The notes under the pieces are model-generated. The model saw nothing but the letters and a program-made list of their open reading frames with translations, was not told the DNA's origin and did not search any database. Of a stretch of 64,000 bases of DNA, positions 1 through 64,000 are shown one piece after another (within the stretch, counting starts at the first letter, position 1; the number at the start of each line of letters is the position of its first letter). The translations under genes were made by a program, and so were the position numbers. The stretch is taken from contig DASXHZ010000058.1 in NCBI GenBank assembly GCA_036488085.1, positions 69,468 to 133,467 of the forward strand, in the 5' to 3' direction. The DNA comes from Thermoanaerobaculia bacterium. GTDB lineage: Bacteria > Acidobacteriota > Thermoanaerobaculia > Gp7-AA8.

Positions 1-1384
1 GAAGAAGGACGACTTCGAGCTGTTCGTGAATGGGAAGCCGCAATCGATCGACTACTTCGATCCGATCGACTTCCGGGCACCGGCGAAGACCGAGGCGGCG
101 CCCACGCCCGAGGTTCCGCGCGACATCCGCGACCGGCGGCTCTTTCTTCTGATTCTCGACGCCGCGTTCACGCGCCCCGAGGCGCTCGACCGGGCACGTA
201 AGGCTGCCGCCGCGATGATCGACGCCTCCGCCCCGGCGGATTACTTCTCGGTGGCCACGTACAGCTCGCGGCACGGCCTGCAACTTCTCGTGCCTTTCAC
301 GAACGACCACGTGGTCGCAAAGCGTGCGGCGATGGCGCTGCAGCCGAGCTCCACCCACGATCCACTGGCGATCTCGATCTCCAACACGGAGCGCGAGAAC
401 ACGGAGATGATGGCGATCTTGGACAGTGCCGGTCCCAGCGGAGGCAGAGGCGGCAGCGACGCGGCGGAGGACGATACGATCATTCGGAGTCTCACCGGAG
501 GCGCGGCGGCCGATGCGGCCGCCATGTCCGCGATTCGCTTGATCCAGGACCAGGCCAACGACTTCAGCGCGATCGCCAGGCGCCTCGCGCCATTCGAAGG
601 CTACAAGCACGTCATCGTGATGTCGGAAGGCGTCTCGCCGAATACGACTTACACGGAATCAGGTCTGATGGACGCCTACAAGGCGATGGCGAACGCGTTT
701 CGCGCCGCCGGCGCGGTCGTCGACACGATCGACCTCGGGAAGACCATCACGGACACGGGCGGCTTCCGCGACTCTTTTGAGAGCGACGCCCTCCACATGG
801 TCGCTCGCGAGACCGGCGGCCAGTTTGTCACACATGAAAACAATCTCAAGAACGCCCTAAACCGCATCTCCACCGCATCCGCCGTCGGCTACCGCCTCGG
901 CTTCAACATGCCGGCGAACGCCCGGAAGGGCGACAACACGATCGACGTGCAGGTGCGGAACGTTCCCCGCGGGACGACGCTCTCGTTTCGTCGCGGCTTT
1001 TCGACGACCATCACCAAGCCCTCGCCGAGCGACGGCCTCCTGCTCGCCGACGTCCTCCTGAACGACGTGCCGCAGATCGGGATTGCGCCGCGAATTCGGT
1101 TCGCCGAGCGGCCGAACGTCGAGATCATCTTGCCGGTCCAGCAGCTCCTCGCCGTCAACGGCGGCAAGGCGGTGAACGCCGACGTCATGTTCTACGTCTT
1201 CGATGCGAAGCGGGCGGTGGTCGAGTTCAAGGAGAAGAAGATCGTGATTCCGTCCGACGCGAAGCAGGACATCGGTTTCCGCGACGTCCTTCACCTTCCG
1301 GCCGGCTCCTACGTCGCCAAAGCCCTCATCCGCGCCGGCGACTCGCTCGGTTTCGCGAAACAGGAGTTCGCGATTCCGAAGTGA
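1..1384 (+). CDS. Secreted von Willebrand factor A (VWA) domain protein, partial at 5' end (ORF continues upstream of window; track ORF 26..1384)
   Basis: Frame stays open to position 1. VWA-like blocks (RRLFLLILDAAF..., KHVIVMSEGVS). Paralog of the two large VWA proteins at 12456-17580. Confidence 0.6.
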   Translation, partial: KKDDFELFVNGKPQSIDYFDPIDFRAPAKTEAAPTPEVPRDIRDRRLFLLILDAAFTRPEALDRARKAAAAMIDASAPADYFSVATYSSRHGLQLLVPFTNDHVVAKRAAMALQPSSTHDPLAISISNTERENTEMMAILDSAGPSGGRGGSDAAEDDTIIRSLTGGAAADAAAMSAIRLIQDQANDFSAIARRLAPFEGYKHVIVMSEGVSPNTTYTESGLMDAYKAMANAFRAAGAVVDTIDLGKTITDTGGFRDSFESDALHMVARETGGQFVTHENNLKNALNRISTASAVGYRLGFNMPANARKGDNTIDVQVRNVPRGTTLSFRRGFSTTITKPSPSDGLLLADVLLNDVPQIGIAPRIRFAERPNVEIILPVQQLLAVNGGKAVNADVMFYVFDAKRAVVEFKEKKIVIPSDAKQDIGFRDVLHLPAGSYVAKALIRAGDSLGFAKQEFAIPK

Positions 1385-1387
1385 GGC

Positions 1388-2377
1388 TTAATGCTGCCAC
1401 GGCGGCGCGTTGGTGTCGCGCGTATTCGCCGCGTTCTTTGCCGGCTGATCGGCGCTGACGAGCTCCTTCCGGATCGTGCCGAGGATGCGCTGGTCGGTCG
1501 CACTGGCGAGGTCGATCAGCTTCTGGCGGTCGTTGTAGCCGCTGAAGGCGATCACGAACCGGTCGATCCGGAATGCGACGCAGCGTCCCAGGTACTTGTC
1601 CTCGCCGGTGAAGTTGTCTTCGCCGAGATTCGGGATCGGGTCCATCAGCTTGCCGTTCCGGATGTAGAGGTAGCGGTACGCCTCGAGGATCTTCGCCGCG
1701 GACTGCGCGTTCGCGGTGGGGACGATGAGGCCGTCGGCGACCGCGCCATTCACGTTGAACGTCGCCTGGAACGAGTTGCCGAGGAACGGCTGGCCGAAGC
1801 CCGACTGCGCCGAGTAGCGCTCGCTGTTCGGGACGCGAAAGGCGACCGGCAGGAAGTTGAACACCGCCGGCTTGCCGGCCGCGGGCGGCATCCGGTCGGC
1901 GACGAGCTGTGCGAGGCGCAGCAGTCCCTGATTTCCGTCCGGCGTGCCTCCGCCGGTGATCCGAACGTAGAAGGGACCGCGCCAGATGTTGATCGAGTGC
2001 TTCCCGACGAAGGCCTCGTTCTCGATGTTGACGTACTGCGCCGTCTGGATCTTGTGCAGCGAGTAGGCGCCGAACGCCTTGACGAAATCGGGGAAGCGGT
2101 AGATCTCGACGGTGGCGAACCCGTCGTTGCCCGCGCCGTTGTAGTTCCCGGCCGTCATGTCGATGACGCCGTAGCTGACGAACGTGTTCGCGTCGCGGTC
2201 GAGATACGTCGTCAGCTTGTTCCCCGGCACGACGATCGGATCCTCGGCGAGCTGCCAGCCGGCAGCCTCCTGCTGGCGCGGGAGGAACTGCAGGCTAGGC
2301 GATTCGTTCGCTGTGAAGGTCTCTTCCTGCTTCGTCGGGACGACGATCGTCGCATGCGTCGCGCGGTCGCGGCGCAT
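1388..2377 (-). CDS. Hypothetical protein (possible lipoprotein; start uncertain)
   Basis: Balanced amino-acid composition in the minus-strand frame of track ORF 1388..2686. First ATG downstream of the pepA stop is at ~2377. A lipobox-like LAFGC lies just upstream with no canonical start codon. The opposite-strand ORF 1391..2518 looks like a GC-frame artefact. Confidence 0.45.
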   Translation of the reverse strand: MRRDRATHATIVVPTKQEETFTANESPSLQFLPRQQEAAGWQLAEDPIVVPGNKLTTYLDRDANTFVSYGVIDMTAGNYNGAGNDGFATVEIYRFPDFVKAFGAYSLHKIQTAQYVNIENEAFVGKHSINIWRGPFYVRITGGGTPDGNQGLLRLAQLVADRMPPAAGKPAVFNFLPVAFRVPNSERYSAQSGFGQPFLGNSFQATFNVNGAVADGLIVPTANAQSAAKILEAYRYLYIRNGKLMDPIPNLGEDNFTGEDKYLGRCVAFRIDRFVIAFSGYNDRQKLIDLASATDQRILGTIRKELVSADQPAKNAANTRDTNAPPWQH

Positions 2378-2400
2378 CTCACAGCCGAACGCCAGCAGGA

Positions 2401-3852
2401 TCAGCGCGAGAGCGATTCGAGGAACGCGATGGTCACGCGGACGCCCGCGCCCGTCGCGCCGCGCGCCTCGCGCGAGTTCTCGTGTTCCGCATACGCCGTT
2501 CCGGCGATGTCGAGGTGAGCCCAGGAAGGACAATCGACGAACTCCTTCAGAAAGAGTGCCGCGGTCGTAGCGCCGGCCCATCGTCCGCCGGAGTTTTTGA
2601 TGTCGGCCCAGTCGCTGCGAATCAGCTCCTTGTAGTCGTCCCACTCCGGCAGGCGCCATAGGCGGTCGCCCATCCGCTCCCCGCACTCAATCAACTTCTG
2701 AGCCAGCTCGTCATTGTTCGAGAAAAGCCCCGCCGCTTCGCCGCCGAGGGCGACCACGCAGGCGCCGGTGAGGGTGGCGTAATCGATGATGTGATCGGGC
2801 CCGAGCTTCGACGCGTAATGGAGCGCGTCGGAGAGGATCACCCGCCCCTCGGCGTCGGTGTTCACGATCTCGATCGTCTTGCCCGACATCGTGGTGATGA
2901 TGTCGCCAGGCTTGTAGGCGCTCCCGCTCGGGAGGTTCTCCGTCGACGCGATCACGCCGGTGATCTTCACCGGCAACGCGAGCTTCGCCGCCGCCTCGAT
3001 GGTGCCGACCACGGCGGCGGCGCCGCACATGTCGAACTTCATCTCCTCCATCTTGTCGGCCGGCTTGATCGAGATGCCGCCGGAGTCGAAGGTGATGCCT
3101 TTGCCGACGAGCGCCACATGCGTTTTCGCCTTCCGCGGCGCGTACTCGAGGACGATGAACCGCGGCTCCTCGGCCGATCCTTTGTTGACCGCCAGGAGGC
3201 CGCCCATCTTCATCTTCTCGATGGCGCGTTTGTCGTAGACGGTGCACTTCACGCCGACGTCCTTCGCGACTTCCTCGGCGCGTTCGGCAATGCGCGTCGG
3301 CGTCATCACATTGCCCGGCGCGTTACCCATGTCGCGCACGGTCCGTATGCCGTCGGCGAGCGCCTGCGCCTCGGTCTGGATGCGCTTGCACTCCTTCGCA
3401 TCGAGGTCGGCGAGGAGCGTCGCGGTGATCGCGACCGGCTTGCCGTCGTCCTTTTTCTGCGTGATGTACGCGTCGTACTTGTAGTCCGCGCCGGCGAGGT
3501 AGTCGGCGATCACGCGGACGCTCTCCGCCTCGGAAAGATCGCGGATGCCGTACGGCACGGCCACGCCGATGTGCGCGCTACGGTGCTTCTTCGCCGTCTT
3601 CGCGATCGCGTAAAGGCCGCTCCGGATGCTCCGCAGCGTCACACCGTCTTCCTTCCCGAGGCCGATGAGCGTGATCTTCTTAGGCTCGTCCGCGAGAACC
3701 GTGATCGACTCTTCGGAACGTCCCGAGAACCCGGAGTCGACGATCGCCTTCCGAACAGCGTCGGGGAACTTGCCTTTGCCGCCCTCCGTGACGAGGGCGA
3801 AAACGTGATCGAGCTTTTGGAGCTTCGCGTCGCGCGAGACTTCGACTTTCAT
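2401..3852 (-). CDS. pepA: Leucyl aminopeptidase (M17 family)
   Basis: Full-length M17 signature including the NTDAEGRV motif and conserved C-terminal catalytic domain. Confidence 0.92.
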   Translation of the reverse strand: MKVEVSRDAKLQKLDHVFALVTEGGKGKFPDAVRKAIVDSGFSGRSEESITVLADEPKKITLIGLGKEDGVTLRSIRSGLYAIAKTAKKHRSAHIGVAVPYGIRDLSEAESVRVIADYLAGADYKYDAYITQKKDDGKPVAITATLLADLDAKECKRIQTEAQALADGIRTVRDMGNAPGNVMTPTRIAERAEEVAKDVGVKCTVYDKRAIEKMKMGGLLAVNKGSAEEPRFIVLEYAPRKAKTHVALVGKGITFDSGGISIKPADKMEEMKFDMCGAAAVVGTIEAAAKLALPVKITGVIASTENLPSGSAYKPGDIITTMSGKTIEIVNTDAEGRVILSDALHYASKLGPDHIIDYATLTGACVVALGGEAAGLFSNNDELAQKLIECGERMGDRLWRLPEWDDYKELIRSDWADIKNSGGRWAGATTAALFLKEFVDCPSWAHLDIAGTAYAEHENSREARGATGAGVRVTIAFLESLSR

Positions 3853-4163
3853 GCGGCGCGAATTGTACTGCGGGGTCGCCGACGACCGTCATGGAGCGGA
3901 AAAGTTCCCGGAGACGCGGTCCGGACACCTTATGCAGCGGCTGGGACACTCCGAGATGTAGCGCCCTGGCCGCGACACCGAGCGTCCGCGCTGCGTCTCG
4001 ATGTGTCCGGCGCGACGCACGTGGTGTCCGACGTGACACCCGCGGTGTCCGACGTGACGCACCAGGTGTCCCGCGCGCTCCCCGTGGCGTCCCGCGCGAC
4101 ACGCGATACGCCGCGCGACGGCGCGATACCATTGGCCAAGCTCATGCAGTGAAGGGGTTTGCG

Positions 4164-5564
4164 ATGCCGTATCGGGTGCTGGTGATTGATGACGAGACCG
4201 CGATTCGCGAGGCGATCCGGATGACGCTCGAGTACGAGGGGTACCGCGTCGACGAGGCCCGAGGCGGTCAGGACGGCCTGGACAAGGCCACCAAGACCGC
4301 CTACGACGCGATCCTGCTCGACATCAAGATGCCGGTGCTCGATGGGATGGAAGTCCTCGAAAACCTGAAAGAGCAGCGCGTCCAGGCGCCGGTGATCATG
4401 GTTTCGGGGCACGGCGACATCTCCACCGCCGTCGACTGCACGAAGCGCGGCGCCTACGACTTCCTCGAGAAGCCGCTCAACCGCGACAAGCTGCTCCTCA
4501 CCGTCCGCAACGCGGTCCGCGTCCAGAAGCTCGAAGAAGAGAACACGGAGCTGAAGGAGAAGGCGGAGAAGGAGTACCAGCTCGTCGGCGAGTCGCAGGT
4601 GATGCGCGACCTCAAATCGCAGGTCGAGCGCGCCGCGCCGACGAAGGCGACGGTCCTCATCACCGGCGAGTCGGGAACGGGGAAGGAGCTCGTGGCGCGC
4701 GAGATCCACCGCCGCTCCTCGCGCGTCAACCAGCCGTTCGTGCAAGTGAACTGCGCCGCGATCCCGGAGGAGCTGATCGAGTCGGAGCTGTTCGGCCACG
4801 AGAAGGGCTCGTTCACCGGCGCGGTGCGCAAGCAGACGGGGAAGTTCGTCGCGGCCGACGGCGGGACGATCTTCCTCGACGAAGTCGGCGACATGTCGCT
4901 GAGGACGCAGGCCAAAGTGCTGCGCGTCCTGCAGGAAGGCGAGGTCGAGCCGGTCGGCGCCGCGACGGTGATCAAGGTCGACGTCCGCGTGATCGCGGCT
5001 ACAAACAAGGAACTGACCGAAGAGATCCGCGCCGGTCGGTTTCGCGAGGATCTCTATTACCGTCTGAACGTCATTCCCATCCGGACGCCGCCGCTACGCG
5101 AGCGCCGCGACGACATTCCGGTCCTCGGGGAGCACTTCGCGAAGCTCTTCTCCGAGGAGCACAACTTCAAGGGGAAAGCGTTCACGACGTCTGCGAAGAA
5201 GGCGTTGCAGGACGCGCCGTGGCGCGGCAATGTCCGCGAGCTGCGCAACATGATCGAACGGCTCGTGATCATGGTGCCCGCGGACAAGATCGACATCACC
5301 GATCTGCCGGCGGAGTTCTTCCGTACCTCGGGGGACATCATCGCCTCCGCGATGCGGCTCGCAACGCTGCAGGAGTTCAAGGACGAGGCGGAGAAGGCGT
5401 TCATCATCGCGAAGCTCCGCGAGTTCGGATGGAACGTCTCGAAGACGGCGGACGCGATCGACACGCCGCGTTCGAATCTCTACAAGAAGATCGAGCAATA
5501 CAACATCCGGCGTGAGGCTGGGGCAGGGGCGGCCGCTGACGATGGCGGAGATACCAGCGCATAA
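4164..5564 (+). CDS. Sigma-54-dependent Fis-family response regulator (NtrC-like: REC + AAA+ + HTH)
   Basis: MPYRVLVIDDE receiver domain, GESGTGKELVAREIH Walker A, GSFTGA motif and a C-terminal Fis HTH. GAAGGGG ribosome-binding site 7 nt upstream of the ATG. The track ORF's N-terminal extension (from 3891) was rejected. Confidence 0.88.
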   Translation: MPYRVLVIDDETAIREAIRMTLEYEGYRVDEARGGQDGLDKATKTAYDAILLDIKMPVLDGMEVLENLKEQRVQAPVIMVSGHGDISTAVDCTKRGAYDFLEKPLNRDKLLLTVRNAVRVQKLEEENTELKEKAEKEYQLVGESQVMRDLKSQVERAAPTKATVLITGESGTGKELVAREIHRRSSRVNQPFVQVNCAAIPEELIESELFGHEKGSFTGAVRKQTGKFVAADGGTIFLDEVGDMSLRTQAKVLRVLQEGEVEPVGAATVIKVDVRVIAATNKELTEEIRAGRFREDLYYRLNVIPIRTPPLRERRDDIPVLGEHFAKLFSEEHNFKGKAFTTSAKKALQDAPWRGNVRELRNMIERLVIMVPADKIDITDLPAEFFRTSGDIIASAMRLATLQEFKDEAEKAFIIAKLREFGWNVSKTADAIDTPRSNLYKKIEQYNIRREAGAGAAADDGGDTSA

Positions 5565-6345
5565 CAGCGGCGCCATCGGCGTTTTCGATTCCGGCGTCGG
5601 TGGGCTCACCGTCTTCCGCTCGATCTCGCGCGCGCTGCCGCACGAGCCGCTCATCTACCTCGGCGATTCGGCGCGCGTGCCGTACGGTACGAAGTCGCCG
5701 CAGATCGTGACGCGCTATGCGATCGAAGCGGCGAATCACCTCCTCGGGCGCGGGATCAAGATGCTCGTCGTCGCCTGCAACACCGCGACGGCGGCGGCGC
5801 TGCCGGTACTGCAGGAGAAGCTCGGGATTCCGGTGATCGGCGTCATCGAGCCAGGCGCTCGTGCGGCCGTCGAGCGGACGCGCGGACGTGTCGGAGTCAT
5901 TGCGACCGAGGGAACGGTGCGGTCGCGCGCGTACACGAAGGCGATCCAGGCCATCGAGCCGAGCGTCGATGTCATTGAGTCGGCGGCGCCGCTGTTTGTG
6001 CCGCTCGCCGAGGAGGGGTGGGCGAACACGCACGTCGCGCGCGAGGTGGCGGAGGTCTACCTCGAGCCGCTGATCGATGCCGGCATCGACACGCTGGTCC
6101 TCGGCTGCACGCACTACCCGATCCTGCGGAACACCATCGAGCGCGTGGCCGGCGATCAGGTGCAGATCGTCGACAGCGCGGAGACGACCGCGGAATGTGT
6201 TCGTGCGGCGCTGAATGGCGCGGGGGTCACCGGCGGGAGGCCGGAGCACCAGTTCCTCGTGACGGATGCCGAGGAGCGGTTCCGGAGGATCGCGGCAGAG
6301 TTCCTGGAGCACGAAATCGCAAACCTCGAGCTCGTCACCCTGTAG
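5542..6345 (+). CDS. murI: Glutamate racemase
   Basis: IGVFDSGVGGLTV and VVACNTA...GCTHYP motifs. The start (MAEIP) overlaps the end of the response regulator gene. Confidence 0.9.
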   Translation: MAEIPAHNSGAIGVFDSGVGGLTVFRSISRALPHEPLIYLGDSARVPYGTKSPQIVTRYAIEAANHLLGRGIKMLVVACNTATAAALPVLQEKLGIPVIGVIEPGARAAVERTRGRVGVIATEGTVRSRAYTKAIQAIEPSVDVIESAAPLFVPLAEEGWANTHVAREVAEVYLEPLIDAGIDTLVLGCTHYPILRNTIERVAGDQVQIVDSAETTAECVRAALNGAGVTGGRPEHQFLVTDAEERFRRIAAEFLEHEIANLELVTL

Positions 6346-6357
6346 AGTCTTCGCTGC

Positions 6358-8271
6358 ATGGGCGAAACGCGGCCGGTCGTGCTCCTCGGCGGAGCGATCG
6401 CGATCCTCGCGATTTTTCTGTCGCGGTTCCGTCCGGCGTGGCTGCTGATCACGGAGACGGCGCAGCCGGCGCTGGTGGCGATGGTGATCGTGCTTGCGAT
6501 GCTCGCGACGGGCGTCGGCGCGCTTTTCGTGGCGACGAAGGTGTGGGGGTCAGGTCGAAACTTGAAACCGGAGGCCGGGGCCTCCGGTTTCAAGTTTCGA
6601 CCCGACCCCCTCGACGCTTTCATCGTCGGCTTCCCAACTTTCGGGACACTGATCGCGATCGTGGCGTGGATCGGGAGCGCGACGCACGTCGCGATCGCCG
6701 TCGTCACGTTCGCACTCGCGGGCGCCGGGCTGTTCATCCTGCTCAAACGCCCGATCTGCGCGCCGCGAATCCCGAAGCTGCTGATCATTCCGGTCGTATT
6801 GGCGATCGTCGAGGCGATCACGCCGGTGAACTCGCCGGATGAGCTGGTGTACAAGCTCGGTGTTCCGCACGCGTACGACATGGCGGGGCGGATGTTCGAG
6901 ATGCCGCTCAGCTCGCACTCGTACATCACGATGGCGCTGCAGCTCGCCGACCTCGCGGCGCTCATCCTCGGCGGCGGGATCGCGGCGAAGCTGGCGCATC
7001 TGGCGCTCTACTTCGCCGCGCTGGCGGTGATTCGCCGCCTGACGAATTCCGACTCGATCACGGCGATCGTGGCGTGGACGCCGGCGCTGATGCTGATCGC
7101 CGGATGGGGGTGGAGCGAGTGGGGAGTGATCGCGCTGCTGGTCTTATCGATCGACCGTTTCGACGAGAATCCTGCGATCGCGTTCGCGGCGCTCGGCGGC
7201 GCGGTCGCGTCAAAGTACACGGCGCTTCCGTGGCTACTCGCATTCGCCATCGTCGCCCTGGTCCGGACGCGTGATGTGAAGCTGTTGCTGCGCGGGGCGC
7301 TGCTGGTCGCGCTTTTCGGCGGGTTCTTTTACGTGCGGAACGCGGTCTGGACCGGCTCGCCGCTCGCGCCGCTCTTTCTGCCGAACGCGCCGGGCGTGTA
7401 CGGATACAAGGGCGGCGGTCTTTTCGGGGGATGGCGCGAATTGATCGCCGGCGCTGACATCTTCGACCCCCGCATCGTCGACGAGTCGCTCGGCATCGTG
7501 CTGCCGCTCGCCGCGATCTGCGGCCTCTTCGCCCTCGGCGTCGCCGATCGCAAACAACGCGACCTCGCATGGATCGGCGCGATCCAGATGCCGATCCTGA
7601 TCACCATCGCGCCGGGCTCGCGCAACATCATCAACGGTGTCGTGCCGCTCGCTCTCGCGGGGGGGATGAGTCTCTTGGAGTGGCGGACGCCCTCGTCCGC
7701 CGAGCCGCGCGACAGCGCGGCTGCGCCGCGCGGGCGGACGTGGGCGTCCGCCACTCCGATCCTCGGCGGCGTCATTGCGATTGCATTCGCGGCGCAGCTC
7801 GTCCTCGCGATCTACGTGCTCGACTCGTACGACATCGTCCCGTACCTCGCGGGCAAAGAGACGGCGCGGCAGTACGTTCATCGCGTCCGTGACTTCGCAC
7901 CGGTTTACGACTGGATCGAAACGCACACGCCGCCGGAGGCGAAGATCCTGTTCCTGGGCGAGAACCGGACGTACGACCTCGGCCGGCAGACACTCTCGGG
8001 CGGCAACCTCGACGGACCGCGCATCGCCGCATGGCTGGCGCGGTTTCCGAACGCCATGGCGCTACACGACGAACTGCGCCGGCAGCGGGTGACGCACATC
8101 CTCATTCATCCTGCGTGGCTTCGGCCGCCGAAGACGATGATGGAGCGCGAGTACATGCTGGAGCTCCCGCCGGGGGCGGAGGCGGCGTTGCGCGAATGCA
8201 CGATTCCCGTCTACCGCGACAACAGCTACATCCTGGTTGCGGTCACTCCCCTTCGTTCGGATCGACTGTAG
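6358..8271 (+). CDS. Polytopic membrane protein, putative GT-C-fold glycosyltransferase (ArnT/PMT-like); true start uncertain
   Basis: Many transmembrane helices. A periplasmic-loop PDELVY acidic motif follows a TM helix. A 70-bp palindrome is embedded in-frame at 6541-6612. Confidence 0.4.
   Translation: MGETRPVVLLGGAIAILAIFLSRFRPAWLLITETAQPALVAMVIVLAMLATGVGALFVATKVWGSGRNLKPEAGASGFKFRPDPLDAFIVGFPTFGTLIAIVAWIGSATHVAIAVVTFALAGAGLFILLKRPICAPRIPKLLIIPVVLAIVEAITPVNSPDELVYKLGVPHAYDMAGRMFEMPLSSHSYITMALQLADLAALILGGGIAAKLAHLALYFAALAVIRRLTNSDSITAIVAWTPALMLIAGWGWSEWGVIALLVLSIDRFDENPAIAFAALGGAVASKYTALPWLLAFAIVALVRTRDVKLLLRGALLVALFGGFFYVRNAVWTGSPLAPLFLPNAPGVYGYKGGGLFGGWRELIAGADIFDPRIVDESLGIVLPLAAICGLFALGVADRKQRDLAWIGAIQMPILITIAPGSRNIINGVVPLALAGGMSLLEWRTPSSAEPRDSAAAPRGRTWASATPILGGVIAIAFAAQLVLAIYVLDSYDIVPYLAGKETARQYVHRVRDFAPVYDWIETHTPPEAKILFLGENRTYDLGRQTLSGGNLDGPRIAAWLARFPNAMALHDELRRQRVTHILIHPAWLRPPKTMMEREYMLELPPGAEAALRECTIPVYRDNSYILVAVTPLRSDRL
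6541..6612. repeat. ~70-bp near-perfect palindrome (33-bp arms, 1 mismatch) inside a coding sequence
   Basis: GGGGGTCAGGTCGAAACTTGAAACCGGAGGCC | GGGGCCTCCGGTTTCAAGTTTCGACCCGACCCCC. Confidence 0.85.
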
Positions 8272-9583
8272 CGGCCGCGGTCAGTTCCGCGCTCGCGGCG
8301 GCGTACTCCGGGAGGTCGCTCGACGAAACGCGGACGTACTTGTTCACCACGTCCTTCGTGCCGAAGACGCCGAGCTTCTCCATGAGGAACTCGAACTTGT
8401 CCTCCAACGCCTGGACGATCGGTCCCTTCGCGCTCTCCGGCATCTCCCACATCCGCTGCTTGAATGGGCCGAGCGACTTCTTGCGCGTCTTGTAGACGAA
8501 CTGTTCGTCCGTCTCGCCGTCCTTCCGCTCGTCCTGGCAGTTCGCGAAGCAGAAGTCGCGGATCTGCTCCTTCATCTCCGCCGGGAACGACGGGGCATCG
8601 AGGATCATGTTCTGGAACTGCGTCGCGAGGTGGATCTCGACCGCGTGGCTCTGCGGGAAGAGGTGGAACACCGACTCGGGCAGTGTCGACGCGCCATGCT
8701 GCACGCTGCCGGCGACGCCGTACTCGTTACGGCAGATCTCCGTCACCTCGCGCAGGACGTCGAAATCGATCTTCGCCTGCGCGATCGAGCCGTCCGGCAG
8801 CGGCACCCCGCCGTGCGACGTCCCGGTCTGCACCGAGATCTTCGCGATGCCCGGCTCCCCGTCGAGGTGTTTCCGGAGCCCTTCCATGTACGCGCGGACC
8901 TCGTCAGGCTGGGTGTTGTACTTGCCGACCTCGCCGATCTCGCCGCCGACCGAGACGTGAATCCCCTTCGGCTGCCGCTCGCGGATGTACTTCGTGAGGT
9001 GGGCCGTGTACTCGTAATTCGCCCGCTGCTGCTCATCGCGCGTCGGGAAGTCGAGGTCGACGAGCGTCGAGGTGTCGATGTCGATGTTGTAGAACTCGGC
9101 GGCGAGCGCCTCGTCGATCAGCGATTCGAGCGCTTTCACTTCGCTCGCTTTTCCGTCCGGCGTCGCCCACTTTTTGGCGCTCGCCTGGAAGTGGTCGCCC
9201 TGGATGAACACCGCTCCGGCGAATCCTTCCTTGATCGCCGCCGCGAGAACGCACGCGGAGTACTCGCCCGGTCGTTGCTCGCTGTATCCGATCTCGGAGC
9301 GCGCGATCTCGAAGATGAACGCACCGACTTGATGCCGCATCGCCGCACGGAAGAGCGCGCGCGCGACGTCGTACGTGAGGGCGCGGATGTTGTGCGCCGG
9401 TACGGTGAACGCCGGCGTCAGCTCGCCGCGTCCGATCGCGTCGTACAGCGGGAAGATCGACGACGGAACGGCGCCCGCCTGTCTCGCGCGAAGGTGGATC
9501 TGTTTCCGCGCCTCCGCCTTCGACGCGGCGTCGCTGCCGAAGACGGCCGTCTTGACGAGATCGTCGATGCTGTCTTGAGTCAT
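8243..9583 (-). CDS. Class II fructose-bisphosphate aldolase family protein
   Basis: Blocks align to class II FBA (AHN...VGAFIFE, QGDHF, GGEIGEVG, SHGG, SVQHGAS). 446 aa. Confidence 0.55.
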   Translation of the reverse strand: MTQDSIDDLVKTAVFGSDAASKAEARKQIHLRARQAGAVPSSIFPLYDAIGRGELTPAFTVPAHNIRALTYDVARALFRAAMRHQVGAFIFEIARSEIGYSEQRPGEYSACVLAAAIKEGFAGAVFIQGDHFQASAKKWATPDGKASEVKALESLIDEALAAEFYNIDIDTSTLVDLDFPTRDEQQRANYEYTAHLTKYIRERQPKGIHVSVGGEIGEVGKYNTQPDEVRAYMEGLRKHLDGEPGIAKISVQTGTSHGGVPLPDGSIAQAKIDFDVLREVTEICRNEYGVAGSVQHGASTLPESVFHLFPQSHAVEIHLATQFQNMILDAPSFPAEMKEQIRDFCFANCQDERKDGETDEQFVYKTRKKSLGPFKQRMWEMPESAKGPIVQALEDKFEFLMEKLGVFGTKDVVNKYVRVSSSDLPEYAAASAELTAAATVDPNEGE

Positions 9584-9592
9584 GGGCGCGTT

Positions 9593-9964
9593 TTATAGCA
9601 CGCCCACATGCTCCCGGATCTTTTCCAGCAGGTCTTCCAGATCGAACGGTTTTTGCACCGTTCCGTTCGCACCAAGCTCGGCGATTTCGTCGGGTGCGAC
9701 CGGGTCTCCGGTGAGGAGGAGGATCGGTAGCCGTTCGAGGCCGGCTTCCGATCGCAAGGCCCGGATGACGTCCCCTCCCGACATCCCCGGCATGTTCTTG
9801 TCGAGCAGTACCAGATCCGGCGCCTCCGCGCGCGCCGCCTCGACCGCCGCCACGCCGCTGTTCGCCGTGCGCGCCTCGTAGCCGAACTCACGGAGGAGGC
9901 TTCGCATCAGCGTGATGATCGGGAGGTCGTCATCCACCACGAGGATGATCGGTTTGCGCGGCAT
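9593..9964 (-). CDS. Single-domain response regulator (CheY-like receiver)
   Basis: MPRKPIILVVDDD...LLDKNMPGMSGG...LTG receiver-domain motifs. The track ORF 9593..10180 has an unsupported N-terminal extension. Confidence 0.8.
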   Translation of the reverse strand: MPRKPIILVVDDDLPIITLMRSLLREFGYEARTANSGVAAVEAARAEAPDLVLLDKNMPGMSGGDVIRALRSEAGLERLPILLLTGDPVAPDEIAELGANGTVQKPFDLEDLLEKIREHVGVL

Positions 9965-10091
9965 GGGTATCACTCTATCCTGAGGAGCCGAAGGATCGGT
10001 TGCGTCTCGCGCGGTTTGCGTAGCTGGCGCGCAAGTTACGCAAGACCTGAACGCCACCCGCTCCGCGCTCAGGAGATAAACTGCGTGACCG

Positions 10092-10775
10092 ATGCCCGTT
10101 CGCCACGACCGCAAAGTGTCGATCCTCGATGTCATGGGCCCGGTGATGGTCGGACCTTCGTCTTCGCATACGGCCGGCACGGCGCGTCTTGGGCGCGTGG
10201 CGCGTGAGATCCTCGACGAGGAGCCGGTCGACGTTCACTTCTATCTCCACCCGCCGCTCGCCGCGACGTACCGCGGCCACGGCTCCGATTTCGCGCTCGC
10301 GGGCGGGTCGATCGGGCTCAACGTCGATGATCCCCGCATCCCGGAGGCGATCCGCATTGCGGAGCAGATGGGCGTCGAGATCGCCTTCTCGGAAGAGGAC
10401 CTCGGCGAGGTGCACCCGAACACGGTACGAATCGAGATCCGCGGGAAGACGCGCCAGGCAGAGATCGTTGGCTCGTCGATCGGCGGCGGGGTCATCGAGG
10501 TCTTCAACATCAATGGCTTCCAGACGAGGTTCAAGGGCGACTCGCCAACGCTCCTCCTCTTCTACCGAGACCGCCCCGGCATGATCTCGGAAGTCACGCG
10601 CATCATCGCCGAGGAGGGGATCAACATCGCGTCGCTGTACTGCTCGCGCAAACAGCGCGGCAAAGACGCCTTCATGCAGATCGACGTCGACTCGCCCCTC
10701 GGCAAGACCGCAATCGACCGCATCTGCGGCATCGGCGACGTCGCGGAGGCGAAGTACCTGGACCGGATACCGTAG
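10092..10775 (+). CDS. sdaAB: L-serine dehydratase, iron-sulfur-dependent, beta subunit
   Basis: SILDVMGPVMVGPSSSHTAG N-terminus plus a C-terminal ACT-like domain. Confidence 0.88.
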   Translation: MPVRHDRKVSILDVMGPVMVGPSSSHTAGTARLGRVAREILDEEPVDVHFYLHPPLAATYRGHGSDFALAGGSIGLNVDDPRIPEAIRIAEQMGVEIAFSEEDLGEVHPNTVRIEIRGKTRQAEIVGSSIGGGVIEVFNINGFQTRFKGDSPTLLLFYRDRPGMISEVTRIIAEEGINIASLYCSRKQRGKDAFMQIDVDSPLGKTAIDRICGIGDVAEAKYLDRIP

Positions 10776-10866
10776 CGTTACCCGTTATCCGTTATCGCCG
10801 GGGCTCTCCGATAACGGGTAACGGGTAACGGATAACGCCTCTGGAAGCCTTTCACCTCGCCCAGCG
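10776..10866. repeat. Imperfect hairpin built from YCCGTTA/TAACGGR heptamers between sdaAB and sdaAA
   Basis: GCGTTACCCGTTATCCGTTATCG...CGATAACGGGTAACGGGTAACGGATAACGC. Confidence 0.8.
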
Positions 10867-11817
10867 TTGACCCTACCGATGATCGAATCTTTCAAGCAGC
10901 TCGAAGAGGCCGGCCGCGATCGCGACATTGCGGATGTTTTTCTCGAGGTCGACGAACAGGAGCACGGGGTTCCGGGGGAGCAGATCCTCGCTTCGCTCGC
11001 GAAGCGGCGCGAAGTGATGCGCGACTGTGTGGAGCGCGGGAAGAGCGGCGGCATCTCGATGGGGAAACTCGTCGGGAACGAGGCGAAGAAGCTGAATGAA
11101 GCGTTCGCCGCCGGCAAGACCTTTCTCGACCCGCTGACCATTAAGGCCGAGCTCTACGCGCTCGCCGTGATGGGGGAGAACTCGCGGATGGGCGTCATCG
11201 TCGCGGCACCGACGGCAGGTGCGGGAGGCGTCGTTCCCGGCATGTTGCTGGCGCTCGAGGAAGAGCGGCACGTCGATCCGGAGAAGACCGTGCGCGCGCT
11301 CGTGGTCGCAGGCGGCATCGGCTCGATCGTGGCCCTATCGGCGAACATCAGCGGCGCTGCCGGCGGTTGCCAGAACGAAGTGGGCGTTGCCTCGGCCATG
11401 GGAGCGGCGGCGGTCGCATACATGATGGGCGGCGACACGCACACGTGCATTCACGCCGCGGCGCTGGCGCTCAAGAACACCCTCGGGCTCGTGTGCGATC
11501 CGGTCGGCGGCCTCGTCGAGGTGCCGTGCGTGAAGCGCAACGCGCTCTTCGCGGTGCACGGCCTGACGGCGGCGCAACTCGCCCTGGCGGGCGTCGACTC
11601 GGTCATCCCGATGGACGAAGTCGTCGAGGCGATGGTTCGCATCGGCCGCGCGTTGCCGCGCGGCCTCAAGGAGACGGCCGAAGGCGGTCTCGCGACGACG
11701 CCCACCGGCTGCGCGATCGGCCAGCGGTTGAAGGACGAAGCAAATCAGCGGCGTGCTGAACGCGCCGCCGAGCGCGAGCGCGTCGCCTTGGAGCGCAAGG
11801 AGCAAGTACATCCGTAG
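10867..11817 (+). CDS. sdaAA: L-serine dehydratase, iron-sulfur-dependent, alpha subunit
   Basis: Conserved alpha-chain blocks (AAPTAGAGGVVPG, GGCQNEVG, LVCDPVGG). Confidence 0.88.
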   Translation: MTLPMIESFKQLEEAGRDRDIADVFLEVDEQEHGVPGEQILASLAKRREVMRDCVERGKSGGISMGKLVGNEAKKLNEAFAAGKTFLDPLTIKAELYALAVMGENSRMGVIVAAPTAGAGGVVPGMLLALEEERHVDPEKTVRALVVAGGIGSIVALSANISGAAGGCQNEVGVASAMGAAAVAYMMGGDTHTCIHAAALALKNTLGLVCDPVGGLVEVPCVKRNALFAVHGLTAAQLALAGVDSVIPMDEVVEAMVRIGRALPRGLKETAEGGLATTPTGCAIGQRLKDEANQRRAERAAERERVALERKEQVHP

Positions 11818-11864
11818 ATGTGATCTGCATCGATCGATCGAGCAGTTCCGCTCGCGCGTCACGC

Positions 11865-12449
11865 CTACTTGAACGACGCCAGCCTCGTCCCGATGTAGAT
11901 CGAGTTCACATTCAGGCCGGGGTTCCGCTCCGCGATCACGCCGTTCGAGATGTGGAAGAAGCGCCAGCCGATGTGCAGCGGCGTCCTCGACTGCGGGAAG
12001 AAGACGGCGCCGATGGCGAGCTGCGACTGGAAGTTGACGTGTGACGTCGTCGCCGGAACCTCGCGCATCGACCACATCGGGCCGGAGCCGATCTCGAGGA
12101 ACGGTTGCGCGCGATTCGATCCGGTGCGCCAGAGGTGCCGCGCGTAGAGGCCGAGACCGAACGCCTTCACCTGGTTCGTCGCTGCGCCGAGGTGGTACGG
12201 GTCCCACTCGCGCGGCTGATCGACGTCGCTGAAGATGAACGTCGTGCCGATCTCGGTGTGCGAGATCCAGCGCTGCACCCGTTTCGAATCCCACACGAGC
12301 TCGAGCTGCGCCGACCCGATGCGGGCTTGGCCGTGCCAGTTCTGCATGCTCACCCCGCCGGAGAAATAGCCGTTGAGATCGCGTGGTCCGGCGAGAGAGG
12401 GAAGGGACAAAGCTGCCGCCAGCAGAAAGCTCGCGATCGATGTGCGCAT
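11865..12449 (-). CDS. Outer-membrane lipid A deacylase (PagL)-like acyloxyacyl hydrolase
   Basis: Signal peptide, beta-barrel-like composition, C-terminal HISNG...F (His/Ser dyad of the PagL family). Confidence 0.5.
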   Translation of the reverse strand: MRTSIASFLLAAALSLPSLAGPRDLNGYFSGGVSMQNWHGQARIGSAQLELVWDSKRVQRWISHTEIGTTFIFSDVDQPREWDPYHLGAATNQVKAFGLGLYARHLWRTGSNRAQPFLEIGSGPMWSMREVPATTSHVNFQSQLAIGAVFFPQSRTPLHIGWRFFHISNGVIAERNPGLNVNSIYIGTRLASFK

Positions 12450-12455
12450 GTTCGG

Positions 12456-14921
12456 CTAAGGATAATACCCGCGAATCGTCTTCGCGCGCCCTTCGGTGAC
12501 CTGCACGGTCACGTCGCGCCACTTGCCGCCTGGCTTGACGTCGTTGCCTGGGTAGAAGCCGAGGATGTACTGCGAGCGGAGCTCGTTATGGATGTCGTCG
12601 TAGATCTTCCCGAGCTGCGAGGCGGAATCGATCGCGTACATGTTTCCGCCGGTTTCGCCGCAGAAGGCGGCGAGTTGGTGCTTCACCTTGAGGTCCGCCC
12701 CCTTGAGGCCGACGGCGATCGCATAGATTGGGACCCCGGAGCGGCGCGCGTACTCCAATGCCTGATCGAACGTGTACTTCGAGGTGGTGTCGCGGCCGTC
12801 GGTGATGACCACCAGCGCCTTCGACCCCTTCACGCCGACGAAGTTGTAGAGCGAGTAGACGATCGCGTCGTACAGCGCCGTCGACTCCTCGGCGCGCAGC
12901 TTCGAGAGCGCGGTATTGAGCTCTTCGCGGCTCGACGACCACGTCTGCGCGACCTGCGGCTGCGAGTCGAACGAGACGAGGAACGCCTTGTCGCCCGGCC
13001 GCAGCACCTTCTCGAGGAACTCGGACGCCGAGGTCCGGGCCTCCGTCATGCGCGGCTGCATCGAGGCGGACGTGTCGATCGCGAGGCCGAGCGAGAGCGG
13101 GAGGTCCTTCACATGTTCGAACTTCGCGAGCTTGACCGGTTTTCCTTCGTCCAAGACTTTGAACGCGGATTGGTCGAGCGTGGTCACAGGACGTCCATGC
13201 GCCAGGACGGTCGTCGGCAACTCGACGAGGTGCACGTTCACTTCCTCGAGCTGTGAAGGTGCGTTCACGATCACCGTATCCTCGGACGTCGTGCCGTCGT
13301 CCAGCGTCGCTACCGCGCGGATGTAGCCGATCTGATCGCGGGAACCGACGTCGATCGTCTGCACGTACGGCGGATCGTGCAGCGTCGCGACCTTGTTCTC
13401 GTTCCAGAAGAGATCGACGCCTCGGAGAGCGTGTCCCTTCGGTACGCGGAGGTCGAGCAGGACGCGCGTTCGTCCCACGATTCGCGGCGGCGTCACACGC
13501 GGCGACGTGATGCGGACGCGAAACGGATCGGTGCCGGTGTTGACGAGGATCTCGTCGCCGCCGATCGGCTGTTCATGGGCGTCGATCGCGACCACGCGGA
13601 TGCGATGCGTCTGCGGAACGGCGCCGAGGTCGAGATCGAGCGAGAAGGGAGGCGAGCGGCGGACGGCGACCTTGCGGCCGTCGAGCCAGAACTCGACGCC
13701 CTTCGCGTCGTCACCCGCGAGAATCGTGTTGATCGTCTGCACGCCGCTGAGGAGCTCGTCGGGGAGCGGGACGATGCGGATGGCCGGAGTGTTCTCCGTT
13801 GCCGGTTGCTGGTTGGCGGCCTTCTTCTCATCCACTCCCGGCACTTCGAGGTCGCGTTCGATGATCGCCTCGGCTGCCGACGTTCGATCGGACACCTTGA
13901 TGCGGGCAGCGTAGGTACCGGGAGGCAGCATCCGGTCGACCACCAGCGGAAGCATCTCGCGCGCGGTCTCGACCGGGAAGTCGAACCGGTATCGGAAGTT
14001 CTCCCACATCCGGCCGTCGCGCGTCAGCTCGCCGACGAGATCGAGTGCGTATGTCTTCGACTGAGCGACGACCGCCGGCTGAATGGCGGAGCGCGGGATG
14101 TCGATCGACATCTGCACGTCCGTCTTGCCGTTCTCCGCGGCGGGGTAGGCGATGGTCACGCGCGGCTCGATTTTCGCGGCGTTCGGATTCGCGATGACGA
14201 CGCTATGCGCGATCCGTGCGATCAGCTCGGGGTCGACGGGCGGAGGCACGAAGAACTTGTAGAGCCGGTCGGCGTTGTCGGCGGACTGACGCAGGGCGCG
14301 AAGGAGATCGCCACTGGTCACACACTCCTCGTCGAACTTTAATTTGCCCGGTCCGTCGAAGATCTTGTCGTGTTTGAAGAGTTCACTCACGAGGCGGTTC
14401 CGAGGATCGAAGAGCACCCACTCGCGCTCGTCCTGCGGCAGAAAAAAGATCAGGCGCACGGGATGGCCGTACTCCGGCTCGTCGACGAATCCCGGATACG
14501 TCCAGATCTCGATCGGCCGGACGTAGCGCGGACAATCGACTTGCTGGACATCGGCCGGCTCGCCGCGCTGTAGAAAGGTCTTTCCGCGGTCGGTCGTGGC
14601 GCCGTGGTACTTCTCCTTCACGACTTCGAGCCGTTCATAATAGAGCTTGCGGAAAGAGTGGTTCGTCGTCCCTTGCGTCTTGTCGCGCCGCGTCCAGAAG
14701 TCGTCGATGAAGAGATCGCGCTGCGGGTCGGTCTCGAGCGTGAGGAAGGTGTTCAGCTCGGCCGGCGTGATGAGGGGCGTGACGTCGATGAGGAACTGCT
14801 GGTAGTCGTCGCCTAGCTTGGCGATGCGGTCTTTCTGCTCGCGCCGAGTGAGCTCGGACGCCGGCAGGATTGCCGGCGCCGCACAGAAGCTCAGCAGGAC
14901 GGCGAGAACGATCGCTTTCAC
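12456..14921 (-). CDS. Secreted 821-aa protein with C-terminal VWA domain (acidobacterial VWFA-related family)
   Basis: Signal peptide. N-terminal FWTRRDK block. C-terminal VWA domain (KAFLVSFDSQPQ...ALVVITDGRDTTSKY...PIYAIAVG). Paralog of the downstream gene. Confidence 0.75.
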   Translation of the reverse strand: MKAIVLAVLLSFCAAPAILPASELTRREQKDRIAKLGDDYQQFLIDVTPLITPAELNTFLTLETDPQRDLFIDDFWTRRDKTQGTTNHSFRKLYYERLEVVKEKYHGATTDRGKTFLQRGEPADVQQVDCPRYVRPIEIWTYPGFVDEPEYGHPVRLIFFLPQDEREWVLFDPRNRLVSELFKHDKIFDGPGKLKFDEECVTSGDLLRALRQSADNADRLYKFFVPPPVDPELIARIAHSVVIANPNAAKIEPRVTIAYPAAENGKTDVQMSIDIPRSAIQPAVVAQSKTYALDLVGELTRDGRMWENFRYRFDFPVETAREMLPLVVDRMLPPGTYAARIKVSDRTSAAEAIIERDLEVPGVDEKKAANQQPATENTPAIRIVPLPDELLSGVQTINTILAGDDAKGVEFWLDGRKVAVRRSPPFSLDLDLGAVPQTHRIRVVAIDAHEQPIGGDEILVNTGTDPFRVRITSPRVTPPRIVGRTRVLLDLRVPKGHALRGVDLFWNENKVATLHDPPYVQTIDVGSRDQIGYIRAVATLDDGTTSEDTVIVNAPSQLEEVNVHLVELPTTVLAHGRPVTTLDQSAFKVLDEGKPVKLAKFEHVKDLPLSLGLAIDTSASMQPRMTEARTSASEFLEKVLRPGDKAFLVSFDSQPQVAQTWSSSREELNTALSKLRAEESTALYDAIVYSLYNFVGVKGSKALVVITDGRDTTSKYTFDQALEYARRSGVPIYAIAVGLKGADLKVKHQLAAFCGETGGNMYAIDSASQLGKIYDDIHNELRSQYILGFYPGNDVKPGGKWRDVTVQVTEGRAKTIRGYYP

Positions 14922-14925
14922 GACA

Positions 14926-17580
14926 TCACGGATAGTAGCCGTGGATCGTCTTCGCGCGCCCTTCGCTCACCTGCACACTCACGTCATGCCACTTGCTCCC
15001 CGGTTTCACGCCGTCCGGCGGATAGAAGCCGAGGACGTATTGAGAGCGGAGCTCGTTCTGGATGTCGCGGTAGATGGCGCCGAGCTGGGACGCGTTCTCG
15101 ATCGTGTACATGTTGCCGCCGGTCTCGCTGCAGAACTTGGCGAGCTTGTACTTCACGTCGATCTCGGTCGGCTTCATGCCGATCCCGATGGCGTAGATCG
15201 GCACCGCCGCGCGCCGTGCGTACTCGACCGCCTGGTCGAACGAGAACTTCGATGACGTATCCGCGCCGTCGGTGATGACCACGAGCGCCTTCTGCCCCTT
15301 GACGCCGAGGAAGTTGTAGAGCGAGTAGACGATCGCGTCGTAGAGCGCGGTCGACTCCTCGGCGCGCAGTTTCGAGAGAGCCGCGTTCAGGTCGCCGAGC
15401 TTCGCCGACCACTTCTGGATGAGCTGCGGCTGCGTGTCGAAGGAGACGAGGAACGCCTTGTCGCCCGACTTCAGCACGTTCTTGAAGAACTCCGCCCCCG
15501 ACCTCTGCGCCTCCGCCATCCGCGGCTGCATCGAGCCGGAGGTGTCGACCGCCATACCGATTGACAGCGGCAGGTTCGCGACGTGCTCGAACTTCGCGAT
15601 CTTCACCGGCTTCCCTTCGTCGAGCACCTTGAACGACGACTGGCCGAGGGTGTTGATCGGGTGGCCGTTCGCGATGACCGTCGTCGGCAGCTCGACGAGG
15701 TGAACGTTCACCTCCTCCATGAACTGCGGCGTGTTGATCATCACGACGTCTTCGATCGGCGGCGTCGAATCGTCCTTCAGCGTCGCGACGGCGCGGAGGT
15801 ACGCGACGCCTTTGTTCTCCGGGATGTCGATCGTCTGGACGTACGGCGGACCATAGAGCGTCGCCACCGGCGTCTCGTTGTAGTAGAGCTGGAGCTTGTC
15901 GAGCTGCTTCCCGTCGGGCGTCCGCACCGACATCTCGACCTTCGTCTTCCCCTTGAGGTTCATCGCCACGCGCGGCGAGACGATGCGGACCCGGAAGGGA
16001 TCGGTGCCGGTGTTCACGACGATCTCGTCGCCGGTGATGATCTGCCCCTTGTCGTCGATCGCGACGGCGCGGACGTTGTGCACGCGCGGGACTTCGCCGA
16101 AGTCGAGGTCGAGCGTGTACGGCGGCTGCCGTTTCACCATGACTTTGCGGCCGTCGAGGTAGAACTCGACGCCTTTGATCCGGTCGCCGAACGCGATCGT
16201 CTCGATGTGCTGGAAACCCGAGAGGAGGTCTTCCGTGAGCGGGACGATGCGAAGACTCGTCTCGTTCGATTCCATCACGTCCTTGATGGACGTGAGCTGC
16301 GCAGTGGCGTCCGCCTTCTGCTGCTTCGCGACGGCGCTCTCGAAGATCTCCGGGACGTCGAGCTCGTTCTCGACGATCGCCTCGGCGCCGGAGTGCGCGT
16401 CGGTCACGCGGACGCGCGCTTTGTACTTGTTCGGACGGAGGAGCCGGTCGACGACCAGCGGGAACTTGTCGAGCTTTGAATCCGCCGGGAAGTCGAACCG
16501 GTAGCGGAAGTTCTCGAACATCTGGTCGTCTTTGAGGACCTCGCCGGTGACGTCGAAGCTGTAAACCGACGAGCCGCTGACCTCCTTCGCGGTCGCCTTG
16601 TCGCGCGGGATGAGAACCGTGATCTGCGCGTCGGTGCGGCTCCCCATCTTGGCGGGGTACTCGACCTTCATCTCGGCCGGAATCTTCGGCGCGTTCGGGT
16701 TCGCGATGACGATGGAGCGCAGCGTGTTGTGCATCGACTCCGGGTCGACCGGCGGCGGGTCCCAAACCTTCGTGACCAGGTCGGTGGAGTTGAGCTGGCT
16801 CTGCGCGATGGCGCGCATCAGCTCGTCGTAGGTGGTGCCGCACTCCATCTGCAACTGAGTCACGTTCATTTCGCCGGATACCCGGCTATTGAAGACTTTG
16901 TTCGACAGCGCCCCCGGGTCCTCAGTGGGGGTGGTCGCCTCTTCGTCCTGCGACACGAGCTCCGCGAGCGACTGATCGTTCGAGGTGATCGGCGCCCAGA
17001 GTCGGTAGTCGGACTGGCGGCGCGGGACGTAGAAGAGAAAACGGACGTCGTGGCCGAAGCTCGGGATGTAGAAGTACTTCCAGATCTCGATCGGCTGCAG
17101 CATGGTGCCGCAGTTCGGCACGACGATCTCGTTGGGCGGCCCTTGCAGCAGGAACATGTGGGCGCGGTCGTTGGAGAGCTGCTTGAACTTTGCGCGCGCT
17201 TCCTCGATGCGCGCGTAGTACGTATCGCGGAACGAGCTGTTGGTCGTGCCGGCCGCCTTGTCGCGGCGGCGCCAGAACTCGATGATCCAGGCATCGCGCT
17301 GCGGGTCGGTCTCGAGGATCAGGAACGTGTCGCGCTCCAGCGGCATGATGATCGGCTCGACGTCTTCGAGGAACTCCTGGTACTTCTCGGCGAGGTTCTT
17401 GATGCGGTCTTTTCGCTCGCGGCGCGAAAGTTTGCGGACGCCCGGATCCGCGGTGGGGTCCTTCTGTTTCGCCGCCGGCGCCGCATTCGGCTGCGGGTCT
17501 TGCTTCACCGGAGGGTCAGTCTGGGCGATGATGGGTAAAGCGAGAGCGACGGCAACAACTGCGACCGCGATCCTGTTCAT
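14926..17580 (-). CDS. Secreted 884-aa protein with C-terminal VWA domain (paralog of 12456-14921)
   Basis: Signal peptide MNRIAVAVVAVALALP. Same domain order as its neighbour. FWRRRDK block and a VWA MIDAS-like region. Confidence 0.75.
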   Translation of the reverse strand: MNRIAVAVVAVALALPIIAQTDPPVKQDPQPNAAPAAKQKDPTADPGVRKLSRRERKDRIKNLAEKYQEFLEDVEPIIMPLERDTFLILETDPQRDAWIIEFWRRRDKAAGTTNSSFRDTYYARIEEARAKFKQLSNDRAHMFLLQGPPNEIVVPNCGTMLQPIEIWKYFYIPSFGHDVRFLFYVPRRQSDYRLWAPITSNDQSLAELVSQDEEATTPTEDPGALSNKVFNSRVSGEMNVTQLQMECGTTYDELMRAIAQSQLNSTDLVTKVWDPPPVDPESMHNTLRSIVIANPNAPKIPAEMKVEYPAKMGSRTDAQITVLIPRDKATAKEVSGSSVYSFDVTGEVLKDDQMFENFRYRFDFPADSKLDKFPLVVDRLLRPNKYKARVRVTDAHSGAEAIVENELDVPEIFESAVAKQQKADATAQLTSIKDVMESNETSLRIVPLTEDLLSGFQHIETIAFGDRIKGVEFYLDGRKVMVKRQPPYTLDLDFGEVPRVHNVRAVAIDDKGQIITGDEIVVNTGTDPFRVRIVSPRVAMNLKGKTKVEMSVRTPDGKQLDKLQLYYNETPVATLYGPPYVQTIDIPENKGVAYLRAVATLKDDSTPPIEDVVMINTPQFMEEVNVHLVELPTTVIANGHPINTLGQSSFKVLDEGKPVKIAKFEHVANLPLSIGMAVDTSGSMQPRMAEAQRSGAEFFKNVLKSGDKAFLVSFDTQPQLIQKWSAKLGDLNAALSKLRAEESTALYDAIVYSLYNFLGVKGQKALVVITDGADTSSKFSFDQAVEYARRAAVPIYAIGIGMKPTEIDVKYKLAKFCSETGGNMYTIENASQLGAIYRDIQNELRSQYVLGFYPPDGVKPGSKWHDVSVQVSEGRAKTIHGYYP

Positions 17581-17591
17581 GAGTGTCCTCG

Positions 17592-18713
17592 ATGCGGATT
17601 TATCTGGATAACAACGCGACGACGGCGATCCACCCGGACGTGCTCATCACGCTCGACACGATGTTGCGGAACGTCTTTGGAAACGCCTCGTCCATTCATA
17701 AAGAAGGCCAGACCGCACGGCAGGTGATCGAGGACGCGCGCGAGTCGGTGGCGCGCTTGGTCGGCGCCGACGCACGCGAGATCGTCTTTACCAGCGGCGG
17801 TACCGAGTCTAACAACGCCGCGATTTTTGGCGCGGTCTCCACGCTCGGAATTCATCACATCGTGACAACCGCCATCGAGCATCCGTCGGTGCTCGAACCG
17901 GTGGAGGAGCTGCGCCGCCGCGGCCACGACGTCGTTCTCGTGCCGCCGTCACGAAACGGTGTCGTCGACGCGCAGCAAGTCATCGACGCGATTCGCAGCG
18001 ATACGCGGCTCGTCACGGTGATGCTCGCGAACAACGAGACGGGCGTCATTCAGCCGGTCGCGGAGATCGCGCGTGCCTGCCGCGAACGGGGAGTCCACTT
18101 CCACTGCGACGCGGTGCAGGCGGCGGGAAAGATCGGCCTCGACGTGCAGGCGCTCGGCGTCGACACGCTGTCGCTCTCGGCGCACAAGATACACGCGCCG
18201 AAGGGCATCGGCGCGCTCTACGTCCGGCGCGGAACGAAGATGCAGACGCATCTCTTCGGCGGCGCGCAGGAGCGGCGCCGCCGCGCGGGGACGGAGAACG
18301 TGCCGCTCGCCGCCGCGTTCGGCGTCGCCGCGGCGCTGGCGGGCGAATCGGAGTTCAAGCGCGAAGTCGCCGCTCTCCGCGATCGCTTCGAGTCGCTCAT
18401 CGCAGACCTGGGCGTCACGGTCAACGGAGCCGCCGTTCCGCGCGTCCCGAACACGTCCAGCGTCACGTTCCACGACGCGGACGGAGAGGGGATCGTGATC
18501 GGCCTCGATCTCAACGGCATCGCGACTTCCACAGGCTCCGCCTGTTCCTCCGGGCGCATCGAGCCGTCGCACGTGCTGGTCGCGATGGGGCTGCCGGCCG
18601 GGGACGCGAAAGGGACGGTCCGCTTTTCCCTGAGCCGCCTCACGACCGGCGGAGAGATCGACACTACGGTCGCGGTTTTACGGGAAGTTGTTTCGCGTGT
18701 GAGAAAAGTTTGA
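17592..18713 (+). CDS. Cysteine desulfurase (class V aminotransferase, NifS/IscS-like)
   Basis: MRIYLDNNATT N-terminus. PLP-lysine block SLSAHKIHAPKG. Active-site SACSSG. The track uses a GTG at 17583. Confidence 0.85.
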   Translation: MRIYLDNNATTAIHPDVLITLDTMLRNVFGNASSIHKEGQTARQVIEDARESVARLVGADAREIVFTSGGTESNNAAIFGAVSTLGIHHIVTTAIEHPSVLEPVEELRRRGHDVVLVPPSRNGVVDAQQVIDAIRSDTRLVTVMLANNETGVIQPVAEIARACRERGVHFHCDAVQAAGKIGLDVQALGVDTLSLSAHKIHAPKGIGALYVRRGTKMQTHLFGGAQERRRRAGTENVPLAAAFGVAAALAGESEFKREVAALRDRFESLIADLGVTVNGAAVPRVPNTSSVTFHDADGEGIVIGLDLNGIATSTGSACSSGRIEPSHVLVAMGLPAGDAKGTVRFSLSRLTTGGEIDTTVAVLREVVSRVRKV

Positions 18714-18740
18714 TCTCTCTGTGGTGAAATACCGCGTCCG

Positions 18741-19874
18741 ATGTCCGAGTCCCCCATTCTTCAGGGTGATTTGTCCCGCGTCCACCTCCCGGACGTCCTC
18801 AGCTTCGTCTCGATGATCCGCAGGAGCGGGAAGCTCGTACTGCGGAGCAGCGCGATGGAGCGCACCCTGGTTTGGAAGGACGGCGACATCGTCTTCGCTA
18901 CCTCGAACTCGCCCGAGGACTCGCTCGGGTTGTTCCTCCTCAGAAACGGCAAGATCAGTCAGCAGCAGTACGACGAGTCGAAGCGCCGCGTAACGGCGCA
19001 GGTCCGCCACGGAAAGCTGCTCGTCCAGATGGGCGCCATCTCACCGAAGGATCTCTGGTGGGGCGTCAAGAATCAGGCGCTCGACATCATCTACCAGCTC
19101 TTCCACTGGCAGTCGGGGACGTTCGAGTTCGTGGAGACCATGGAGGAGATCTCGAGCGAGAAGATCGTCCTGTCGCTCCACACTTCGAGCGTGATCATGG
19201 AGGGCATCCGCCGGCTCGACGAGTCGGCGCGCATCCGCGAGAAGGTCCCGAACCTCGATGTCGTCTTCATGAAGATCCCGGGAGTGACGCCAGACTTCGA
19301 CGCGCTCGAGATGAGCGATTCCGAGGTCGCGGTGTACAACGACATCGACGGCATGAGGAGCGTGCGCCACCTCATTGCACAGGCGAACGACCTGACGGAG
19401 TTCGACGTCACTCGCATCCTCTTCCAACTCGTATCCGCGCGGCTCATCGAGCCGGCGCCGGAGGAGAAGTCGTTCCGGCCGGTCTTCCTGGACGTCGAGG
19501 ACTCGCCGGAGCTGCTGAAGGTGATCTCCACCTACAACGACATGTTCGGCCGGCTCTATGACGCGCTCCAGCGCGCGGTCGGCGAGGATCAGGCGCGGGA
19601 CATCTTCATGACGGCGTTGCAGCAGGCGGAGGGCGACGACCTCTGGAGCGGCGTCTTCTTCGATCAGTACGGCCGCTTCGACGAGAATATGCTCATCGCG
19701 AACATCTCCGAGCTCCCGTTCGAGCGCCGGAAAGCCGCGCTCGACGAGGGGTTGAACACGCTCCTCTCGGTGGAGCTGTTCGAGGTCTCGCAGCACCTCG
19801 ACGCCGCCGGGAAGGTCGATGTCTTCCGCTTCATCAGCGATCAGAAGGCGAGCCTGGAACGCGTCGGAGCGTAG
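18741..19874 (+). CDS. DUF4388 domain-containing protein
   Basis: N-terminal GDLSRVHLPDVLSFVSMIRRSGKLVL...DGDIVFA pattern typical of DUF4388. Confidence 0.5.
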   Translation: MSESPILQGDLSRVHLPDVLSFVSMIRRSGKLVLRSSAMERTLVWKDGDIVFATSNSPEDSLGLFLLRNGKISQQQYDESKRRVTAQVRHGKLLVQMGAISPKDLWWGVKNQALDIIYQLFHWQSGTFEFVETMEEISSEKIVLSLHTSSVIMEGIRRLDESARIREKVPNLDVVFMKIPGVTPDFDALEMSDSEVAVYNDIDGMRSVRHLIAQANDLTEFDVTRILFQLVSARLIEPAPEEKSFRPVFLDVEDSPELLKVISTYNDMFGRLYDALQRAVGEDQARDIFMTALQQAEGDDLWSGVFFDQYGRFDENMLIANISELPFERRKAALDEGLNTLLSVELFEVSQHLDAAGKVDVFRFISDQKASLERVGA

Positions 19875-19893
19875 TTCCCACTATCATCCGCGT

Positions 19894-20697
19894 GTGTATC
19901 CGACACTCGTAAAGTTCGGCAACTTCGAAATCACCACGTTCGGCCTGATGATGTTCCTCGCGTTCGTCGCGGCCGGATGGGTGCTCACGCGCCAGTTCCG
20001 CCGCTACGGCCTCTCCGACGATCTCGCGTCGACGATGGTGATGGCGGCGGCGATCGGCGGGATCGTCGGCGCGAAGGTCTACTACGCGATCCTCTATCAC
20101 TCGTGGGCCGAGCTCTTCTCCCGCGCGGGGCTCGTCTGGTACGGAGGGCTCCTCGGCGGCGCGGTCGCCTGCTCGTTCGTCATCGTCCGCAACAAGGTCG
20201 ATTTCCTCGTCGCCGCCGACGCTGCCGCTCCCGCGCTCGCAATCGGCTATGCGTTGGGACGCATCGGATGCCTTCTCGTCGGCGACGACTACGGCGCACC
20301 GACGAACGGCTGGTGGGGCATCGCCTTCCCGAAAGGCTCGCCGCCGACGACTGCGTACTCGCTCCGCGAGTTCGGCGTGCACGTCAGTCCCGCGATTCCC
20401 GACAATGCGGTGCTGAGAGTGCATCCCACCCAGATCTACGAGTCGCTCTCCGCGTTCGTCATGTTCCTGATCCTGATGCGCGTCGAGTCGCGTCCGCACC
20501 GGAAGGGCACAGCCTTCGCGCTCTTCCTCATCCTCATGGGCATCGAACGCTTCCTCGTCGAAATCGTCCGCGCCAAAGACGACCGCTTCCTCGGCCCGTT
20601 CACCATCGCCCAACTGATCAGCGTTTTGATCGTGGTGATTGGGATTGTGTTGCTGTCTCGCTCTTCGCGCCGTGCTGACTCGTTTCCGTCATCCTGA
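19894..20697 (+). CDS. lgt: Prolipoprotein diacylglyceryl transferase
   Basis: GRIGCLLVGDDYG and HPTQIYES signature motifs. GTG start chosen just after the DUF4388 stop (track ORF begins at 19819). Confidence 0.85.
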   Translation: MYPTLVKFGNFEITTFGLMMFLAFVAAGWVLTRQFRRYGLSDDLASTMVMAAAIGGIVGAKVYYAILYHSWAELFSRAGLVWYGGLLGGAVACSFVIVRNKVDFLVAADAAAPALAIGYALGRIGCLLVGDDYGAPTNGWWGIAFPKGSPPTTAYSLREFGVHVSPAIPDNAVLRVHPTQIYESLSAFVMFLILMRVESRPHRKGTAFALFLILMGIERFLVEIVRAKDDRFLGPFTIAQLISVLIVVIGIVLLSRSSRRADSFPSS

Positions 20698-21063
20698 GCT
20701 TGGCGGAGCGGCGAAGCCCGTATGTAGGGTGCGGCTCTTAGCCGCACCACGGCCGGCTAAGAGCCGGCCCCTACACAACCCCGCAGCATCCGCGAAATCT
20801 CCCCTCGTCATCCTGAGTCGCCGAAGCCGCGAAGCGGCGCAGGACGGCGAAGGAACTCAAGATGTGAGGCAGGAGCCACATGCAGCGCATTCTGAGATCC
20901 TTCGCTGCGCTACGCGGCTTCGCCGCTCCGCCAAGCTCAGGATGACGGAACGAGATTTCTTCACAGCCTCTCAGGATGACGGAGTTGTTTGTGCATCGCC
21001 GTTTGGACTGACCCGCGCGGTGTAACCGGAGATCCTTCCGCTGCGCTGCGCTCCGCGTCAGGA
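20686..21063. repeat. Cluster of at least five direct and inverted copies of a REP/MITE-like element with core GTCATCCTGAG / CTCAGGATGAC (GCGAAGGA variants)
   Basis: 33-bp perfect inverted repeat at 20688-20720 vs 20913-20945. Nested palindrome at 20734-20786. Further copies at 20804, 20890, 20955 and 21018-21063. Confidence 0.8.
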
Positions 21064-22116
21064 TCGACTCTTGCGAGCCTTGGCGACGATCGCCTTCCCC
21101 CGCGCGTCGCTGACGCTGTTGTTCATCACCTCGGCCTGCTGGGCGTTGAGCTTCGCGCCTTTCGCGACGAGGGCGTCGGCGGCGTCGAAGCGGCTCATCA
21201 CAAGGGCGATCATGAGCGGCGTCATGCTGCTGCCGTTCATCGCGTTGACGTCGGCGCCTGCCGCGAGGAGGCGGTTCACGACTTTGGCGCCGCAGTACTG
21301 CGCCGCGGTGATGAGGGGCGTGTTGGCGTTGTCGTCTTTCCGCTTCACGTCGGCGCCTTTGGTGACGAGGAGGTCGACGACGTTGGCGATCAGGTCCGTC
21401 TCGCCTTCGCGCGAGCAGCCGGTCATCGCCGCGAGGAGCGGCGTATCGTTGCCGCCCTCGCCGTCGACCGGCACGCCGGCTTTGAGGAGCTGTTTCACGT
21501 CCTCGTAGTTCGCTTCGAACGCGGCTCGATGGAGCGAGTCGGCAGACACGTCGATCTCGCGGATGCGCAGGTACTCCAGCGCGTCTTTCTCTCCCTCGGC
21601 ACTCTTCGGCTTGAGGGTCGCCGCCGGCGAGTCGGTGCGCATCGACGAGATGTAGTTCTGCAGGATTTCGCCGCGGCTCTTCACGTAGTCGTCGGAGTCT
21701 TTGAGCGCCATCGCGGTGACCTGGTCCAGCGCGTCGCGCGACGCGCCCATGTCGCGTAACCCGAGAATCGCGTCGCCGCGGAGGAACGTCGAGTTCGAGC
21801 GGTTCGCGGCGATCGAGAGGAGGATCGGCGTCATCTGCGCGATGACGTACTCCTTCACGGCGGCCGGACTCGTGCCGTTCGCGCGTCCGAGGTCGATGAT
21901 CGCCGAGACCAGATGTTTCTGGTCGTCGTCATCTTTCGACGTGCGGAGCATCTCGATGAGCGGCCCGATGTCGCGCGCCGCATCGACGTTGCCGGCTTCG
22001 ATCGCCTCCTTCGCGCGGTCGGTGAGTTTGCCGACCTTCCCGGACTGATCCGCGAACGCGGAGTGGGCGAGGAGTGCTACGAGTCCGAGGATGCCGAGAG
22101 CCCGCATCGATCGCAT
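21058..22116 (-). CDS. Secreted ankyrin-repeat protein
   Basis: Signal peptide MRSMRALGILGLVALLAHSAFA. Several ANK repeats (TPLLAAM...GADV, TPLITAA...GADVNA, TPLMIA). Its stop codon lies inside a repeat element. Confidence 0.75.
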   Translation of the reverse strand: MRSMRALGILGLVALLAHSAFADQSGKVGKLTDRAKEAIEAGNVDAARDIGPLIEMLRTSKDDDDQKHLVSAIIDLGRANGTSPAAVKEYVIAQMTPILLSIAANRSNSTFLRGDAILGLRDMGASRDALDQVTAMALKDSDDYVKSRGEILQNYISSMRTDSPAATLKPKSAEGEKDALEYLRIREIDVSADSLHRAAFEANYEDVKQLLKAGVPVDGEGGNDTPLLAAMTGCSREGETDLIANVVDLLVTKGADVKRKDDNANTPLITAAQYCGAKVVNRLLAAGADVNAMNGSSMTPLMIALVMSRFDAADALVAKGAKLNAQQAEVMNNSVSDARGKAIVAKARKSRS

Positions 22117-22150
22117 GGTGACGCTCCTTTGTGTTTGTGCGTGAATCATA

Positions 22151-23326
22151 ATGGCTGCGATGTCGCGGTTCACCTTCGTTTCGGCCGGCGAGTCGCACGG
22201 CCCGCAGCTCACCGTCATCGTCACCGGAATGCCGGCGGGCGTGTGTCTCGATCGCGACCGGATCAATCTCGACCTGAAGCGCCGCCAGCATGGCTACGGG
22301 CGCGGCGGCCGGATGAAGATCGAGTCGGATGAGGTGGAGATCGCCGGCGGCGTGCGCGGAGGCGAGACGCTCGGATCGCCGATCGCGATCGTGGTCCGCA
22401 ATCGCGACTACGAAAACTGGCGCGGCGCGATGGATCCGTGGACGCTCGATGAAGCGGAGACGAAGAAACGCCGCGTGCACGCGCCGCGTCCCGGCCATGT
22501 CGATCTGATCGGCGGCATGAAGTACGACCGCCGCGACCTCCGCGACGTCCTCGAACGCGCGTCGGCTCGCGAGACCGCTTCCCGCGTTGCCGCCGGCGCG
22601 ATCGGGAAGGAGCTCCTGCGCCACTTCGGCATCGAGATCCGTTCGGGGGTCGTCTCGGTGGGTGACGCCGGCGATCCCGACTACGCACCAAGCTGGGACG
22701 AGCTGGCCGCAGTCGACGACGAGTCGCCGCTCCGCGCCGTCAACCGCGAACACGAGCCGGCAATGATCGCTGCCGTCGATCGCGCGCGCGAGCTCGGCGA
22801 GACGCTCGGCGGAACGATCGTCGCCGCCGCCCGCGGCGTTCCGATTGGTCTCGGGTCATACGTTCAATGGACGGAGAAGCTCGACGGCCGCATCGCGCAG
22901 GCGATTCTGTCGATCCACGCCGTGAAAGCCGTCTCGATCGGCGACGGCGTCGCGAACGCCCGCCGCCTCGGCTCCGAGGTGCACGACCCGATCGAGTTCG
23001 ACGGCGCGTACAAGCGGACCTCGAATCGCGCCGGCGGTCTCGAAGGCGGTGTCACGAACGGTGAGGACGTCGTCGTCCGTGCCTACATGAAGCCGATCTC
23101 CACGCTCCGCCGCGGCCTGCCGTCGGTCGACATCGAGACGCACGAGGCGCACCGCTCGCAGTGGGAGCGGAGCGACGTCACTGCCGTGCCGGCCTGCGGC
23201 GTCGTCTGCGAGGCGATGCTCGCGATCGCCCTGGCCGACGCCATGCGCGAGAAGTTCGGCGGCGACTCCCTCGCCGAGATGCGCCGCAACTACGACGCCT
23301 ACATCGCACAGCTCGCGCGCTTCTGA
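22151..23326 (+). CDS. aroC: Chorismate synthase
   Basis: RFTFVSAGESHGP N-terminus and conserved AroC blocks. An alternative start is at 22160. Confidence 0.9.
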   Translation: MAAMSRFTFVSAGESHGPQLTVIVTGMPAGVCLDRDRINLDLKRRQHGYGRGGRMKIESDEVEIAGGVRGGETLGSPIAIVVRNRDYENWRGAMDPWTLDEAETKKRRVHAPRPGHVDLIGGMKYDRRDLRDVLERASARETASRVAAGAIGKELLRHFGIEIRSGVVSVGDAGDPDYAPSWDELAAVDDESPLRAVNREHEPAMIAAVDRARELGETLGGTIVAAARGVPIGLGSYVQWTEKLDGRIAQAILSIHAVKAVSIGDGVANARRLGSEVHDPIEFDGAYKRTSNRAGGLEGGVTNGEDVVVRAYMKPISTLRRGLPSVDIETHEAHRSQWERSDVTAVPACGVVCEAMLAIALADAMREKFGGDSLAEMRRNYDAYIAQLARF

Positions 23327-23365
23327 TCCGCTCCTGGCGCTTCTGTGTGGTTCTGCCACACAGAA
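23327..23365 (+). terminator. 12-bp-stem hairpin (GCTTCTGTGTGG/CCACACAGAAGC) directly after the aroC stop
   Basis: Perfect inverted repeat with a 5-nt loop; no U-tract. Confidence 0.4.
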
Positions 23366-23760
23366 GCCAGTCTGCAGCCCGCAAACGCGGAGTTGCACCC
23401 TGCATCCGCCAGTCTGCAGCCCGCAAACCCGCAGTTGCAGCCTGCATACGGCGGTCTGCACCGCCGCACACACGGGGATGCAGCCTGCATACGGCGGTCT
23501 GCACCGCCGCGCACACCGGGATGCACCCTGCATACGGCGGTCTGCACCCCCGCACACACCGCGATGCGGCCTGCAACCGGCGGTCTGCGCCCCCGCACAC
23601 GCCGGGATGCAGCCTGCATACGGCGGTCTGCACCCCGCAGACACCGGGATGCGCCCTGCATACGGCGGTCTGCACCCCGCAGACACCGAGATGCACCCTT
23701 GCATACGGCGGTCTGCACCCCGCAGACACCGAGATGCACCCTGCATCCGGCGGGCGACGG
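23366..23760. repeat. Tandem array: two ~44-bp units followed by about eight 42-43-bp units (ATGCAGCCTGCATACGGCGGTCTGCACC...)
   Basis: Head-to-tail direct repeats read in the sequence. Each unit carries the dyad ATGCAGcCTGCAT and CGGCGG-TCTGCA-CCGCCG. Confidence 0.85.
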
Positions 23761-23887
23761 CGTGCATCGCGAGGTGTGCTCCGTGCAACTGGCGATTTCC
23801 CCGCCGCATCTGAGGTGTGGCGACGGCAATCTTGCCGGCGACGGTCGCCAGACAGAAGCGGCGGGTTCGGTCATACTCGTTCGCGGC

Positions 23888-24991
23888 ATGCGGCATCTGT
23901 TTCCGGTCACGAAAAACCTCGTCTACTTCAACCACGCGGCCGTTGGGCCGCTGTCGACGCGGGCGGCCGAGGCGATGGAGCGGTTCGTCCGCGACCAGCG
24001 CGACTACGGGGCCTTGCACTGGCGGGAGTGGTACGCCGAATACGACCGTTTCCGCGAGTCGGCGGCGCGGCTGTTGAACGCCGAGCCGGGCGAGATCGCG
24101 ATCCTGAAGAACACGAGCGAGGCGCTCTCGTTCGTGGCGCAGGGGATCCGCTGGCGCGCCGGAGACAACGTGGTCACGACCGCGCTGGAGTTCCCACCGA
24201 ACGTCTCGCCATGGCGCAGTCTCGAGCCGCGGGGAGTCGAGACGCGCGTCGCGAAGAATGCGACGGTCGCGGAGATCGCGCCGCTGGTCGACGAGCGGAC
24301 GCGTGTCGTCACGGTCGCATCGGTCGCGTTCCACAACGGCTTCGTGGCGGACCTCGACGCCATCGGCGATTTCTGCGCCGAACGTCAAATTCTCTTCTGT
24401 GTGGATGCCATCCAGTCCCTCGGCATGCTGCCGCTCGACGTCCGCCGCGCCAAGATCTCCTTCCTCGGCGCCGACTCGCACAAGTGGATCTGCGGTCCCG
24501 AGGGGGCGACCATCTTCTTCGTGGCGCGGGAGCAGATCGAGGAGCTGGACGTCTTCGAGCACGGCTGGACGAACGTGGTGCGTCGCGGCGCCAGCTTTCT
24601 CGATGCATCGACGCAACTTGTACCCGACGCGAAGCGCTTCGAGGCGGGATCGCTGAACAGCGGCGGCATCCACGCCGCCCGCGCCGCGATCGACCTCTTG
24701 CTGGAGGTGGGAATCGACGAGATCGCTCAGCGCGTCATCGCGGTGGCCACGTCCCTGGCAGACGGATTGGAGTCGATCGGCTACCGCGTCGTGCGCCCGA
24801 TCCGCTCCGGAATCGTCGCCGCCGCTCCACAGGGAGTAGACGGCCGCGAGTTGCTCCGCCTCCATGGCGAGCTCGAAAAAGAGCGTGTGATCTGCTCTCC
24901 GCGCGAAGGGATGCTGCGGTTTTCGCCGCATTTCTACAACACCACCGAAGAGGCGGAACGCGTCGTCGAGGTACTGAGCCGGTTACACTAG
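23888..24991 (+). CDS. PLP-dependent class V aminotransferase (cysteine desulfurase / selenocysteine lyase-like)
   Basis: GADSHKWICGPEG PLP-lysine block. The N-terminal 181 codons of the track ORF are translated tandem repeat and were rejected. Confidence 0.75.
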   Translation: MRHLFPVTKNLVYFNHAAVGPLSTRAAEAMERFVRDQRDYGALHWREWYAEYDRFRESAARLLNAEPGEIAILKNTSEALSFVAQGIRWRAGDNVVTTALEFPPNVSPWRSLEPRGVETRVAKNATVAEIAPLVDERTRVVTVASVAFHNGFVADLDAIGDFCAERQILFCVDAIQSLGMLPLDVRRAKISFLGADSHKWICGPEGATIFFVAREQIEELDVFEHGWTNVVRRGASFLDASTQLVPDAKRFEAGSLNSGGIHAARAAIDLLLEVGIDEIAQRVIAVATSLADGLESIGYRVVRPIRSGIVAAAPQGVDGRELLRLHGELEKERVICSPREGMLRFSPHFYNTTEEAERVVEVLSRLH

Positions 24992-24995
24992 TCGC

Positions 24996-26309
24996 ATGTT
25001 GACGACGATCGTTGTTCTCGTCGCCATCGTTGCGATGGCGGGTGTGTGGGTGTGGGCGCAGCGGGCGATTGCAGAGCGCGATCTGGCAGTCGTCGAACGA
25101 GCGAAGGCCGAAGCGCGCGCCCTGGAGCTCCAGAGGCGGCTCGACGAAGCGCAGCAGGCGCGCGTCGTGGCGGAATCGAAGGCGCAGCATCTCGAGTCGT
25201 CGCGCGAGCAGATCGAAAGCACGTTCGTGGCGCTCGCGCAGCGCGCGTTCCAGCAGGTCGGCGAGTCGCTCGTGACCACCAGCAAGACGCAGATCAACGG
25301 CTCGCTCGATACGAAGAAGGCGGAGATCGACGCCCTGCTCAAGCCGCTGCGCGAGATGATCGAGTCCTACCGCGGCGAGCTGACGAAGAGCGAGCACGTG
25401 CGGAACGAGGTCTACGGCGGACTGCAGGAGCAGATCCGCGCGCTGATGACGGCGAACGAGGCGTCCTACCGCGAGGCGTCGCGGCTCGCGAACGCGCTGC
25501 AGTCGCCGACCGTCCGCGGCTCGTGGGGCGAGTCGTCGCTCCGGCGCTGCATCGAGCTCGCCGGCATGAGCGAGTTCTGCGACTTCACCGTCCAGGAGAC
25601 GTTCTTCGACGACGAAGGACGCCGCCGCCGGCCCGACGTCGTCGTGCAGCTCCCGAACACGCGAATGATCGCGATCGACGCGAAGGTGCCGCTGGAGGAC
25701 TACACCCACGCCGCCAACGAGACGGACGACCTGCGCCGCCGTGAGTTTCTGGCGGCGCACGCCAAGACGGTGCGGCGCCACATCGACTCGCTCAGCAAGC
25801 GCGAATATCAGGCGGCCATCAGCGACACGCTCGACTTCGTCGTCCTCTTCGTGCCGGGCGAGCATTTCCTGTCCGCCGCACTGGTGACCGATCCGACCAT
25901 CTTCGACTACGCCGCCGACAAGAAGATCTACCTCGCGTCTCCGACCGTGCTCCTCCCGCTGCTCCGCGCGATCAACGCCGGATGGAAGGCGGAGCGGACG
26001 GAAGAGAACGCGAAGAAGATGCACGACGCGGGCGTGGAGCTGTTCAACCGCTTCGTGAAGGTGATGGAGCACATCCAGAACGTCGGCCGCGCGCTGGCGA
26101 GCACGGTCGAGAAGTACAACGGCGCCATCGGCTCGATCGACCGCATGCTCTGGCCGAAGGGCGAAGAGATGCAGCGGATGGCCGGCAGCGGCAAGGACCT
26201 CGGCGACCTCAAACAGCTCGAGGTCATTCCGCTGGAGTCGACGAAGCTGCGGCTCACGATGCAGGCGAGCGAGCCCGGCGAAGTCGTTCCTTTACGCAGC
26301 GCGGAATGA
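24996..26309 (+). CDS. rmuC: DNA recombination protein RmuC
   Basis: N-terminal TM helix, long coiled coil, GSWGESSLRRCIELAGM and the conserved C-terminal RmuC domain. Confidence 0.85.
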   Translation: MLTTIVVLVAIVAMAGVWVWAQRAIAERDLAVVERAKAEARALELQRRLDEAQQARVVAESKAQHLESSREQIESTFVALAQRAFQQVGESLVTTSKTQINGSLDTKKAEIDALLKPLREMIESYRGELTKSEHVRNEVYGGLQEQIRALMTANEASYREASRLANALQSPTVRGSWGESSLRRCIELAGMSEFCDFTVQETFFDDEGRRRRPDVVVQLPNTRMIAIDAKVPLEDYTHAANETDDLRRREFLAAHAKTVRRHIDSLSKREYQAAISDTLDFVVLFVPGEHFLSAALVTDPTIFDYAADKKIYLASPTVLLPLLRAINAGWKAERTEENAKKMHDAGVELFNRFVKVMEHIQNVGRALASTVEKYNGAIGSIDRMLWPKGEEMQRMAGSGKDLGDLKQLEVIPLESTKLRLTMQASEPGEVVPLRSAE

Positions 26310-26407
26310 CGTGTTACCCTCCGCCGCCATGATGACCAAGTCCCTTCCTCAGGAGAACGAGTCGATGACGGTCGACTCGCGTCTTTGGCTCTGCCGCTAG
26401 CCAAGCT

Positions 26408-26974
26408 ATTGTCGTAATCGACAACTACGATTCCTTCACCTACAACCTGGTCCAGCAGATCGAACGCCTCGCCGGCGTCTCGCTGACGGTCGTCCGCAAC
26501 GACGCGTTCGAGCCGGCAGCGCTTATCGAAAGCGCGCCGCGCGCGATCGTGATCTCGCCCGGACCAGGGACGCCATCGCGAGCGGGCCGCTGCATCGAGC
26601 TCGTGCGCGCCAATCAAAGCATTCCGCTCCTCGGGGTCTGCCTCGGGCATCAGGCGATCGCCGAGGCGTTCGGCGCGCGCGTTGTTCGCGGCAGCGTTCC
26701 GGTACATGGCAAGGTCACGGAGGTCGTCCATCGCGGTGATCGGCTGTTCGCGAACTGCGACTCGCCGATGAGCACCGCGCGGTACCACTCGCTGGTCATC
26801 GAGCACGAGTCGCTGCCGCCGGAACTGCTCGTCGACGCCGAAACGCCCGACGGCGTCGTCATGGCGGTCTCGCATCGCGATCGTCCACTCTTCGGCATTC
26901 AGTTTCATCCGGAGTCGTACGGCACGATCGGCGGCGATCAGTTGATCCGGAACTTCCTGGAGGTGGCGCGATGA
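26408..26974 (+). CDS. trpG: Anthranilate synthase component II (glutamine amidotransferase)
   Basis: IVVIDNYDSFTYNLVQ, GVCLGHQ and HPES motifs. No in-frame ATG/GTG/TTG between the upstream stop (26366) and the conserved N-terminus, so an ATT start at 26408 is inferred. Confidence 0.8.
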   Translation: MVVIDNYDSFTYNLVQQIERLAGVSLTVVRNDAFEPAALIESAPRAIVISPGPGTPSRAGRCIELVRANQSIPLLGVCLGHQAIAEAFGARVVRGSVPVHGKVTEVVHRGDRLFANCDSPMSTARYHSLVIEHESLPPELLVDAETPDGVVMAVSHRDRPLFGIQFHPESYGTIGGDQLIRNFLEVAR

Positions 26975-27990
26975 TCGACAAGGCGATCAAGCGGGTGGTG
27001 GATGGTCACGATCTCGATCGTGACGAGATGCACACAGTGTTCGGCGAGGTGATGGACGGGAAGGCGACCGACGTCCAGAAGGCGGCGCTTCTCATCGCAT
27101 TGCGGATGAAAGGGGAGACGCCGGAAGAGATCACCGGCGCGGCGCTCGCGATGCGCGAACGGGTGACGCCGCTGAACGTCGACCGCGAAGAGCTCGTAGA
27201 CACGTGCGGCACGGGCGGAGACGGCCGCGGGACGTTCAACATCTCCACCATCGCGGCGATCGTCGCGGCGGCGGCGGGAGCGAATGTCGCGAAACACGGC
27301 AACCGAGCCGTGTCGTCGGCGTGCGGAAGCGCGGATCTGCTCACCGCTCTCGGCGTTGACATCGACCTGGACGCGCCACGCATGTCGCGGGTGCTCGACG
27401 AGATCGGCATAGCATTCCTCTTTGCGCCGAAGCTTCATCCGGCGATGGGCGCCGTCGCGCCGATCCGCCGCGAGCTCGGCGTCCGGACGATCTTCAATGT
27501 CCTCGGTCCGCTCACGAATCCCGCTTTCGCGCGGCGGCAGGTCCTCGGCGTCTACGCGGAACACCTCGTCGCAGTGGTCGCGCGGGTGCTCCTCGCGCTC
27601 GGCACCGACCACGCCATGGTCGTGCACAGCCACGACGGACTCGACGAGATTTCGATCTCGGCGCCGACGCACGTCTGCGAAGTCGTTGACGGTGAGATTC
27701 GCGATTTCACGGTCGAGCCCGAGGCGCTCGGCGTCTCGCGGGCGTCGATCGAGGAGGTCGCCGGCGGCGACGCGGCCGAGAACGCGCGCATCGCGCTGGC
27801 GGTCCTCTCAGGCGAAACGGACGGCGCGCGACGCGACATCGTCGCGGTGAACGCGGGGGCGGCGCTGTACGTCAGCGGCGCGGTCTCGACGCTCCGTGAC
27901 GGCGTGGCCCTCGCGAGCAACACGATCGCGAGCGGCGCCGCCATGCGGAAGCTGGAGCAACTGGTGAGTGCCACGAAGGAGCGTGCGTGA
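26971..27990 (+). CDS. trpD: Anthranilate phosphoribosyltransferase
   Basis: GTGGDG and KHGNRAVSS motifs. Confidence 0.9.
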   Translation: MIDKAIKRVVDGHDLDRDEMHTVFGEVMDGKATDVQKAALLIALRMKGETPEEITGAALAMRERVTPLNVDREELVDTCGTGGDGRGTFNISTIAAIVAAAAGANVAKHGNRAVSSACGSADLLTALGVDIDLDAPRMSRVLDEIGIAFLFAPKLHPAMGAVAPIRRELGVRTIFNVLGPLTNPAFARRQVLGVYAEHLVAVVARVLLALGTDHAMVVHSHDGLDEISISAPTHVCEVVDGEIRDFTVEPEALGVSRASIEEVAGGDAAENARIALAVLSGETDGARRDIVAVNAGAALYVSGAVSTLRDGVALASNTIASGAAMRKLEQLVSATKERA

Positions 27991-28757
27991 ACGACGTACT
28001 GCAGAGAATCGTCGATCACACGAAGGCGCGCATTCCGAACGAGCCCGCCGACCGCGCGGCAGCGGAACGCGCGGCCGCAAGCCGCAAGCCGTTCGCGTTC
28101 ATCAAGGCGCTCGCACGCGAGGGCGTGAACGTCATCGCGGAGATCAAGTCGGCATCCCCCTCGGCCGGCGCGATCGTGGAGAACCCGCCGGTCGAGGCGA
28201 TCGCCTCCGACTATGCGCGCGGCGGCGCCGCTGCGATCTCGATCGTCACGGAGCCGGAGTTTTTCCGCGGCTCCCGAGCATGGATCGAACGCGCGAAAAC
28301 GGCCGGGCTCCCGGTCGTGATGAAAGACTTCGTCGTCTCGCCGTCGCAGATCACGAACGGCGTCGCGGCGGGGGCGGACGCGATGCTGCTGCTCGCCTCG
28401 CTCCTCGACGCACGCCGCATCGCCGAGTTCATCGGACTGCTCGACGCCTACGGCTGCGATGCTCTCGTCGAGGTCCATGACGAGGAGGAGCTGACGCGTG
28501 CCATCGACGGCGGTGCGCGCATCATCGGCGTCAACAACCGCAACCTCCGCGATTTCAGCGTCGATCTCTCGACCTCCGAGCGACTCTCCGCATTGATGCC
28601 GCCGGATGCGATCCGCGTGGCGGAGAGCGGCATCAAGACACGAGACGACATCGAACGCCTCCGCGGTGCGCACTTCCATGCGTTCCTGGTCGGTGAATCA
28701 CTCCTGCGGCAGAATGACCGCGCCGCGGCAGTCGCGGCGCTCGTGAACGAATCATGA
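27987..28757 (+). CDS. trpC: Indole-3-glycerol phosphate synthase
   Basis: IAEIKSASPSAG block and conserved TIM-barrel residues. Confidence 0.9.
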   Translation: MNDVLQRIVDHTKARIPNEPADRAAAERAAASRKPFAFIKALAREGVNVIAEIKSASPSAGAIVENPPVEAIASDYARGGAAAISIVTEPEFFRGSRAWIERAKTAGLPVVMKDFVVSPSQITNGVAAGADAMLLLASLLDARRIAEFIGLLDAYGCDALVEVHDEEELTRAIDGGARIIGVNNRNLRDFSVDLSTSERLSALMPPDAIRVAESGIKTRDDIERLRGAHFHAFLVGESLLRQNDRAAAVAALVNES

Positions 28758-29361
28758 AAGTGAAAATCTGTGGTCTGACTCGCGAGGAAGACGCGCTCTT
28801 TGCCGCCGAGTGCGGCGCCGACTTCCTCGGTTTCATCTTCGTGGAAGACTCGCCGCGCTTCGTCGACGCCGATCATGTGGCGCAGATCGCAGACGCCGTC
28901 CGCGGGCGATCGAATCCACCGAAGATCGTCGGCGTCTTCCGCAATGCCTCGCACGAGCGGATGCGCGACGTCGCCGCCCGCTCCACGCTCGATCTCATCC
29001 AGCTTCACGGCACGGAGCGCGACGACGACATCCCGGCGCTCGGCATTCCAGCGATCAAGACACTCCACGTCGGCGCCGCGCTGCCCGACACGTCCGCGCA
29101 CGCAAACGCGTCGTGGCTTCTGTTCGACACCTACAACGACCGCCTCGCCGGCGGGATGGGGAAGCGCTTCGACTGGTCGCTGCTGACGCAGTTTGAACGC
29201 GCGAAACCGTTCTTCCTCTCGGGCGGCATCACACCGGAGAACGCTGCGGTCGCGATCAGCACGGTGCGGCCCGACGCCATCGATCTCGCCAGCGGCGTCG
29301 AGTCGTCGCCCGGTGTCAAGGACCACGCGAAGATCGCGCAGCTCTTCGAGCGGGTGAAACG

Positions 29362-29365
<4 letters not shown>
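28754..29365 (+). CDS. trpF: Phosphoribosylanthranilate isomerase
   Basis: [10 protein letters not shown]-terminus, PRAI fold. Confidence 0.88.
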
Positions 29366-30532
<1,167 letters not shown>

Positions 30533-30555
<23 letters not shown>

Positions 30556-31333
30556 AAAACTCTTCAAACGACTGCGCGCCGAGGGGCGCTGCGGCGTGAT
30601 CGCGTACGTCACTTGCGGCGATCCCGACGTCGCGGCGACCCCGCGAATCGTCGAAGAGCTCGTGCGCGCCGGTGCCGATGCGATCGAGCTCGGTATCCCG
30701 TTCTCCGATCCGATCGCGGACGGCCCCGTCATTCAAGCCGCCTCTCACCGCGCGTTGGAGCGCGGCGCGACCATTCGCGACCTCTTCGCGATCGCGCGCA
30801 CGATTCGGGAGCAGAGCGAAGTGCCTCTGATCGCGTTCTCCTACCTGAATCCCGTGATGCGCTATGGGATGGAACGCTTCGCGGCCGATGCGGCGGAAGC
30901 GGGCATCGACGGCATCCTGCTCACCGACCTGCCGCCGGAAGAGGCCGACGACACGTTCCGCGACAAGGGACTGGCGTCGACCTTCCTGCTCGCCCCGACG
31001 TCGAGCGACAAGAGGATCGCCGCGGTGGACCGTGCGAGCGACGCATTCGTCTACTACGTCTCGACGACCGGCGTGACCGGCGCACGCCGCGAGCTCGATC
31101 CGATGCTGCTGGAGCGTCTGGTCGAGGTTCGCGGGAAGTTGAGAAAGCCGATCGCCGTCGGTTTCGGCATCTCGCGGCACGAGCACTACGAGCTCCTGCG
31201 CGACAAGTGCGACGCGATCGTGGTCGGCAGCGCGATCGTGCGCGCGATCGACGACGGCGATCCCGTCGAAGCTCCACAACGCGCGGGCGACGTCGTGCGC
31301 GCCATCCTTGACAACGCGCCGATGCCCGCCTAA
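30533..31333 (+). CDS. trpA: Tryptophan synthase alpha chain
   Basis: Conserved TrpA blocks ([21 protein letters not shown]). Confidence 0.9.
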
Positions 31334-31348
31334 CCTCCGCACCCAGTG

Positions 31349-31396
31349 ATGAACACGTTCGCCCCCCGCTACTTTTATTACGGCTACTACAGCTAG
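31349..31396 (+). CDS. Putative attenuation leader peptide MNTFAPRYFYYGYYS (5 Tyr + 2 Phe in 15 codons)
   Basis: 15-codon ORF 16 nt after the trpA stop. Stem-loops follow and a factor-independent terminator sits immediately before the chorismate mutase start. Confidence 0.55.
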   Translation: MNTFAPRYFYYGYYS

Positions 31397-31488
31397 CGCG
31401 GGGCATACGCCCCGACGCAAGGAGGGGCGCTCGATCCGATAAACAATCCAAACCCCTTCTCACGTCGCGACGAGAAGGGGTTTTGTTT
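31397..31488 (+). promoter_or_regulatory. Attenuator RNA. Hairpin GCGGGGC-ATAC-GCCCCG, alternative pairing of GCCCCCCGC with GCGGGGC, and a terminator CCCCTTCTCaCGTCG/CGACGAGAAGGGG followed by TTTTGTTT.
   Basis: Structures read directly from the sequence. The terminator 3' arm contains the GAAGGGG ribosome-binding site of the downstream gene. Confidence 0.55.
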
Positions 31489-31791
31489 ATGAACAGGGTC
31501 GATGCAGAAGTCGAACTGACGCGCCTTCGCGATGCGATCGATCGCGTCGACGAAGTGATCGTCAAGCTCCTCAACCAGCGCGCGAAATACGCGTGCGAGA
31601 TCGGCGAGATCAAGGCCATCCTCGACCTCCCGATCTACGTCCCCGAGCGCGAGAAGCAGGTGCTCGCGCATGCGGAAGAGGTGAGTGCCGGACCGCTCGA
31701 CCCGAGCGCCGTCCGGCGCCTTTTCGAACGCATCATCGACGAGTCGCGCCGCGTCGAGCGCGAATCCGCAGCCACCAAGGAGAACGCGTAA
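31489..31791 (+). CDS. Chorismate mutase (AroQ class)
   Basis: ~100-aa AroQ helical-bundle signature (RLRDAIDRVDEVIVKLLNQRAKYACEIGEIK). The track starts it at a TTG at 31483. Confidence 0.8.
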   Translation: MNRVDAEVELTRLRDAIDRVDEVIVKLLNQRAKYACEIGEIKAILDLPIYVPEREKQVLAHAEEVSAGPLDPSAVRRLFERIIDESRRVERESAATKENA

Positions 31792-32804
31792 TGGTCATCG
31801 TCATGGAAAAACACACCGCTGAAGACAACATCGAGCGGGTCACCGGAGTGCTCATCGAGCGCGGCTTCGACGTCCATCGTTCCACCGGCTCCGAACAGAC
31901 GGTCCTCGGCGTCGTCGGCAATGTCGCCGAGATCGACACGCGCGAGTTCGAGCTGTTCGACGGCGTCCAGGAAGTCGTCCGTATCAGCGAGCCGTACAAG
32001 CTCACCAGCCGGACCTGGAAGAAGGAGAAGAGCGTCGTCCGCGCGCGCGGCGTTGACATCGGCGGCGATCACGTGGTCGTCATGGCCGGCCCGTGCACGA
32101 TCGAAAATGAGCACCAGCTTTTCGAGACGGCAAAGCGCATCGCGCGCGCCGGTGCGCGCGTCCTGCGCGGCGGCGCCTACAAGCCGCGGACCTCGCCGTA
32201 CGCCTTCCAGGGGATGGGCGTCGAGGGTCTGAAGCTCCTGCGGGCCGCGGGCGACGAGTTCGAGATGGCAGTGGTCTCCGAGGTGATGGAGATTTCCCAG
32301 ATCGAAAAGATGCTCGAGTACGTCGACATCCTGCAGGTCGGCGCGCGCAACATGCAGAACTACAACCTGCTGTCGGCGCTGGGGCAGGTGAGGAGACCGA
32401 TCCTCCTCAAGCGCGGGATGTCGGCGACCATTCAGGAGTGGCTGCTCGCGGCCGAGTACATCATGAGCGGCGGCAACTACGACATCATCCTCTGCGAGCG
32501 CGGAATCCGGACGTTCGAGACCTACACGCGCAACACCTTCGACATCTCGGCGATCCCGGTCATCGACAAACTCTCGCACCTTCCGATCGTGGGCGATCCG
32601 TCGCATGCGACCGGCCGGCGCGACAAAGTGGCGCCGGTGGCTCGCGCGGTCGTCGCGGCGGGCGCGGACGGACTTCTCATCGAAGTGCATCACGATCCGG
32701 AGAAGGCGGTATGCGATGGTCCGCAGTCGCTCTATCCCGACCAGTTCGCGCGACTCATGGACGAGTTGCGTATCATCGTCCCCGCCGTGGGTCGCACTAT
32801 TTGA
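31791..32804 (+). CDS. 3-deoxy-7-phosphoheptulonate (DAHP) synthase, type I-beta, with N-terminal ferredoxin-like regulatory domain
   Basis: GPCTIENE, KPRTSPY and IVGDPSH motifs of the KDO8PS/DAHPS I-beta family. Its ATG overlaps the chorismate mutase stop (TAATG). Confidence 0.88.
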   Translation: MVIVMEKHTAEDNIERVTGVLIERGFDVHRSTGSEQTVLGVVGNVAEIDTREFELFDGVQEVVRISEPYKLTSRTWKKEKSVVRARGVDIGGDHVVVMAGPCTIENEHQLFETAKRIARAGARVLRGGAYKPRTSPYAFQGMGVEGLKLLRAAGDEFEMAVVSEVMEISQIEKMLEYVDILQVGARNMQNYNLLSALGQVRRPILLKRGMSATIQEWLLAAEYIMSGGNYDIILCERGIRTFETYTRNTFDISAIPVIDKLSHLPIVGDPSHATGRRDKVAPVARAVVAAGADGLLIEVHHDPEKAVCDGPQSLYPDQFARLMDELRIIVPAVGRTI

Positions 32805-33391
32805 AGACGCTCTTGCCCGCGCTGGTGCTGTTCGCGTTCGCGTGCGGTTCCTCGACGACGACCGTCGAGGCGCCGCCGCCGGCGCCGGCTCCCGCTCCCG
32901 CTCAAGCTGCTACGGCGACGGGGACCGTCTACGTCACGGCCAGCTCGGTGAACGTGCGCCGCGACCCGTCGATGGCGGGCGACGTGTTGAAACAGGCGAA
33001 AAAGAACGACCCGCTCACGCTCCTCTCATCGACCGAGGAGTGGACGAAAGTGCAGTTGGCGGACGGTACCGTGGGCTGGGTCGCTTCCCGATTCGTGGCG
33101 CAATCGCGCTCCGCACAGGCGCCAAAGGCGGGATGCAATACCGATTTTGCGTTCGTGAAGACACCGAAGCCGGCGTTCGCCGAGGGGGAGACGAAGCATG
33201 GACTCGTCGTGGTCGACGCCTACGTAAGTCCTGATGGGAATGTCACTTCCACGTCCGTCATCAAGAACGAGACTGGCGATGAGAAGTTGGCGACGCTCGC
33301 CCGGGACGAGATCAAGTCCGCCAAGTTCGAGGCACCGAAGCGGAATTGCGTCGCCCGCGCGTTCATTTTCACCTACAAACGTAGCTTCTAG
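32801..33391 (+). CDS. Lipoprotein with bacterial SH3 domain and TonB-C-like domain
   Basis: TTG start gives MKTLLPALVLFAFACGSS (lipobox). Middle SH3b-like segment (TVYVTASSVNVRRDPS...GTVGWVASRFV). C-terminal TonB_C-like block. Confidence 0.5.
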   Translation: MKTLLPALVLFAFACGSSTTTVEAPPPAPAPAPAQAATATGTVYVTASSVNVRRDPSMAGDVLKQAKKNDPLTLLSSTEEWTKVQLADGTVGWVASRFVAQSRSAQAPKAGCNTDFAFVKTPKPAFAEGETKHGLVVVDAYVSPDGNVTSTSVIKNETGDEKLATLARDEIKSAKFEAPKRNCVARAFIFTYKRSF

Positions 33392-33522
33392 GTGCGAAAA
33401 CCCAATGCTATACTTAAGCGTTGGCCGTCCTGGTTCGACGGTTCAATCAGAATAAAGAGAACGTCACGGACGTCACAGCTCGTCGCCGCATCGCTGCGGG
33501 CGCGTGAAATTTTGGAGGAAAG

Positions 33523-34407
33523 ATGACTGGTCGGTTTTCGCGCGTTATCGTCGCAGTTACTCTCGGGCTCTTCGCCCTCGTGCTTCCTGCATCGGCCCAG
33601 CAGTGGACGACGAATAGCTCGACGATGTACGCGGATCCGGCGGTCTCGTTCGTTGGAATCGGCACGACGTCGCCGGCGCCTTACGGGATGCAGATCTTCA
33701 GCAGCACGGGGAACTCGTTCTTCGGCGTAAAGTCGACGTTTGGGCTCGCCGGCTTCATCATGGACCGGAAGGACACGACGGTAGCCTCTTCGCTGAACTA
33801 CCGCACCGGTGGGACTGACACCTTCATCGAGGGAATCGGCGTCTACGGCAGCGGAAGCAACTGGCAGATTGGCAACAACGTTGCCCCTTTCCTGACAATG
33901 ACAACGTCTGGCAACATCGGCATCGGGACGGCGAGTCCGGCGTATGCGCTCGACGTCGCGGGAGCGATCCACGCTTCCAACGTGATCGGCGCGTCCTACC
34001 AGGACGTGGCCGAATGGGTTCCGGCATCGACCGAAATGAGCGCCGGCACGGTCGTCATCCTGAGCCGTGACAAGAGCAACGAAGTGACGCCGTCGTCCAC
34101 CTCGTACGATTCGACGGTTGCCGGTGTCGTCTCGGCGAAGCCCGGAATCATCCTCGGCGTTGCGTCGCCCGATAAGGCGCAGGTTGCGACGACCGGTCGC
34201 GTGCGCGTGAAGGTCGATGCCACCAAGGAGCCGATCAAGATCGGTGACCTCCTCGTAACCAGCGATAAGCCGGGAACCGCGATGAAGTCCATTCCGGTCA
34301 ACGTCGCCGGCATTTCGTTGCACCGGCCGGGCACCATCATCGGCAAGGCGCTCGAGCCCCTCAATTCCGGCGAGGGCGAGATCTTGGTCCTCCTCTCCCT
34401 CCAGTAA
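33523..34407 (+). CDS. Secreted protein with tail-fibre-like GN(I/V)GIGTxSPxYxLDV repeats
   Basis: Signal peptide. Two copies of the NVGIGT(A/T)SPAY.LDV motif. GGAGGAAAG ribosome-binding site. Confidence 0.55.
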   Translation: MTGRFSRVIVAVTLGLFALVLPASAQQWTTNSSTMYADPAVSFVGIGTTSPAPYGMQIFSSTGNSFFGVKSTFGLAGFIMDRKDTTVASSLNYRTGGTDTFIEGIGVYGSGSNWQIGNNVAPFLTMTTSGNIGIGTASPAYALDVAGAIHASNVIGASYQDVAEWVPASTEMSAGTVVILSRDKSNEVTPSSTSYDSTVAGVVSAKPGIILGVASPDKAQVATTGRVRVKVDATKEPIKIGDLLVTSDKPGTAMKSIPVNVAGISLHRPGTIIGKALEPLNSGEGEILVLLSLQ

Positions 34408-34427
34408 ACGCCTCCCGCAAACTACCG

Positions 34428-34460
34428 AGCGCGCGCCGCGAAAGCGGCGCGCGCTTTTTT
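34428..34460 (+). terminator. Rho-independent terminator (GAGCGCGCGCCGC-GAAA-GCGGCGCGCGCT + TTTTTT)
   Basis: Perfect 12-13 bp GC stem with a T6 tract, read directly. Confidence 0.85.
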
Positions 34461-34510
34461 ATTGACAAGCGCTTTCGCTCCCTGGCAGGAGAGTGATCGG
34501 TGTGAGAACC

Positions 34511-34600
34511 GGCTGGATTCTCGAATCCGCGCCGCGGATTCTGGAGAAGCCACCGTGGATTCTGGCGACGCATCGCTGGAACCCGGATTGCGCGCCGTCC
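34511..34600. repeat. Four 21-bp tandem repeats (consensus GYGGATTCTGGNGAAGCNNCC), plus a fifth degenerate copy near 34636
   Basis: Direct repeats at exact 21-bp phasing. They lie inside candidate small ORF 34499..34723 (WIL heptad repeats). Confidence 0.7.
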
Positions 34601-34709
34601 CCGACGCGCCGGCCCGCGAAGATTTTGGAGGAGCCGCGCTGGATTACGTGCTGCGCGCCGAGGATCCCGGGCTCGTACAGAGACGGCGAGTTCCCGCACT
34701 CGCGTGCCC

Positions 34710-35933
34710 CTACTCGATCGTGATGTTCCCGTTGGCTGTCTCGAGATCCAGGCGACAGCCGCCGCCGTTGATCGTGCCCGTGATGTTCTCCTGTGAGAGC
34801 GAGCCGCGAGCGGTGATCGGGAGCTCGGAGCGGATGGAGCCGAAGCTCGTGCCGGCGTGGACGTTGTAGCCGGTCCCGCTGCGCAACGCGACTCGGATGT
34901 TAGAGAAGTTCGTCTTGAGCGAGATGTCGCGGCACTTCCCGGGCGGCAGTTCGCCGACGCTGATCGCGCCGTTGGTGTTCTCGACCGAAATCGAGCCGTC
35001 AATATCCTTGAGGAAGGCGGACCCGAACGTCGTTCGCACCTTGGCCGAGCCATCGACGCCGGCCAGCGTCACATTACCGTTCTCGTCATGCACCTCGGCG
35101 TCGCCGTGGATCGTCGTTGCCCGCACGGAACCGAACGACGTCCGGATTGAGGCACGGCCGGTTTCGGTCACGACGATGTTGCCGTTCGCTCCGGTGAGAT
35201 CGAGCGTTCCGCGGATGTTCGACACCGTGGCGGTCGCGAACGAGGTCGAGATCGTGGCATTGCCGCCGACGTTCCGCACGTCGACGCTCCCGTTCTCGTT
35301 CCGCAGTGCGAGGGCGTGGTCGACGTCTTCCACGCTGACGCTGCCGAAGCGGTCGGACACGTCGAGCGAGCCGCCAATGTGCGTCGCAGTGACCGATCCG
35401 TTGGCGTTACGAACGACCGTGTCGCCGGCGCTGTTCGTGACCGTCACCGATCCGAACGAGTTCTCGATCTGCTGCGATCCACGAAGATCGCTCACCGTGA
35501 CCGACCCCTGCGCGTTCGTGAACTCGCTCGGTGCATGCACGCCGCTGGCGTAGATGCCTCCGAAGCGGTTGCGGATCGAGAGCGGCGCATTCGCCGGAAC
35601 GCTCACCTCGATGTCGATCGAGTACGAGAGATTGCCGCCGTGGTTGTGAATCTCCGGGACATCGGTCCGGATCGTGATGCCGCCGCCCCCCTCGGAGACG
35701 TTGAAATGGATCTCCCGGCCGATATCGGGATCGGAGCACTTCACGACGCCCTGCACGTTCACCTGGTTGCCGCTGGTCGTGTGCAGGTCGAGCTTTCCGA
35801 AGCGATGGTCGATCGTCACCTTGCCGCCCCGCCACGCGAGCGACGCGTGAATCGGTTTCTCGAAGCGCTCCGCGTACGCGACGGGTGCGGTGATGATGAG
35901 CGCGGCGAGGATGATGCTACTGATTCGTGCCAT
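34710..35933 (-). CDS. DUF4097-domain putative adhesin/beta-helix protein (YvlB/LiaG-like)
   Basis: Signal peptide MARISSIILAALIITAPVAYA then repetitive beta-strand pattern (GSVTV.., NGNV..). The arginine-rich upstream part of the track ORF was rejected. Confidence 0.65.
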   Translation of the reverse strand: MARISSIILAALIITAPVAYAERFEKPIHASLAWRGGKVTIDHRFGKLDLHTTSGNQVNVQGVVKCSDPDIGREIHFNVSEGGGGITIRTDVPEIHNHGGNLSYSIDIEVSVPANAPLSIRNRFGGIYASGVHAPSEFTNAQGSVTVSDLRGSQQIENSFGSVTVTNSAGDTVVRNANGSVTATHIGGSLDVSDRFGSVSVEDVDHALALRNENGSVDVRNVGGNATISTSFATATVSNIRGTLDLTGANGNIVVTETGRASIRTSFGSVRATTIHGDAEVHDENGNVTLAGVDGSAKVRTTFGSAFLKDIDGSISVENTNGAISVGELPPGKCRDISLKTNFSNIRVALRSGTGYNVHAGTSFGSIRSELPITARGSLSQENITGTINGGGCRLDLETANGNITIE

Positions 35934-36543
35934 GAGGTTCCTCCCGCGACACCTCTTCCAGCGTCCTCTGTTTTTCCGAGTACATGGCGAGGAGCTGTTT
36001 GCGGAGGTGTGCGTTATTTCGGTTTTGTTGGATGACGGTCTCGCATTCGGCGATGGCGTCGTCGAGGAGCAGTATTTTTTCTTTGTAACTGACCAGAAGC
36101 GGCGACCGCGGGTCTTCGAGCTTCGGCGACGTGACCTTCTCGAGCTCGTTGATCGCCGCGATGTGCGCCCGTTCCGCGTCTTCGACTTTTTGCAGCGCCT
36201 GATCGCGGAGGATGACGCGGTCGAACGCTTGCTGTTCGGAGCGTTCATGAACAGCGAACCATGCGCCGCCGCCGATGCCGGCGGTGAGTAAGACCGCCGC
36301 GGCGATTTGCCAGAAGCGCGCTTGCGCCGGACGGCTTTCGGTTCGCAGTGCGCGGTCGATCCGCGGCCACAGCATGTCGTTGCGCCACGTCGCATGCAGC
36401 GTCTTCGCGGTGGCCGAGATGTCGAGCCAGTCGTCGAGGCGCTCGCGGCAGGCGGCGCAGTCTTGCGCGTGGCGCGTGGCCGCGGCCATCGACGCCTCAT
36501 CGCCCTCGAGCAGCAGTCCGTCGAGCTCTTCGCAGGTGTTCAT
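35917..36543 (-). CDS. Anti-sigma factor (zf-HC2 zinc finger + single TM)
   Basis: MNTCEEL...H..C..C motif and TM helix IAAAVLLTAGIGGGAWF. Start overlaps the sigma factor stop (ATGA). Confidence 0.7.
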   Translation of the reverse strand: MNTCEELDGLLLEGDEASMAAATRHAQDCAACRERLDDWLDISATAKTLHATWRNDMLWPRIDRALRTESRPAQARFWQIAAAVLLTAGIGGGAWFAVHERSEQQAFDRVILRDQALQKVEDAERAHIAAINELEKVTSPKLEDPRSPLLVSYKEKILLLDDAIAECETVIQQNRNNAHLRKQLLAMYSEKQRTLEEVSREEPHGTNQ

Positions 36544-37139
36544 CGTGATTTCCACATTTCCTGGAGCTGTTTCTTGGTCGAAAAGAGAATCCACTTGGAG
36601 TTCCCTTCGGTGATGCCGAGGATCGAGGCGATCTCCGCATGCGAGAGCCCCTCGATCTCGAAGAGGGTGAAGACGGAGCGGCGTTGCTCGGTGAGCTTGC
36701 CGAGGAGCTTCCGGAGGGTGATGCGTTTCGCGTCGTCGATGCCCGGGGTGCTCCGCTCCAGCGGCATCTCGTCCATCGCCGTCTCTTCCGGCCGCCGCTT
36801 GCGGCGGCGCAGGGCGTCGTAGCAGGTGTTGATGAGGATGCGGTACATCCACGTGCTGAATGACGCTTCGCCCGAGAAGCTCGTAGCGGCGCGGTGGACC
36901 TTCAGCAGCGTCTCCTGGATCGCGTCTTCCGCGTCGCTGACGTTGCCGAGGTGGTTGAAAGCGATCGATTTCATCCGTTCACCGTGAGTCCGATAGATCC
37001 GCTCGAACGCCGCCGAGTCACCCATGGCGCACGCGGCAGCGAGACGACGATCCTCATCCGGCGATGCCGTTTGCGGCGGCGGACCATGGAGGATCTGTGC
37101 TGCGGCGGCCGTGGCGCTGAGCATGTCGTCTGTTGGCAT
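36540..37139 (-). CDS. ECF-family RNA polymerase sigma-70 factor
   Basis: Sigma region 2 (FERIYRTHGERMKSIAFNHL...AEDAIQETLLKV) and region 4 HTH (LSHAEIASILGITEGNSK). Confidence 0.85.
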   Translation of the reverse strand: MPTDDMLSATAAAAQILHGPPPQTASPDEDRRLAAACAMGDSAAFERIYRTHGERMKSIAFNHLGNVSDAEDAIQETLLKVHRAATSFSGEASFSTWMYRILINTCYDALRRRKRRPEETAMDEMPLERSTPGIDDAKRITLRKLLGKLTEQRRSVFTLFEIEGLSHAEIASILGITEGNSKWILFSTKKQLQEMWKSR

Positions 37140-37161
37140 AGACGTACGGGACGGGGGTACG

Positions 37162-39570
37162 TTAGAAGGCCTGAGGTTTCAATCCGTGCTCCCGCCGCAC
37201 GAAGTCGTGAATGAACTTCAGGTGTTGCAACGTGATCGCGTCGCGCTTCCGTTGCGCCGCATCGAGCGTCGCCGGATCGGCGCCGCTGAAAGCAGTGCGG
37301 AGCGGCGTCATCGAGTGGGCGAGCAGGTTGAAGGTCTGATACCACGGGAGGTCGCGGTCAATGAGCCGTCCGCTCTCGTATTCGACCGACGGCAGATCGT
37401 CGACATGGGGCGGTACGTTGCGCGTGATCTTCTCGACCTCGTCGGGCCCGAGCAACAACGCCGTCAGCAGATCCCCCGGTTCGTACATCCCGATCCCCGC
37501 GAGATCCGCGGCAACGGAAGGCGTCCAGTTCGCGGCGACGCGATCGAACGGCAGCGGCCCCTCCTCCATTCGCCCGATGACGATCGTGAATGAGTTCGGC
37601 GTGTTTGGGACCGACCAGATGGTAGTGTTCGGAAAGACGTCGCGAAACGCGCGGACGATCTGCAGGTAGTTGCGCGGCGTGAGCGAATACATCGGCAGCC
37701 ACATCGACATCACGCCCGCCCCGGTGAGGTGGCGCCTGCAGATCTCGAAGTAGTCCTTCGTGTACAGCGACCCGTTCCCCGCATACCTCGGGTGGATTGA
37801 ATCGGAGAGGATGACGTCGAACGTCTCGCGCGACCCGAGGATGAAGTTCCGGCCGTCGTTGATCTCGACGTGAACACGCGGATCGTGCAGGACGCCGTGA
37901 TTCACCGCCGTCAAACGCGTTCCCGACACCTGTAGGACCTCGGGGGAGATCTCCGCGATGGTGATGTTCGAGACGGGATGCCGCGATACGGCCCATGCCG
38001 TACCGCCGCTTCCGAATCCGATATGGAGCACGCGCTGCGCATGCGGGTGAAGGAGCAGTGGGATGTGTCCCTGCAGCTTCTGCGTCCCCATCAGCTCCCC
38101 CGAAGTGCCGGCGACGTTGACGCCGTTCAGCTCGAGCGAGAGATAGTCGGGGCCGAGTTTCCGGAGCGTCACGGTGGCCGTGACGTCTTCGCGGAAGAGC
38201 AGGATCGGCGCGCGTTGGTCGGTGAACAGGCCGGCGGATAGGATGACCTGATCCGGTTTCGCGAAGATGAACGCGCCGGCGACAACCAGCAAAGCAACGA
38301 TGGCTGGTTTTCGCAGGAAGTAAACGCCGATCGCGAGGTTTATGCACGCCATGAGGAATAGCCCGTTCTGCGAGCCGAACAGGCGGATGAGAACGAATCC
38401 AGCGAGGAGCGAGCCGGTGATGCTGCCGATCGTGTTGGCGAGATAGACGTTCCCGACCGATCGCGTCTCGCTCTGTGTCGCGCTGATCTCGTAGAGCCGC
38501 ACGGTGAGCGGGAACGCCGCTCCCATGAGCGCGGTCGGGATGAGCAATGCCACGAGCGTCGCGGAGAGAAGGGCAGGGAACGGAGACGCCACGTGAATCG
38601 CGATCCAGGGCCGGACCGCGGCTTCGAGGAGGTCAGCGAAGTGCGCGAAGAGGTGCACCTGCAGCGCGAGTACCGCGGCGAGCGTGAGCTCGATGGCGCC
38701 GAGCACTCTTGCGATGTCGATGTGCGCGACGTAGCGCTCGATGACCGCGCTCCCGATGCCGATGCCGATGAGAAACGAGAAGAGCATCAAGGAGTAGGCG
38801 TAGACACTGCTGCCGAGGTGCAGGACGAGGATGCGCGACCAGAAGACTTCGTCGGCGATCGCGGCTAGGCCCATCAGCGCCGAGGCGATCAAGATGAGTG
38901 TTGGATTGACCGCGCCCGGTGATATCGCGCTTGTCGGTTGGGAGGTTACGAAGTCGCCGGGTCGGCGGGTGAGCAGCACCGCAATGATCGCCAGCGTGAA
39001 GTTGAGGATGACAGCGGCGAAGATTGTTGAAAGCAAGCCGACCCGCGGAATCAGGACGAAGCCGGCGAGCGCGACGCCGGCCGTTGCGCCGAGGGTGTTG
39101 ACCGCGTACAGCGCCGAGATGGCGGTACCCGTTCCTTCGAGCTCGCCGGTGAACCAGCGGACGAGGAGCGGCAGCGTGCCGCCCATCAGGATCGTCGGCG
39201 GGAGGAGGAACGCCGCTGCGAGAATTCCGCGGACCAGCGTCATCGCTAGCGCGCTCTGATGCACCGCGGGAAACGCAGCGACGTATGCGCGGTTCAGCAG
39301 CTCGAATCCGTTCGGCGAGAAGGCCCCGATCAATCCGATCAGCGCCTCGGTCCCCGCATAGACGAGCAGAGCAGGCTTTGCGCGAAACGCCCGGCTGAAG
39401 AGGAACGCGCCGACCCCGAGACCGCCGAGGAAGACGGCGATGAGGGTGGCGGCGGCGTAAACCGTGTTGCCGAAGATCAGGCCGAGGTACTTCAGCCAAA
39501 CGATCTGATAGAGCAACGCGCTGATGCCGGACGCGAAGAAGACCGCGAGGAGGACGCGACGACCCTTCAC
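37162..39570 (-). CDS. Fused polytopic membrane domain / spermidine synthase-like aminopropyltransferase
   Basis: ~480-aa N-terminal multi-TM region plus C-terminal spermidine synthase fold (VLHIGFGSGGTAW...ISPEV...DGRNF). Confidence 0.75.
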   Translation of the reverse strand: MKGRRVLLAVFFASGISALLYQIVWLKYLGLIFGNTVYAAATLIAVFLGGLGVGAFLFSRAFRAKPALLVYAGTEALIGLIGAFSPNGFELLNRAYVAAFPAVHQSALAMTLVRGILAAAFLLPPTILMGGTLPLLVRWFTGELEGTGTAISALYAVNTLGATAGVALAGFVLIPRVGLLSTIFAAVILNFTLAIIAVLLTRRPGDFVTSQPTSAISPGAVNPTLILIASALMGLAAIADEVFWSRILVLHLGSSVYAYSLMLFSFLIGIGIGSAVIERYVAHIDIARVLGAIELTLAAVLALQVHLFAHFADLLEAAVRPWIAIHVASPFPALLSATLVALLIPTALMGAAFPLTVRLYEISATQSETRSVGNVYLANTIGSITGSLLAGFVLIRLFGSQNGLFLMACINLAIGVYFLRKPAIVALLVVAGAFIFAKPDQVILSAGLFTDQRAPILLFREDVTATVTLRKLGPDYLSLELNGVNVAGTSGELMGTQKLQGHIPLLLHPHAQRVLHIGFGSGGTAWAVSRHPVSNITIAEISPEVLQVSGTRLTAVNHGVLHDPRVHVEINDGRNFILGSRETFDVILSDSIHPRYAGNGSLYTKDYFEICRRHLTGAGVMSMWLPMYSLTPRNYLQIVRAFRDVFPNTTIWSVPNTPNSFTIVIGRMEEGPLPFDRVAANWTPSVAADLAGIGMYEPGDLLTALLLGPDEVEKITRNVPPHVDDLPSVEYESGRLIDRDLPWYQTFNLLAHSMTPLRTAFSGADPATLDAAQRKRDAITLQHLKFIHDFVRREHGLKPQAF

Positions 39571-39586
39571 CTGGTCCGGAAGAGTA

Positions 39587-40468
39587 CTAGAGATCGTCGA
39601 TCGACTTTGGCCAGTCCTCGTGCAGGAGGCGGGAGAGGGAACGGTCGGCGAGGAGCTTTCCGCCGGTCTGGCAGCGGGCGCAGTAGTTCGTCTCGTTCTC
39701 GGCGTAGACGATGTGTTGCACCGGCGTGCCGCAGGCGGGGCAGGGCTTTCCGTAGCGGCCGTGCACCGCCATCTCGGGGCGAAATGCCGTCACCTTCTCG
39801 GGGAACTTGTCGCCGGCGTCTTTGCGTAGGCGATCGATCCAGTCGCGGAGCGTGGACTGCGTCGCTTCGTAGAGGCGCGCGATCTCGCCCTCGTCGAGGT
39901 TCGTCGTCATCTGTACGGGCGAGAGACGAGCGCGATGGAGGATCTCGTCGGAGTACGCGTTGCCGATTCCGGCGAAGACGTGCGGGTCGGTGAGTGTCCG
40001 CTTGAGCGTGTGTCGCTCGCGCGTGAGCGCCGCCTTGAACTGATCGAGCGCGATATCCAACGGCTCGATGCCGCCGGCGTCGTGCTCGCGCACCGCCTCC
40101 CACCCTTGAACGATATGAATGGACGCGCGCCGTTTCGATCCTGCCTCGGTGAGCAGCAGCGTCCCGTCATCGAAGTCGAATGCCGCGAGGCCGAGTTTCG
40201 CCGGGATCTTGGCGTTCGGCGGCAGCCAGCGAAAACGGCCGGCGATCATGAGGTGGATGACGATGAAGAGATCGTCTTCCATGCCGAGGACGATTCGCTT
40301 TCCGACGCGGCGGACGGTGATGACTCGTTTCCCTGCGACGTCTCGCGGGGATGGATCGACGGTGCGCAGTACGAACGGATTGGCGAGCCGGACTTTAAGG
40401 AGCGTGTGACCGACGATTCGGCGCTCGATCGCTTCTATATAGACGGTCACGTCGGGAAGTTCCGGCAC
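39587..40468 (-). CDS. fpg: Formamidopyrimidine-DNA glycosylase (Fpg/Nei family)
   Basis: (M)PELPDV N-terminus (GTG start), H2TH region and C-terminal zinc finger CPACGTPV...CARCQ. Confidence 0.85.
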
Positions 40469-40488
40469 AGTCTGGCCATTATCGACGG

Positions 40489-41071
40489 TGTGAAGACGCT
40501 TCTCACGCTCGCGGTCGGTTGGTGCCTCGGCGCACTCGTCGTGTTTGCGATGGACAAAATGAGTCCTCGGGCCTCAGTCCTCGGGCCTCGGATGACGTCA
40601 TCTGAGGTCCGAGGTCCGGGGTCCGAGGTCTCCGCGAATGGCCTGCTCATCCCGGTCGCCGGCGTGAACGCCCACCAGCTCACGGACACCTTCACGCAGG
40701 CGCGGAGCGGCGGGCGGTCGCACGACGCGATCGACATTCTCGCGCCGCGAGGAACACCGGTCGTCGCCGCGGTGGACGGGACGATCCGGAAGCTTTTCTT
40801 CTCTCGCGCGGGCGGCATCACCATCTACGAGTTCGACGCCTCGCAACGCCGCGTCTATTACTACGCGCACCTCGACCGTTATGCCGACGTGCGCGAGGGG
40901 ATGCCGGTCCGGCGCGGCCAGGTGATCGGCTATGTCGGAACCACCGGCAACGCCCCGGCGTCGACGCCTCATCTTCACTTCGCAATAGAGGACCTGCCTG
41001 CTACAAAAGAATGGTGGAAGGGAAGCGCGATCAATCCGTACCCGCTCTTGACGGCATCGAAGTTTCATTAG
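40489..41071 (+). CDS. M23 family metallopeptidase (LytM domain) with N-terminal membrane anchor
   Basis: [20 protein letters not shown] and HLHFAI motifs. GTG start gives [20 protein letters not shown]. Confidence 0.75.
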
Positions 41072-41085
41072 AATTCGCGCGCCCG

Positions 41086-43035
41086 ATGACAGAAACCTTA
41101 GCGATGCCCCCCCGGAGTCGGGAGAGTGCGCTGATTCCGATCCTCTCTGCCGACGACGTCCGCAGTGCCTCCGAGCGCGCCCTCGCGGACGCCCAACAGT
41201 GCATCGCCGAGATCGAGACGGTGCCGCTGGATGCCGTGACGCCGGAGAACATCCTCGATGCCTGGGACCGCGCCGCGATCGTCCTCGAGGACGCGTTTGG
41301 GCCGGTGTCGATCCTCAATAGCGTCGATCCCGACAAGGCCGTTCGCGACGCCGGCGACGACGCGCTCCTCGCCGAGTCGAGCTTCCTGACGGACCTCTTC
41401 CAGAACGAGCGCTTCTATGAACGCGTCCGCGCGGTTGCGCCGCGGACAAAAGCCCAGAAGCAGCTCCGGAAGGATCTGTTGGAGGCGTTCGAAGACAGCG
41501 GCGTCGCGCTTCCGCCGGAGAAACGCGACCGGTTCAAGGTGATCTCCGACCGGCTGACCGAGCTCGGACAGGAGTTCGCGAAGAACATCCGCGAGAACAC
41601 GACGCGTCTCACGTTCACCCCCGCCGAATGCGAGGGCCTGCCGCAAACGTGGCTCGACCGCGTACCGCGCGACGAGGGGGGGAACGTCGTCGTCGGATTC
41701 GACTATCCCGACTACGTGCCGTTCATGATGAGCGCGCGCGACGAAGAGGCGCGAAAGCGCTACTACGTCGGGAACACGAACCGCGGCACCGACGCGAACA
41801 TCAAGATCCTCGACGAGATCGTCGCGCTGCGGAAAGAGATCGCCGATCTCTACGACGTCCCGAGTTTTGCGCACTACGTGACGAAACGGCGGATGGTGGA
41901 GAATCCCGAGACGGTTCGCCGCTTTCTCGATGAAGTACGGAGCCGCGTCACGGAGGCGGAGATCCGCGACGTCGCGCAGCTCGCCGCGGTGAAGTCAGAG
42001 CTGTCTGGCATTCCGGTCGAGAACGCGTCCATCAACCGCTGGGATGTCAGTTTCTACCGCGAGCGCCTTCGCGAACAACGCTTCGCGATCGATCAGGAAG
42101 AGCTGCGAAAGTACTTCCCGACTGCGATCTCGATCGACTGGATGCTGGATGTGAGCGAGCGGCTGTACGGCATCCGCTTCGAGCGCAACGAAGTGCCGGT
42201 GTGGCACGAGTCGGTGATCTATCTCGACGTCCTCGACGCGTCCGACGGTTCGCATATCGGCGGCATCTACCTCGACCTCTATCCGCGCGACGGCAAGTAC
42301 AAGCACGCTGCGGCGTGGCCGGTGCGCGGCGTCAGCCTGCGATCGAACCGGCAGCCGATCAGCGTCCTCGTCACGAACCTCAGTTCGGTGGGGCTGACGC
42401 ATGACGAGATCGAGACGCTGCTGCACGAGTTCGGACACGTGCTGCATGGTGTGCTCTCGAAGACGGAATACCTGCAGCACTCGGGCACCAGCGTCGAGCG
42501 CGACTTCGTCGAGGCGCCGTCGCAGATGTACGAAGAGTGGGCGAGCCGGATGGAGAGCCTCACGTTGATACGCGAGCACTGCGGCGATTGCCCTGCGATC
42601 GAGCAGGAGCTCGTCGACCGTCTCGTCGCCGCCGCGAAGTTCGGCGCCGGCATCGACTACGGGCGGCAGCTCCTCTACGCGTCGTTCGATATGGAGCTGT
42701 CGAGCGAGAACCCGGGCGAGTGCATCGAAGTGTGGAAGCGGATGGAAGGCGCGACGCCCCTCGGCTACGTCGAAGGGACCGCGTTCCCCGCAACGTTCGA
42801 GCACATCGCGAGCGGCTACGCCGCCGGGTATTACGGCTATATGTGGGCAAAGGTGATCGCGCTCGACATGGTTTCCGCGTTCGGCGCGGACCTGATGAAT
42901 GGCGAGACGGGCCGCCGCTTCCGCGAGCTGATCCTCTCCCGCGGTTCCGAGGAGCCGGCGCGAGAGCTCGTCGAAAAGTTCCTCGGGCGGCCCGTGTCGA
43001 GCGACGCCTTCTTCGCTCGCATTCAGGGCGAATAG
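41086..43035 (+). CDS. M3 family zinc metallopeptidase (oligopeptidase A / Dcp-like)
   Basis: HEFGHVLH zinc site plus downstream E. ~650 aa. Confidence 0.85.
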   Translation: MTETLAMPPRSRESALIPILSADDVRSASERALADAQQCIAEIETVPLDAVTPENILDAWDRAAIVLEDAFGPVSILNSVDPDKAVRDAGDDALLAESSFLTDLFQNERFYERVRAVAPRTKAQKQLRKDLLEAFEDSGVALPPEKRDRFKVISDRLTELGQEFAKNIRENTTRLTFTPAECEGLPQTWLDRVPRDEGGNVVVGFDYPDYVPFMMSARDEEARKRYYVGNTNRGTDANIKILDEIVALRKEIADLYDVPSFAHYVTKRRMVENPETVRRFLDEVRSRVTEAEIRDVAQLAAVKSELSGIPVENASINRWDVSFYRERLREQRFAIDQEELRKYFPTAISIDWMLDVSERLYGIRFERNEVPVWHESVIYLDVLDASDGSHIGGIYLDLYPRDGKYKHAAAWPVRGVSLRSNRQPISVLVTNLSSVGLTHDEIETLLHEFGHVLHGVLSKTEYLQHSGTSVERDFVEAPSQMYEEWASRMESLTLIREHCGDCPAIEQELVDRLVAAAKFGAGIDYGRQLLYASFDMELSSENPGECIEVWKRMEGATPLGYVEGTAFPATFEHIASGYAAGYYGYMWAKVIALDMVSAFGADLMNGETGRRFRELILSRGSEEPARELVEKFLGRPVSSDAFFARIQGE

Positions 43036-43051
43036 GCGACAATCCGCTCAC

Positions 43052-44002
43052 TTGCGGTTCTACGAAGTCGTCGCAGCGGTCTTCTGCATTTGCGGAGTCG
43101 TGCTCCTCGAGCGGATGCCGGTGACGTATCCGCGGAGCGCGTTGCTGGTGACGTATGCGTCACCGATCACGGTCATCTTCGGCATCTCCGTCGCGGTCGC
43201 GGCGATCCGACGGCGCAACCGCGCGCTTCTCGTCAAAGACGCCAAGGAGATCGCGCGCTGCTGCCTGACGCTTGCACTCGTCTTCGCCGTCTCGTTCCTG
43301 CTGAAGTCCTTCATCTACCTGATCAATCCGCACGTCTACGACCGGCAGCTCTTCGCCCTCGACCGCGCCGTCCATTTCGGCTACTCGCCGACGCTCTTTT
43401 TCGTGGCGCTCTTCAACCAGCCGCGATTTCTGACGTTCATGGACGTCTATTACACGGTCGTCGACTACATGCTGTTCGTCTTCGGCACGTCGACGATCTT
43501 CGCGCTGCTCGACTCGCGGCGGCGGGTGCAGTTCGGCGGCGCGTTCGTGTTCATGTGGATCACGGCGACCGTCTGCTACCTCGCGACGCCGTCGTGGGGA
43601 CCGGCATTCAGCGCCACGTCACTCGTCGAGCCGGCGCTCCGGCACATGCCGAGAACCGTCTGGCTGCAGTCGCGCCTTTACGGGGAGCTGTCGTCGCTGA
43701 TCCGCGCGCCGCTTGGGCCGCGCGTGGCGTATTTCGGCGGCGTGGCGGCATTTCCGAGCCTCCACGTCGCCTACATCGCGCTTCTCGCCATCGCCGCCCG
43801 TCACGTCGCGCGTTTCGGTTTCGCGATCGCGATCATCGCCGTCGTGCTGATGCAGGTCGGCTCGGTGATTACCGGCTATCACTTCATGATCGACGGTTAC
43901 GGCGGGATCCTGATCGCGGCCGGCTCGTGGTGGCTCGCTCGCGCTACCGAAGCTACTTCACTTCCACCTCGGCGCTCCCGACCGCAACCGCTCGAATCGT
44001 GA
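43052..44002 (+). CDS. PAP2-superfamily integral membrane protein (PAP2_C-like)
   Basis: Six TM helices. FPSLHVAY and a later H/D motif resemble sphingomyelin-synthase-like PAP2_C. Confidence 0.45.
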   Translation: MRFYEVVAAVFCICGVVLLERMPVTYPRSALLVTYASPITVIFGISVAVAAIRRRNRALLVKDAKEIARCCLTLALVFAVSFLLKSFIYLINPHVYDRQLFALDRAVHFGYSPTLFFVALFNQPRFLTFMDVYYTVVDYMLFVFGTSTIFALLDSRRRVQFGGAFVFMWITATVCYLATPSWGPAFSATSLVEPALRHMPRTVWLQSRLYGELSSLIRAPLGPRVAYFGGVAAFPSLHVAYIALLAIAARHVARFGFAIAIIAVVLMQVGSVITGYHFMIDGYGGILIAAGSWWLARATEATSLPPRRSRPQPLES

Positions 44003-45344
44003 AGCCTTCCGGCCTGACGGTCACCGCGGCCGGCTGAATCGAGTCGACGTGCCCGTGGAGCACGACGTTCGACGCCAGCTTCCGCGTCATACCGCGCTCG
44101 ATCTCCTTCTTCATCGTCGCGATGCTCTCGCCGACCGGCCAGCGAGCGCCGGCGCGGAGTTGCGTGCGGACGTTGTCGTGCGCCATGCGATTCGCGGCGC
44201 GGAGAAATGGGTTGTGCCGTTTCGGATCGAGCGAGTAGTCGACGTCACTCAAGACGACGTTTCCGGTCGCGGCATCGAATGACGGGACACCTTCCAGGTA
44301 GACCAGGCCGTTGTAGTGCTTCAGTCCTCCGCCGCGGTAGTCGATCGAGGCCTCGATGTTCGTCTTTCCGCCGGTTCCGGCGGAGAGGCGGATCGAGTCG
44401 ATGGTCAGCGTTGCGCCGCCGCCGAGGCTGTACTTCTGCTTTCCGAATTGCTCGTTGATGAGACGCGAAGCCTCGGCGTAGGGAAGATCGACGTCGAACG
44501 GAACGCGGACGCCGCTATCGGTGCCGGCGGCAACGCGCAGGGGCGGTAGCGGCTTCTGCGCGATGACCGGCTTCGCGCCGACGATCACACGTGTCCTCGC
44601 ACGCAGCTCGATCGCGCTCGCGATGTTGACGCCGGAACCGTGGATCGGAACGAGCGAGACGTCGGCCGGTTCGAGCACGAGCCACGTATTCGTCGCGATC
44701 GAGTACGGCTGCTGCAGCGACGTCCACACCTGCTGCGCATCGGACTTCATCGACGCGAGGCGCGGCGTCTGGGAGTCGATCATCTTCGCGGCGGTGGTGA
44801 GCTGCTCCTCGAGGATCGGCCGGAGAATGCGGTCGGTGACGTCGACGCCGAGGAATGTGCAGCGGCGGCCGAAGTCGAGGGGCTGGATTGCGGTGCGGGA
44901 GCGGAGCGTCCACGCTTCGCCCCAGTCGAGCCGCGACTGCACGGAGATCGTCATGTCGCGCATCGGCTCGCCGAAGCCGCAGGAGACGCAGGCATTGCGG
45001 ATCGAACCGTTGACGTAAGGGCAAGCCTCGAGCGCGTAGCGGACCTTCGCGGACGCGTGCAGCCCGGCGCCAATCATGTTCACGCTCACCGGCTCGCGCG
45101 CTACCTGGTACTTGAACGCCAAGTGGCGCGGTGCGTCGATCTGATACGACGGCGACTGGAGCGTTCTCGGGATCTGCTTTTCGAGGTCCGGCAACAGCGG
45201 AGCGAGTGACGCGTGGATCGGGATGACGATCGTGGAGAGCTCGGGCGGCGGGGGAGGGGCCTGCGCGGGCACGGCCGTCGCCTGCGGCTCCGGAGGCGCG
45301 GCGCAGGCCGCAAGCAGGAGTGTCGTGATGACGAGAGTTTTCAT
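43953..45344 (-). CDS. Lipoprotein of unknown function (DUF4403-like)
   Basis: MKTLVITTLLLAACAAP lipobox. ~460-aa mature protein with no recognisable catalytic motif. Confidence 0.45.
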   Translation of the reverse strand: MKTLVITTLLLAACAAPPEPQATAVPAQAPPPPPELSTIVIPIHASLAPLLPDLEKQIPRTLQSPSYQIDAPRHLAFKYQVAREPVSVNMIGAGLHASAKVRYALEACPYVNGSIRNACVSCGFGEPMRDMTISVQSRLDWGEAWTLRSRTAIQPLDFGRRCTFLGVDVTDRILRPILEEQLTTAAKMIDSQTPRLASMKSDAQQVWTSLQQPYSIATNTWLVLEPADVSLVPIHGSGVNIASAIELRARTRVIVGAKPVIAQKPLPPLRVAAGTDSGVRVPFDVDLPYAEASRLINEQFGKQKYSLGGGATLTIDSIRLSAGTGGKTNIEASIDYRGGGLKHYNGLVYLEGVPSFDAATGNVVLSDVDYSLDPKRHNPFLRAANRMAHDNVRTQLRAGARWPVGESIATMKKEIERGMTRKLASNVVLHGHVDSIQPAAVTVRPEGFTIRAVAVGSAEVEVK

Positions 45345-45357
45345 ATGCTTGTCGCCG

Positions 45358-46338
45358 ATGAAGTATCTCAATCTCGGCAATAGCGGCCTCAAAGTCTCCC
45401 GCCTCTGCCTCGGCACGATGACCTACGGGTCGAAGCAGTGGCGTCCGTGGATCCTCGACGAGGCCGAGGCACGGCCCTTCTTCAAGCGTGCCATCGAAGG
45501 AGGCATCAACTTCTTCGATACCGCGGACATGTACTCCAACGGCGTGAGCGAGGAAGTCACGGGACGTGCGCTACACGAGCTCGCGCCGCGCGACGAGGTC
45601 GTCATCGCGACGAAGGTCTTCTTCCCGCACAACGACAAGCCGAACATGGGCGGCCTGTCGCGGAAGCACATCTTCTCGGCGATCGATCTCTCGCTCGGCC
45701 GTCTCGGCGTCGACTACGTCGACCTCTATCAGATCCATCGCTTCGACTACCAGACGCCGATCGAGGAGACGATTGACGCGCTGGACGACGTCGTGCGCTC
45801 TGGGAAGGCGCGATACATCGGAGCGTCGAGCATGTATGCGTGGCAGTTCGCGAAGATGCTGCACACGCAGGAGGAGCGTAGCCGCACGCGTTTCGTTTCC
45901 ATGCAGCCGCACTACAACCTGATCTACCGCGAGGAGGAGCGGGAGATGATCCCGCTTTGCATCGACGAAGGGATCGGCGTGATCCCGTGGAGCCCGCTCG
46001 CGCGCGGATTCCTCGCGGGCAACCGCAAGCGGGACGGCAGCGGGGAGACGGCGCGGTCGAAGTCGGACGACTACGCGCAGCAGATGTACGACTCGCCTGC
46101 CGACTTCGACGTGGTGGACCGGATTGGCGAGGTCGCGAAGGAGCGCGGCGTCAACAACGTCCAGATCGCACTCGCCTGGATGCTCCACAAACCGGGCATT
46201 ACCGCTCCGATCATAGGAGCCTCGAAGTCGCACCATCTCGACGACGCCCTCGCCGCGCTCGACGTCACCCTATCCGAGGATGAGATCAGGCGCCTCGAGG
46301 AACCGTATGTCCCGCATCGCGTGCTCGGACACCGGTAA
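45358..46338 (+). CDS. Aldo/keto reductase family oxidoreductase
   Basis: MKYLNLGNSGLKVSRLCLGTMTYG, FDTADMY and IGASSM blocks. Confidence 0.85.
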   Translation: MKYLNLGNSGLKVSRLCLGTMTYGSKQWRPWILDEAEARPFFKRAIEGGINFFDTADMYSNGVSEEVTGRALHELAPRDEVVIATKVFFPHNDKPNMGGLSRKHIFSAIDLSLGRLGVDYVDLYQIHRFDYQTPIEETIDALDDVVRSGKARYIGASSMYAWQFAKMLHTQEERSRTRFVSMQPHYNLIYREEEREMIPLCIDEGIGVIPWSPLARGFLAGNRKRDGSGETARSKSDDYAQQMYDSPADFDVVDRIGEVAKERGVNNVQIALAWMLHKPGITAPIIGASKSHHLDDALAALDVTLSEDEIRRLEEPYVPHRVLGHR

Positions 46339-46347
46339 GATACTCTC

Positions 46348-46734
46348 GTGAGCGACACCACGACCGCGGGTATCCGGGTAGAGGTCGATAGCGCGTACGT
46401 CCCGGAGCGGAGCGAGCCGACCGAGAGTTACTTTTTCTTCGCCTACCACGTCCGAATCAGTAACGTGGGGACGGAGACGGCGCAGCTCCTCAGCCGCGAG
46501 TGGACGATCACTGACTCGGATGGCAACAGCGAGCGGGTGAGCGGACCTGGTGTCGTCGGCGAGCAGCCGACCCTCCGCCCCGGCGAAGTCTTTGAGTACA
46601 CGAGCTTTTGTCCCCTTCGGACGAACGTCGGGATGATGCAGGGCGCCTACACGATGAAACAGTTTCCCGGTGGAGAAACCTTCGAAGCGCGGATTGATCC
46701 GTTCACTTTGGCTGTTCCGGGGACTGTCAACTAA
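46348..46734 (+). CDS. apaG: ApaG domain protein
   Basis: YFFFAYHVRISN...REWTITDSDG...GVVGEQPTLRPGEVFEYTS match over the whole 128 aa. Confidence 0.8.
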   Translation: MSDTTTAGIRVEVDSAYVPERSEPTESYFFFAYHVRISNVGTETAQLLSREWTITDSDGNSERVSGPGVVGEQPTLRPGEVFEYTSFCPLRTNVGMMQGAYTMKQFPGGETFEARIDPFTLAVPGTVN

Positions 46735-48353
46735 TGCGCCGGCTCCGCTTCCTTCCCGCGTTTTTCACGGTTCTGATCGCCACGTTCGCGTTCGCGGTGG
46801 TGTGGAAGGTCCGTACGCAGTCGACGGCCACGACGCGGATCAACGCCGAGGATGAGCGGACTTCGTCGTCGCTCAGTGGGACGCAAGGGTCTTCGGCGGC
46901 GCGGGTTGCGACGGACAGCGACGCCGCCGTAGCCGCCCCATTGAACACCGTGGACGCAGTCACTGCCACGCAGGCGGCGACGACTTCGCGGATCTCGGCG
47001 GAGCGGGACGCGCGGTATCGCGAGCTCCTGAATACGCCTCCCTCGGGCCCCAAGGCCGCCGCGAAAGTCCTTCCAACCAACGCCTCAGCGTCGGCGCCTA
47101 TCAAGGCACCCCCGAAGCCGTCGCTCTTCGCTCGCGTGGTCGCACCGATCGTGAACGCGTTCTCCGGCGGCGGAGGGGCGCAACGTCCGCCGGTTCCGAG
47201 CACACAGCAGCCGCTGAAGAACAACAATTCGGCCAGCACCTCCACCGACGCGACGAACCAGAAGTCCGATCCCAAAGACCCGAACTCCGACGTTACGGCG
47301 CCACAGCTCGCCGGCGTCGAATTCGCTCCGAACTCGATCCAGGACGGCGAGGAAACGCTCCTGGCGATCACGGCGACGGACGACATCAGCGGCGTTCGGA
47401 CGATCTCCGGCAACATCGTGTCGCCGAGCGGAGCGCTTCAGGGGTTCGCCCTTCAGCGCGAAGGCGAAGGCTCGAATCGCTTCCTCTCGAAGGTCCTCGT
47501 ACCGAAAGACGCGGCCTCCGGTTCGTGGCACATCAACTATTTGAATCTGACCGACAACGCCAGCAACAGCGTCACGCTGAGCTGGCAGCAGGGGGCCATC
47601 CCGCAGACGGCCTCTTTCACGGTCACCTCGTCTCGCAGCGACACGACGCCGCCGACTCTCAAGGCGGTGTGGCTCGATAAGCCGTCGATGAAAATCGGCG
47701 ACAAGAACGTCGTCATGGTCCAGGCGGATGACGACAAGTCGGGCGTGAACCAGGTCAGCGGCGTGTTCCTCAGCCCCTCCGGCTTCGCGCGCGTCGGCTT
47801 CGGCTGCCGCAACCAGGACGGGACGAACATGTGGCAGTGCGACCTGACGCCGCCGGGGAACGCCGACTGCGGCGACTGGAAGCTCGAACAGGTGCAGCTC
47901 CAGGACAAGGCGAACAACATGACGGCGATCCGGACCGACAACCCGATCGTCGCCGCCGTCCGCCTCAGCATCACGAGCGACATGTGCGACAACAAACAGC
48001 CGGTCGTTCAGAGCGTCAGGCTCGACACGAATGCCGTCGGCATCCCCGGAACCATCAACGTGACGATTCTCGCCACGGACGAGGGCTCCGGCATCTCGAG
48101 TATCAGTGGACAGTTCAACTACGTCGACAAGGTCTCGCCGGGAACGCAGCCGCCGCGCTTCTTCTTCTCATGCCGCCCCGCCGGCGATCCGTCGCAGAAC
48201 ATGTGGACCGGCCCGATCGCGATCACCGACAAGAATCAGGCGCGCGGGACCTATCGCCTCGGGTCACTCCAGGTGATCGACAAGGCGAACAACGTGAAGC
48301 TCTACGCGCCGACCGACCCAGTGATCGCGAACATCGCGTTCAGAGTCCAGTAG
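46734..48353 (+). CDS. Membrane-anchored protein with low-complexity linker and three tandem ~110-aa Ig-like repeat domains
   Basis: N-terminal TM, Ala/Ser/Thr/Pro linker, then three repeats beginning D(D/E)xSG(V/I)...SG.F.SPSG. Start overlaps the apaG stop (TAATG). Confidence 0.55.
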   Translation: MRRLRFLPAFFTVLIATFAFAVVWKVRTQSTATTRINAEDERTSSSLSGTQGSSAARVATDSDAAVAAPLNTVDAVTATQAATTSRISAERDARYRELLNTPPSGPKAAAKVLPTNASASAPIKAPPKPSLFARVVAPIVNAFSGGGGAQRPPVPSTQQPLKNNNSASTSTDATNQKSDPKDPNSDVTAPQLAGVEFAPNSIQDGEETLLAITATDDISGVRTISGNIVSPSGALQGFALQREGEGSNRFLSKVLVPKDAASGSWHINYLNLTDNASNSVTLSWQQGAIPQTASFTVTSSRSDTTPPTLKAVWLDKPSMKIGDKNVVMVQADDDKSGVNQVSGVFLSPSGFARVGFGCRNQDGTNMWQCDLTPPGNADCGDWKLEQVQLQDKANNMTAIRTDNPIVAAVRLSITSDMCDNKQPVVQSVRLDTNAVGIPGTINVTILATDEGSGISSISGQFNYVDKVSPGTQPPRFFFSCRPAGDPSQNMWTGPIAITDKNQARGTYRLGSLQVIDKANNVKLYAPTDPVIANIAFRVQ

Positions 48354-48369
48354 ACCGATAGTCCCTAGC

Positions 48370-49044
48370 TCACGACCACGTTTTCGACAACCGTGCGCGC
48401 GGCATATCGGGGACGGCGCAGCCCTCAACGTCGGCGTAGTGGGAGATGTCGTTGAAGAGTGTCAGGCGCGCGTGGGCCACGTCCTTGAAGTCGAGCACGT
48501 TGAGCGCCGCGGGACTTTGGTCGAGCCGGTCGCGGTAGCGCCGCGGATCGAACCCCAGGAGCGACGACAGGAGCAAGCGGATCGTCGCCTTGTGGGAGAC
48601 GACCACGAAGCGGTCTCCATCATGACGCTGTACGAGGTCGAGCAACGCCGGCAGAGCGCGTGCGGTGACCCGCAGGCCGCTTTCGCCGTCCCGCGGTGCG
48701 AAGGTGTACGGGTCCTCCTCCCACTTGGCGTACTCGTCGGCGAATTCGTGCTCCACCTCGGCGCGCGTCTTTCCCTCCCACCGGCCGTGGGCGATCTCCC
48801 GCACCGCGGCCACCGTCGCGACGTCGAGGCCGAGCGGCTCCGCGAGCAGGTGAGCTGTCTCGACGGTTCGTTTGAGCGGACTGGCGTACACGGCCGCGAC
48901 CTTTTCGTGCGCGAGCCGATGCCCGAGCATCCGCGCCTGCTCGCGGCCGGTATCAGAGAGGAGAACATCGACCGCCCCGGCAAAGCGATCCTCGGCGGAG
49001 AGCTCGGTGGAACCGTGGCGCACGAGGAAGACACGAGTCGTCAT
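48370..49044 (-). CDS. Histidine phosphatase family protein (phosphoglycerate mutase-like)
   Basis: VFLVRHGSTE (RHG motif) and conserved downstream H. Confidence 0.8.
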   Translation of the reverse strand: MTTRVFLVRHGSTELSAEDRFAGAVDVLLSDTGREQARMLGHRLAHEKVAAVYASPLKRTVETAHLLAEPLGLDVATVAAVREIAHGRWEGKTRAEVEHEFADEYAKWEEDPYTFAPRDGESGLRVTARALPALLDLVQRHDGDRFVVVSHKATIRLLLSSLLGFDPRRYRDRLDQSPAALNVLDFKDVAHARLTLFNDISHYADVEGCAVPDMPRARLSKTWS

Positions 49045-49393
49045 GCGGGGAGTTTAAGTGGAAAAAGAAAGAGGCTCGCGGTTCCTGGTTCCGCGAGCCC
49101 AGCCTCGGTCCGTTGACAGCCACCAGAAGGCATTCGAACCGACATCTGTCTCGACGAGCCTTAGCCTCTCGAGACTCATGCGAACCGTTGAACATCCGCC
49201 AAGGGGCATTCGGTTCGCCCGCTCCGGCATCCTCGCATCCCGGCGCGACCCTTCAGTCCGTTGACACCCACGAGGAGGATCCAAACTGAAGGTAAACGTC
49301 AATATGGGCTCGCATTTTTCATCGCGCAAGGGGGTCGAGAAAATATTTTCGGGTGCGATGACGAGCCGGGTTTTGGCGTCGTCATGTGTCATC

Positions 49394-49509
49394 CGTGACT
49401 CGTGATTCGTGACTCGTTATTCGAAGGACGGTCCCTGAGATGACGGATAACGGATAACGGATAACGGCCGTCCATGACGCCGAATAACGAGTCACGAATC
49501 ACGAGTCAC
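49394..49509. repeat. 116-bp palindromic element. Perfect 30-bp arms made of CGTGAYT heptamers flank an inner GGACGG/CCGTCC stem and (ATAACGG)x3
   Basis: Read directly. It shares the GGATAAC/GTTATCC heptamer with the element at 10776-10866. Confidence 0.85.
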
Positions 49510-49629
49510 GACATCGGAACAACTCCCGTACACCCGCTGTTGCCCTGTATCCAATACCGCGAGTAACATACGCGGTCCCACCGTCCTCGTGGACCGAGTG
49601 ACAATCTCTGAAAGGTAATAACGACCCAC

Positions 49630-51021
49630 ATGAGCCAGTCGAGAGAAAGCGCCGAAGCGACGTTCGCTGAGGCGTTCGAAGCGAGTCTGAATTTCAAAAC
49701 TCCAGAGCAGGGTGAGCTGCTTCGCGGAACGATCGTGTCGATCTCCGGGGACGACGCGTTCGTATCGTACGGCGGCCCCTCTGAGGCCGTCATGGCCGCG
49801 GCGGAGCTGGACGGACTCGACATCGGCGATTCGGTCGAAGGGACGGTCGTCAAGACCGCTCCTGAAATGCGCATCTCCCGGAAGCTCGCGCGCGGCAAGG
49901 CCTCGCTCGAAGTGTTACGGCAGATGTATGAGAACCGCCTCCCCGTCGAAGGGAAGGTCACCGCCCGCAACAAGGGAGGCTTCGAGGTCAACGTCTCCGG
50001 TCTCCGCGCGTTCTGCCCGCTCTCGCAGATCGCCCTCGGCAAGATCGAGAACCCCGACTCGTTCGTCAACCAGAACTACGAGTTCCGCGTCACCGAGCTG
50101 TCGGATGACGGCCGCCGTATCGTCGTGTCCCGCGCGGCGCTTCTGAAGGAAGCCGCGCAGGTGCGTGCCGAGGAAGCGCGGCAACGCGTCGTTCCCGGAG
50201 CCGAGCTCACCGGCCGCGTCAAGACGCTCACGCCGTTCGGCGCATTCGTCGACCTCGGGGGCGTCGACGGCTTGCTCCACGTCTCGGAGATGAGCCGCCG
50301 CCGCGTCAGCGATCCGAAAGAGCTGGTCGAGATCGGACAGGAAGTCCGCGTCCGCGTCATCAAGGTCGAGAACGACGGCAAGCGCATTTCGCTCTCGATG
50401 AAGGAATTCGAATCCGATCCGTGGAGCGACGTCGTCGACCGATACGCGCCGGGAACGCAGTTCAGCGGCCGCATTCTTCGCTCGACGGACTTCGGCTTCT
50501 TCGTTGAAGTCGAGCCGGGCCTCGATGGTCTCGTCCACGTGTCGCAGCTTCCGCTCGGCGTGAAGGCGACCGACATGGAGATCGGTCAAACGGTCAGCGG
50601 CTGGGTGCGTGAGGTCGACCCGTCGAAGAAGCGTCTCTCGCTCTCGCTCCGCGAGATCGCCACGAGCGATCCATGGGAGACGGCGAGCCAGCGCTACGCG
50701 GTCGGGAAGGTCGTCGAGGGGACGGTCGATCACATCGCCGGTCCCGGCGTCTTCGTCCAGCTCGAGCCGGGCCTGGTGGGTCTCGTTCCGAACTCCGAGA
50801 TCGCGCAGGAAGTCTCGGGTGCCATTCGCGCCGCCGACAAGCTGGTCGTGCGCGTGATGAGCGTCGACCCGACCCGCAAGCGCATCTCGCTCAGCTACGA
50901 CGCCGCGAAGGCGGCCGCCGAGCGCGAGGAGTATTCGAAGTTCATGGACGAGCAGCGCGAGTCGGAAGGGGAGAGCGCCATGGCGCTCGCGTTCCGCCGC
51001 GCCATGGAAAAGAAGCGCTAG
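49630..51021 (+). CDS. Multi-S1-domain RNA-binding protein (ribosomal protein S1-like)
   Basis: Five successive S1-like OB repeats (G..V.G.V......G.FV.L). Preceded by a 585-bp leader. Confidence 0.6.
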   Translation: MSQSRESAEATFAEAFEASLNFKTPEQGELLRGTIVSISGDDAFVSYGGPSEAVMAAAELDGLDIGDSVEGTVVKTAPEMRISRKLARGKASLEVLRQMYENRLPVEGKVTARNKGGFEVNVSGLRAFCPLSQIALGKIENPDSFVNQNYEFRVTELSDDGRRIVVSRAALLKEAAQVRAEEARQRVVPGAELTGRVKTLTPFGAFVDLGGVDGLLHVSEMSRRRVSDPKELVEIGQEVRVRVIKVENDGKRISLSMKEFESDPWSDVVDRYAPGTQFSGRILRSTDFGFFVEVEPGLDGLVHVSQLPLGVKATDMEIGQTVSGWVREVDPSKKRLSLSLREIATSDPWETASQRYAVGKVVEGTVDHIAGPGVFVQLEPGLVGLVPNSEIAQEVSGAIRAADKLVVRVMSVDPTRKRISLSYDAAKAAAEREEYSKFMDEQRESEGESAMALAFRRAMEKKR

Positions 51022-51867
51022 TTGCGAGTCTTCCTCACTGGCGCGACCGGCTATATAGGTGCCGCAGTCGCCGAGGCGTTGCGGGAGCGCGGCCACGACG
51101 TGGCGGCGCTCGTGCGGCCGGAATCGGATGACGGTCACCTCCGGGAGATCGGCGCCGTCGTCATCGCCGGCGATCTGGATTCGCTTCCGTCTCTCGGCGA
51201 GACGCTCGCGCAGTACGACACGATCGTCCACACCGCGCAGTCGAATGCGCGTACCGCGGAGCTGGCGCAGAAGGCGCTCGACGCCTATTCCGCCCAGCGC
51301 GCGCACCTGGTCTGGACCTCCGGCTGCTGGGTCCTCGGCAACACCACGAACGCGAACGAGCGCTCGCCGGTGAACCCGCTGGAGATCGTCTCCTGGCGTC
51401 CCGAAACCGAGGAGCGGGCGCTGGCCGCCAACGGCTGCGTCCTCCGTCCCGGCTGCGTGTACGGTGGGAAGCAGAGCCTCGTGAGAGATTGGTTCGCCGC
51501 CGTGGAGCAGAATCGGCCGATCCAGATCGTCGGCGACGGCCGGAACCACTGGGCGATGGTCGATCTCCACGAGCTCGCGAAGCTCTACGTCCGCGTCGTG
51601 GAGCTGCGGACGACCGGGATCCTCCACGCCATCGACGACACGCGCGCGCCGCTCGAGCAGTGCGCCCGCGCGGTCGGGCCGAGCTCCCGGCTCGAGTTCC
51701 TCCCGGCCGACGCCATGCGCGCGAAGCTTGGCGCCTTCACCGACGCCCTCGTCGTCGATCAGGTCGTCGACAGCAGCGAGACCCGCCAGCGTACCGGCTG
51801 GAATCCGAAGCGCACGTTCACCTCATCCGTCACCGAGCAGTGGGAAGAGTGGCGGGCGCTGAGCTGA
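51022..51867 (+). CDS. NAD(P)-dependent epimerase/dehydratase (NmrA/SDR-like)
   Basis: TTG start. VFLTGATGYIGAAV Rossmann motif. Confidence 0.75.
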   Translation: MRVFLTGATGYIGAAVAEALRERGHDVAALVRPESDDGHLREIGAVVIAGDLDSLPSLGETLAQYDTIVHTAQSNARTAELAQKALDAYSAQRAHLVWTSGCWVLGNTTNANERSPVNPLEIVSWRPETEERALAANGCVLRPGCVYGGKQSLVRDWFAAVEQNRPIQIVGDGRNHWAMVDLHELAKLYVRVVELRTTGILHAIDDTRAPLEQCARAVGPSSRLEFLPADAMRAKLGAFTDALVVDQVVDSSETRQRTGWNPKRTFTSSVTEQWEEWRALS

Positions 51868-51877
51868 AGCCGGTCCC

Positions 51878-52693
51878 CTACACCAGGAAATCCAGGATCA
51901 GGCGGTTCACGATCTCCGGCGCGTCGGTCTGGACGAAGTGGCCAGCTGAGGGGATGCGTTCCACGCGTAGATCCGGTACGTCGGCGTCGACGCCATAGAG
52001 CGTCGGTAGGGTGAAGACCGGATCGCGCTCGCCGAAGATCAGGAGCGTGGGGACGTCGATCCGAGACAGAAGGCTCCGCATCTTCGCGCGCGAGCGGAAG
52101 AGCGCCCGGTAGTAGGCGAGCATCGCCCAGACAGCGTGGGGCTCGCGCCACACTTTGCGATACTCGCGGATCTCGCCGTCCGTGAACTTCCCCGCGCGGC
52201 GCATGAAGGCGGGGAGGCCGAGGCGGACGAGTGCATCGCTCACCAGCGGAATGTTGAAGAAGACCTGATACGAGAGGCGGAGCTTCTGCTCGATTGAGTG
52301 GTGCATCTCCCGCGCGAGCCCCTTCGGATGGGGAGCATTGAGGATGATGAGGCGCTCGACGAGCGAGGGATGGAGCATGGTCAGATACCACGCTGCATAG
52401 CCGCCCCAGTCGTGGCCGACGACAGTGGCCCGCCCTCCGCTGCGCAGGATGAGTCCTGCGATGTCTCCAACGACCTCGGACATCTTGTACGCATCGACGT
52501 CGAGCGGGCGCGTCGAGAGGTTGTAGCCGCGCAAGTCGGGGGCGATGACACGGAAGCCTGCCGCGGCCAGCGCCGGAATCTGTTTTCGCCACGAGTACCA
52601 GAACTCCGGGAAGCCGTGCAGCATCACGACGAGCGGGCCGGTGCCCTCCTCGACGTAATGGAGCCTAGTGTTGCCGGTGTCCGCGAACGGCAT
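51878..52693 (-). CDS. Alpha/beta hydrolase (epoxide hydrolase-like)
   Basis: HGFPEFWYSWR and nucleophile elbow GHDWGG. Start chosen at MPFADTG. Confidence 0.75.
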   Translation of the reverse strand: MPFADTGNTRLHYVEEGTGPLVVMLHGFPEFWYSWRKQIPALAAAGFRVIAPDLRGYNLSTRPLDVDAYKMSEVVGDIAGLILRSGGRATVVGHDWGGYAAWYLTMLHPSLVERLIILNAPHPKGLAREMHHSIEQKLRLSYQVFFNIPLVSDALVRLGLPAFMRRAGKFTDGEIREYRKVWREPHAVWAMLAYYRALFRSRAKMRSLLSRIDVPTLLIFGERDPVFTLPTLYGVDADVPDLRVERIPSAGHFVQTDAPEIVNRLILDFLV

Positions 52694-52764
52694 GGCGGCA
52701 GTGTAGTCGCGGCTCGGTTGCAGTTGGGCTCGCTCTTTGCTGCGCGCCGGGCGGAGGTGCAGCA

Positions 52765-53493
52765 ATGCAGAAGTGGGCTGTTCTCGCGGGACTCGTGTTT
52801 CTCGCGACAGTTGCATTCGGCGAAGAGGCGAAACCGCCGGAGAAAGTATGGGCGAGCAGCATCGGGGCGGGGCTCGCGATCACGAGCGGAAACACGGATA
52901 CGAAGAACTACAACCTCTCGTTCACGACGAAGTACGACCCGAAGGCCAAGGTCGTGTTCAAGGCCGACGCGCTCTTCTTGCGCGGAGAGTCGGACGGGCT
53001 GGTGAACGTCGACAAGGCGACGGCGGACGCGCGGTACGAGTACAACGTCTCCGATCGGACTTTCGCGTTCGCGGAGGTGAACTACCTGCGCGACCCGTTC
53101 AAGGACATCGACTACTTCGTGGCGCCGCTGGCGGGCGGTGGTTACCGGGTCATCAAGAGCGACACGAAGAACCTGACGGTCGACGGCGCGGCGGGCGCCG
53201 AGGTCGAGAGGGGAGTTCTGGGGCGATCGTCGGGCGGTGCTCTCAAGGCCGGCGAAAACTTCGACTGGGCACTCTCGCCGACGAGCAAGTTCACGCAGAA
53301 GCTCACCGGGATCTGGAAGACGAAGGACTTCGGCGACGCGCTCTACCACTTCGACGCGGGGCTGACGATGGCCGTCGCCGGCCGGCTCGAGCTGAAGCTG
53401 GCGTATGCATACGACTACAAGTCGCGGCCCGAGCTGATCACAGTCAAGAAGGGGGACAGCGCCCTCTTTGCAGCGCTGCTGTACAAGTTCTGA
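52765..53493 (+). CDS. DUF481 outer-membrane beta-barrel protein (YdiY-like)
   Basis: Signal peptide, alternating beta-strand pattern and C-terminal ...LLYKF. Confidence 0.55.
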   Translation: MQKWAVLAGLVFLATVAFGEEAKPPEKVWASSIGAGLAITSGNTDTKNYNLSFTTKYDPKAKVVFKADALFLRGESDGLVNVDKATADARYEYNVSDRTFAFAEVNYLRDPFKDIDYFVAPLAGGGYRVIKSDTKNLTVDGAAGAEVERGVLGRSSGGALKAGENFDWALSPTSKFTQKLTGIWKTKDFGDALYHFDAGLTMAVAGRLELKLAYAYDYKSRPELITVKKGDSALFAALLYKF

Positions 53494-53508
53494 ACTGTTA
53501 CGCGGGGC

Positions 53509-54111
53509 GTGCGACAGATCGTCGCTCCACTCGCCGTCTTGGCGCTCCTGATCGCGCCGACCATCGGGGATCTCCTCGCGAGACGCGGAGACCCCTGTCT
53601 CGTCTCGCCGTGCTGCATCGGAAAGATGATCAAGTCGTGCGATGCATCCGCACGGATCGCAGAGTGGGGAAGGCATCCGTTCGACTTTGGCGACGCGTCG
53701 CTCCAGGCACGCTGGCGTGCATGGCGCGGCGATTCTCCCGTAGGTTCCTCGTTCTGGCTCTGCGGCGGCGTGAAGGTTCCGACCGGCAATGCGCATGAAT
53801 TGAGCCGCGGTCCCGATCCGGAGGAAGGCGAAGTCCCCATCCAGCCGGGCAGCGGCTCGACCGATGTCCTCCTCGGCGCGACCTGGCAGAGTGGGATTCT
53901 TCGCGAGACCTCGTTGCAGGGGATGATGGGTAAGACGACCCTCATTCCGTTCTTGACCTCGGTGTCGTACCGCTTCAACGGACGCGGCACGCACGACTAT
54001 CGGCTCGGCAACGAGCTTCAGCTCAACGCCGGGTCCGAGTACCCGATTTCGGAAGGGCTCCACCTTCTCGGACAGGTGAATCTCCGCCATCGCGAGAAGG
54101 ACTCGGTCTGA
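53509..54111 (+). CDS. Hypothetical secreted protein, possibly a truncated outer-membrane barrel
   Basis: Signal-peptide-like N-terminus and beta-rich C-terminal half, but it ends ...HREKDSV without a terminal aromatic residue. Confidence 0.3.
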   Translation: MRQIVAPLAVLALLIAPTIGDLLARRGDPCLVSPCCIGKMIKSCDASARIAEWGRHPFDFGDASLQARWRAWRGDSPVGSSFWLCGGVKVPTGNAHELSRGPDPEEGEVPIQPGSGSTDVLLGATWQSGILRETSLQGMMGKTTLIPFLTSVSYRFNGRGTHDYRLGNELQLNAGSEYPISEGLHLLGQVNLRHREKDSV

Positions 54112-54191
54112 CGAAAAGTCCGATGCGCCATCGGGATCGCCCGATAGGCCATCGGACAAACCTGATCCATGGATTTGATCAGGAGGCTCGC

Positions 54192-55268
54192 CTACTCGCG
54201 AATGCCTTCCGCTTGCAGGACGTCCTTGAACTGCTCCTTGTCGATCGCTTTGTCGTACGCGGAGCGGGCGGAGATCTTCTTGTCTTCGTAGAGCCGCTTG
54301 ATCGAGGTGTCCATGTCGATCATCCCTTCCTTGACGCCCGTCTGGATGGCTGACGTGATCTGCGGCGTTTTTCCCTCGCGGATCATGTTGCCGATGGCGG
54401 GGGAGGCGAAGAGGATCTCGATGGCGGCGACGCGGCCGCCGCCGAGCTTCGGCATGAGTTGCTGCGCGACGACGGCGCGGATCGTCTCGCCCAGGACGCC
54501 GCGGATACCGTCCTGCTCGGGGGCGGGGAAGACGCTGATAATGCGGTCCATCGTCTTGGCCGCATTGTTCGTGTGCAGCGTTCCGAAGACGAGGGTGCCG
54601 CGCTCGGCGGCGTTGAGCGCCATTTGGATGGTCTCGAGGTCGCGCATCTCGCCGACGAGGACGATGTCGGGGTCTTCGCGACCGGCGGCTTTCAGCGCCT
54701 CGGCGAACGATTTCGCGTGCGTCCCGATCTCGCGCTGGTGGATGAGACACTTCTTGTTCGGATGGACGAACTCGATCGGGTCTTCGATCGTGATGATGTG
54801 CTGTGAGCGCGTATCGTTGATTAGATCGATGATCGCGGCGAGCGTGGTCGACTTGCCGGAGCCGGTCGGTCCCGTGACGAGAACGAGTCCGCTGCGGAGC
54901 GCCGCGATCCGCCGGAGCTGATCGGGGAGGCCGAGCTGCTCGAGCGTCATGATCTTCGACGGGATGATGCGGAAGACCGCGCCGGCGCCGCGCTGCTGCC
55001 GGAAGAGGTTGACGCGGTAGCGCGCCACGTTCGGAATCTCGTAGGCCCAGTCGGTGTCGCCGCCCTCGAGGAACTCCTCCCAGTTGCGCCTCGGCGTCAC
55101 CGCCGAGAGCATCTCGTTGAAGTCGCCCTCGGTGACGATGCGATAGCGGATCGGCTCCATCGCGCCGGAGGCGCGGAGCATCGGCGGGCGGCCGACGGTC
55201 AGATGAAAGTCCGACGCCCCGCGGTCGTTCATCAGTCGGAGGAAGCGGTCGATCTTGTTGGAGGGCAT
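54192..55268 (-). CDS. pilT: Type IV pilus retraction ATPase PilT
   Basis: 358-aa protein with Walker A GPTGSGKST, Asp box, Walker B DIVLVGEMRD and His box GTLVFGTLHT. The upstream ~300 aa of the track ORF were rejected. Confidence 0.88.
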   Translation of the reverse strand: MPSNKIDRFLRLMNDRGASDFHLTVGRPPMLRASGAMEPIRYRIVTEGDFNEMLSAVTPRRNWEEFLEGGDTDWAYEIPNVARYRVNLFRQQRGAGAVFRIIPSKIMTLEQLGLPDQLRRIAALRSGLVLVTGPTGSGKSTTLAAIIDLINDTRSQHIITIEDPIEFVHPNKKCLIHQREIGTHAKSFAEALKAAGREDPDIVLVGEMRDLETIQMALNAAERGTLVFGTLHTNNAAKTMDRIISVFPAPEQDGIRGVLGETIRAVVAQQLMPKLGGGRVAAIEILFASPAIGNMIREGKTPQITSAIQTGVKEGMIDMDTSIKRLYEDKKISARSAYDKAIDKEQFKDVLQAEGIRE

Positions 55269-55273
55269 GGCTG

Positions 55274-57781
55274 TCAGACCGTCTTGGTGCCGGCGATGAA
55301 CGCGGGCGTGACCATCGGCTCGAATTCTTCTTTCTTCTGGGCGGCGAGATACGCGGTTTCGGCGGTGATCTGGTCGCGCTTGACGAGGTCCTTCAACGCG
55401 TCGTCGAACGTCTGCATGCCGAAGCTGCGGCCGATTTGCATGGCGGAGTAGATCTGGTACGTCTTCTCGTCGCGGATCATGTTCGCGATGTTGCTCGTTC
55501 CCTTGAGGACCTCGAAGGCGGCGACCTGCTTGCGGGCTTCCTTCGCTGGCAGAAGGCGCTGCGCGATGCAGTACTTCATCGACTCGGAAAGCGAGGCGCG
55601 GATCTGCGGCTGCTCGTCGGCGGGAAAGCTCGAGAGGATGCGGTCGATCGCCTTCGGCGCGCTTGTCGAATTGAGAGTGCCGAGGACGATGTGGCCGGTC
55701 TCGGCCGCGGTGAGCGCCAGCGTGATTGACTCGTTGTCGCGCAGCTCGCCGATCACGATGACGTCGGGATCTTCGCGGAGGGCGGCGCGGAGCGCGCGGG
55801 CGAACGACTGCGTGTGCGATCCGACCTCGCGCTGGTTGACGAGGCAGCTCTTGAACGGATGGACGAACTCGACCGGGTCCTCCATCGTGAGGACGTGATC
55901 GGAACGCGTCTCGTTGAAGAGATTCACGAGCGCCGCGAGGGTCGTCGACTTCCCGGAGCCCGACGGGCCGCAGACGAGGACGAGTCCCTGGTGGTAGTCG
56001 GAGATCTCGGCGAGCTGCGCCGGAAGGCCGAGATCGAGGATCGTCGGCGGCTTCTCCGGGATGACGCGGAAGACGGCGTTGTAGCCGCTCTGGTCGTAGA
56101 AGACGTTCCCGCGATAGCGGCCCGCCTGCGGGATGTAGTAGCAGAAGTCGAGCTGGTGCTCTTTCTGGATCGTCTCCCACTGCGCCGGCGTCAGGATCTC
56201 GCGCAGCATCTCTTCCGTCTGTTCCGGTGTGAAGGGATCCGCCTGCGCGCGGAGCAGGTCGGCCGAGATCCGGAGGATGGGCGGCTGTCCGACGGAGAGA
56301 TGGAAATCCGATGCGCCCTGATTGCGCGTGGCGATCAGGAGGGTGTTCAGCTTCGCGTCGCCCGACTTGCCGGTGACGGTTAGCGCCTGCTTCCGTACGG
56401 CGTCGATCTGCGACTGTGTTTTTTGCTCCGTGATCGCGATCTCGTCGAGGATGTCGATGGCGCGCGCGCGGACGTTGCGCTCCGGATCGTTCGCCGCCAT
56501 CTGCAGCAACGCGTTTTGTACCTGCGGGTGTTTGAAGTGCCGCAGCGCCTGCATCACCTCGATGCGGATGTCGGGCGATGGATCGGCGAGCATCTTGCCG
56601 AGGGCGGGGAGGGAGCGCGGGTCGCCGATGCGGCCGAGCGACTCGACCGCGGCCCAGCGGACGTCGGCATCGGCGAGCGCCGCCATGAGCGGCTCGACGG
56701 CACGGGAGTCCTTCAGGCGGCCGAGCGTGTCAGCGGCGGCGATGCGGATCCACCAGTCGGGATCCTTCAGCAGCGCGATGGTCGACGGGACGATGCGCGG
56801 ATCGTCGAAGGCGCTCGCGACGGCGATGGCCGCCGCGCGCACGTCGTCGTCGGGATCGCGCAGCAGCTCGATGGCCGGCTCGATGAGCTGGTCGCCGAAG
56901 GCGCGGAGGGAGTCGAGCGCGCGGTCGCGTACGAATCCGGCGAGCGATTTCGAGAAGAGGATGAAGCGTTTGACGATCTCGTGCGGATCGCCGACGCCGA
57001 CCAGGATCTTCAGCACGGCGCTGCGCGTGGCCGCGTCGCCCGAGGCGACCAGCGGCAGGAGCTTCTCGGCAAACTCGACGCCCCGGCCGGCCGCGACGCG
57101 CGTGAGCGCCTCGACGATCGCCTGCTGTGTCGCGTAGCCGACACGCGGCAGCTCTTTCACGAGGATGTCGACTGCGGGCGCAGGCGCGCGTTCCGCGAGG
57201 ACGTGTACCGCCTTTTCGCGGATCGACCGGTCCTCGTCCCCGGCGATCTGGCGCCAGCGCGCAACGACGCGGTCGTCCATCTCGCTCGAGGCGAGCTTGT
57301 TGAGGTACGGCAGCCGCTCCTCGGGCCATCCCTGCATCGCCAGTTGCCAGATCAGCGGGGCGATCGCGCCGTTCAGCGGCGCTTCGAGAAGAACGCGCTT
57401 CGCCGACTCCTGCATCTCGCGCGTCTCTTTCGTTTCCTTCGCCGGGACGGCGAGGATCTGCGCCGCGCGTTGGTCGATGCCGGGAAGGTTGAGCGCGAAG
57501 AAGGTGCTGACCGCGGCGCGGATCGCCGCTTCCGGCTTTCCCTTCGCCTCGACTAGGAAGACGTCGAACGACTCCGGATCGCGTGTCCGCAGAAGCACCT
57601 TCCCCGCCGTGTCGCGGAAGGTCCGGTCAGGTCGGAAAAACATCCATGTAATGTCGCGCGCGCGGATGTTCTCCGCGGTCGCGATGCGCACGAGCAGTTC
57701 GTCGCGCTCCTCGTTCGTCTGGAACTCTTTGTTCGACAGACGACGGACGGTGTCCTTGAGGTCGGATTGGAAGAGGGCCAT
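55274..57781 (-). CDS. HEAT-repeat N-terminal domain fused to a PilT/PilU-family ATPase
   Basis: N-terminal ~480 aa of HEAT/PBS-lyase-like repeats (DPDWWIRIAAADTLGRLKD, ADVRWAAVESLGRIGD, PDIRIEVMQAL). C-terminal PilT domain with GPSGSGKST, DVIVIGELRD and GHIVLGTLNS. Confidence 0.8.
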   Translation of the reverse strand: MALFQSDLKDTVRRLSNKEFQTNEERDELLVRIATAENIRARDITWMFFRPDRTFRDTAGKVLLRTRDPESFDVFLVEAKGKPEAAIRAAVSTFFALNLPGIDQRAAQILAVPAKETKETREMQESAKRVLLEAPLNGAIAPLIWQLAMQGWPEERLPYLNKLASSEMDDRVVARWRQIAGDEDRSIREKAVHVLAERAPAPAVDILVKELPRVGYATQQAIVEALTRVAAGRGVEFAEKLLPLVASGDAATRSAVLKILVGVGDPHEIVKRFILFSKSLAGFVRDRALDSLRAFGDQLIEPAIELLRDPDDDVRAAAIAVASAFDDPRIVPSTIALLKDPDWWIRIAAADTLGRLKDSRAVEPLMAALADADVRWAAVESLGRIGDPRSLPALGKMLADPSPDIRIEVMQALRHFKHPQVQNALLQMAANDPERNVRARAIDILDEIAITEQKTQSQIDAVRKQALTVTGKSGDAKLNTLLIATRNQGASDFHLSVGQPPILRISADLLRAQADPFTPEQTEEMLREILTPAQWETIQKEHQLDFCYYIPQAGRYRGNVFYDQSGYNAVFRVIPEKPPTILDLGLPAQLAEISDYHQGLVLVCGPSGSGKSTTLAALVNLFNETRSDHVLTMEDPVEFVHPFKSCLVNQREVGSHTQSFARALRAALREDPDVIVIGELRDNESITLALTAAETGHIVLGTLNSTSAPKAIDRILSSFPADEQPQIRASLSESMKYCIAQRLLPAKEARKQVAAFEVLKGTSNIANMIRDEKTYQIYSAMQIGRSFGMQTFDDALKDLVKRDQITAETAYLAAQKKEEFEPMVTPAFIAGTKTV

Positions 57782-57867
57782 TCTGTGGCCCGAATTGTAG
57801 GTGGTCAGGTTGCCCGGTTGCCAGGTTGCCGACTCGGCCACCCGGCAACCTGGCTACCCTTGTCTCA

Positions 57868-58236
57868 CTAATCTCTGTTCAAAGTGCTGATCAGCAGCCC
57901 CGCTCCCAGCGCCAGCGCGGCCACTCCTGCCGCCACCTTCCCTGGGTTCTCCTTGGCGTACTCCGTTGCCTTCGTCGTCCCCTGGTTCAGGTAGTCGCGC
58001 GCGGTGTTGAGGTACTGCTCCATATCGACGCTTTGCATCTGCGTCTTGAGGTTGTCGATCATCTCCTCGGAGACGCCGAGGCGCCCGAGGAACTGCTCCA
58101 GTCCGCGGTTCTGAGCGCGCGACTGCCCACAGGTCGGACAGAGGTCGGTGCCGGTCGTCGTGCCTGCGCCGAAACGCGACGTATCGCTCGCGCTCGTCGT
58201 TCCGATTCCGCTGGTGAGTGGTGTGTCTTGGGCCAT
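57868..58236 (-). CDS. Small protein with CPTCGQ zinc-ribbon-like motif and C-terminal TM helix
   Basis: 122-aa ORF co-directional with the PilT genes. TM segment VAAGVAALALGAGLLISTL. Confidence 0.4.
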   Translation of the reverse strand: MAQDTPLTSGIGTTSASDTSRFGAGTTTGTDLCPTCGQSRAQNRGLEQFLGRLGVSEEMIDNLKTQMQSVDMEQYLNTARDYLNQGTTKATEYAKENPGKVAAGVAALALGAGLLISTLNRD

Positions 58237-58244
58237 GCTCCCTC

Positions 58245-58679
58245 CTATTTCTTGCCGGCGCGCGTGTCGCGCTCGCCCGGCTCGTAACTGCGGCGGTGTG
58301 TTCCGATACGAGGATCTCCCGACTTGTTCGTGTAGTGGTCCTCGTCGTTCCAGCGATCAGCGCCGGCGCCTGTCGCGAACTCCTGATCGCGTTGCTGGTC
58401 CGCTCCGCTGGCGCGGAAGGGGCCTTTCAGGCTTGTCTGGGTCGGCGAATACGACTGGTTGAGCTCCTCGAGCGAAATGTCGGGCTCTCGTCGGACTGGG
58501 CGGGCGGTGTGCGGTTGCTCGCGCTCGGTACGAATGGGCGTCGCGACGTCGTCGCGCCCGCTTTGCGCCGTGCGCGGTTCACTGTTCTGGTTGCGGGAAA
58601 AGAGGCGTTTCACGCTGCCGGTCATACTCTCCGTCAGGCGCGCGATACGGCCTCGTCGGTTGGTTTTTTCTTCTGCCAT
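58245..58679 (-). CDS. Hydrophilic, highly charged hypothetical protein
   Basis: ~145 aa, rich in R/E/D/T with no hydrophobic segment. Start taken at MAEEKT. Confidence 0.3.
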   Translation of the reverse strand: MAEEKTNRRGRIARLTESMTGSVKRLFSRNQNSEPRTAQSGRDDVATPIRTEREQPHTARPVRREPDISLEELNQSYSPTQTSLKGPFRASGADQQRDQEFATGAGADRWNDEDHYTNKSGDPRIGTHRRSYEPGERDTRAGKK

Positions 58680-58721
58680 TTGGTTTCCCCCGGGATACAG
58701 AGAGTGCAAACGGCAAACCCA

Positions 58722-61121
58722 TTATTTGGAGTACGTAACGCGCCAGATGACATTCGCTCCGTCATCCGAGACGAGGAGTGAACCGTCGCCGAGGACGAGC
58801 AGCCCGACGGGGCGCCCCCAGACGCTGTTCGAGGCAGGATCGGGCATCCATCCGATGACGAAATCGTCGTAGCCGCCGGCCGGCTTGCCGTCGCGGAACG
58901 GGACGGAAATGACGCTGTAGCCGGTGCGCCGCGATCGGTTCCAGGAGCCGTGCAACGCGACGAACGCGCGGCCGCGGTATTCGGGCGGGAACATCGTGCC
59001 GTTGTAGAAGACGAGACCGAGAGGCGCGGAGTGCGCCTGAATGAGAAGCGCCGGAACGACCGCTTTCGAGACGAGGTCGGGACGTTCGCCGCGGCGCCGC
59101 GGATCTTCGTGCGCACCGAGGTACGCGTACGGCCAGCCGTAGAACGCGTTGGCGCGGACGCCGGTAATGTAGTCGGGGACGAGATCGTCGCCGAGGCCAT
59201 CGCGCTCGTTCACCGACGTCCAGAGCTCGTGGGTCGTCGGGTTCCACGCGAGGCCGACTGGATTACGGAGGCCGAACGCGAAGACACGGGCGTTCTTGCC
59301 GTTCGCGTCATACGCCATGATCGCCGCGCGCGGCGGATCCTCGCGCGAGATGTTCGACGCCGAGCCGATGGCGACGAAGAGCTGCGTGCCGTCGGCGCTG
59401 AAGACGATGTTGCGGGTCGAGTGGCCGCCGCCCGGCAGCGGCGCGAGCTTCTGCACGCCGCCGCGCGACGCCGTCTCGCCGGCGCGGTACGGCATCCGGT
59501 AGATTCCGTCCTCGGCGCCGACGTAGAGCCACTCGTCATGGATCGCGAGGCCGAACGGATCGGCGATCTGGGTGGTGAAGGTGTAGCGTTTGCTGTTCCG
59601 CAGAATGCTGATCTGGCTGGCGCCGCTCTGCGCCACGATGATGTCGCCATTCGGCGCGAGGATCATGTTGCGCGGATCGTCGATGCCGGTGGCATAGGCC
59701 GCGATGTGAAAGCCGGGCGGAAGGTGGAGTTGTGCATTCGCCGGACGCTTCCGCGTCCACGGCGCGTTCGCGGCACTCGGGGTCGCGTACGGCGCCGGAA
59801 GCTGGTCGAGCCGGATCTCGTGGTGTCCGAGGCCGGTGCTCGTCGTGGTGACCGGCTGGGCGTCGCCGCCGCACGCGGCCAGCGACAGGAGAAGAGTCGC
59901 GAATGCAATCCGGCGCACGACGTAAAGCCTATGCAACGTCGTCGCCGCGGCGATCGCCATGATCGGAACGACCGGAACGCGAAACCGCGCCTCTGCTTCG
60001 CTGCCGGCGGAGATCAGGACGAAGTACGCGATGGTCAGTGCGACTAGGAGCGACAGGGTGCGATCGCGTTGCCACAGGAGGTAGGTGCCGAAAAGGGCGA
60101 GCAGCGTGATGGCGTGCGTCCAGACATCGAGGACAATGGCGAGGAGCGTCGGTGGGACGCTGCTGACCATCTCCATCGCCTCGGAATCGCTATCGAAGAG
60201 GTTCACGCAGACACCGCGAACGAGGACGGTCGTGAGGCCGAGCGGGTGCTGCAACGCGATCCGGCGTCCGATCTTGCCGAACCACATCGCATGTTGCGCC
60301 GGATTGAGATCGCCGGCGCTCGCGGTGTGGAGCGTCCGCTCGATCTCGGTGTCCGCGTCGGACGCGAGCTCCTCCTGTCGGTCTCTCAACGCCTCGTAGA
60401 AGTCGTAGTCGTCGAAGATCGCGAGCGAAGGTGCGGCACGGTGGTCGAGCATGTTGATCCCCGCGACGTCCGCGATCGCGAAGACGCCCGTCCGCGCCTT
60501 GTTCCGCGCCATCCACGCGATCGGCAGAATCAGCGACGCGATCACGAAGACGATGACGTGCTTGCGGCGAATCATCACGATCGCGAGCACCGCGAAGTAG
60601 AGAATTGATGCGGGCCGGATCAGCACAAGCGCGCCGGTTAGAAGCCCCATCACGATCATGTTCGCGGCCCTCCCGCGCAACACGAGCCAGATGAGCGCGA
60701 AGAGTCCGACGGTGAAAAGCGTCTCGGTGAGCACCTTGTTCGCGTAGTGGATCGACGGCGTGTCGAGCGCGAAGATCAGTCCCGCGATGAAAGCGATTCC
60801 GCGCGAGAGGCGCTGCCGCGCAAAGAGGTAGATCGCCATCGCGAGGGCTACGTTCATCAGGTGCTGGACGAGGACGACGGCGGTGAAGGTGCGGAACGCC
60901 ATCAGGAACAGCGGATAGCCCGGCGTGCGAAACGTCTCGATGACTCCGTTCGCGCGGAGGAAACCGTGCCCGGCGAGCATCGACCGCGCCGGCTCGATGT
61001 AGGTCCTCGAGTCAGGGAAGAAGAAGTCTCCGTTGCTTGCGGCGAAGTAGAGGAGATTGGTGAGCAGCGTCAACGCGGCGAGGATCGCCAGATCGATCGG
61101 TGCGCGCCGCATCGAGCGCAT
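58722..61121 (-). CDS. Fusion protein: GT-C-fold membrane glycosyltransferase (ArnT/PMT-like) + periplasmic PQQ-type sugar dehydrogenase (SGDH) beta-propeller
   Basis: N-terminal ~400 aa with many TM helices and FFPDSRTYIEPARSMLAGHGF. A TM/lipobox-like segment RRIAFATLLLSLAACGG, then GLAWNP...ELWTSVNERDGLGDDLVPDYI...FYGWPY. One continuous 799-codon ORF. Confidence 0.6.
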   Translation of the reverse strand: MRSMRRAPIDLAILAALTLLTNLLYFAASNGDFFFPDSRTYIEPARSMLAGHGFLRANGVIETFRTPGYPLFLMAFRTFTAVVLVQHLMNVALAMAIYLFARQRLSRGIAFIAGLIFALDTPSIHYANKVLTETLFTVGLFALIWLVLRGRAANMIVMGLLTGALVLIRPASILYFAVLAIVMIRRKHVIVFVIASLILPIAWMARNKARTGVFAIADVAGINMLDHRAAPSLAIFDDYDFYEALRDRQEELASDADTEIERTLHTASAGDLNPAQHAMWFGKIGRRIALQHPLGLTTVLVRGVCVNLFDSDSEAMEMVSSVPPTLLAIVLDVWTHAITLLALFGTYLLWQRDRTLSLLVALTIAYFVLISAGSEAEARFRVPVVPIMAIAAATTLHRLYVVRRIAFATLLLSLAACGGDAQPVTTTSTGLGHHEIRLDQLPAPYATPSAANAPWTRKRPANAQLHLPPGFHIAAYATGIDDPRNMILAPNGDIIVAQSGASQISILRNSKRYTFTTQIADPFGLAIHDEWLYVGAEDGIYRMPYRAGETASRGGVQKLAPLPGGGHSTRNIVFSADGTQLFVAIGSASNISREDPPRAAIMAYDANGKNARVFAFGLRNPVGLAWNPTTHELWTSVNERDGLGDDLVPDYITGVRANAFYGWPYAYLGAHEDPRRRGERPDLVSKAVVPALLIQAHSAPLGLVFYNGTMFPPEYRGRAFVALHGSWNRSRRTGYSVISVPFRDGKPAGGYDDFVIGWMPDPASNSVWGRPVGLLVLGDGSLLVSDDGANVIWRVTYSK

Positions 61122-61122
61122 T

Positions 61123-62286
61123 TTATGCGCGAAGCAGGCTCTCCAATTCGTCCAGCCGCGAGGCGCGATTGCGCGCGTCGTCGAGCGTGATCAGCCCCTG
61201 CCGCAGCAGCGCTACGAGCGAGTCTTCGAAGGAGATCATCCCCTGTCGTTTCCCCATCGTGATCTCCGTCGCGAACTGCTGCAGCTTGTTGCCCCGAATG
61301 TGGTTTCGCACCGGCTGATTGGCGAGTACGACCTCCACCGCCACGGCCCGCCCCGCGTTGTCGGCGCGCGGGATCAACTGTTGGATGACGATGGCATTCA
61401 ACGACAACGCGAGTTGCTGGCGGATCTGGTTCTGCTGCTGCGGCGGAAAGACGTCGATGATGCGGTGGATTGCCTGCGCCGCGTCGCTGGTGTGGAGCGT
61501 CGAGAGGATCAAGTGCCCCGTCTCCGCCGCCGTCAGCGCGATCGACACCGTCTCCAGATCGCGCATCTCGCCGACCAGGATGACGTCGGGGTCCTGCCGC
61601 AGCGCCGCGCGGAGCGCCGCCGCGAAAGACGGTGCGTCGCGCCCGATCTCGATCTGTTCGATGACCGACTTTGCGTTCCGGTGCTCGTACTCCACCGGGT
61701 CCTCGATGCTGACGATGTGGCGCTGCTCGCTGTGATTGATGATCTCGACGAGCGACGCGAGAGTCGTTGTTTTTCCCGACCCGGTCGGCCCGCAGACCAG
61801 GACCAGGCCGCGTGTCGGCTTCACGAGGTCGGCGAGCGACGGCGGGAGATGGAGCTGCGAGAGCGTCGGCACATCGGTCGGCAAGGCACGGATGGCCGCG
61901 GCGAGTGTCCCGCGCTGCCGGTGTACGTTGACCCTGAACCGGTACCGGTTCAGGTACACGGAGAAGTCGGCCGCGCCGTTCTCGCGGAGCTGCTCCTGTA
62001 GCCGCGGGGTGAGGAAGCCGGCGAAGTAGGTCGTCACGTCGTCGCCGTCGAGGAGCTGCTCGTCGATCCGGATCAGCCGTCCGCCGAGGCGTGCGATCGG
62101 CGGGTTGCCGGCGATGAGGAGGAGATCGCTGGCACCCCGCTGGGTCATCTCGCTCAGCAGCCGCTCCAGCGGGTTCCCCTCCGGTACCGCCTGCGGCGCA
62201 GCCTGCAGCGCCTGCCGCCGCTCGCCCCCCTCATTCAGCTCGCGAACGAGCTGCTCTAGTTCTTCGTCACGTGTCAGTCTGCCCAT
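61123..62286 (-). CDS. PilT/PilU-family ATPase (third paralog)
   Basis: GPTGSGKTT, DVILVGEMRD and GHLILSTLHT. Its stop lies 1 nt from the downstream gene's start. Confidence 0.85.
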   Translation of the reverse strand: MGRLTRDEELEQLVRELNEGGERRQALQAAPQAVPEGNPLERLLSEMTQRGASDLLLIAGNPPIARLGGRLIRIDEQLLDGDDVTTYFAGFLTPRLQEQLRENGAADFSVYLNRYRFRVNVHRQRGTLAAAIRALPTDVPTLSQLHLPPSLADLVKPTRGLVLVCGPTGSGKTTTLASLVEIINHSEQRHIVSIEDPVEYEHRNAKSVIEQIEIGRDAPSFAAALRAALRQDPDVILVGEMRDLETVSIALTAAETGHLILSTLHTSDAAQAIHRIIDVFPPQQQNQIRQQLALSLNAIVIQQLIPRADNAGRAVAVEVVLANQPVRNHIRGNKLQQFATEITMGKRQGMISFEDSLVALLRQGLITLDDARNRASRLDELESLLRA

Positions 62287-62345
62287 CGGTGAATATTGAC
62301 GAACGAAGCGTGCCAGGAGTTACGAACCGCTAATATCGCGCCTGC

Positions 62346-63881
62346 ATGCGGCTCTCGCTGCGCATCCTCCAGGCCGGCGCGATCGCCGTGGTCGTCGCCG
62401 TCTCGACGTTCCACGCCTTCGAGCTCGATCGCTTCTTCGTCGCGAAGGAGCTGGTGCTGCACGTCGTGGCGGTCCTGGCGGCGCTCTTCGCGTGGCGAGG
62501 GCTCCGTAACCTAGAGACCACGCGGCTCGACTGGCTGCTCACCGCCTTCCTTGGCCTCAGCGCGCTCTCGGCACTCTTCGCCACGAATCGCTGGCTCGGC
62601 CTCCGAGGTCTGGCGGTCAGCGTTTCGAGCGTGCTGATTTTCTGGGCGGCGCGGACGCACGGCCGCGCCCTCGCCGGTGCGCTCGCATTCGCGGTCATCG
62701 TGGCCGCGGTGACGTCGCTGCTGCAGACCTACGGCCTCGACATGGAGCTCTTTTCCGAGAACCGCGCTCCCGGTGGGACCCTGGGCAACCGCAACTTCAT
62801 CGCACACGTCGCCGCGTTCGGGATGCCGCTGCTGCTCTTCATGACGATCACCGCGCAGCGCTACCGCACGTTTCTCTGGAATGCGATCGGGACCGCGCTC
62901 GTGACGGCGTCGCTGGTGATCACGCGCTCGCGCGCGGCGTGGCTGGCGTTCGCCGCGATGCTGGTGGTGCTGCTCTTCGCGCTCCTTGCCGCGCGATCTC
63001 TGCGCCGCGATGGCCGTACTTGGCGGCGCCTCGGGTTCACGATCGTGGTTGCGGTGATTGCGACCGGCGCTGTGCTCGTTCTTCCGAACGCGCTCCACTG
63101 GCGCAGCAAGAACCCGTACCTGGAGTCGATCCACAAGGTCGCCGACTATCAGGGGGGGAGCGGGCGGGGACGCCTCATCCAATATGAGCGCACCCTCGGG
63201 CTGGCTCTGCGGCATCCAGTGTTCGGCGTCGGCCCCGGCAACTGGGCGGTCGAGTATCCAACGCGCGCACCCGGAAGCGATCCCTCGATGAACGAGTCGG
63301 AGCCGGGGATGACGATGAATCCGTGGCCGAGTAGCGACTGGGTGGCCTTCGTCGCCGAGCGAGGACCCATCGCCGCGGTGCTTCTCGGACTCTTCTTCCT
63401 CGGCGTCATCCGTCTCGGATTCCGGCAGCTGTTCTCCGCGTCCGACGCCGACTCTGCACTCGCCGCGGTTGCGCTCCTCGGCGTGGTCGCGGGCGCACTC
63501 GTCTCCGGCCTCTTCGACGCCGTACTCCTCACCGCCGTCCCCGCCTACATCGTCTTCGCATCCATCGGCGCGCTTCTAAGTGTGGCGCCGGCAGTCCTGC
63601 CGGCGACTCCGTCATCTAAATCCAGCGTCTTCATCTTCCTCATCGTGATCTCCGCCGTGGGTGCCTGGCGCAGCGGATCGCAGCTCGTCGCGATGGACAT
63701 CTACACGACCGCCGGCACGCGCGCTCAACTCGAGCGGGCGTCGCAGATCGATCCCGGCAACTTCCGTCTCCACCTCCGACTCGCACGCGGCGGAAAGCAG
63801 CGGTGCGCTCACGCGCGGGCCGCCCACGCGCTCTACCCGTCGGCGCAGGTCGCGAAGCAGTTGGCGCGCGGCTGCGGCTAA
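62346..63881 (+). CDS. O-antigen ligase family (Wzy_C) membrane protein
   Basis: About 10 TM helices. ITRSRAAWLAF and GVGPGNW motifs of Wzy_C. Short TPR-like C-terminal tail. Confidence 0.6.
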   Translation: MRLSLRILQAGAIAVVVAVSTFHAFELDRFFVAKELVLHVVAVLAALFAWRGLRNLETTRLDWLLTAFLGLSALSALFATNRWLGLRGLAVSVSSVLIFWAARTHGRALAGALAFAVIVAAVTSLLQTYGLDMELFSENRAPGGTLGNRNFIAHVAAFGMPLLLFMTITAQRYRTFLWNAIGTALVTASLVITRSRAAWLAFAAMLVVLLFALLAARSLRRDGRTWRRLGFTIVVAVIATGAVLVLPNALHWRSKNPYLESIHKVADYQGGSGRGRLIQYERTLGLALRHPVFGVGPGNWAVEYPTRAPGSDPSMNESEPGMTMNPWPSSDWVAFVAERGPIAAVLLGLFFLGVIRLGFRQLFSASDADSALAAVALLGVVAGALVSGLFDAVLLTAVPAYIVFASIGALLSVAPAVLPATPSSKSSVFIFLIVISAVGAWRSGSQLVAMDIYTTAGTRAQLERASQIDPGNFRLHLRLARGGKQRCAHARAAHALYPSAQVAKQLARGCG

Positions 63882-64000
63882 CGCACCAGGCGCCGGCGCG
63901 CGAATACGTCGACGCGGAACTGGACGTTCGACGTGGAGCAGGTCGTTGCGGCCTCGGCCCAGACGTAGGTGCTTCCGTAGGCGGTGGCGGCGAACGGAAG

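Follow-up and report, generated by a model that had tools for sequence, protein, structure and literature searches.

Gene row and surroundings

The window, by which we mean the whole stretch of 64 000 nucleotides analysed here, comes from a soil acidobacterium of the class Thermoanaerobaculia. Six co-directional genes run along its minus strand from 62286 down to 54192, encoding three PilT-family ATPases, two small proteins, and an ORF that fuses a GT-C glycosyltransferase (GT) to a GSDH-type beta-propeller. The features are listed below in window coordinates.

54120..54134, minus strand: terminator-like hairpin just past the last gene of the row, from a consensus scan
54192..55268, minus strand: PilT-A, 358 aa, canonical PilT retraction ATPase (TIGR01420, 439 bits)
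55274..57781, minus strand: HEAT-PilT, 835 aa, HEAT_2/HEAT/HEAT_PBS repeats plus a TIGR01420 match (418 bits)
55274..56371, minus strand: C-terminal PilT ATPase domain of HEAT-PilT, residues 471-835, with a degenerate His box
56372..57781, minus strand: N-terminal HEAT-repeat solenoid of HEAT-PilT, residues 1-470 (Pfam and AlphaFold model)
57868..58236, minus strand: s122, 122 aa, small tail-anchored membrane protein with a weak DUF883_C match
58245..58679 (or ..58709), minus strand: s144, 144-154 aa, hydrophilic protein of no family
58722..61121, minus strand: GT-C/GSDH fusion ORF, 799 aa, with GSDH in the C-terminal half
58722..59918, minus strand: GSDH-type beta-propeller part, PQQ-dependent sugar dehydrogenase-like, in frame with GT
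59919..61121, minus strand: GT-C membrane glycosyltransferase part, about 400 aa, PMT_2/GT39-83-like
61123..62286, minus strand: PilT-C, 387 aa, third PilT paralog (TIGR01420, 421 bits)
62346..63881, plus strand: Wzy_C/O-antigen-ligase family membrane protein, 511 aa, divergent from the row (Wzy_C, 55 bits)

An initial annotation had described a co-directional row of six genes with three PilT-family ATPases, and both the ORFs and the TIGR01420 scores agree. The identities it had given to the row genes are confirmed, save for one zinc ribbon discussed below, and the divergent Wzy_C gene that it reported passes the Pfam cut-off (PF04932, 55.1 bits; cut-off 31.7). Its finding of no other pilus genes within 10 kb extends further: neither the window nor 1.9-80.6 kb of the source contig (about 79 kb of one contig, the part of the host genome covered here) yielded a pilB, pilC, pilM-Q or pilin gene, and a prepilin motif is absent from all frames of the window. 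The stretch 37162-39570 of the window was screened by Pfam. Loci of pilT and pilU normally have no other pilus genes nearby, as in P. aeruginosa and Neisseria.

Intergenic gaps in the row are 1, 42, 8, 86 and 5 nt, and the six genes are probably one co-transcribed unit. The hairpin at 54120-54134 is the sole minus-strand terminator-like site in 53400-64000, with none inside the row. Terminator-like sites are fewer than in shuffled sequence, so the hairpin is weak evidence on operon structure. The promoter scan found no sigma-70-like site.

HEAT-PilT and its partner PilT-A

All three ATPases score above the TIGR01420 cut-off (319.1 bits) and score better against solved PilT structures than against PilU. 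The nearest solved structure to PilT-A (439.3 bits) is P. aeruginosa PilT (3jvu, 373 bits, versus 235 bits for PilU 9n32), and that to PilT-C (421.1 bits) is Aquifex PilT (2ewv, 312 bits, versus 248 bits for PilU). PilT-A and PilT-C both carry GPTGSGK[ST]T, an IEDP Asp box, GEMRD, and GHL..TLHT with both histidines; PilT-A reads GPTGSGKST at Walker A, GEMRD at Walker B and TLHT at the His box, and the PilT-C His box, TLHT, is likewise canonical. The AIRNLIRE-type motif is similar in the three, and none is identical (AIGNMIRE in PilT-A, IANMIRDE in HEAT-PilT, VRNHIRGN in PilT-C). PilT-C has an N-terminal extension of about 40 aa and no other distinguishing domain.

HEAT-PilT is the most unusual part of the row, a so far undescribed PilT that carries a large scaffold of HEAT repeats. 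Its TIGR01420 match spans residues 478-819 (417.9 bits), and its ATPase domain reaches 330 bits with PaPilT 3jvu but 234 bits with PilU 9n32, scores that rule it out as a PilU orthologue. A search returned 614 full-length relatives at an E-value of at most 1e-20, and the 120 listed among them share 68-92% identity with the query and cover 99-100% of it; the family-wide N-terminus MALF favours 57781 as the start. Walker A and Walker B are retained in these 120 members. The His box reads GHIVLGTLNS, with an Asn aligned to PaPilT H229, and none of the 120 listed members has His at this second His-box position, where Asn, Ser or Thr stands instead. Loss of the second histidine suggests that HEAT-PilT is likely a weak or altered ATPase, an idea that draws on one residue and one P. 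aeruginosa mutant: PaPilT H229A alone is insufficient for twitching (PMC12607626). The AlphaFold model of the solenoid (pLDDT 87.2) has 28 helices over residues 8-468. Foldseek matched it to alphaRep, karyopherin-beta2 and the PP2A scaffold, generic HEAT/ARM scaffolds only, with no clue to a specific partner in this fold search; judged by the model, the 470 residues are most likely a docking scaffold.

Conservation was assessed in a comparison set of about 160 related loci. Neighbourhood counts were made by tblastn with the window proteins, not from ORF clusters, because the ORF caller sometimes chose antisense ORFs on high-GC loci. HEAT-PilT adjoins PilT-A in 60 of 63 species-level loci (Thermoanaerobaculia and Vicinamibacteria) at a median gap of 0 nt, always read as HEAT-PilT upstream and PilT-A downstream (5 nt apart in the window), and the PilT-A orthologues in these 60 loci are 70-87% identical. 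The flanks of the pair are variable, with 967 ORFs falling into 627 clusters. At two loci (L036 and L037) the pair is divergent, by 57 nt, from a cluster of T2SSF, T2SSE with MshEN, secretin and a prepilin-like gene, and the L036 cluster has four small genes without PilM/N/O/P Pfam matches. Genes for a Roadblock/LC7 (MglB-like) protein and a small MglA-like GTPase lie just upstream of the pair in five Vicinamibacteria-type loci.

Another reading is that the three paralogs belong to a non-pilus type IV filament machine (T2SS-like, or some other system for secretion or uptake) or do something unrelated; the cluster would then be an envelope-remodelling operon. The 79 kb of contig free of pilus genes would fit, as would the L036 cluster, since its T2SSE, T2SSF and secretin families occur in both T2SS and T4P, and none of the four small genes there has a PilM/N/O/P match. 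However, all three proteins pass a PilT/PilU-specific model and match PilT best among solved structures, T2SS machines use no PilT-type ATPases, and the MglA/MglB-like neighbours point to motility polarity. We regard a non-pilus role as very improbable.

The HEAT-PilT/PilT-A pair is like the pilT-pilU tandem of P. aeruginosa, Vibrio and Neisseria, two adjacent PilT-family genes apart from other pilus genes, in that a diverged partner and a canonical PilT are kept as a unit (in the same 60 of 63 loci). It is unlike that tandem in that the diverged partner comes first in gene order, has a 470-residue HEAT solenoid, lacks the second His-box histidine, and is closer in sequence to PilT (330 versus 234 bits). 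HEAT-PilT also resembles PilB/MshE-type ATPases with MshEN, as a hexameric secretion-type ATPase with an N-terminal, plausibly regulatory domain. MshEN, however, is a nucleotide-binding domain of extension ATPases, where it binds c-di-GMP, and the HEAT scaffold, presumably protein-binding, sits on a retraction-type ATPase. PilU itself is reported to be a PilT-dependent accessory retraction ATPase (PMC6762196, PMC6821130).

In Myxococcus xanthus the adjacent PilT paralogs MXAN_6705 and MXAN_6706 are conserved across an order and their deletion mutants have auxiliary S-motility effects; the longer N-terminus of MXAN_6705 is reported to be intrinsically disordered, and the His box is reported as intact in all five Myxococcus PilT paralogs (PMC13584747). 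Our pair also consists of adjacent PilT paralogs of which the first is N-terminally extended, a likeness by description, and the HEAT-PilT extension, unlike that of MXAN_6705, is modelled as a folded HEAT solenoid. The S-motility effects in Myxococcus fit the MglA/MglB-like neighbours at some acidobacterial loci.

PilT-C and the glycan-related genes

The N-terminal (GT) half of the fusion ORF reaches 22.3 bits against Glyco_transf_22, below the cut-off of 23.8, and several GT homologues carry a precomputed PF13231 PMT_2 match. The GT model (pLDDT 86.8) comes closest in the PDB to PglB, AglB, STT3, ArnT, Emb and AftB; these matches have a probability of 1.0, and their TM-scores, normalised to the query, are about 0.5. 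By sequence, the GT alignment used as a profile against the PDB gave no relative, so the classification rests on predicted fold. Residues D37 and S38, in the putative first loop, are invariant in 15 sequences.

The C-terminal half matches PF07995 (54 bits; cut-off 25) and TrAA12, and is predicted from its sequence to be a PQQ-dependent sugar dehydrogenase-like protein exported to the periplasm. A lipoprotein-type signal, RRIAFATLLLSLAAC, stands at the fusion junction; the junction, VRRIAFATLLLSLAAC, is the counterpart of the signal peptide of the L005 orthologue, with GTG here for the ATG of L005. The fusion ORF has thus kept the lipoprotein signal peptide of GSDH and, as GTG, a possible internal start. 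The initial annotation was right that the fusion exists, since it is real at the ORF level and present in two separate sample assemblies, but it is not conserved. Compared with the nearest species, about 54 nt have been deleted to create it, and in every relative but the closest ones GSDH stands as its own gene of about 400 aa; the fusion is young, the product of a recent deletion. A conserved GT-GSDH architecture is ruled out by the separate genes in L005 and all more distant relatives.

Many loci have s122 behind GSDH and s144, whether PilT genes are present or not. The s122 protein has a G/S/T-rich N-terminus, a single CPTCG motif and a DUF883/ElaB-like C-terminal glycine-zipper TM anchor; CPTCG, GLEQFLG and AKENPGKVAAGVAVLAVGAGLLI are conserved in an alignment of 17 homologues. 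Of the earlier zinc-ribbon/TM reading of this protein the membrane anchor stands, but the zinc ribbon is ruled out, only one CxxC motif being conserved. In s144 the C-terminal motifs QTSLK..RDQE..RWNDEDRFTNKSGDPRIGTHGRTYEP are conserved among 11 homologues; it has no match in Pfam or NCBIfam, and a JGI gene call starts it at MAEEK, giving 144 aa.

PilT-C has many Thermoanaerobaculia orthologues (66-76% identical). Of the 57 evaluable GT-anchored loci, 44 have it directly upstream of GT and in the same orientation, a count of loci, not species, because the metagenome loci include apparent duplicates (L092/L093, L123/L165 and L141/L142 look identical). The gap, 1 nt in the window, is mostly -18 to +100 nt across loci, and stop and start codons often overlap. 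The pair is an undescribed variant whose functional link is uncertain. It could be a dedicated two-protein device in which the PilT-C hexamer docks on GT instead of PilC and powers or gates glycan transfer or export. Besides the tight adjacency, this would explain why the pair is seen in at least two unrelated flanking contexts and stays adjacent after an inversion in L168. Against it, three of four loci anchored on PilT-C have no GT (L167, L169 and L170, with PilT-C orthologues of 69-70% identity), 13 of 57 loci lack a PilT gene upstream of GT, L002 has GT but no PilT gene at all, PilT-C shows no distinguishing domain beyond its short extension, and much of the adjacency is explicable as inherited synteny. 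No GT-C enzyme driven by an ATPase is known to us, and we consider such a device improbable.

The Wzy_C domain is common to O-antigen ligases and polymerases and is not specific for PilO/TfpO/PglL. Here the gene adjoins the row only in the close relatives L005 and L086 (85-87% identity) and is near HEAT-PilT in two more loci, L028 and L052. As a gene not conserved with the row, it is ruled out as a part of the system, and the suggestion that it is of the PilO/PglL kind finds little support. Known pilin glycosyltransferase genes adjoin pilA, and to our knowledge no TfpW or TfpO/PilO/PglL gene is linked to pilT. The row shares superfamilies with these systems, a GT-C fold and a Wzy_C domain; unlike them it has no pilin gene nearby, and its Wzy_C gene is not conserved with it.

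Modules across related loci and their interpretation

The row is not one new machine but is pieced together from three small modules, each conserved on its own: HEAT-PilT with PilT-A, PilT-C with GT-C, and GSDH with s144 and s122. The whole row is found again in the close relatives L004, L005, L006 and L086, so homologues do co-localise; the row also recurs in the relatives L030 and L026. At least 10 metagenome loci, with GT about 50% identical, have the row minus HEAT-PilT, and the order GT-GSDH-s144-s122-PilT is found again at that identity. PilT paralog 3 (PilT-C), GT, GSDH, either small gene or Wzy_C lies within 7 kb of HEAT-PilT in only 3-4 of 51 species-level loci. Unrelated flanking genes (abhydrolase, epimerase, S1 protein, TonB_C, EamA) keep the same order in relatives, so part of the co-localisation is plain synteny. 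The idea of a single new system is supported only in part: the genes co-localise in close relatives, but few HEAT-PilT loci have glycan genes and modules occur alone. A tidy-looking operon can be a mosaic; cross-species comparison leaves two-gene cores only.

The same counts weigh on the proposal of the initial annotation that the whole row is one module glycosylating pilins or other surface proteins. GT-C and Wzy_C, the latter as O-oligosaccharyltransferase, would decorate pilins, and the three PilT paralogs would retract the glycosylated fibre. Such a module would account for the tight spacing, the single terminator-like site past the last gene, and the recurrence of the row in the six named loci (L004, L005, L006, L086, L030, L026) and, minus HEAT-PilT, in the metagenome loci. 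Both enzyme types, GT-C (TfpW) and Wzy_C (TfpO/PglL), are known from pilin glycosylation (bioRxiv 10.1101/2020.04.19.049825). However, no pilin gene is nearby as it is for known pilin glycosyltransferases beside pilA, Wzy_C is kept in two close relatives and two other loci only, glycan genes are at just those 3-4 of 51 HEAT-PilT loci, each module is found alone in some loci, and the row has no genes for making or flipping lipid-linked sugar. We think one glycosylation module quite unlikely.

We favour, with moderate confidence, the explanation that three conserved Thermoanaerobaculia PilT-type paralogs, acting as type IV pilus retraction motors, lie beside lineage-specific envelope and stress genes with which they happen to share one row in the host lineage. 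PilT-A would be an ordinary type IV pilus retraction motor and HEAT-PilT, encoded immediately upstream, its accessory partner, PilT-A-dependent and functionally like PilU or like the N-terminally extended Myxococcus paralog; the solenoid may tie the motor to regulators or to a cellular position. PilT-C is a third paralog, catalytically canonical by its motifs. GT-C, judging by its fold, may take a sugar from a polyprenyl-phosphate donor and pass it to an acceptor in the periplasm, the GSDH lipoprotein and two small proteins would form a separate periplasmic/membrane module, and the Wzy_C gene would be a passenger. Any link between glycans and pili would be at most lineage-specific, for example through modified pilins or surfaces on which pili act, and none of the three ATPases would require it.

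Some observations count against this favoured explanation. The PilT-C/GT adjacency (44 of 57 loci), often with overlapping codons, is more than drift easily keeps; the order of the row recurs at about 50% GT identity; and the visible 79 kb has no pilus assembly gene or pilin gene.

A bolder combination, tentative and on the whole unlikely, is that HEAT-PilT represents a new class of retraction-motor regulator and that PilT-C could be an ATPase recruited to GT-C instead of PilC. HEAT-PilT would then be a catalytically crippled ring that stacks on or mixes with the adjacent canonical PilT, its six HEAT solenoids linking retraction with proteins of polarity or signalling, for instance the MglA/MglB-like pair of Vicinamibacteria.

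The finding bears on how bacteria with several PilT paralogs share out pilus retraction among them; studies of PilU and the Myxococcus paralogs are recent. For the Acidobacteriota, soil bacteria that are common but difficult to grow, our literature search found no paper on surface motility machinery and no description of Thermoanaerobaculia pili. It also found no description of HEAT-PilT or of the PilT/GT-C pair, in keeping with the earlier claim that the combination is not a described system. HEAT-PilT offers a natural experiment on accessory-motor dependence, a conserved degenerate partner paired with a canonical PilT at nearly all of its loci (60 of 63). The PilT paralog beside GT-C is a second lead, adjacent in many loci though of uncertain functional link; if that link is true, PilT-C/GT-C would be the first ATPase-coupled GT-C enzyme.

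Composition of the gene row

The row is built as a mosaic. One module pairs PilT-C and the GT-C enzyme, a second groups GSDH, s144 and s122, and a third pairs HEAT-PilT and PilT-A. Gene families were assigned with Pfam and NCBIfam, as follows (bits are scores against the family named; TIGR01420 is the PilT/PilU family model).

54192-55268, minus strand: PilT-A, canonical PilT, 358 aa; TIGR01420, 439 bits
55274-57781, minus strand: HEAT-PilT, PilT ATPase with an N-terminal HEAT-repeat solenoid, 835 aa; HEAT repeats and TIGR01420, 418 bits
57868-58236, minus strand: s122, small protein, 122 aa; weak DUF883_C match only
58245-58679, minus strand: s144, small protein, 144 aa; no family
58722-61121, minus strand: GT (GT-C fold membrane glycosyltransferase) fused to GSDH (beta-propeller sugar dehydrogenase-like), 799 aa; GSDH in the C-terminal half, 54 bits
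61123-62286, minus strand: PilT-C, third PilT paralog, 387 aa; TIGR01420, 421 bits
62346-63881, plus strand: Wzy_C, divergent from the row, 511 aa; Wzy_C, 55 bits

The window sits in a soil-metagenome contig (Ga0376664_0000053, JGI, 92 kb), and a MAG from Thermoanaerobaculia (Acidobacteriota) encodes the window's proteins at 100% identity. G+C is ~65% across the window, with no compositional break at the row. Every ORF claimed by the initial annotation was found, with families that agree. The spacing of the six co-directional genes is as tight as it had stated (gaps of 1, 42, 8, 86 and 5 nt in gene order), and no pilus assembly or pilin gene was found in the window or at contig positions 1.9-80.6 kb, nor a prepilin motif in any reading frame of the window. 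With the described ORFs present and pilus genes absent, that observation holds after two corrections, to s122 and to the fusion. A terminator-like hairpin directly past the last gene, the sole one on the minus strand there, is weak evidence. Converging on this end of the row (52795-54111, plus strand) are a DUF481 gene, whose 232-aa product is of outer-membrane type, and a 200-aa ORF without annotation; other genes take the place of the latter in L004, a strain of 98-99% identity.

The interpretation given earlier finds support in part: the genes are as described, but the cluster as one conserved system is not sustained, since genes of the other two modules or Wzy_C lie within 7 kb of HEAT-PilT in only 3-4 of 51 species-level loci. 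In the best-supported reading, the three ATPases would be the PilT paralogs shared across this acidobacterial class and would serve type IV pilus retraction. The glycan and stress genes would be neighbours specific to the lineage, in this organism probably transcribed together with them.

HEAT-PilT and its partner PilT-A

A database search returned 614 relatives of HEAT-PilT at E-value <= 1e-20. The best 120 are all ~830 aa long, 68-92% identical over their full length, and annotated at source as "PilT" and nothing more. Scanning with the HEAT domain as query, at one genome per species, gave 80 loci, mostly from Thermoanaerobaculia, with some from Vicinamibacteria and a few from MAGs labelled otherwise. 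Carriers of HEAT-PilT include the complete Thermoanaerobaculia chromosomes OY970284.1 and OY970380.1. In 60 of the 63 evaluable loci the next gene downstream, with the same orientation, is a PilT-A orthologue (~70-87% identity), at a median gap of 0 nt; the 60 include L042, where HEAT-PilT overlaps the PilT-A gene. Surroundings of the pair are variable (627 clusters from 967 ORFs). The MAGs labelled otherwise include Chondromyces (L066) and Hyphomicrobium (L072), whose loci, at 50-52% identity, come from short contigs and are possibly binning errors, and Proteobacteria (L084), which at 31% identity in the HEAT domain and 55% in the ATPase domain may be a true distant relative.

The N-terminal 470 residues of HEAT-PilT are predicted to form one unbroken solenoid of 28 helices (pLDDT 87), whose fold matches are generic HEAT scaffolds only (alphaRep, karyopherin-beta2 and the PP2A A subunit). 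No described counterpart of a folded HEAT solenoid on PilT was found in the searched literature.

All three ATPases score higher against solved PilT than against solved PilU: PilT-A 373 bits against P. aeruginosa PilT (PaPilT) and 235 against PilU, PilT-C 312 against Aquifex PilT and 248 against PilU, and the HEAT-PilT ATPase domain 330 against PaPilT and 234 against PilU. Four nucleotide-binding motifs are complete in PilT-A and PilT-C. HEAT-PilT retains Walker A and Walker B, and its His box reads GHIVLGTLNS, with Asn aligned to PaPilT H229; that position is Asn, Ser or Thr in the 120 family members compared, and His in none. The His box is the point at which HEAT-PilT departs from the PilT/PilU family. 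The H229A mutant of PaPilT is only partly functional and gives no twitching when alone (PMC12607626). HEAT-PilT would be a partner of PilT-A that carries a scaffold and is probably weakened in catalysis. The closest working likeness of the pair may be the pilT-pilU tandem, where PilU is PilT-dependent, with the difference that HEAT-PilT is not PilU by sequence and is without the second His-box histidine. Myxococcus MXAN_6705 and MXAN_6706 are likewise adjacent PilT paralogs, the former with an N-terminal extension (PMC13584747).

Two kinds of neighbourhood hint at function. In L036 and L037 a type IV filament assembly cluster is divergent from the pair across a 57-nt gap; it comprises (L036, 215-9890; the same in L037) T2SSF, T2SSE with MshEN, a TPR-secretin, a prepilin-like gene and four small genes without Pfam hits. 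In five Vicinamibacteria-type loci (L055, L064, L067, L071, L080) genes for an MglB-like Roadblock/LC7 protein (166 aa) and a small MglA-like GTPase (195 aa) stand just upstream of HEAT-PilT (e.g. L064:8663-9763). Both contexts fit type IV filament retraction with spatial control, and the latter suggests, by analogy with Myxococcus, a link to motility polarity control. The commonest non-PilT neighbour, directly upstream of HEAT-PilT in 12 loci (L009-L011, L013, L016, L019, L020, L022, L023, L031, L033, L035), is a ~160-260-aa protein of no Pfam family with a signal-peptide-like N-terminus (e.g. L035:6045-6677).

PilT-C, the glycosyltransferase and the dehydrogenase module

The GT half of the 799-aa ORF has ~45 relatives, nearly all stand-alone proteins of ~440 aa, some with PMT_2. 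Its predicted model (pLDDT 86.8) has a GT-C fold, best matched by PglB, AglB, STT3, ArnT, Emb and AftB, and D37 and S38 are invariant among aligned relatives. The fusion reported earlier is real as an ORF, being seen in two independent sample assemblies (same species or a 98%-identical strain) and in a third protein, of 100% identity, whose NCBI MAG may stem from the same data, but it is young: GT and GSDH are separate genes in L005, from the next species (81-87% identity). A ~54-nt deletion took out the stop codon of GT, so that its frame now runs on into the GSDH leader and lipoprotein signal peptide (RRIAFATLLLSLAAC). The window has GTG (59916-59918) where L005 has its ATG start, so GSDH is possibly still translated separately.

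A GT-anchored metagenome scan gave 80 loci, 57 of them evaluable for an upstream PilT-C. In 44 of the 57 the gene immediately upstream of GT, in the same orientation, is such an orthologue (63-78% identity), mostly at gaps of -18 to +100 nt, and the pair recurs in at least two distinct flanking contexts. PilT-C and the GT-C enzyme are possibly a true functional pair. Against this, the association is weak from the PilT-C side: among four PilT-C-anchored look-ups, GT is absent in L167, L169 and L170 and adjacent but divergent in L168. L002 has GT and GSDH with no PilT gene. Neither HEAT-PilT nor the PilT-C/GT-C adjacency is described in the searched literature, and both are concrete and testable.

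At least 10 metagenome loci carry PilT-C, GT, (epimerase), GSDH, s144, s122 and PilT-A without HEAT-PilT. Functionally unrelated flanks also keep a constant order, with TonB_C and EamA bordering one side and abhydrolase, epimerase and an S1-domain protein bordering the other, and the row therefore owes part of its conservation to inherited synteny. Where the pair has its second flanking context (L102, L105, L111, L115, L124, L125, L127, L163), opposite-strand genes downstream of PilT-C/GT encode, by domain assignments made by eye from sequence, a ~770-805-aa unannotated protein, a receiver-GGDEF-EAL protein and a histidine kinase, in most cases together with a single-domain response regulator.

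The protein s122, previously called a zinc-ribbon/TM protein, does have a membrane anchor, a DUF883/ElaB-like glycine zipper, along with a G/S/T-rich N-terminus and two helices, but it holds one conserved CPTCG motif in place of a zinc ribbon. The hydrophilic s144 has conserved motifs that end in TNKSGDPRIGTHGRTYEP. Both accompany GSDH, also in loci without PilT genes (L002, L003, L167), and the three resemble an envelope or stress module in its own right.

The suggestion that the row is a pilin O-glycosylation module finds little support, because no pilin lies nearby, donor-synthesis genes are absent from the row, and Wzy_C is not conserved with it, adjoining the row in L005 and L086 only and lying near HEAT-PilT in L028 and L052.

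Other genes of the window and source contig

A 377-aa protein bearing a PATAN/DUF4388 (PatA_N) domain, of a family linked to the control of motility in cyanobacteria and myxobacteria, is encoded at 18741-19874 (plus strand), 35 kb from the PilT genes. The minus-strand stretch 12456-17580 encodes a tandem pair of large VWA-domain proteins, 821 and 884 aa long, and a gene for a PagL-like lipid A deacylase (11865-12449) comes after it. An 802-aa membrane protein (37162-39570, minus strand), with no exactly matching gene call in the collection, has a spermidine-synthase domain confined to residues 499-659 and adjoins an ECF sigma factor gene (36540-37139, minus strand). On the source contig outside the window (L166:17692-18393), a response-regulator/PilZ fusion stands beside genes for a TPR protein and a GT2 glycosyltransferase, and could be a sign of c-di-GMP-linked regulation elsewhere on that contig.

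Follow-up and report, generated by a model that had tools for sequence, protein, structure and literature searches.

A HEAT-repeat PilT-family ATPase and an adjacent PilT paralogue form a conserved gene pair in uncultured Acidobacteriota and Myxococcota

Introduction

In structures of the pilus retraction ATPase PilT, the conserved Thr of one subunit lies between the two His-box histidines of its neighbour, and the second histidine (H229 in Pseudomonas aeruginosa, H230 in Geobacter metallireducens) binds the gamma-phosphate (PMC5424180, PMC6858323). Replacement of this residue in P. aeruginosa PilT (H229A) abolished twitching and left the protein only partly functional (PMC6858323). PilT and PilU, the best-studied tandem pair, form independent homohexamers that cooperate (PMC6821130). 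Mixed rings of type IV filament ATPases have been hypothesised but not demonstrated (PMC6711533). In Myxococcus xanthus, the adjacent PilT paralogues MXAN_6705 and MXAN_6706 are highly conserved in Myxococcales, deletion of MXAN_6706 causes a partial S-motility defect, and all five PilT paralogues are reported to have a conserved His box (PMC13584747).

Here we describe a gene pair from a Thermoanaerobaculia bacterium (assembly GCA_036488085.1, contig DASXHZ010000058.1), located in a 64,000-nt stretch of DNA that was analysed as a whole (the window). The first gene encodes a PilT-family ATPase behind a long HEAT-repeat domain (HEAT-PilT) and the second a PilT paralogue (the partner). As in the pilT-pilU pairs of Vibrio cholerae and P. 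aeruginosa and with M. xanthus PilU, two co-oriented PilT-family genes are adjacent, one product is more PilT-like, and cooperation is expected. In contrast to pilT-pilU, neither protein is PilU-like, the accessory gene comes first, one member carries a HEAT domain, and the His-box triad is split between the two proteins, whereas PilT and PilU each have a full His box in separate homohexamers. A regulatory or adaptor module in front of the N2D and CTD domains is a principle shared with MshE/PilB (MshEN c-di-GMP domain) and Thermus PilF (GSPII domains); those, however, are extension ATPases of the PilB/GspE clade with unrelated N-domains, and the core of HEAT-PilT belongs to the PilT clade.

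Results

The fusion gene is intact

HEAT-PilT is encoded by one uninterrupted open reading frame on the minus strand, spanning 55274..57841 at its longest. An earlier note on this DNA had taken the longest frame as the gene; the frame stands, but translation probably does not begin at its GTG (57841). The homologues (~833 aa) all start with MALF, and the 20 residues gained from the GTG are conserved in none of them. We therefore dropped the GTG in favour of the ATG at 57781 as the most likely start; the 20 codons in front of it are probably 5' untranslated (Table 1). The codon-position GC content (0.67/0.43/0.88) is typical of a coding frame.

Between the HEAT half and the ATPase half, where a break in the frame would have undone the fusion, the translation contains no stop and no frameshift. 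A database search for the same fusion yielded more than 120 independent full-length homologues (68-92% identity, ~833 aa), all with both domains. An artefact in which a HEAT-repeat gene and pilT were joined by a frameshift, a misassembly or a chimera is thus a negligible concern: more than 120 clusters, drawn from independent assemblies and sources, share the architecture, as do 80 species-level genomes and, with clustering at 50% identity, at least 34 clusters. Reading frame and codon bias are continuous across the gene. Frameshifts do occur in a few long-read copies from metagenome-assembled genomes (MAGs; L020, L063), and nothing else speaks for such an error. The open reading frame is a genuine gene, and it is under selection.

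Table 1. Coordinates in the window of the gene pair and its features
Feature	Position	Strand	Evidence or remark
HEAT-PilT coding sequence	55274..57781	-	835 aa, ATG start; stop codon 55274-55276
20 extra codons of the longest frame (GTG 57841)	57782..57841	-	Not conserved; inside a strong RNA hairpin
HEAT/ARM-like solenoid at the N-terminus, helices only (~28), residues 1-470	56372..57781	-	AlphaFold2 model
Part of solenoid recognised by HEAT HMMs, about residues 167-443	56453..57283	-	Pfam; partial matches to NCBIfam NblB/CpcE
DWWIR signature, residues 342-346	56744..56758	-	Best-conserved HEAT-domain motif among distant members of the family
Solenoid-ATPase linker, low confidence and weak conservation, about residues 455-477	56351..56419	-	pLDDT ~58-69; mean column conservation 0.55
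PilT-type ATPase, complete (N2D + CTD), residues 478-819	55325..56350	-	TIGR01420, PDB, Foldseek
Walker A GPSGSGKST	55943..55969	-	Ser at canonical PilT Thr133 (G. metallireducens numbering); Lys (K611) invariant, 121/121
Asp box LTMEDPVEF	55865..55891	-	E634, D635, E638 invariant
Walker B with catalytic Glu, DPDVIVIGELRD	55736..55771	-	E679 invariant, 121/121
Variant His box, ETGHIVLGTLNS	55667..55702	-	Thr and first His kept; second His is Asn704, codon 55670-55672
AIRNLIRE-like motif, diverged, NIANMIRD	55469..55492	-	Alignment
Spacer, HEAT-PilT stop to partner ATG (operon junction)	55269..55273	-	5 nt; similarly tight or a 4-nt overlap in relatives
Partner-type PilT, 358 aa, second gene	54192..55268	-	TIGR01420 439 bits; 52% identical to P. 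aeruginosa PilT
Partner His box, ERGTLVFGTLHT	54570..54605	-	Conserved Thr is Arg; first His is Thr; second His kept
Terminator-like hairpin, then T-run, ~60 nt past partner stop	54120..54134	-	Possible operon end, weak

The N-terminal half is a HEAT solenoid

The N-terminal extension, which the earlier note had put at ~480 aa and called HEAT/PBS-lyase-like, is about 470 aa long and of that kind. The Pfam models HEAT_2 (126.3 bits; gathering threshold 27.7), HEAT (61; 23.5) and HEAT_PBS (53.9; 20.9) all scored above threshold, and T2SSE matched the same protein with 132 bits. The AlphaFold2 model (m4dca478a6737) consists of helices only, with pLDDT ~85-95 over residues 10-440. Between residues 2 and 467 it contains 28 helices (pLDDT mostly 85-95) in the tandem antiparallel pairs of a HEAT solenoid, and both the PDB sequence matches and the Foldseek matches of this half were alphaRep and PP2A-A. 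The repeats seen by Pfam cover a narrower stretch than the modelled solenoid. Confidence did not extend to the other half: in the full-protein model (pTM 0.48) the ATPase had a pLDDT of 40-70 and the placement of the two domains relative to each other was not confident, and we therefore left domain packing uninterpreted.

Four positions of the DWWIR signature stand out. Across 20 sequences reaching down to 22% identity, W344 never varies, and conservation of D342, W343 and R346 is 90% or higher; in 121 close homologues all four are invariant. With the PBS-lyase HEAT proteins CpcE and NblB and with alphaRep, the domain shares the repeat pattern D-x-D-x-x-V/I-R...A-L-G and the helical-hairpin fold. 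However, HEAT-PilT scored far under the equivalog cut-offs (NblB, 68.9 vs 300; CpcE, 45.6 vs 330), has no lyase context, and carries the family-specific DWWxR signature in a domain that is always fused to an ATPase. No HEAT domain without the ATPase was found among the best 120 profile-search matches, all of which were MAG proteins fused to T2SSE. An adaptor or regulatory role of the HEAT domain is plausible.

The C-terminal half is a PilT-type ATPase with an altered His box

Conservation is highest in the ATPase half of the protein (mean share of the commonest residue per alignment column, 0.87-0.97). NCBIfam TIGR01420 (pilT_fam) matched with 418 bits (cut-off 319), its positions 2-343 of 343 aligning to residues 478-819, and the C-terminal 360 aa, comprising full N2D and CTD domains, are 48% identical to P. 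aeruginosa PilT. PDB scores fell from P. aeruginosa PilT (328 bits) and Geobacter PilT4 (312/305) to PilU (232) and PilB (~90), and PilT4 and PilT were the top Foldseek matches. The NCBIfam cut-offs for PilB (108 vs 676), GspE (111 vs 630) and DotB (143 vs 463) were not reached. These matches point to a PilT-family ATPase, presumably a subunit of a hexamer. At 835 aa and with a 470-aa solenoid in front, HEAT-PilT differs in length from the compact PilT of ~345-370 aa, which consists of N2D and CTD only.

Motifs were read off an alignment to P. aeruginosa PilT (3JVU), and family counts were taken from the 121 close homologues. Walker A, Walker B and the Asp box are intact as the earlier note had stated, and the replacement of the second His-box histidine was likewise borne out. 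The first His (P. aeruginosa H222) is present as H697, and Asn704 occupies the position of P. aeruginosa H229 or G. metallireducens H230, where the family has N in 113, S in 7 and T in 1 of the 121 proteins. Compared with PilT (P. aeruginosa 3JVU/3JVV; G. metallireducens PilT4 6OJX), HEAT-PilT shares Walker A, the Asp box, the Walker B Glu and the first His. It differs by the added solenoid, by Thr133 to Ser, Arg124 to Gln and Gly277/Arg278 to Lys/Gln, and by its diverged NIANMIRD motif, which retains four of the eight AIRNLIRE residues plus the conservative exchanges L>M and E>D. The AIRNLIRE motif near the C-terminus reportedly marks PilT as opposed to PilU.

The second-His position varies between H, N, S, Q and P across the wider fusion family, and only one clade typically has Asn, so the variant His box does not define the fusion. 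Most of the distant HEAT-PilTs keep the second His. Other members have lost more: several lineages have Q or P at this position, and P0193, P0215, P0237 and P0248 have fully degenerate Walker A and B motifs. Such repeated loss of catalytic residues, the P. aeruginosa H229A phenotype and the exchange of Arg278 beside the nucleotide site for Gln in the window clade would fit a protein that binds ATP with little or no hydrolysis. Such a protein could serve as a brake, a sensor or a factor in assembly, for instance by occupying a PilC/PilM docking site or by tethering the partner, and perform no mechanical work. We consider such a non-motor regulator improbable, as the Walker A Lys, the Asp-box Glu and Asp and the Walker B Glu are invariant (121/121) in the window clade, and conservation is higher in the ATPase half than in the HEAT half, a pattern unexpected for a pseudo-enzyme. 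The L171 lineage may be a poor guide to this question because its partner is degenerate too.

The partner PilT

According to the earlier note, HEAT-PilT sits directly upstream of a canonical pilT. A pilT-family gene does start 5 nt downstream, but it is not strictly canonical: neither the conserved Thr nor the first His is present in its His box. This box reads AAERGTLVFGTLHT, with the pattern E-R-G-T…H, and the first His is missing in 118 of 120 partner-family proteins. The AIRNLIRE-like motif of the partner is AIGNMIRE (6/8 identical), and the protein scores higher against PilT than against PilU. Both the partner and HEAT-PilT are far below the cut-offs for GspE, PilB, DotB, VirB11 and TadA. 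A possible terminator follows the partner gene (Table 1); the number of terminator-like sites was not above shuffle expectation.

HEAT-PilT and the partner are conserved as a pair

The partner gene lies directly downstream of HEAT-PilT in 65 of the 68 species-level Thermoanaerobaculia loci (GTDB). The same holds for all eight distant lineages whose downstream sequence was usable (L084-L087, L090, L171, L172 and the contig of P0139). The distant relatives are MAGs of Acidobacteriota and of Myxococcota/Polyangiales, and their HEAT-PilTs are 30-46% identical. Junctions between the two genes are often 4-nt overlaps. A reverse search from the partner gave 14 metagenome loci that extended far enough upstream, and 12 of these have HEAT-PilT just upstream. 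In a few genomes (L003, L012, L037, L072, L093, L095), the two genes are separated. At the level of sequence, then, the gene pair and not the fusion alone is the conserved unit, and we infer that the two genes are co-transcribed. Other neighbours were rarely shared among 80 loci, a small CPxCG protein being encoded upstream in 7 and others in 0-6. An initial alignment of diverse N-termini (A2) diverged too much to serve as a query for scanning loci.

Many partner-type proteins (L084, L087, L090, L171, L172) have a long disordered N-terminus. As described, MXAN_6705 is similar in this respect and may be a candidate orthologue of the partner family; unlike HEAT-PilT, neither MXAN_6705 nor MXAN_6706 is described with a HEAT domain (PMC13584747). 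The profile search and genome scan returned MAGs only, with no cultured carrier among them. Our literature searches found no description of a HEAT-PilT fusion and yielded only unrelated papers on PIN-domain "PilT N-terminus" proteins. Because the databases label HEAT-PilT as plain "PilT", automated annotation hides a distinct kind of motor module.

The His-box triad is divided between the two proteins

HEAT-PilT retains the Thr and the first His and has lost the second His, whereas the partner has lost the Thr (R/K) and the first His (T) and retains the second. This division of the Thr/His/His triad suggests that the two proteins belong to one physical complex, possibly a mixed ring. Lys or Arg occurs at the Thr position of the partner only where HEAT-PilT lacks the second His. 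However, in the partner tree the covariation of K/R with N/S maps to one clade, i.e. a single evolutionary event, and L092 breaks the pattern, since its HEAT-PilT has Asn and its partner Thr. Within the clade, Ser in HEAT-PilT is associated with Arg in the partner (Fisher p=0.014), an association confounded by phylogeny. For these three reasons we counted the covariation as suggestive only and rejected it as proof of a mixed ring.

We also surveyed published interface contact positions (32, 59, 73, 81, 124, 133, 161-164, 178, 180, 195, 217, 259, 269, 271, 277 and 339). Several showed family-specific changes, and no second clear complementary pair was found among them. Arg124 is missing from both HEAT-PilT and the partner; substitution of the equivalent residue in P. 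aeruginosa (R123D) led to loss of twitching and pilus retraction (PMC6858323).

The boldest arrangement would be an obligate, alternating 3+3 hetero-hexameric ring with the triad divided between the two proteins, which we regard as a tentative and rather unlikely proposal. At one type of interface, the Thr of HEAT-PilT would insert beside the second His of the partner in a near-canonical manner. At the other, the Arg or Lys of the partner would enter the ATP site of HEAT-PilT as a trans finger, where the second His has given way to the smaller Asn or Ser. Such a ring would have two chemically distinct classes of active sites and three peripheral HEAT arms; within the type IV filament ATPase superfamily, it would be the first example of a natural mixed ring.

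Alternatively, HEAT-PilT may form its own homohexamer and work as an independent accessory motor, either self-sufficient or PilT-dependent like PilU, with Asn704 as the gamma-phosphate sensor. Adjacency would then reflect an old tandem duplication, and coupling would be as loose as in pilT-pilU, whose products are independent cooperating homohexamers. All catalytic residues other than the second His are invariant. The residues N, S, T and Q seen at that position are polar, and other ASCE/AAA+ ATPases typically have such residues at their phosphate-sensor positions. The retention of the second His in most of the distant HEAT-PilTs and the splitting of the pair in some genomes also agree with separate motors. 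Nevertheless, near-universal and often overlapping junctions over 30-46% identity argue for stoichiometric co-production. Moreover, the partner family is defined by the loss of the first His and almost never occurs without HEAT-PilT upstream, and both subunits lack the Arg124 whose equivalent was needed for retraction in P. aeruginosa. We hold an independent motor to be a possible but doubtful explanation.

Link to type IV pili

Some relatives sit within complete type IV pilus clusters. The orthologue of L003 (75% identical) lies between minor-pilin genes and pilC-pilB-...-secretin, and PilB or PilC is encoded near the module in L037, L072 and L085. The 64-kb window itself contains no pilB, pilC, pilM-Q or pilin genes. 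Together with a neighbourhood that is variable apart from the partner, this lack of core genes could mean that the two ATPases drive secretion, DNA uptake or defence and that their likeness to PilT reflects ancestry only. Such a role outside the pilus is very unlikely in our view. HEAT-PilT and the partner are 48-52% identical to bona fide PilT, above the PilT/PilU cut-off, far under those of the other ATPase families named above, and embedded in type IV pilus clusters in some orthologues. It is also common for pilT genes to be unlinked from pil clusters. Defence was considered and rejected, since a search for known anti-phage systems with PADLOC gave only generic, partial HEAT-ARM and P-loop matches.

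Discussion

In this study we show that a HEAT-repeat domain and a complete PilT-type ATPase are joined in one intact gene, and that this gene is followed by a second pilT-family gene across Acidobacteriota and Myxococcota. Given their near-constant adjacency, HEAT-PilT and the partner probably constitute a two-part motor or regulator of pilus retraction. As judged from sequence, we put at about an even chance the reading that the two proteins act in one complex at the base of the type IVa pilus, as a retraction or regulatory motor.

Under our preferred model of a joint complex, the pair would most likely associate physically, as a mixed ring or as two associated rings, at the cytoplasmic base of the type IVa pilus machine. 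The partner would be the more PilT-like engine. The HEAT subunit would provide a large protein-binding scaffold that probably docks to a machine component, a polar landmark or a regulator. Its ATP site is altered by the exchange of the gamma-phosphate-sensing His for Asn and is probably attenuated; since Asn, Ser and Gln are polar and could still sense the gamma-phosphate, we do not take attenuated catalysis as established. Adaptor function and a part in retraction are likewise what we infer for the pair.

The module is widespread in abundant, uncultured Acidobacteriota and Myxococcota of soils and sediments. It bears on the question of how pilus retraction motors are recruited and regulated and how motor paralogues are coupled. 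With deeply conserved, translationally coupled PilT paralogues, one of which carries a large protein-binding scaffold, it offers a natural test case in which two PilTs have divided between them the residues known for inter-subunit ATPase cooperativity.

Fusion of a HEAT solenoid with a PilT-family ATPase

The earlier note had described an array of HEAT repeats joined to a PilT-type ATPase in a single ORF, and our analysis bears this out. The longest ORF translates without a stop or frameshift between the two halves. Pfam matches comprise HEAT_2 (126 bits), HEAT, HEAT_PBS and T2SSE, and residues 478-819 of the product (HEAT-PilT) cover the full length of the PilT/PilU subfamily model TIGR01420 (NCBIfam) with 418 bits (cut-off: 319 bits). 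The codon-position G+C of the ORF (0.67/0.43/0.88; window: 63-68%) matches that of real genes from this genome. We rejected the full ORF as the extent of the gene: all close homologues have ~833 aa and share the N-terminal residues that follow the ATG at 57781, and the 20 residues upstream of it are not conserved among them. The gene is therefore taken to begin at this ATG (table below).

Residue-level alignment to PilT of Pseudomonas aeruginosa (Pa; 3JVU, 48% identity) confirmed that Walker A, Walker B with the catalytic Glu and the Asp box are present and that the second His-box histidine (His2; H229 in Pa, H230 in Geobacter metallireducens, Gm) is replaced.

Features of the window discussed in the text
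Feature	Positions	Strand	Product or motif	Remarks
Longest ORF	55274..57841	minus	855 aa	uninterrupted
HEAT-PilT gene, ATG start	55274..57781	minus	835 aa	N-terminus MALFQSDLKD
HEAT-PilT Walker A			GPSGSGKST	intact; alignment to 3JVU
HEAT-PilT Asp box			LTMEDPVEF	intact; alignment to 3JVU
HEAT-PilT Walker B			DPDVIVIGELRD	intact; alignment to 3JVU
HEAT-PilT His box			ETGHIVLGTLNS	Asn704 at Pa H229 equivalent; alignment to 3JVU
Partner, PilT family	54192..55268	minus	358 aa	begins 5 nt past HEAT-PilT stop
Partner His box			AAERGTLVFGTLHT	conserved Thr (Gm T221) to Arg, first His to Thr, second His kept
Spacer 5' of HEAT-PilT ATG	57782-57867	minus	86 nt	imperfect hairpin
CPxCG protein	57868-58236	minus	122 aa	directly upstream of HEAT-PilT; C-terminal hydrophobic helix
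Membrane protein	58722-61121	minus	799 aa	multi-pass membrane (glycosyltransferase-like) N-terminus; GSDH/beta-propeller C-terminus
Third PilT-family paralogue	61123-62286	minus	387 aa	~40-aa N-terminal extension; His box ETGHLILSTLHT, fully canonical
DUF4388 protein	18741-19874	plus	377 aa	N-terminal DUF4388 domain
Tandem large protein 1	12456-14921	minus	821 aa	C-terminal von Willebrand factor A domain
Tandem large protein 2	14926-17580	minus	884 aa	C-terminal von Willebrand factor A domain

In an AlphaFold2 model built from 121 sequences, residues 1-470 form a continuous array of 28 helices (pLDDT mostly 85-95), followed by a low-confidence linker at about residues 455-477 and a poorly resolved ATPase half (pLDDT 40-70; overall pTM 0.48). 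Foldseek against the PDB paired the C-terminal half with PilT4 and PilT; for the N-terminal half it gave the HEAT solenoids of alphaRep and PP2A-A, in agreement with the sequence comparison, which also matched designed alphaRep proteins. Among N-terminal features, a DWWxR motif (residues 342-346) is conserved best across members with identities as low as 22%. Of the 120 top-ranking matches to an N-terminal-domain profile, essentially all carry the ATPase domain as well, the one exception being a truncated entry.

The spacer upstream of the start codon can form a very stable hairpin built on CCAGGUUGCC…GGCAACCUGG (minimum free energy: -51 kcal/mol; z = -4.8 against shuffles), possibly a regulatory element or one of REP-like type. 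A second, small hairpin contains the start codon.

Extent of the family

A search of 5.8 billion proteins retrieved more than 120 clusters from NCBI, JGI, ENA and Logan assemblies at 68-92% identity, all ~833 aa long and all with HEAT and T2SSE domains. Named members are annotated only as "PilT/PilU family type 4a pilus ATPase" of Thermoanaerobaculia or Acidobacteriota MAGs; a protein of Thermoanaerobaculia MAG SMAG_U4539 is 92% identical. The ATPase half is the better conserved: averaged over columns, its commonest residue has a share of 0.87-0.97, versus 0.54-0.87 in the HEAT half. All 121 sequences have the Walker A Lys, the acidic residues of the Asp box and the Walker B Glu; the second His-box position is N in 113, S in seven and T in one, never His.

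Exhaustive HMMER searching of 1.84 billion representatives yielded at least 34 more distant clusters (at 50% identity) with the fusion, ~800-980 aa long, 30-46% identical and aligned over nearly their whole length, beginning at the N-terminus in 28 and at about residue 135-160 in six. Further groups (910-1160 aa) have only the C-terminal part of the HEAT region and the ATPase in common with HEAT-PilT. Named distant members include Myxococcota, Polyangiales and Acidobacteriota MAGs. The distant members have H, N, Q or P at the second His position, so Asn is a feature of the window clade (the family of 121 sequences) rather than a defining property of the fusion; in a few lineages the Walker motifs are degenerate throughout.

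Many metagenomic PilT-clade proteins among the representative-library matches (P0142-P0269) carry other N-terminal extensions of 100-600 aa (totals 450-1160 aa); N-terminally extended PilTs appear to be common and undescribed. At the GTDB loci L020, L063 and L008, some copies of HEAT-PilT and/or the downstream gene are either broken by frameshifts or continue into long ORFs. Since these are mostly long-read 'MFD' MAGs, assembly indel errors are likelier than pseudogenes.

HEAT-PilT and its partner are a conserved gene pair

The adjacent downstream gene (the partner) is the most PilT-like of the three window paralogues (TIGR01420: 439 bits; 52% identity to Pa PilT). A scan with the N-terminal domain of HEAT-PilT, covering a single genome for each GTDB species, gave 80 loci, all in uncultured Thermoanaerobaculia or Acidobacteriota (two labelled Vicinamibacteria). 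Downstream DNA was sufficient at 68 loci, and at 65 of these the partner lies immediately 3'. In all 65 pairs the partner reads E-[RK]-G-T…H, and N or S stands at the His2 position of HEAT-PilT. No other conserved neighbour was found in the 80 loci.

We also looked up the gene downstream of eleven distant fusions. A T2SSE gene follows directly in eight, often with a 4-nt overlap (loci L084-L087, L090, L171 and L172, and the contig of protein P0139, judged from its gene list alone); in two (L088, L089) the contig ends in a truncated PilT-like gene next to HEAT-PilT, and the last is the pilus-cluster locus L003, an exception described below. These partners are orthologous. They have in common an IDRFLxLM N-terminus, a GTLHTN motif and the loss of the first His (now T, I, L, M, V or F in all). 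Of the 120 top-ranked database relatives found for one partner, 118 likewise lack the first His. A reverse metagenome scan with the partner N2D placed HEAT-PilT directly upstream in 12 of 14 partner-type loci with enough upstream sequence. The conserved unit is the gene pair, hereafter the module.

Many partners outside Thermoanaerobaculia (L084, L087, L090, L171, L172) carry N-terminal extensions that are long, of low complexity and apparently disordered (totals 443-796 aa). At L171 (6001-10956), the 796-aa partner and the HEAT subunit (P0193) alike have degenerate motifs (Walker A GASGSGTST in the partner; Walker B VVSDLPD / VLGAVPT), so the module persists there as an apparent pseudo-ATPase pair. 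At L090 (3615-12116), HEAT-PilT is followed by three T2SSE-family genes (645, 359 and 564 aa), a four-ATPase array, and then by another HEAT_2 protein.

Division of the His-box triad

In PilB, the T411 side chain of one packing unit lies between the His-box histidines H413 and H420 at the closed packing-unit interface (PMC5424180). In PilT, the inter-chain T221-H230 contact marks the closed interface (C-alpha distance ~5.7 Å), and Pa PilT H229A abolishes twitching and keeps phage sensitivity, and is thus partly functional (PMC6858323, PMC12607626). In the module this triad is divided: HEAT-PilT has the Thr and the first His (Pa H222) and lacks His2; the partner has His2 and lacks the other two. 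Lys or Arg occupies the partner's Thr position only where HEAT-PilT lacks His2 (window clade, L085, L090); at all 15 loci with a His-retaining HEAT-PilT the partner has Thr (14) or Ala (one).

From published geometry, the partner's Lys/Arg could plausibly reach the neighbour's gamma-phosphate, and the smaller Asn/Ser of HEAT-PilT would leave room for it; a possible mixed ring is suggested on these grounds. However, serious caveats apply. The K/R lineages form one nested clade in the partner tree, so the covariation represents a single evolutionary event; locus L092 combines a HEAT-PilT Asn with a partner Thr, and the association of Ser with Arg inside the clade (p=0.014) is phylogenetically confounded. 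Other interface positions are changed in HEAT-PilT (T133 to S/A, R124 to Q, S73 to C; in the window clade also G277 to K/R and R278 to Q) and in the partner (R124 to S), and no second clearly complementary pair was found across them. Moreover, PilT and PilU, the best-studied tandem paralogues, build separate homohexamers (PMC6821130), and mixed rings are still a hypothesis in this field (PMC6711533). We consider a mixed ring rather unlikely; two associated rings would be the alternative form.

Proposed function

In the reading that we favour, at about even odds, a single operon produces both proteins, which would work together in one complex at the base of the pilus. The case for an operon is the 5-nt spacer and a terminator-like hairpin that occurs only after the partner. 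In such a complex the partner would be the main engine, and the HEAT subunit would add a large scaffold for binding and an ATP site with changed gamma-phosphate sensing and hence changed coupling to its neighbours. The output could be retraction force, regulation or localisation. The catalytic residues of the HEAT subunit are under strong purifying selection, an argument that it still binds and probably hydrolyses ATP. His2 has been lost repeatedly, and some lineages have lost every catalytic residue, an argument that full motor activity of this subunit is dispensable.

No pilB, pilC, pilM-Q or pilin genes lie within the 64-kb window. At L003, an orthologue with 75% identity sits in a complete type IV pilus cluster (GspH-like and other N-methyl pseudopilins, a 1038-aa N-methyl protein, HEAT-PilT, PilC, MshEN-type PilB, secretin and pilins), and PilB, PilC or secretin genes occur near HEAT-PilT at L037, L072 and L085. 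PADLOC defence models gave no specific match, and scores against GspE, PilB, DotB, VirB11 and TadA were far below cut-offs. On homology and context, the best-supported assignment is to a type IVa pilus machine.

Other genes of the window

The CPxCG protein has no Pfam match and keeps its position only in the seven closest of the 80 loci and in locus L001. The third PilT paralogue (41% identity to Pa PilT) ends 1 nt before the 799-aa gene; third-type PilTs also occur a few kb upstream of the module at L004, L030, L034 and L095. DUF4388, which we take to correspond to the PATAN domain of cyanobacterial type IV pilus ATPase regulators, makes the 377-aa protein a possible regulator of the module. 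One of the tandem large proteins also has a bacterial Ig domain.

Comparison with known systems

By most criteria HEAT-PilT is a member of the PilT clade and presumably works like one; it lacks the second His and the compact size of classical PilT, and the AIRNLIRE motif is half conserved. PilU, PilB, GspE and phycobilisome lyase were ruled out as identities. The pilT-pilU pair is a near analogy but divides labour differently and has full His boxes in both proteins. MshE and PilF, extension ATPases with an added N-terminal part, are analogous but differ in clade and N-domains. The uncharacterised Myxococcus xanthus pair MXAN_6705/6706 is a possible analogy, likened by description: MXAN_6705 has a disordered N-terminus, like many partners here, and deletion of MXAN_6706 weakens S-motility (PMC13584747).

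Full-text searches found no description of the HEAT-PilT fusion. Public databases already list the sequences by a generic name, and the gene as such is therefore not new; what is new is the recognition of the deeply conserved module of HEAT-PilT and partner, and of the splitting of the His-box triad between them.
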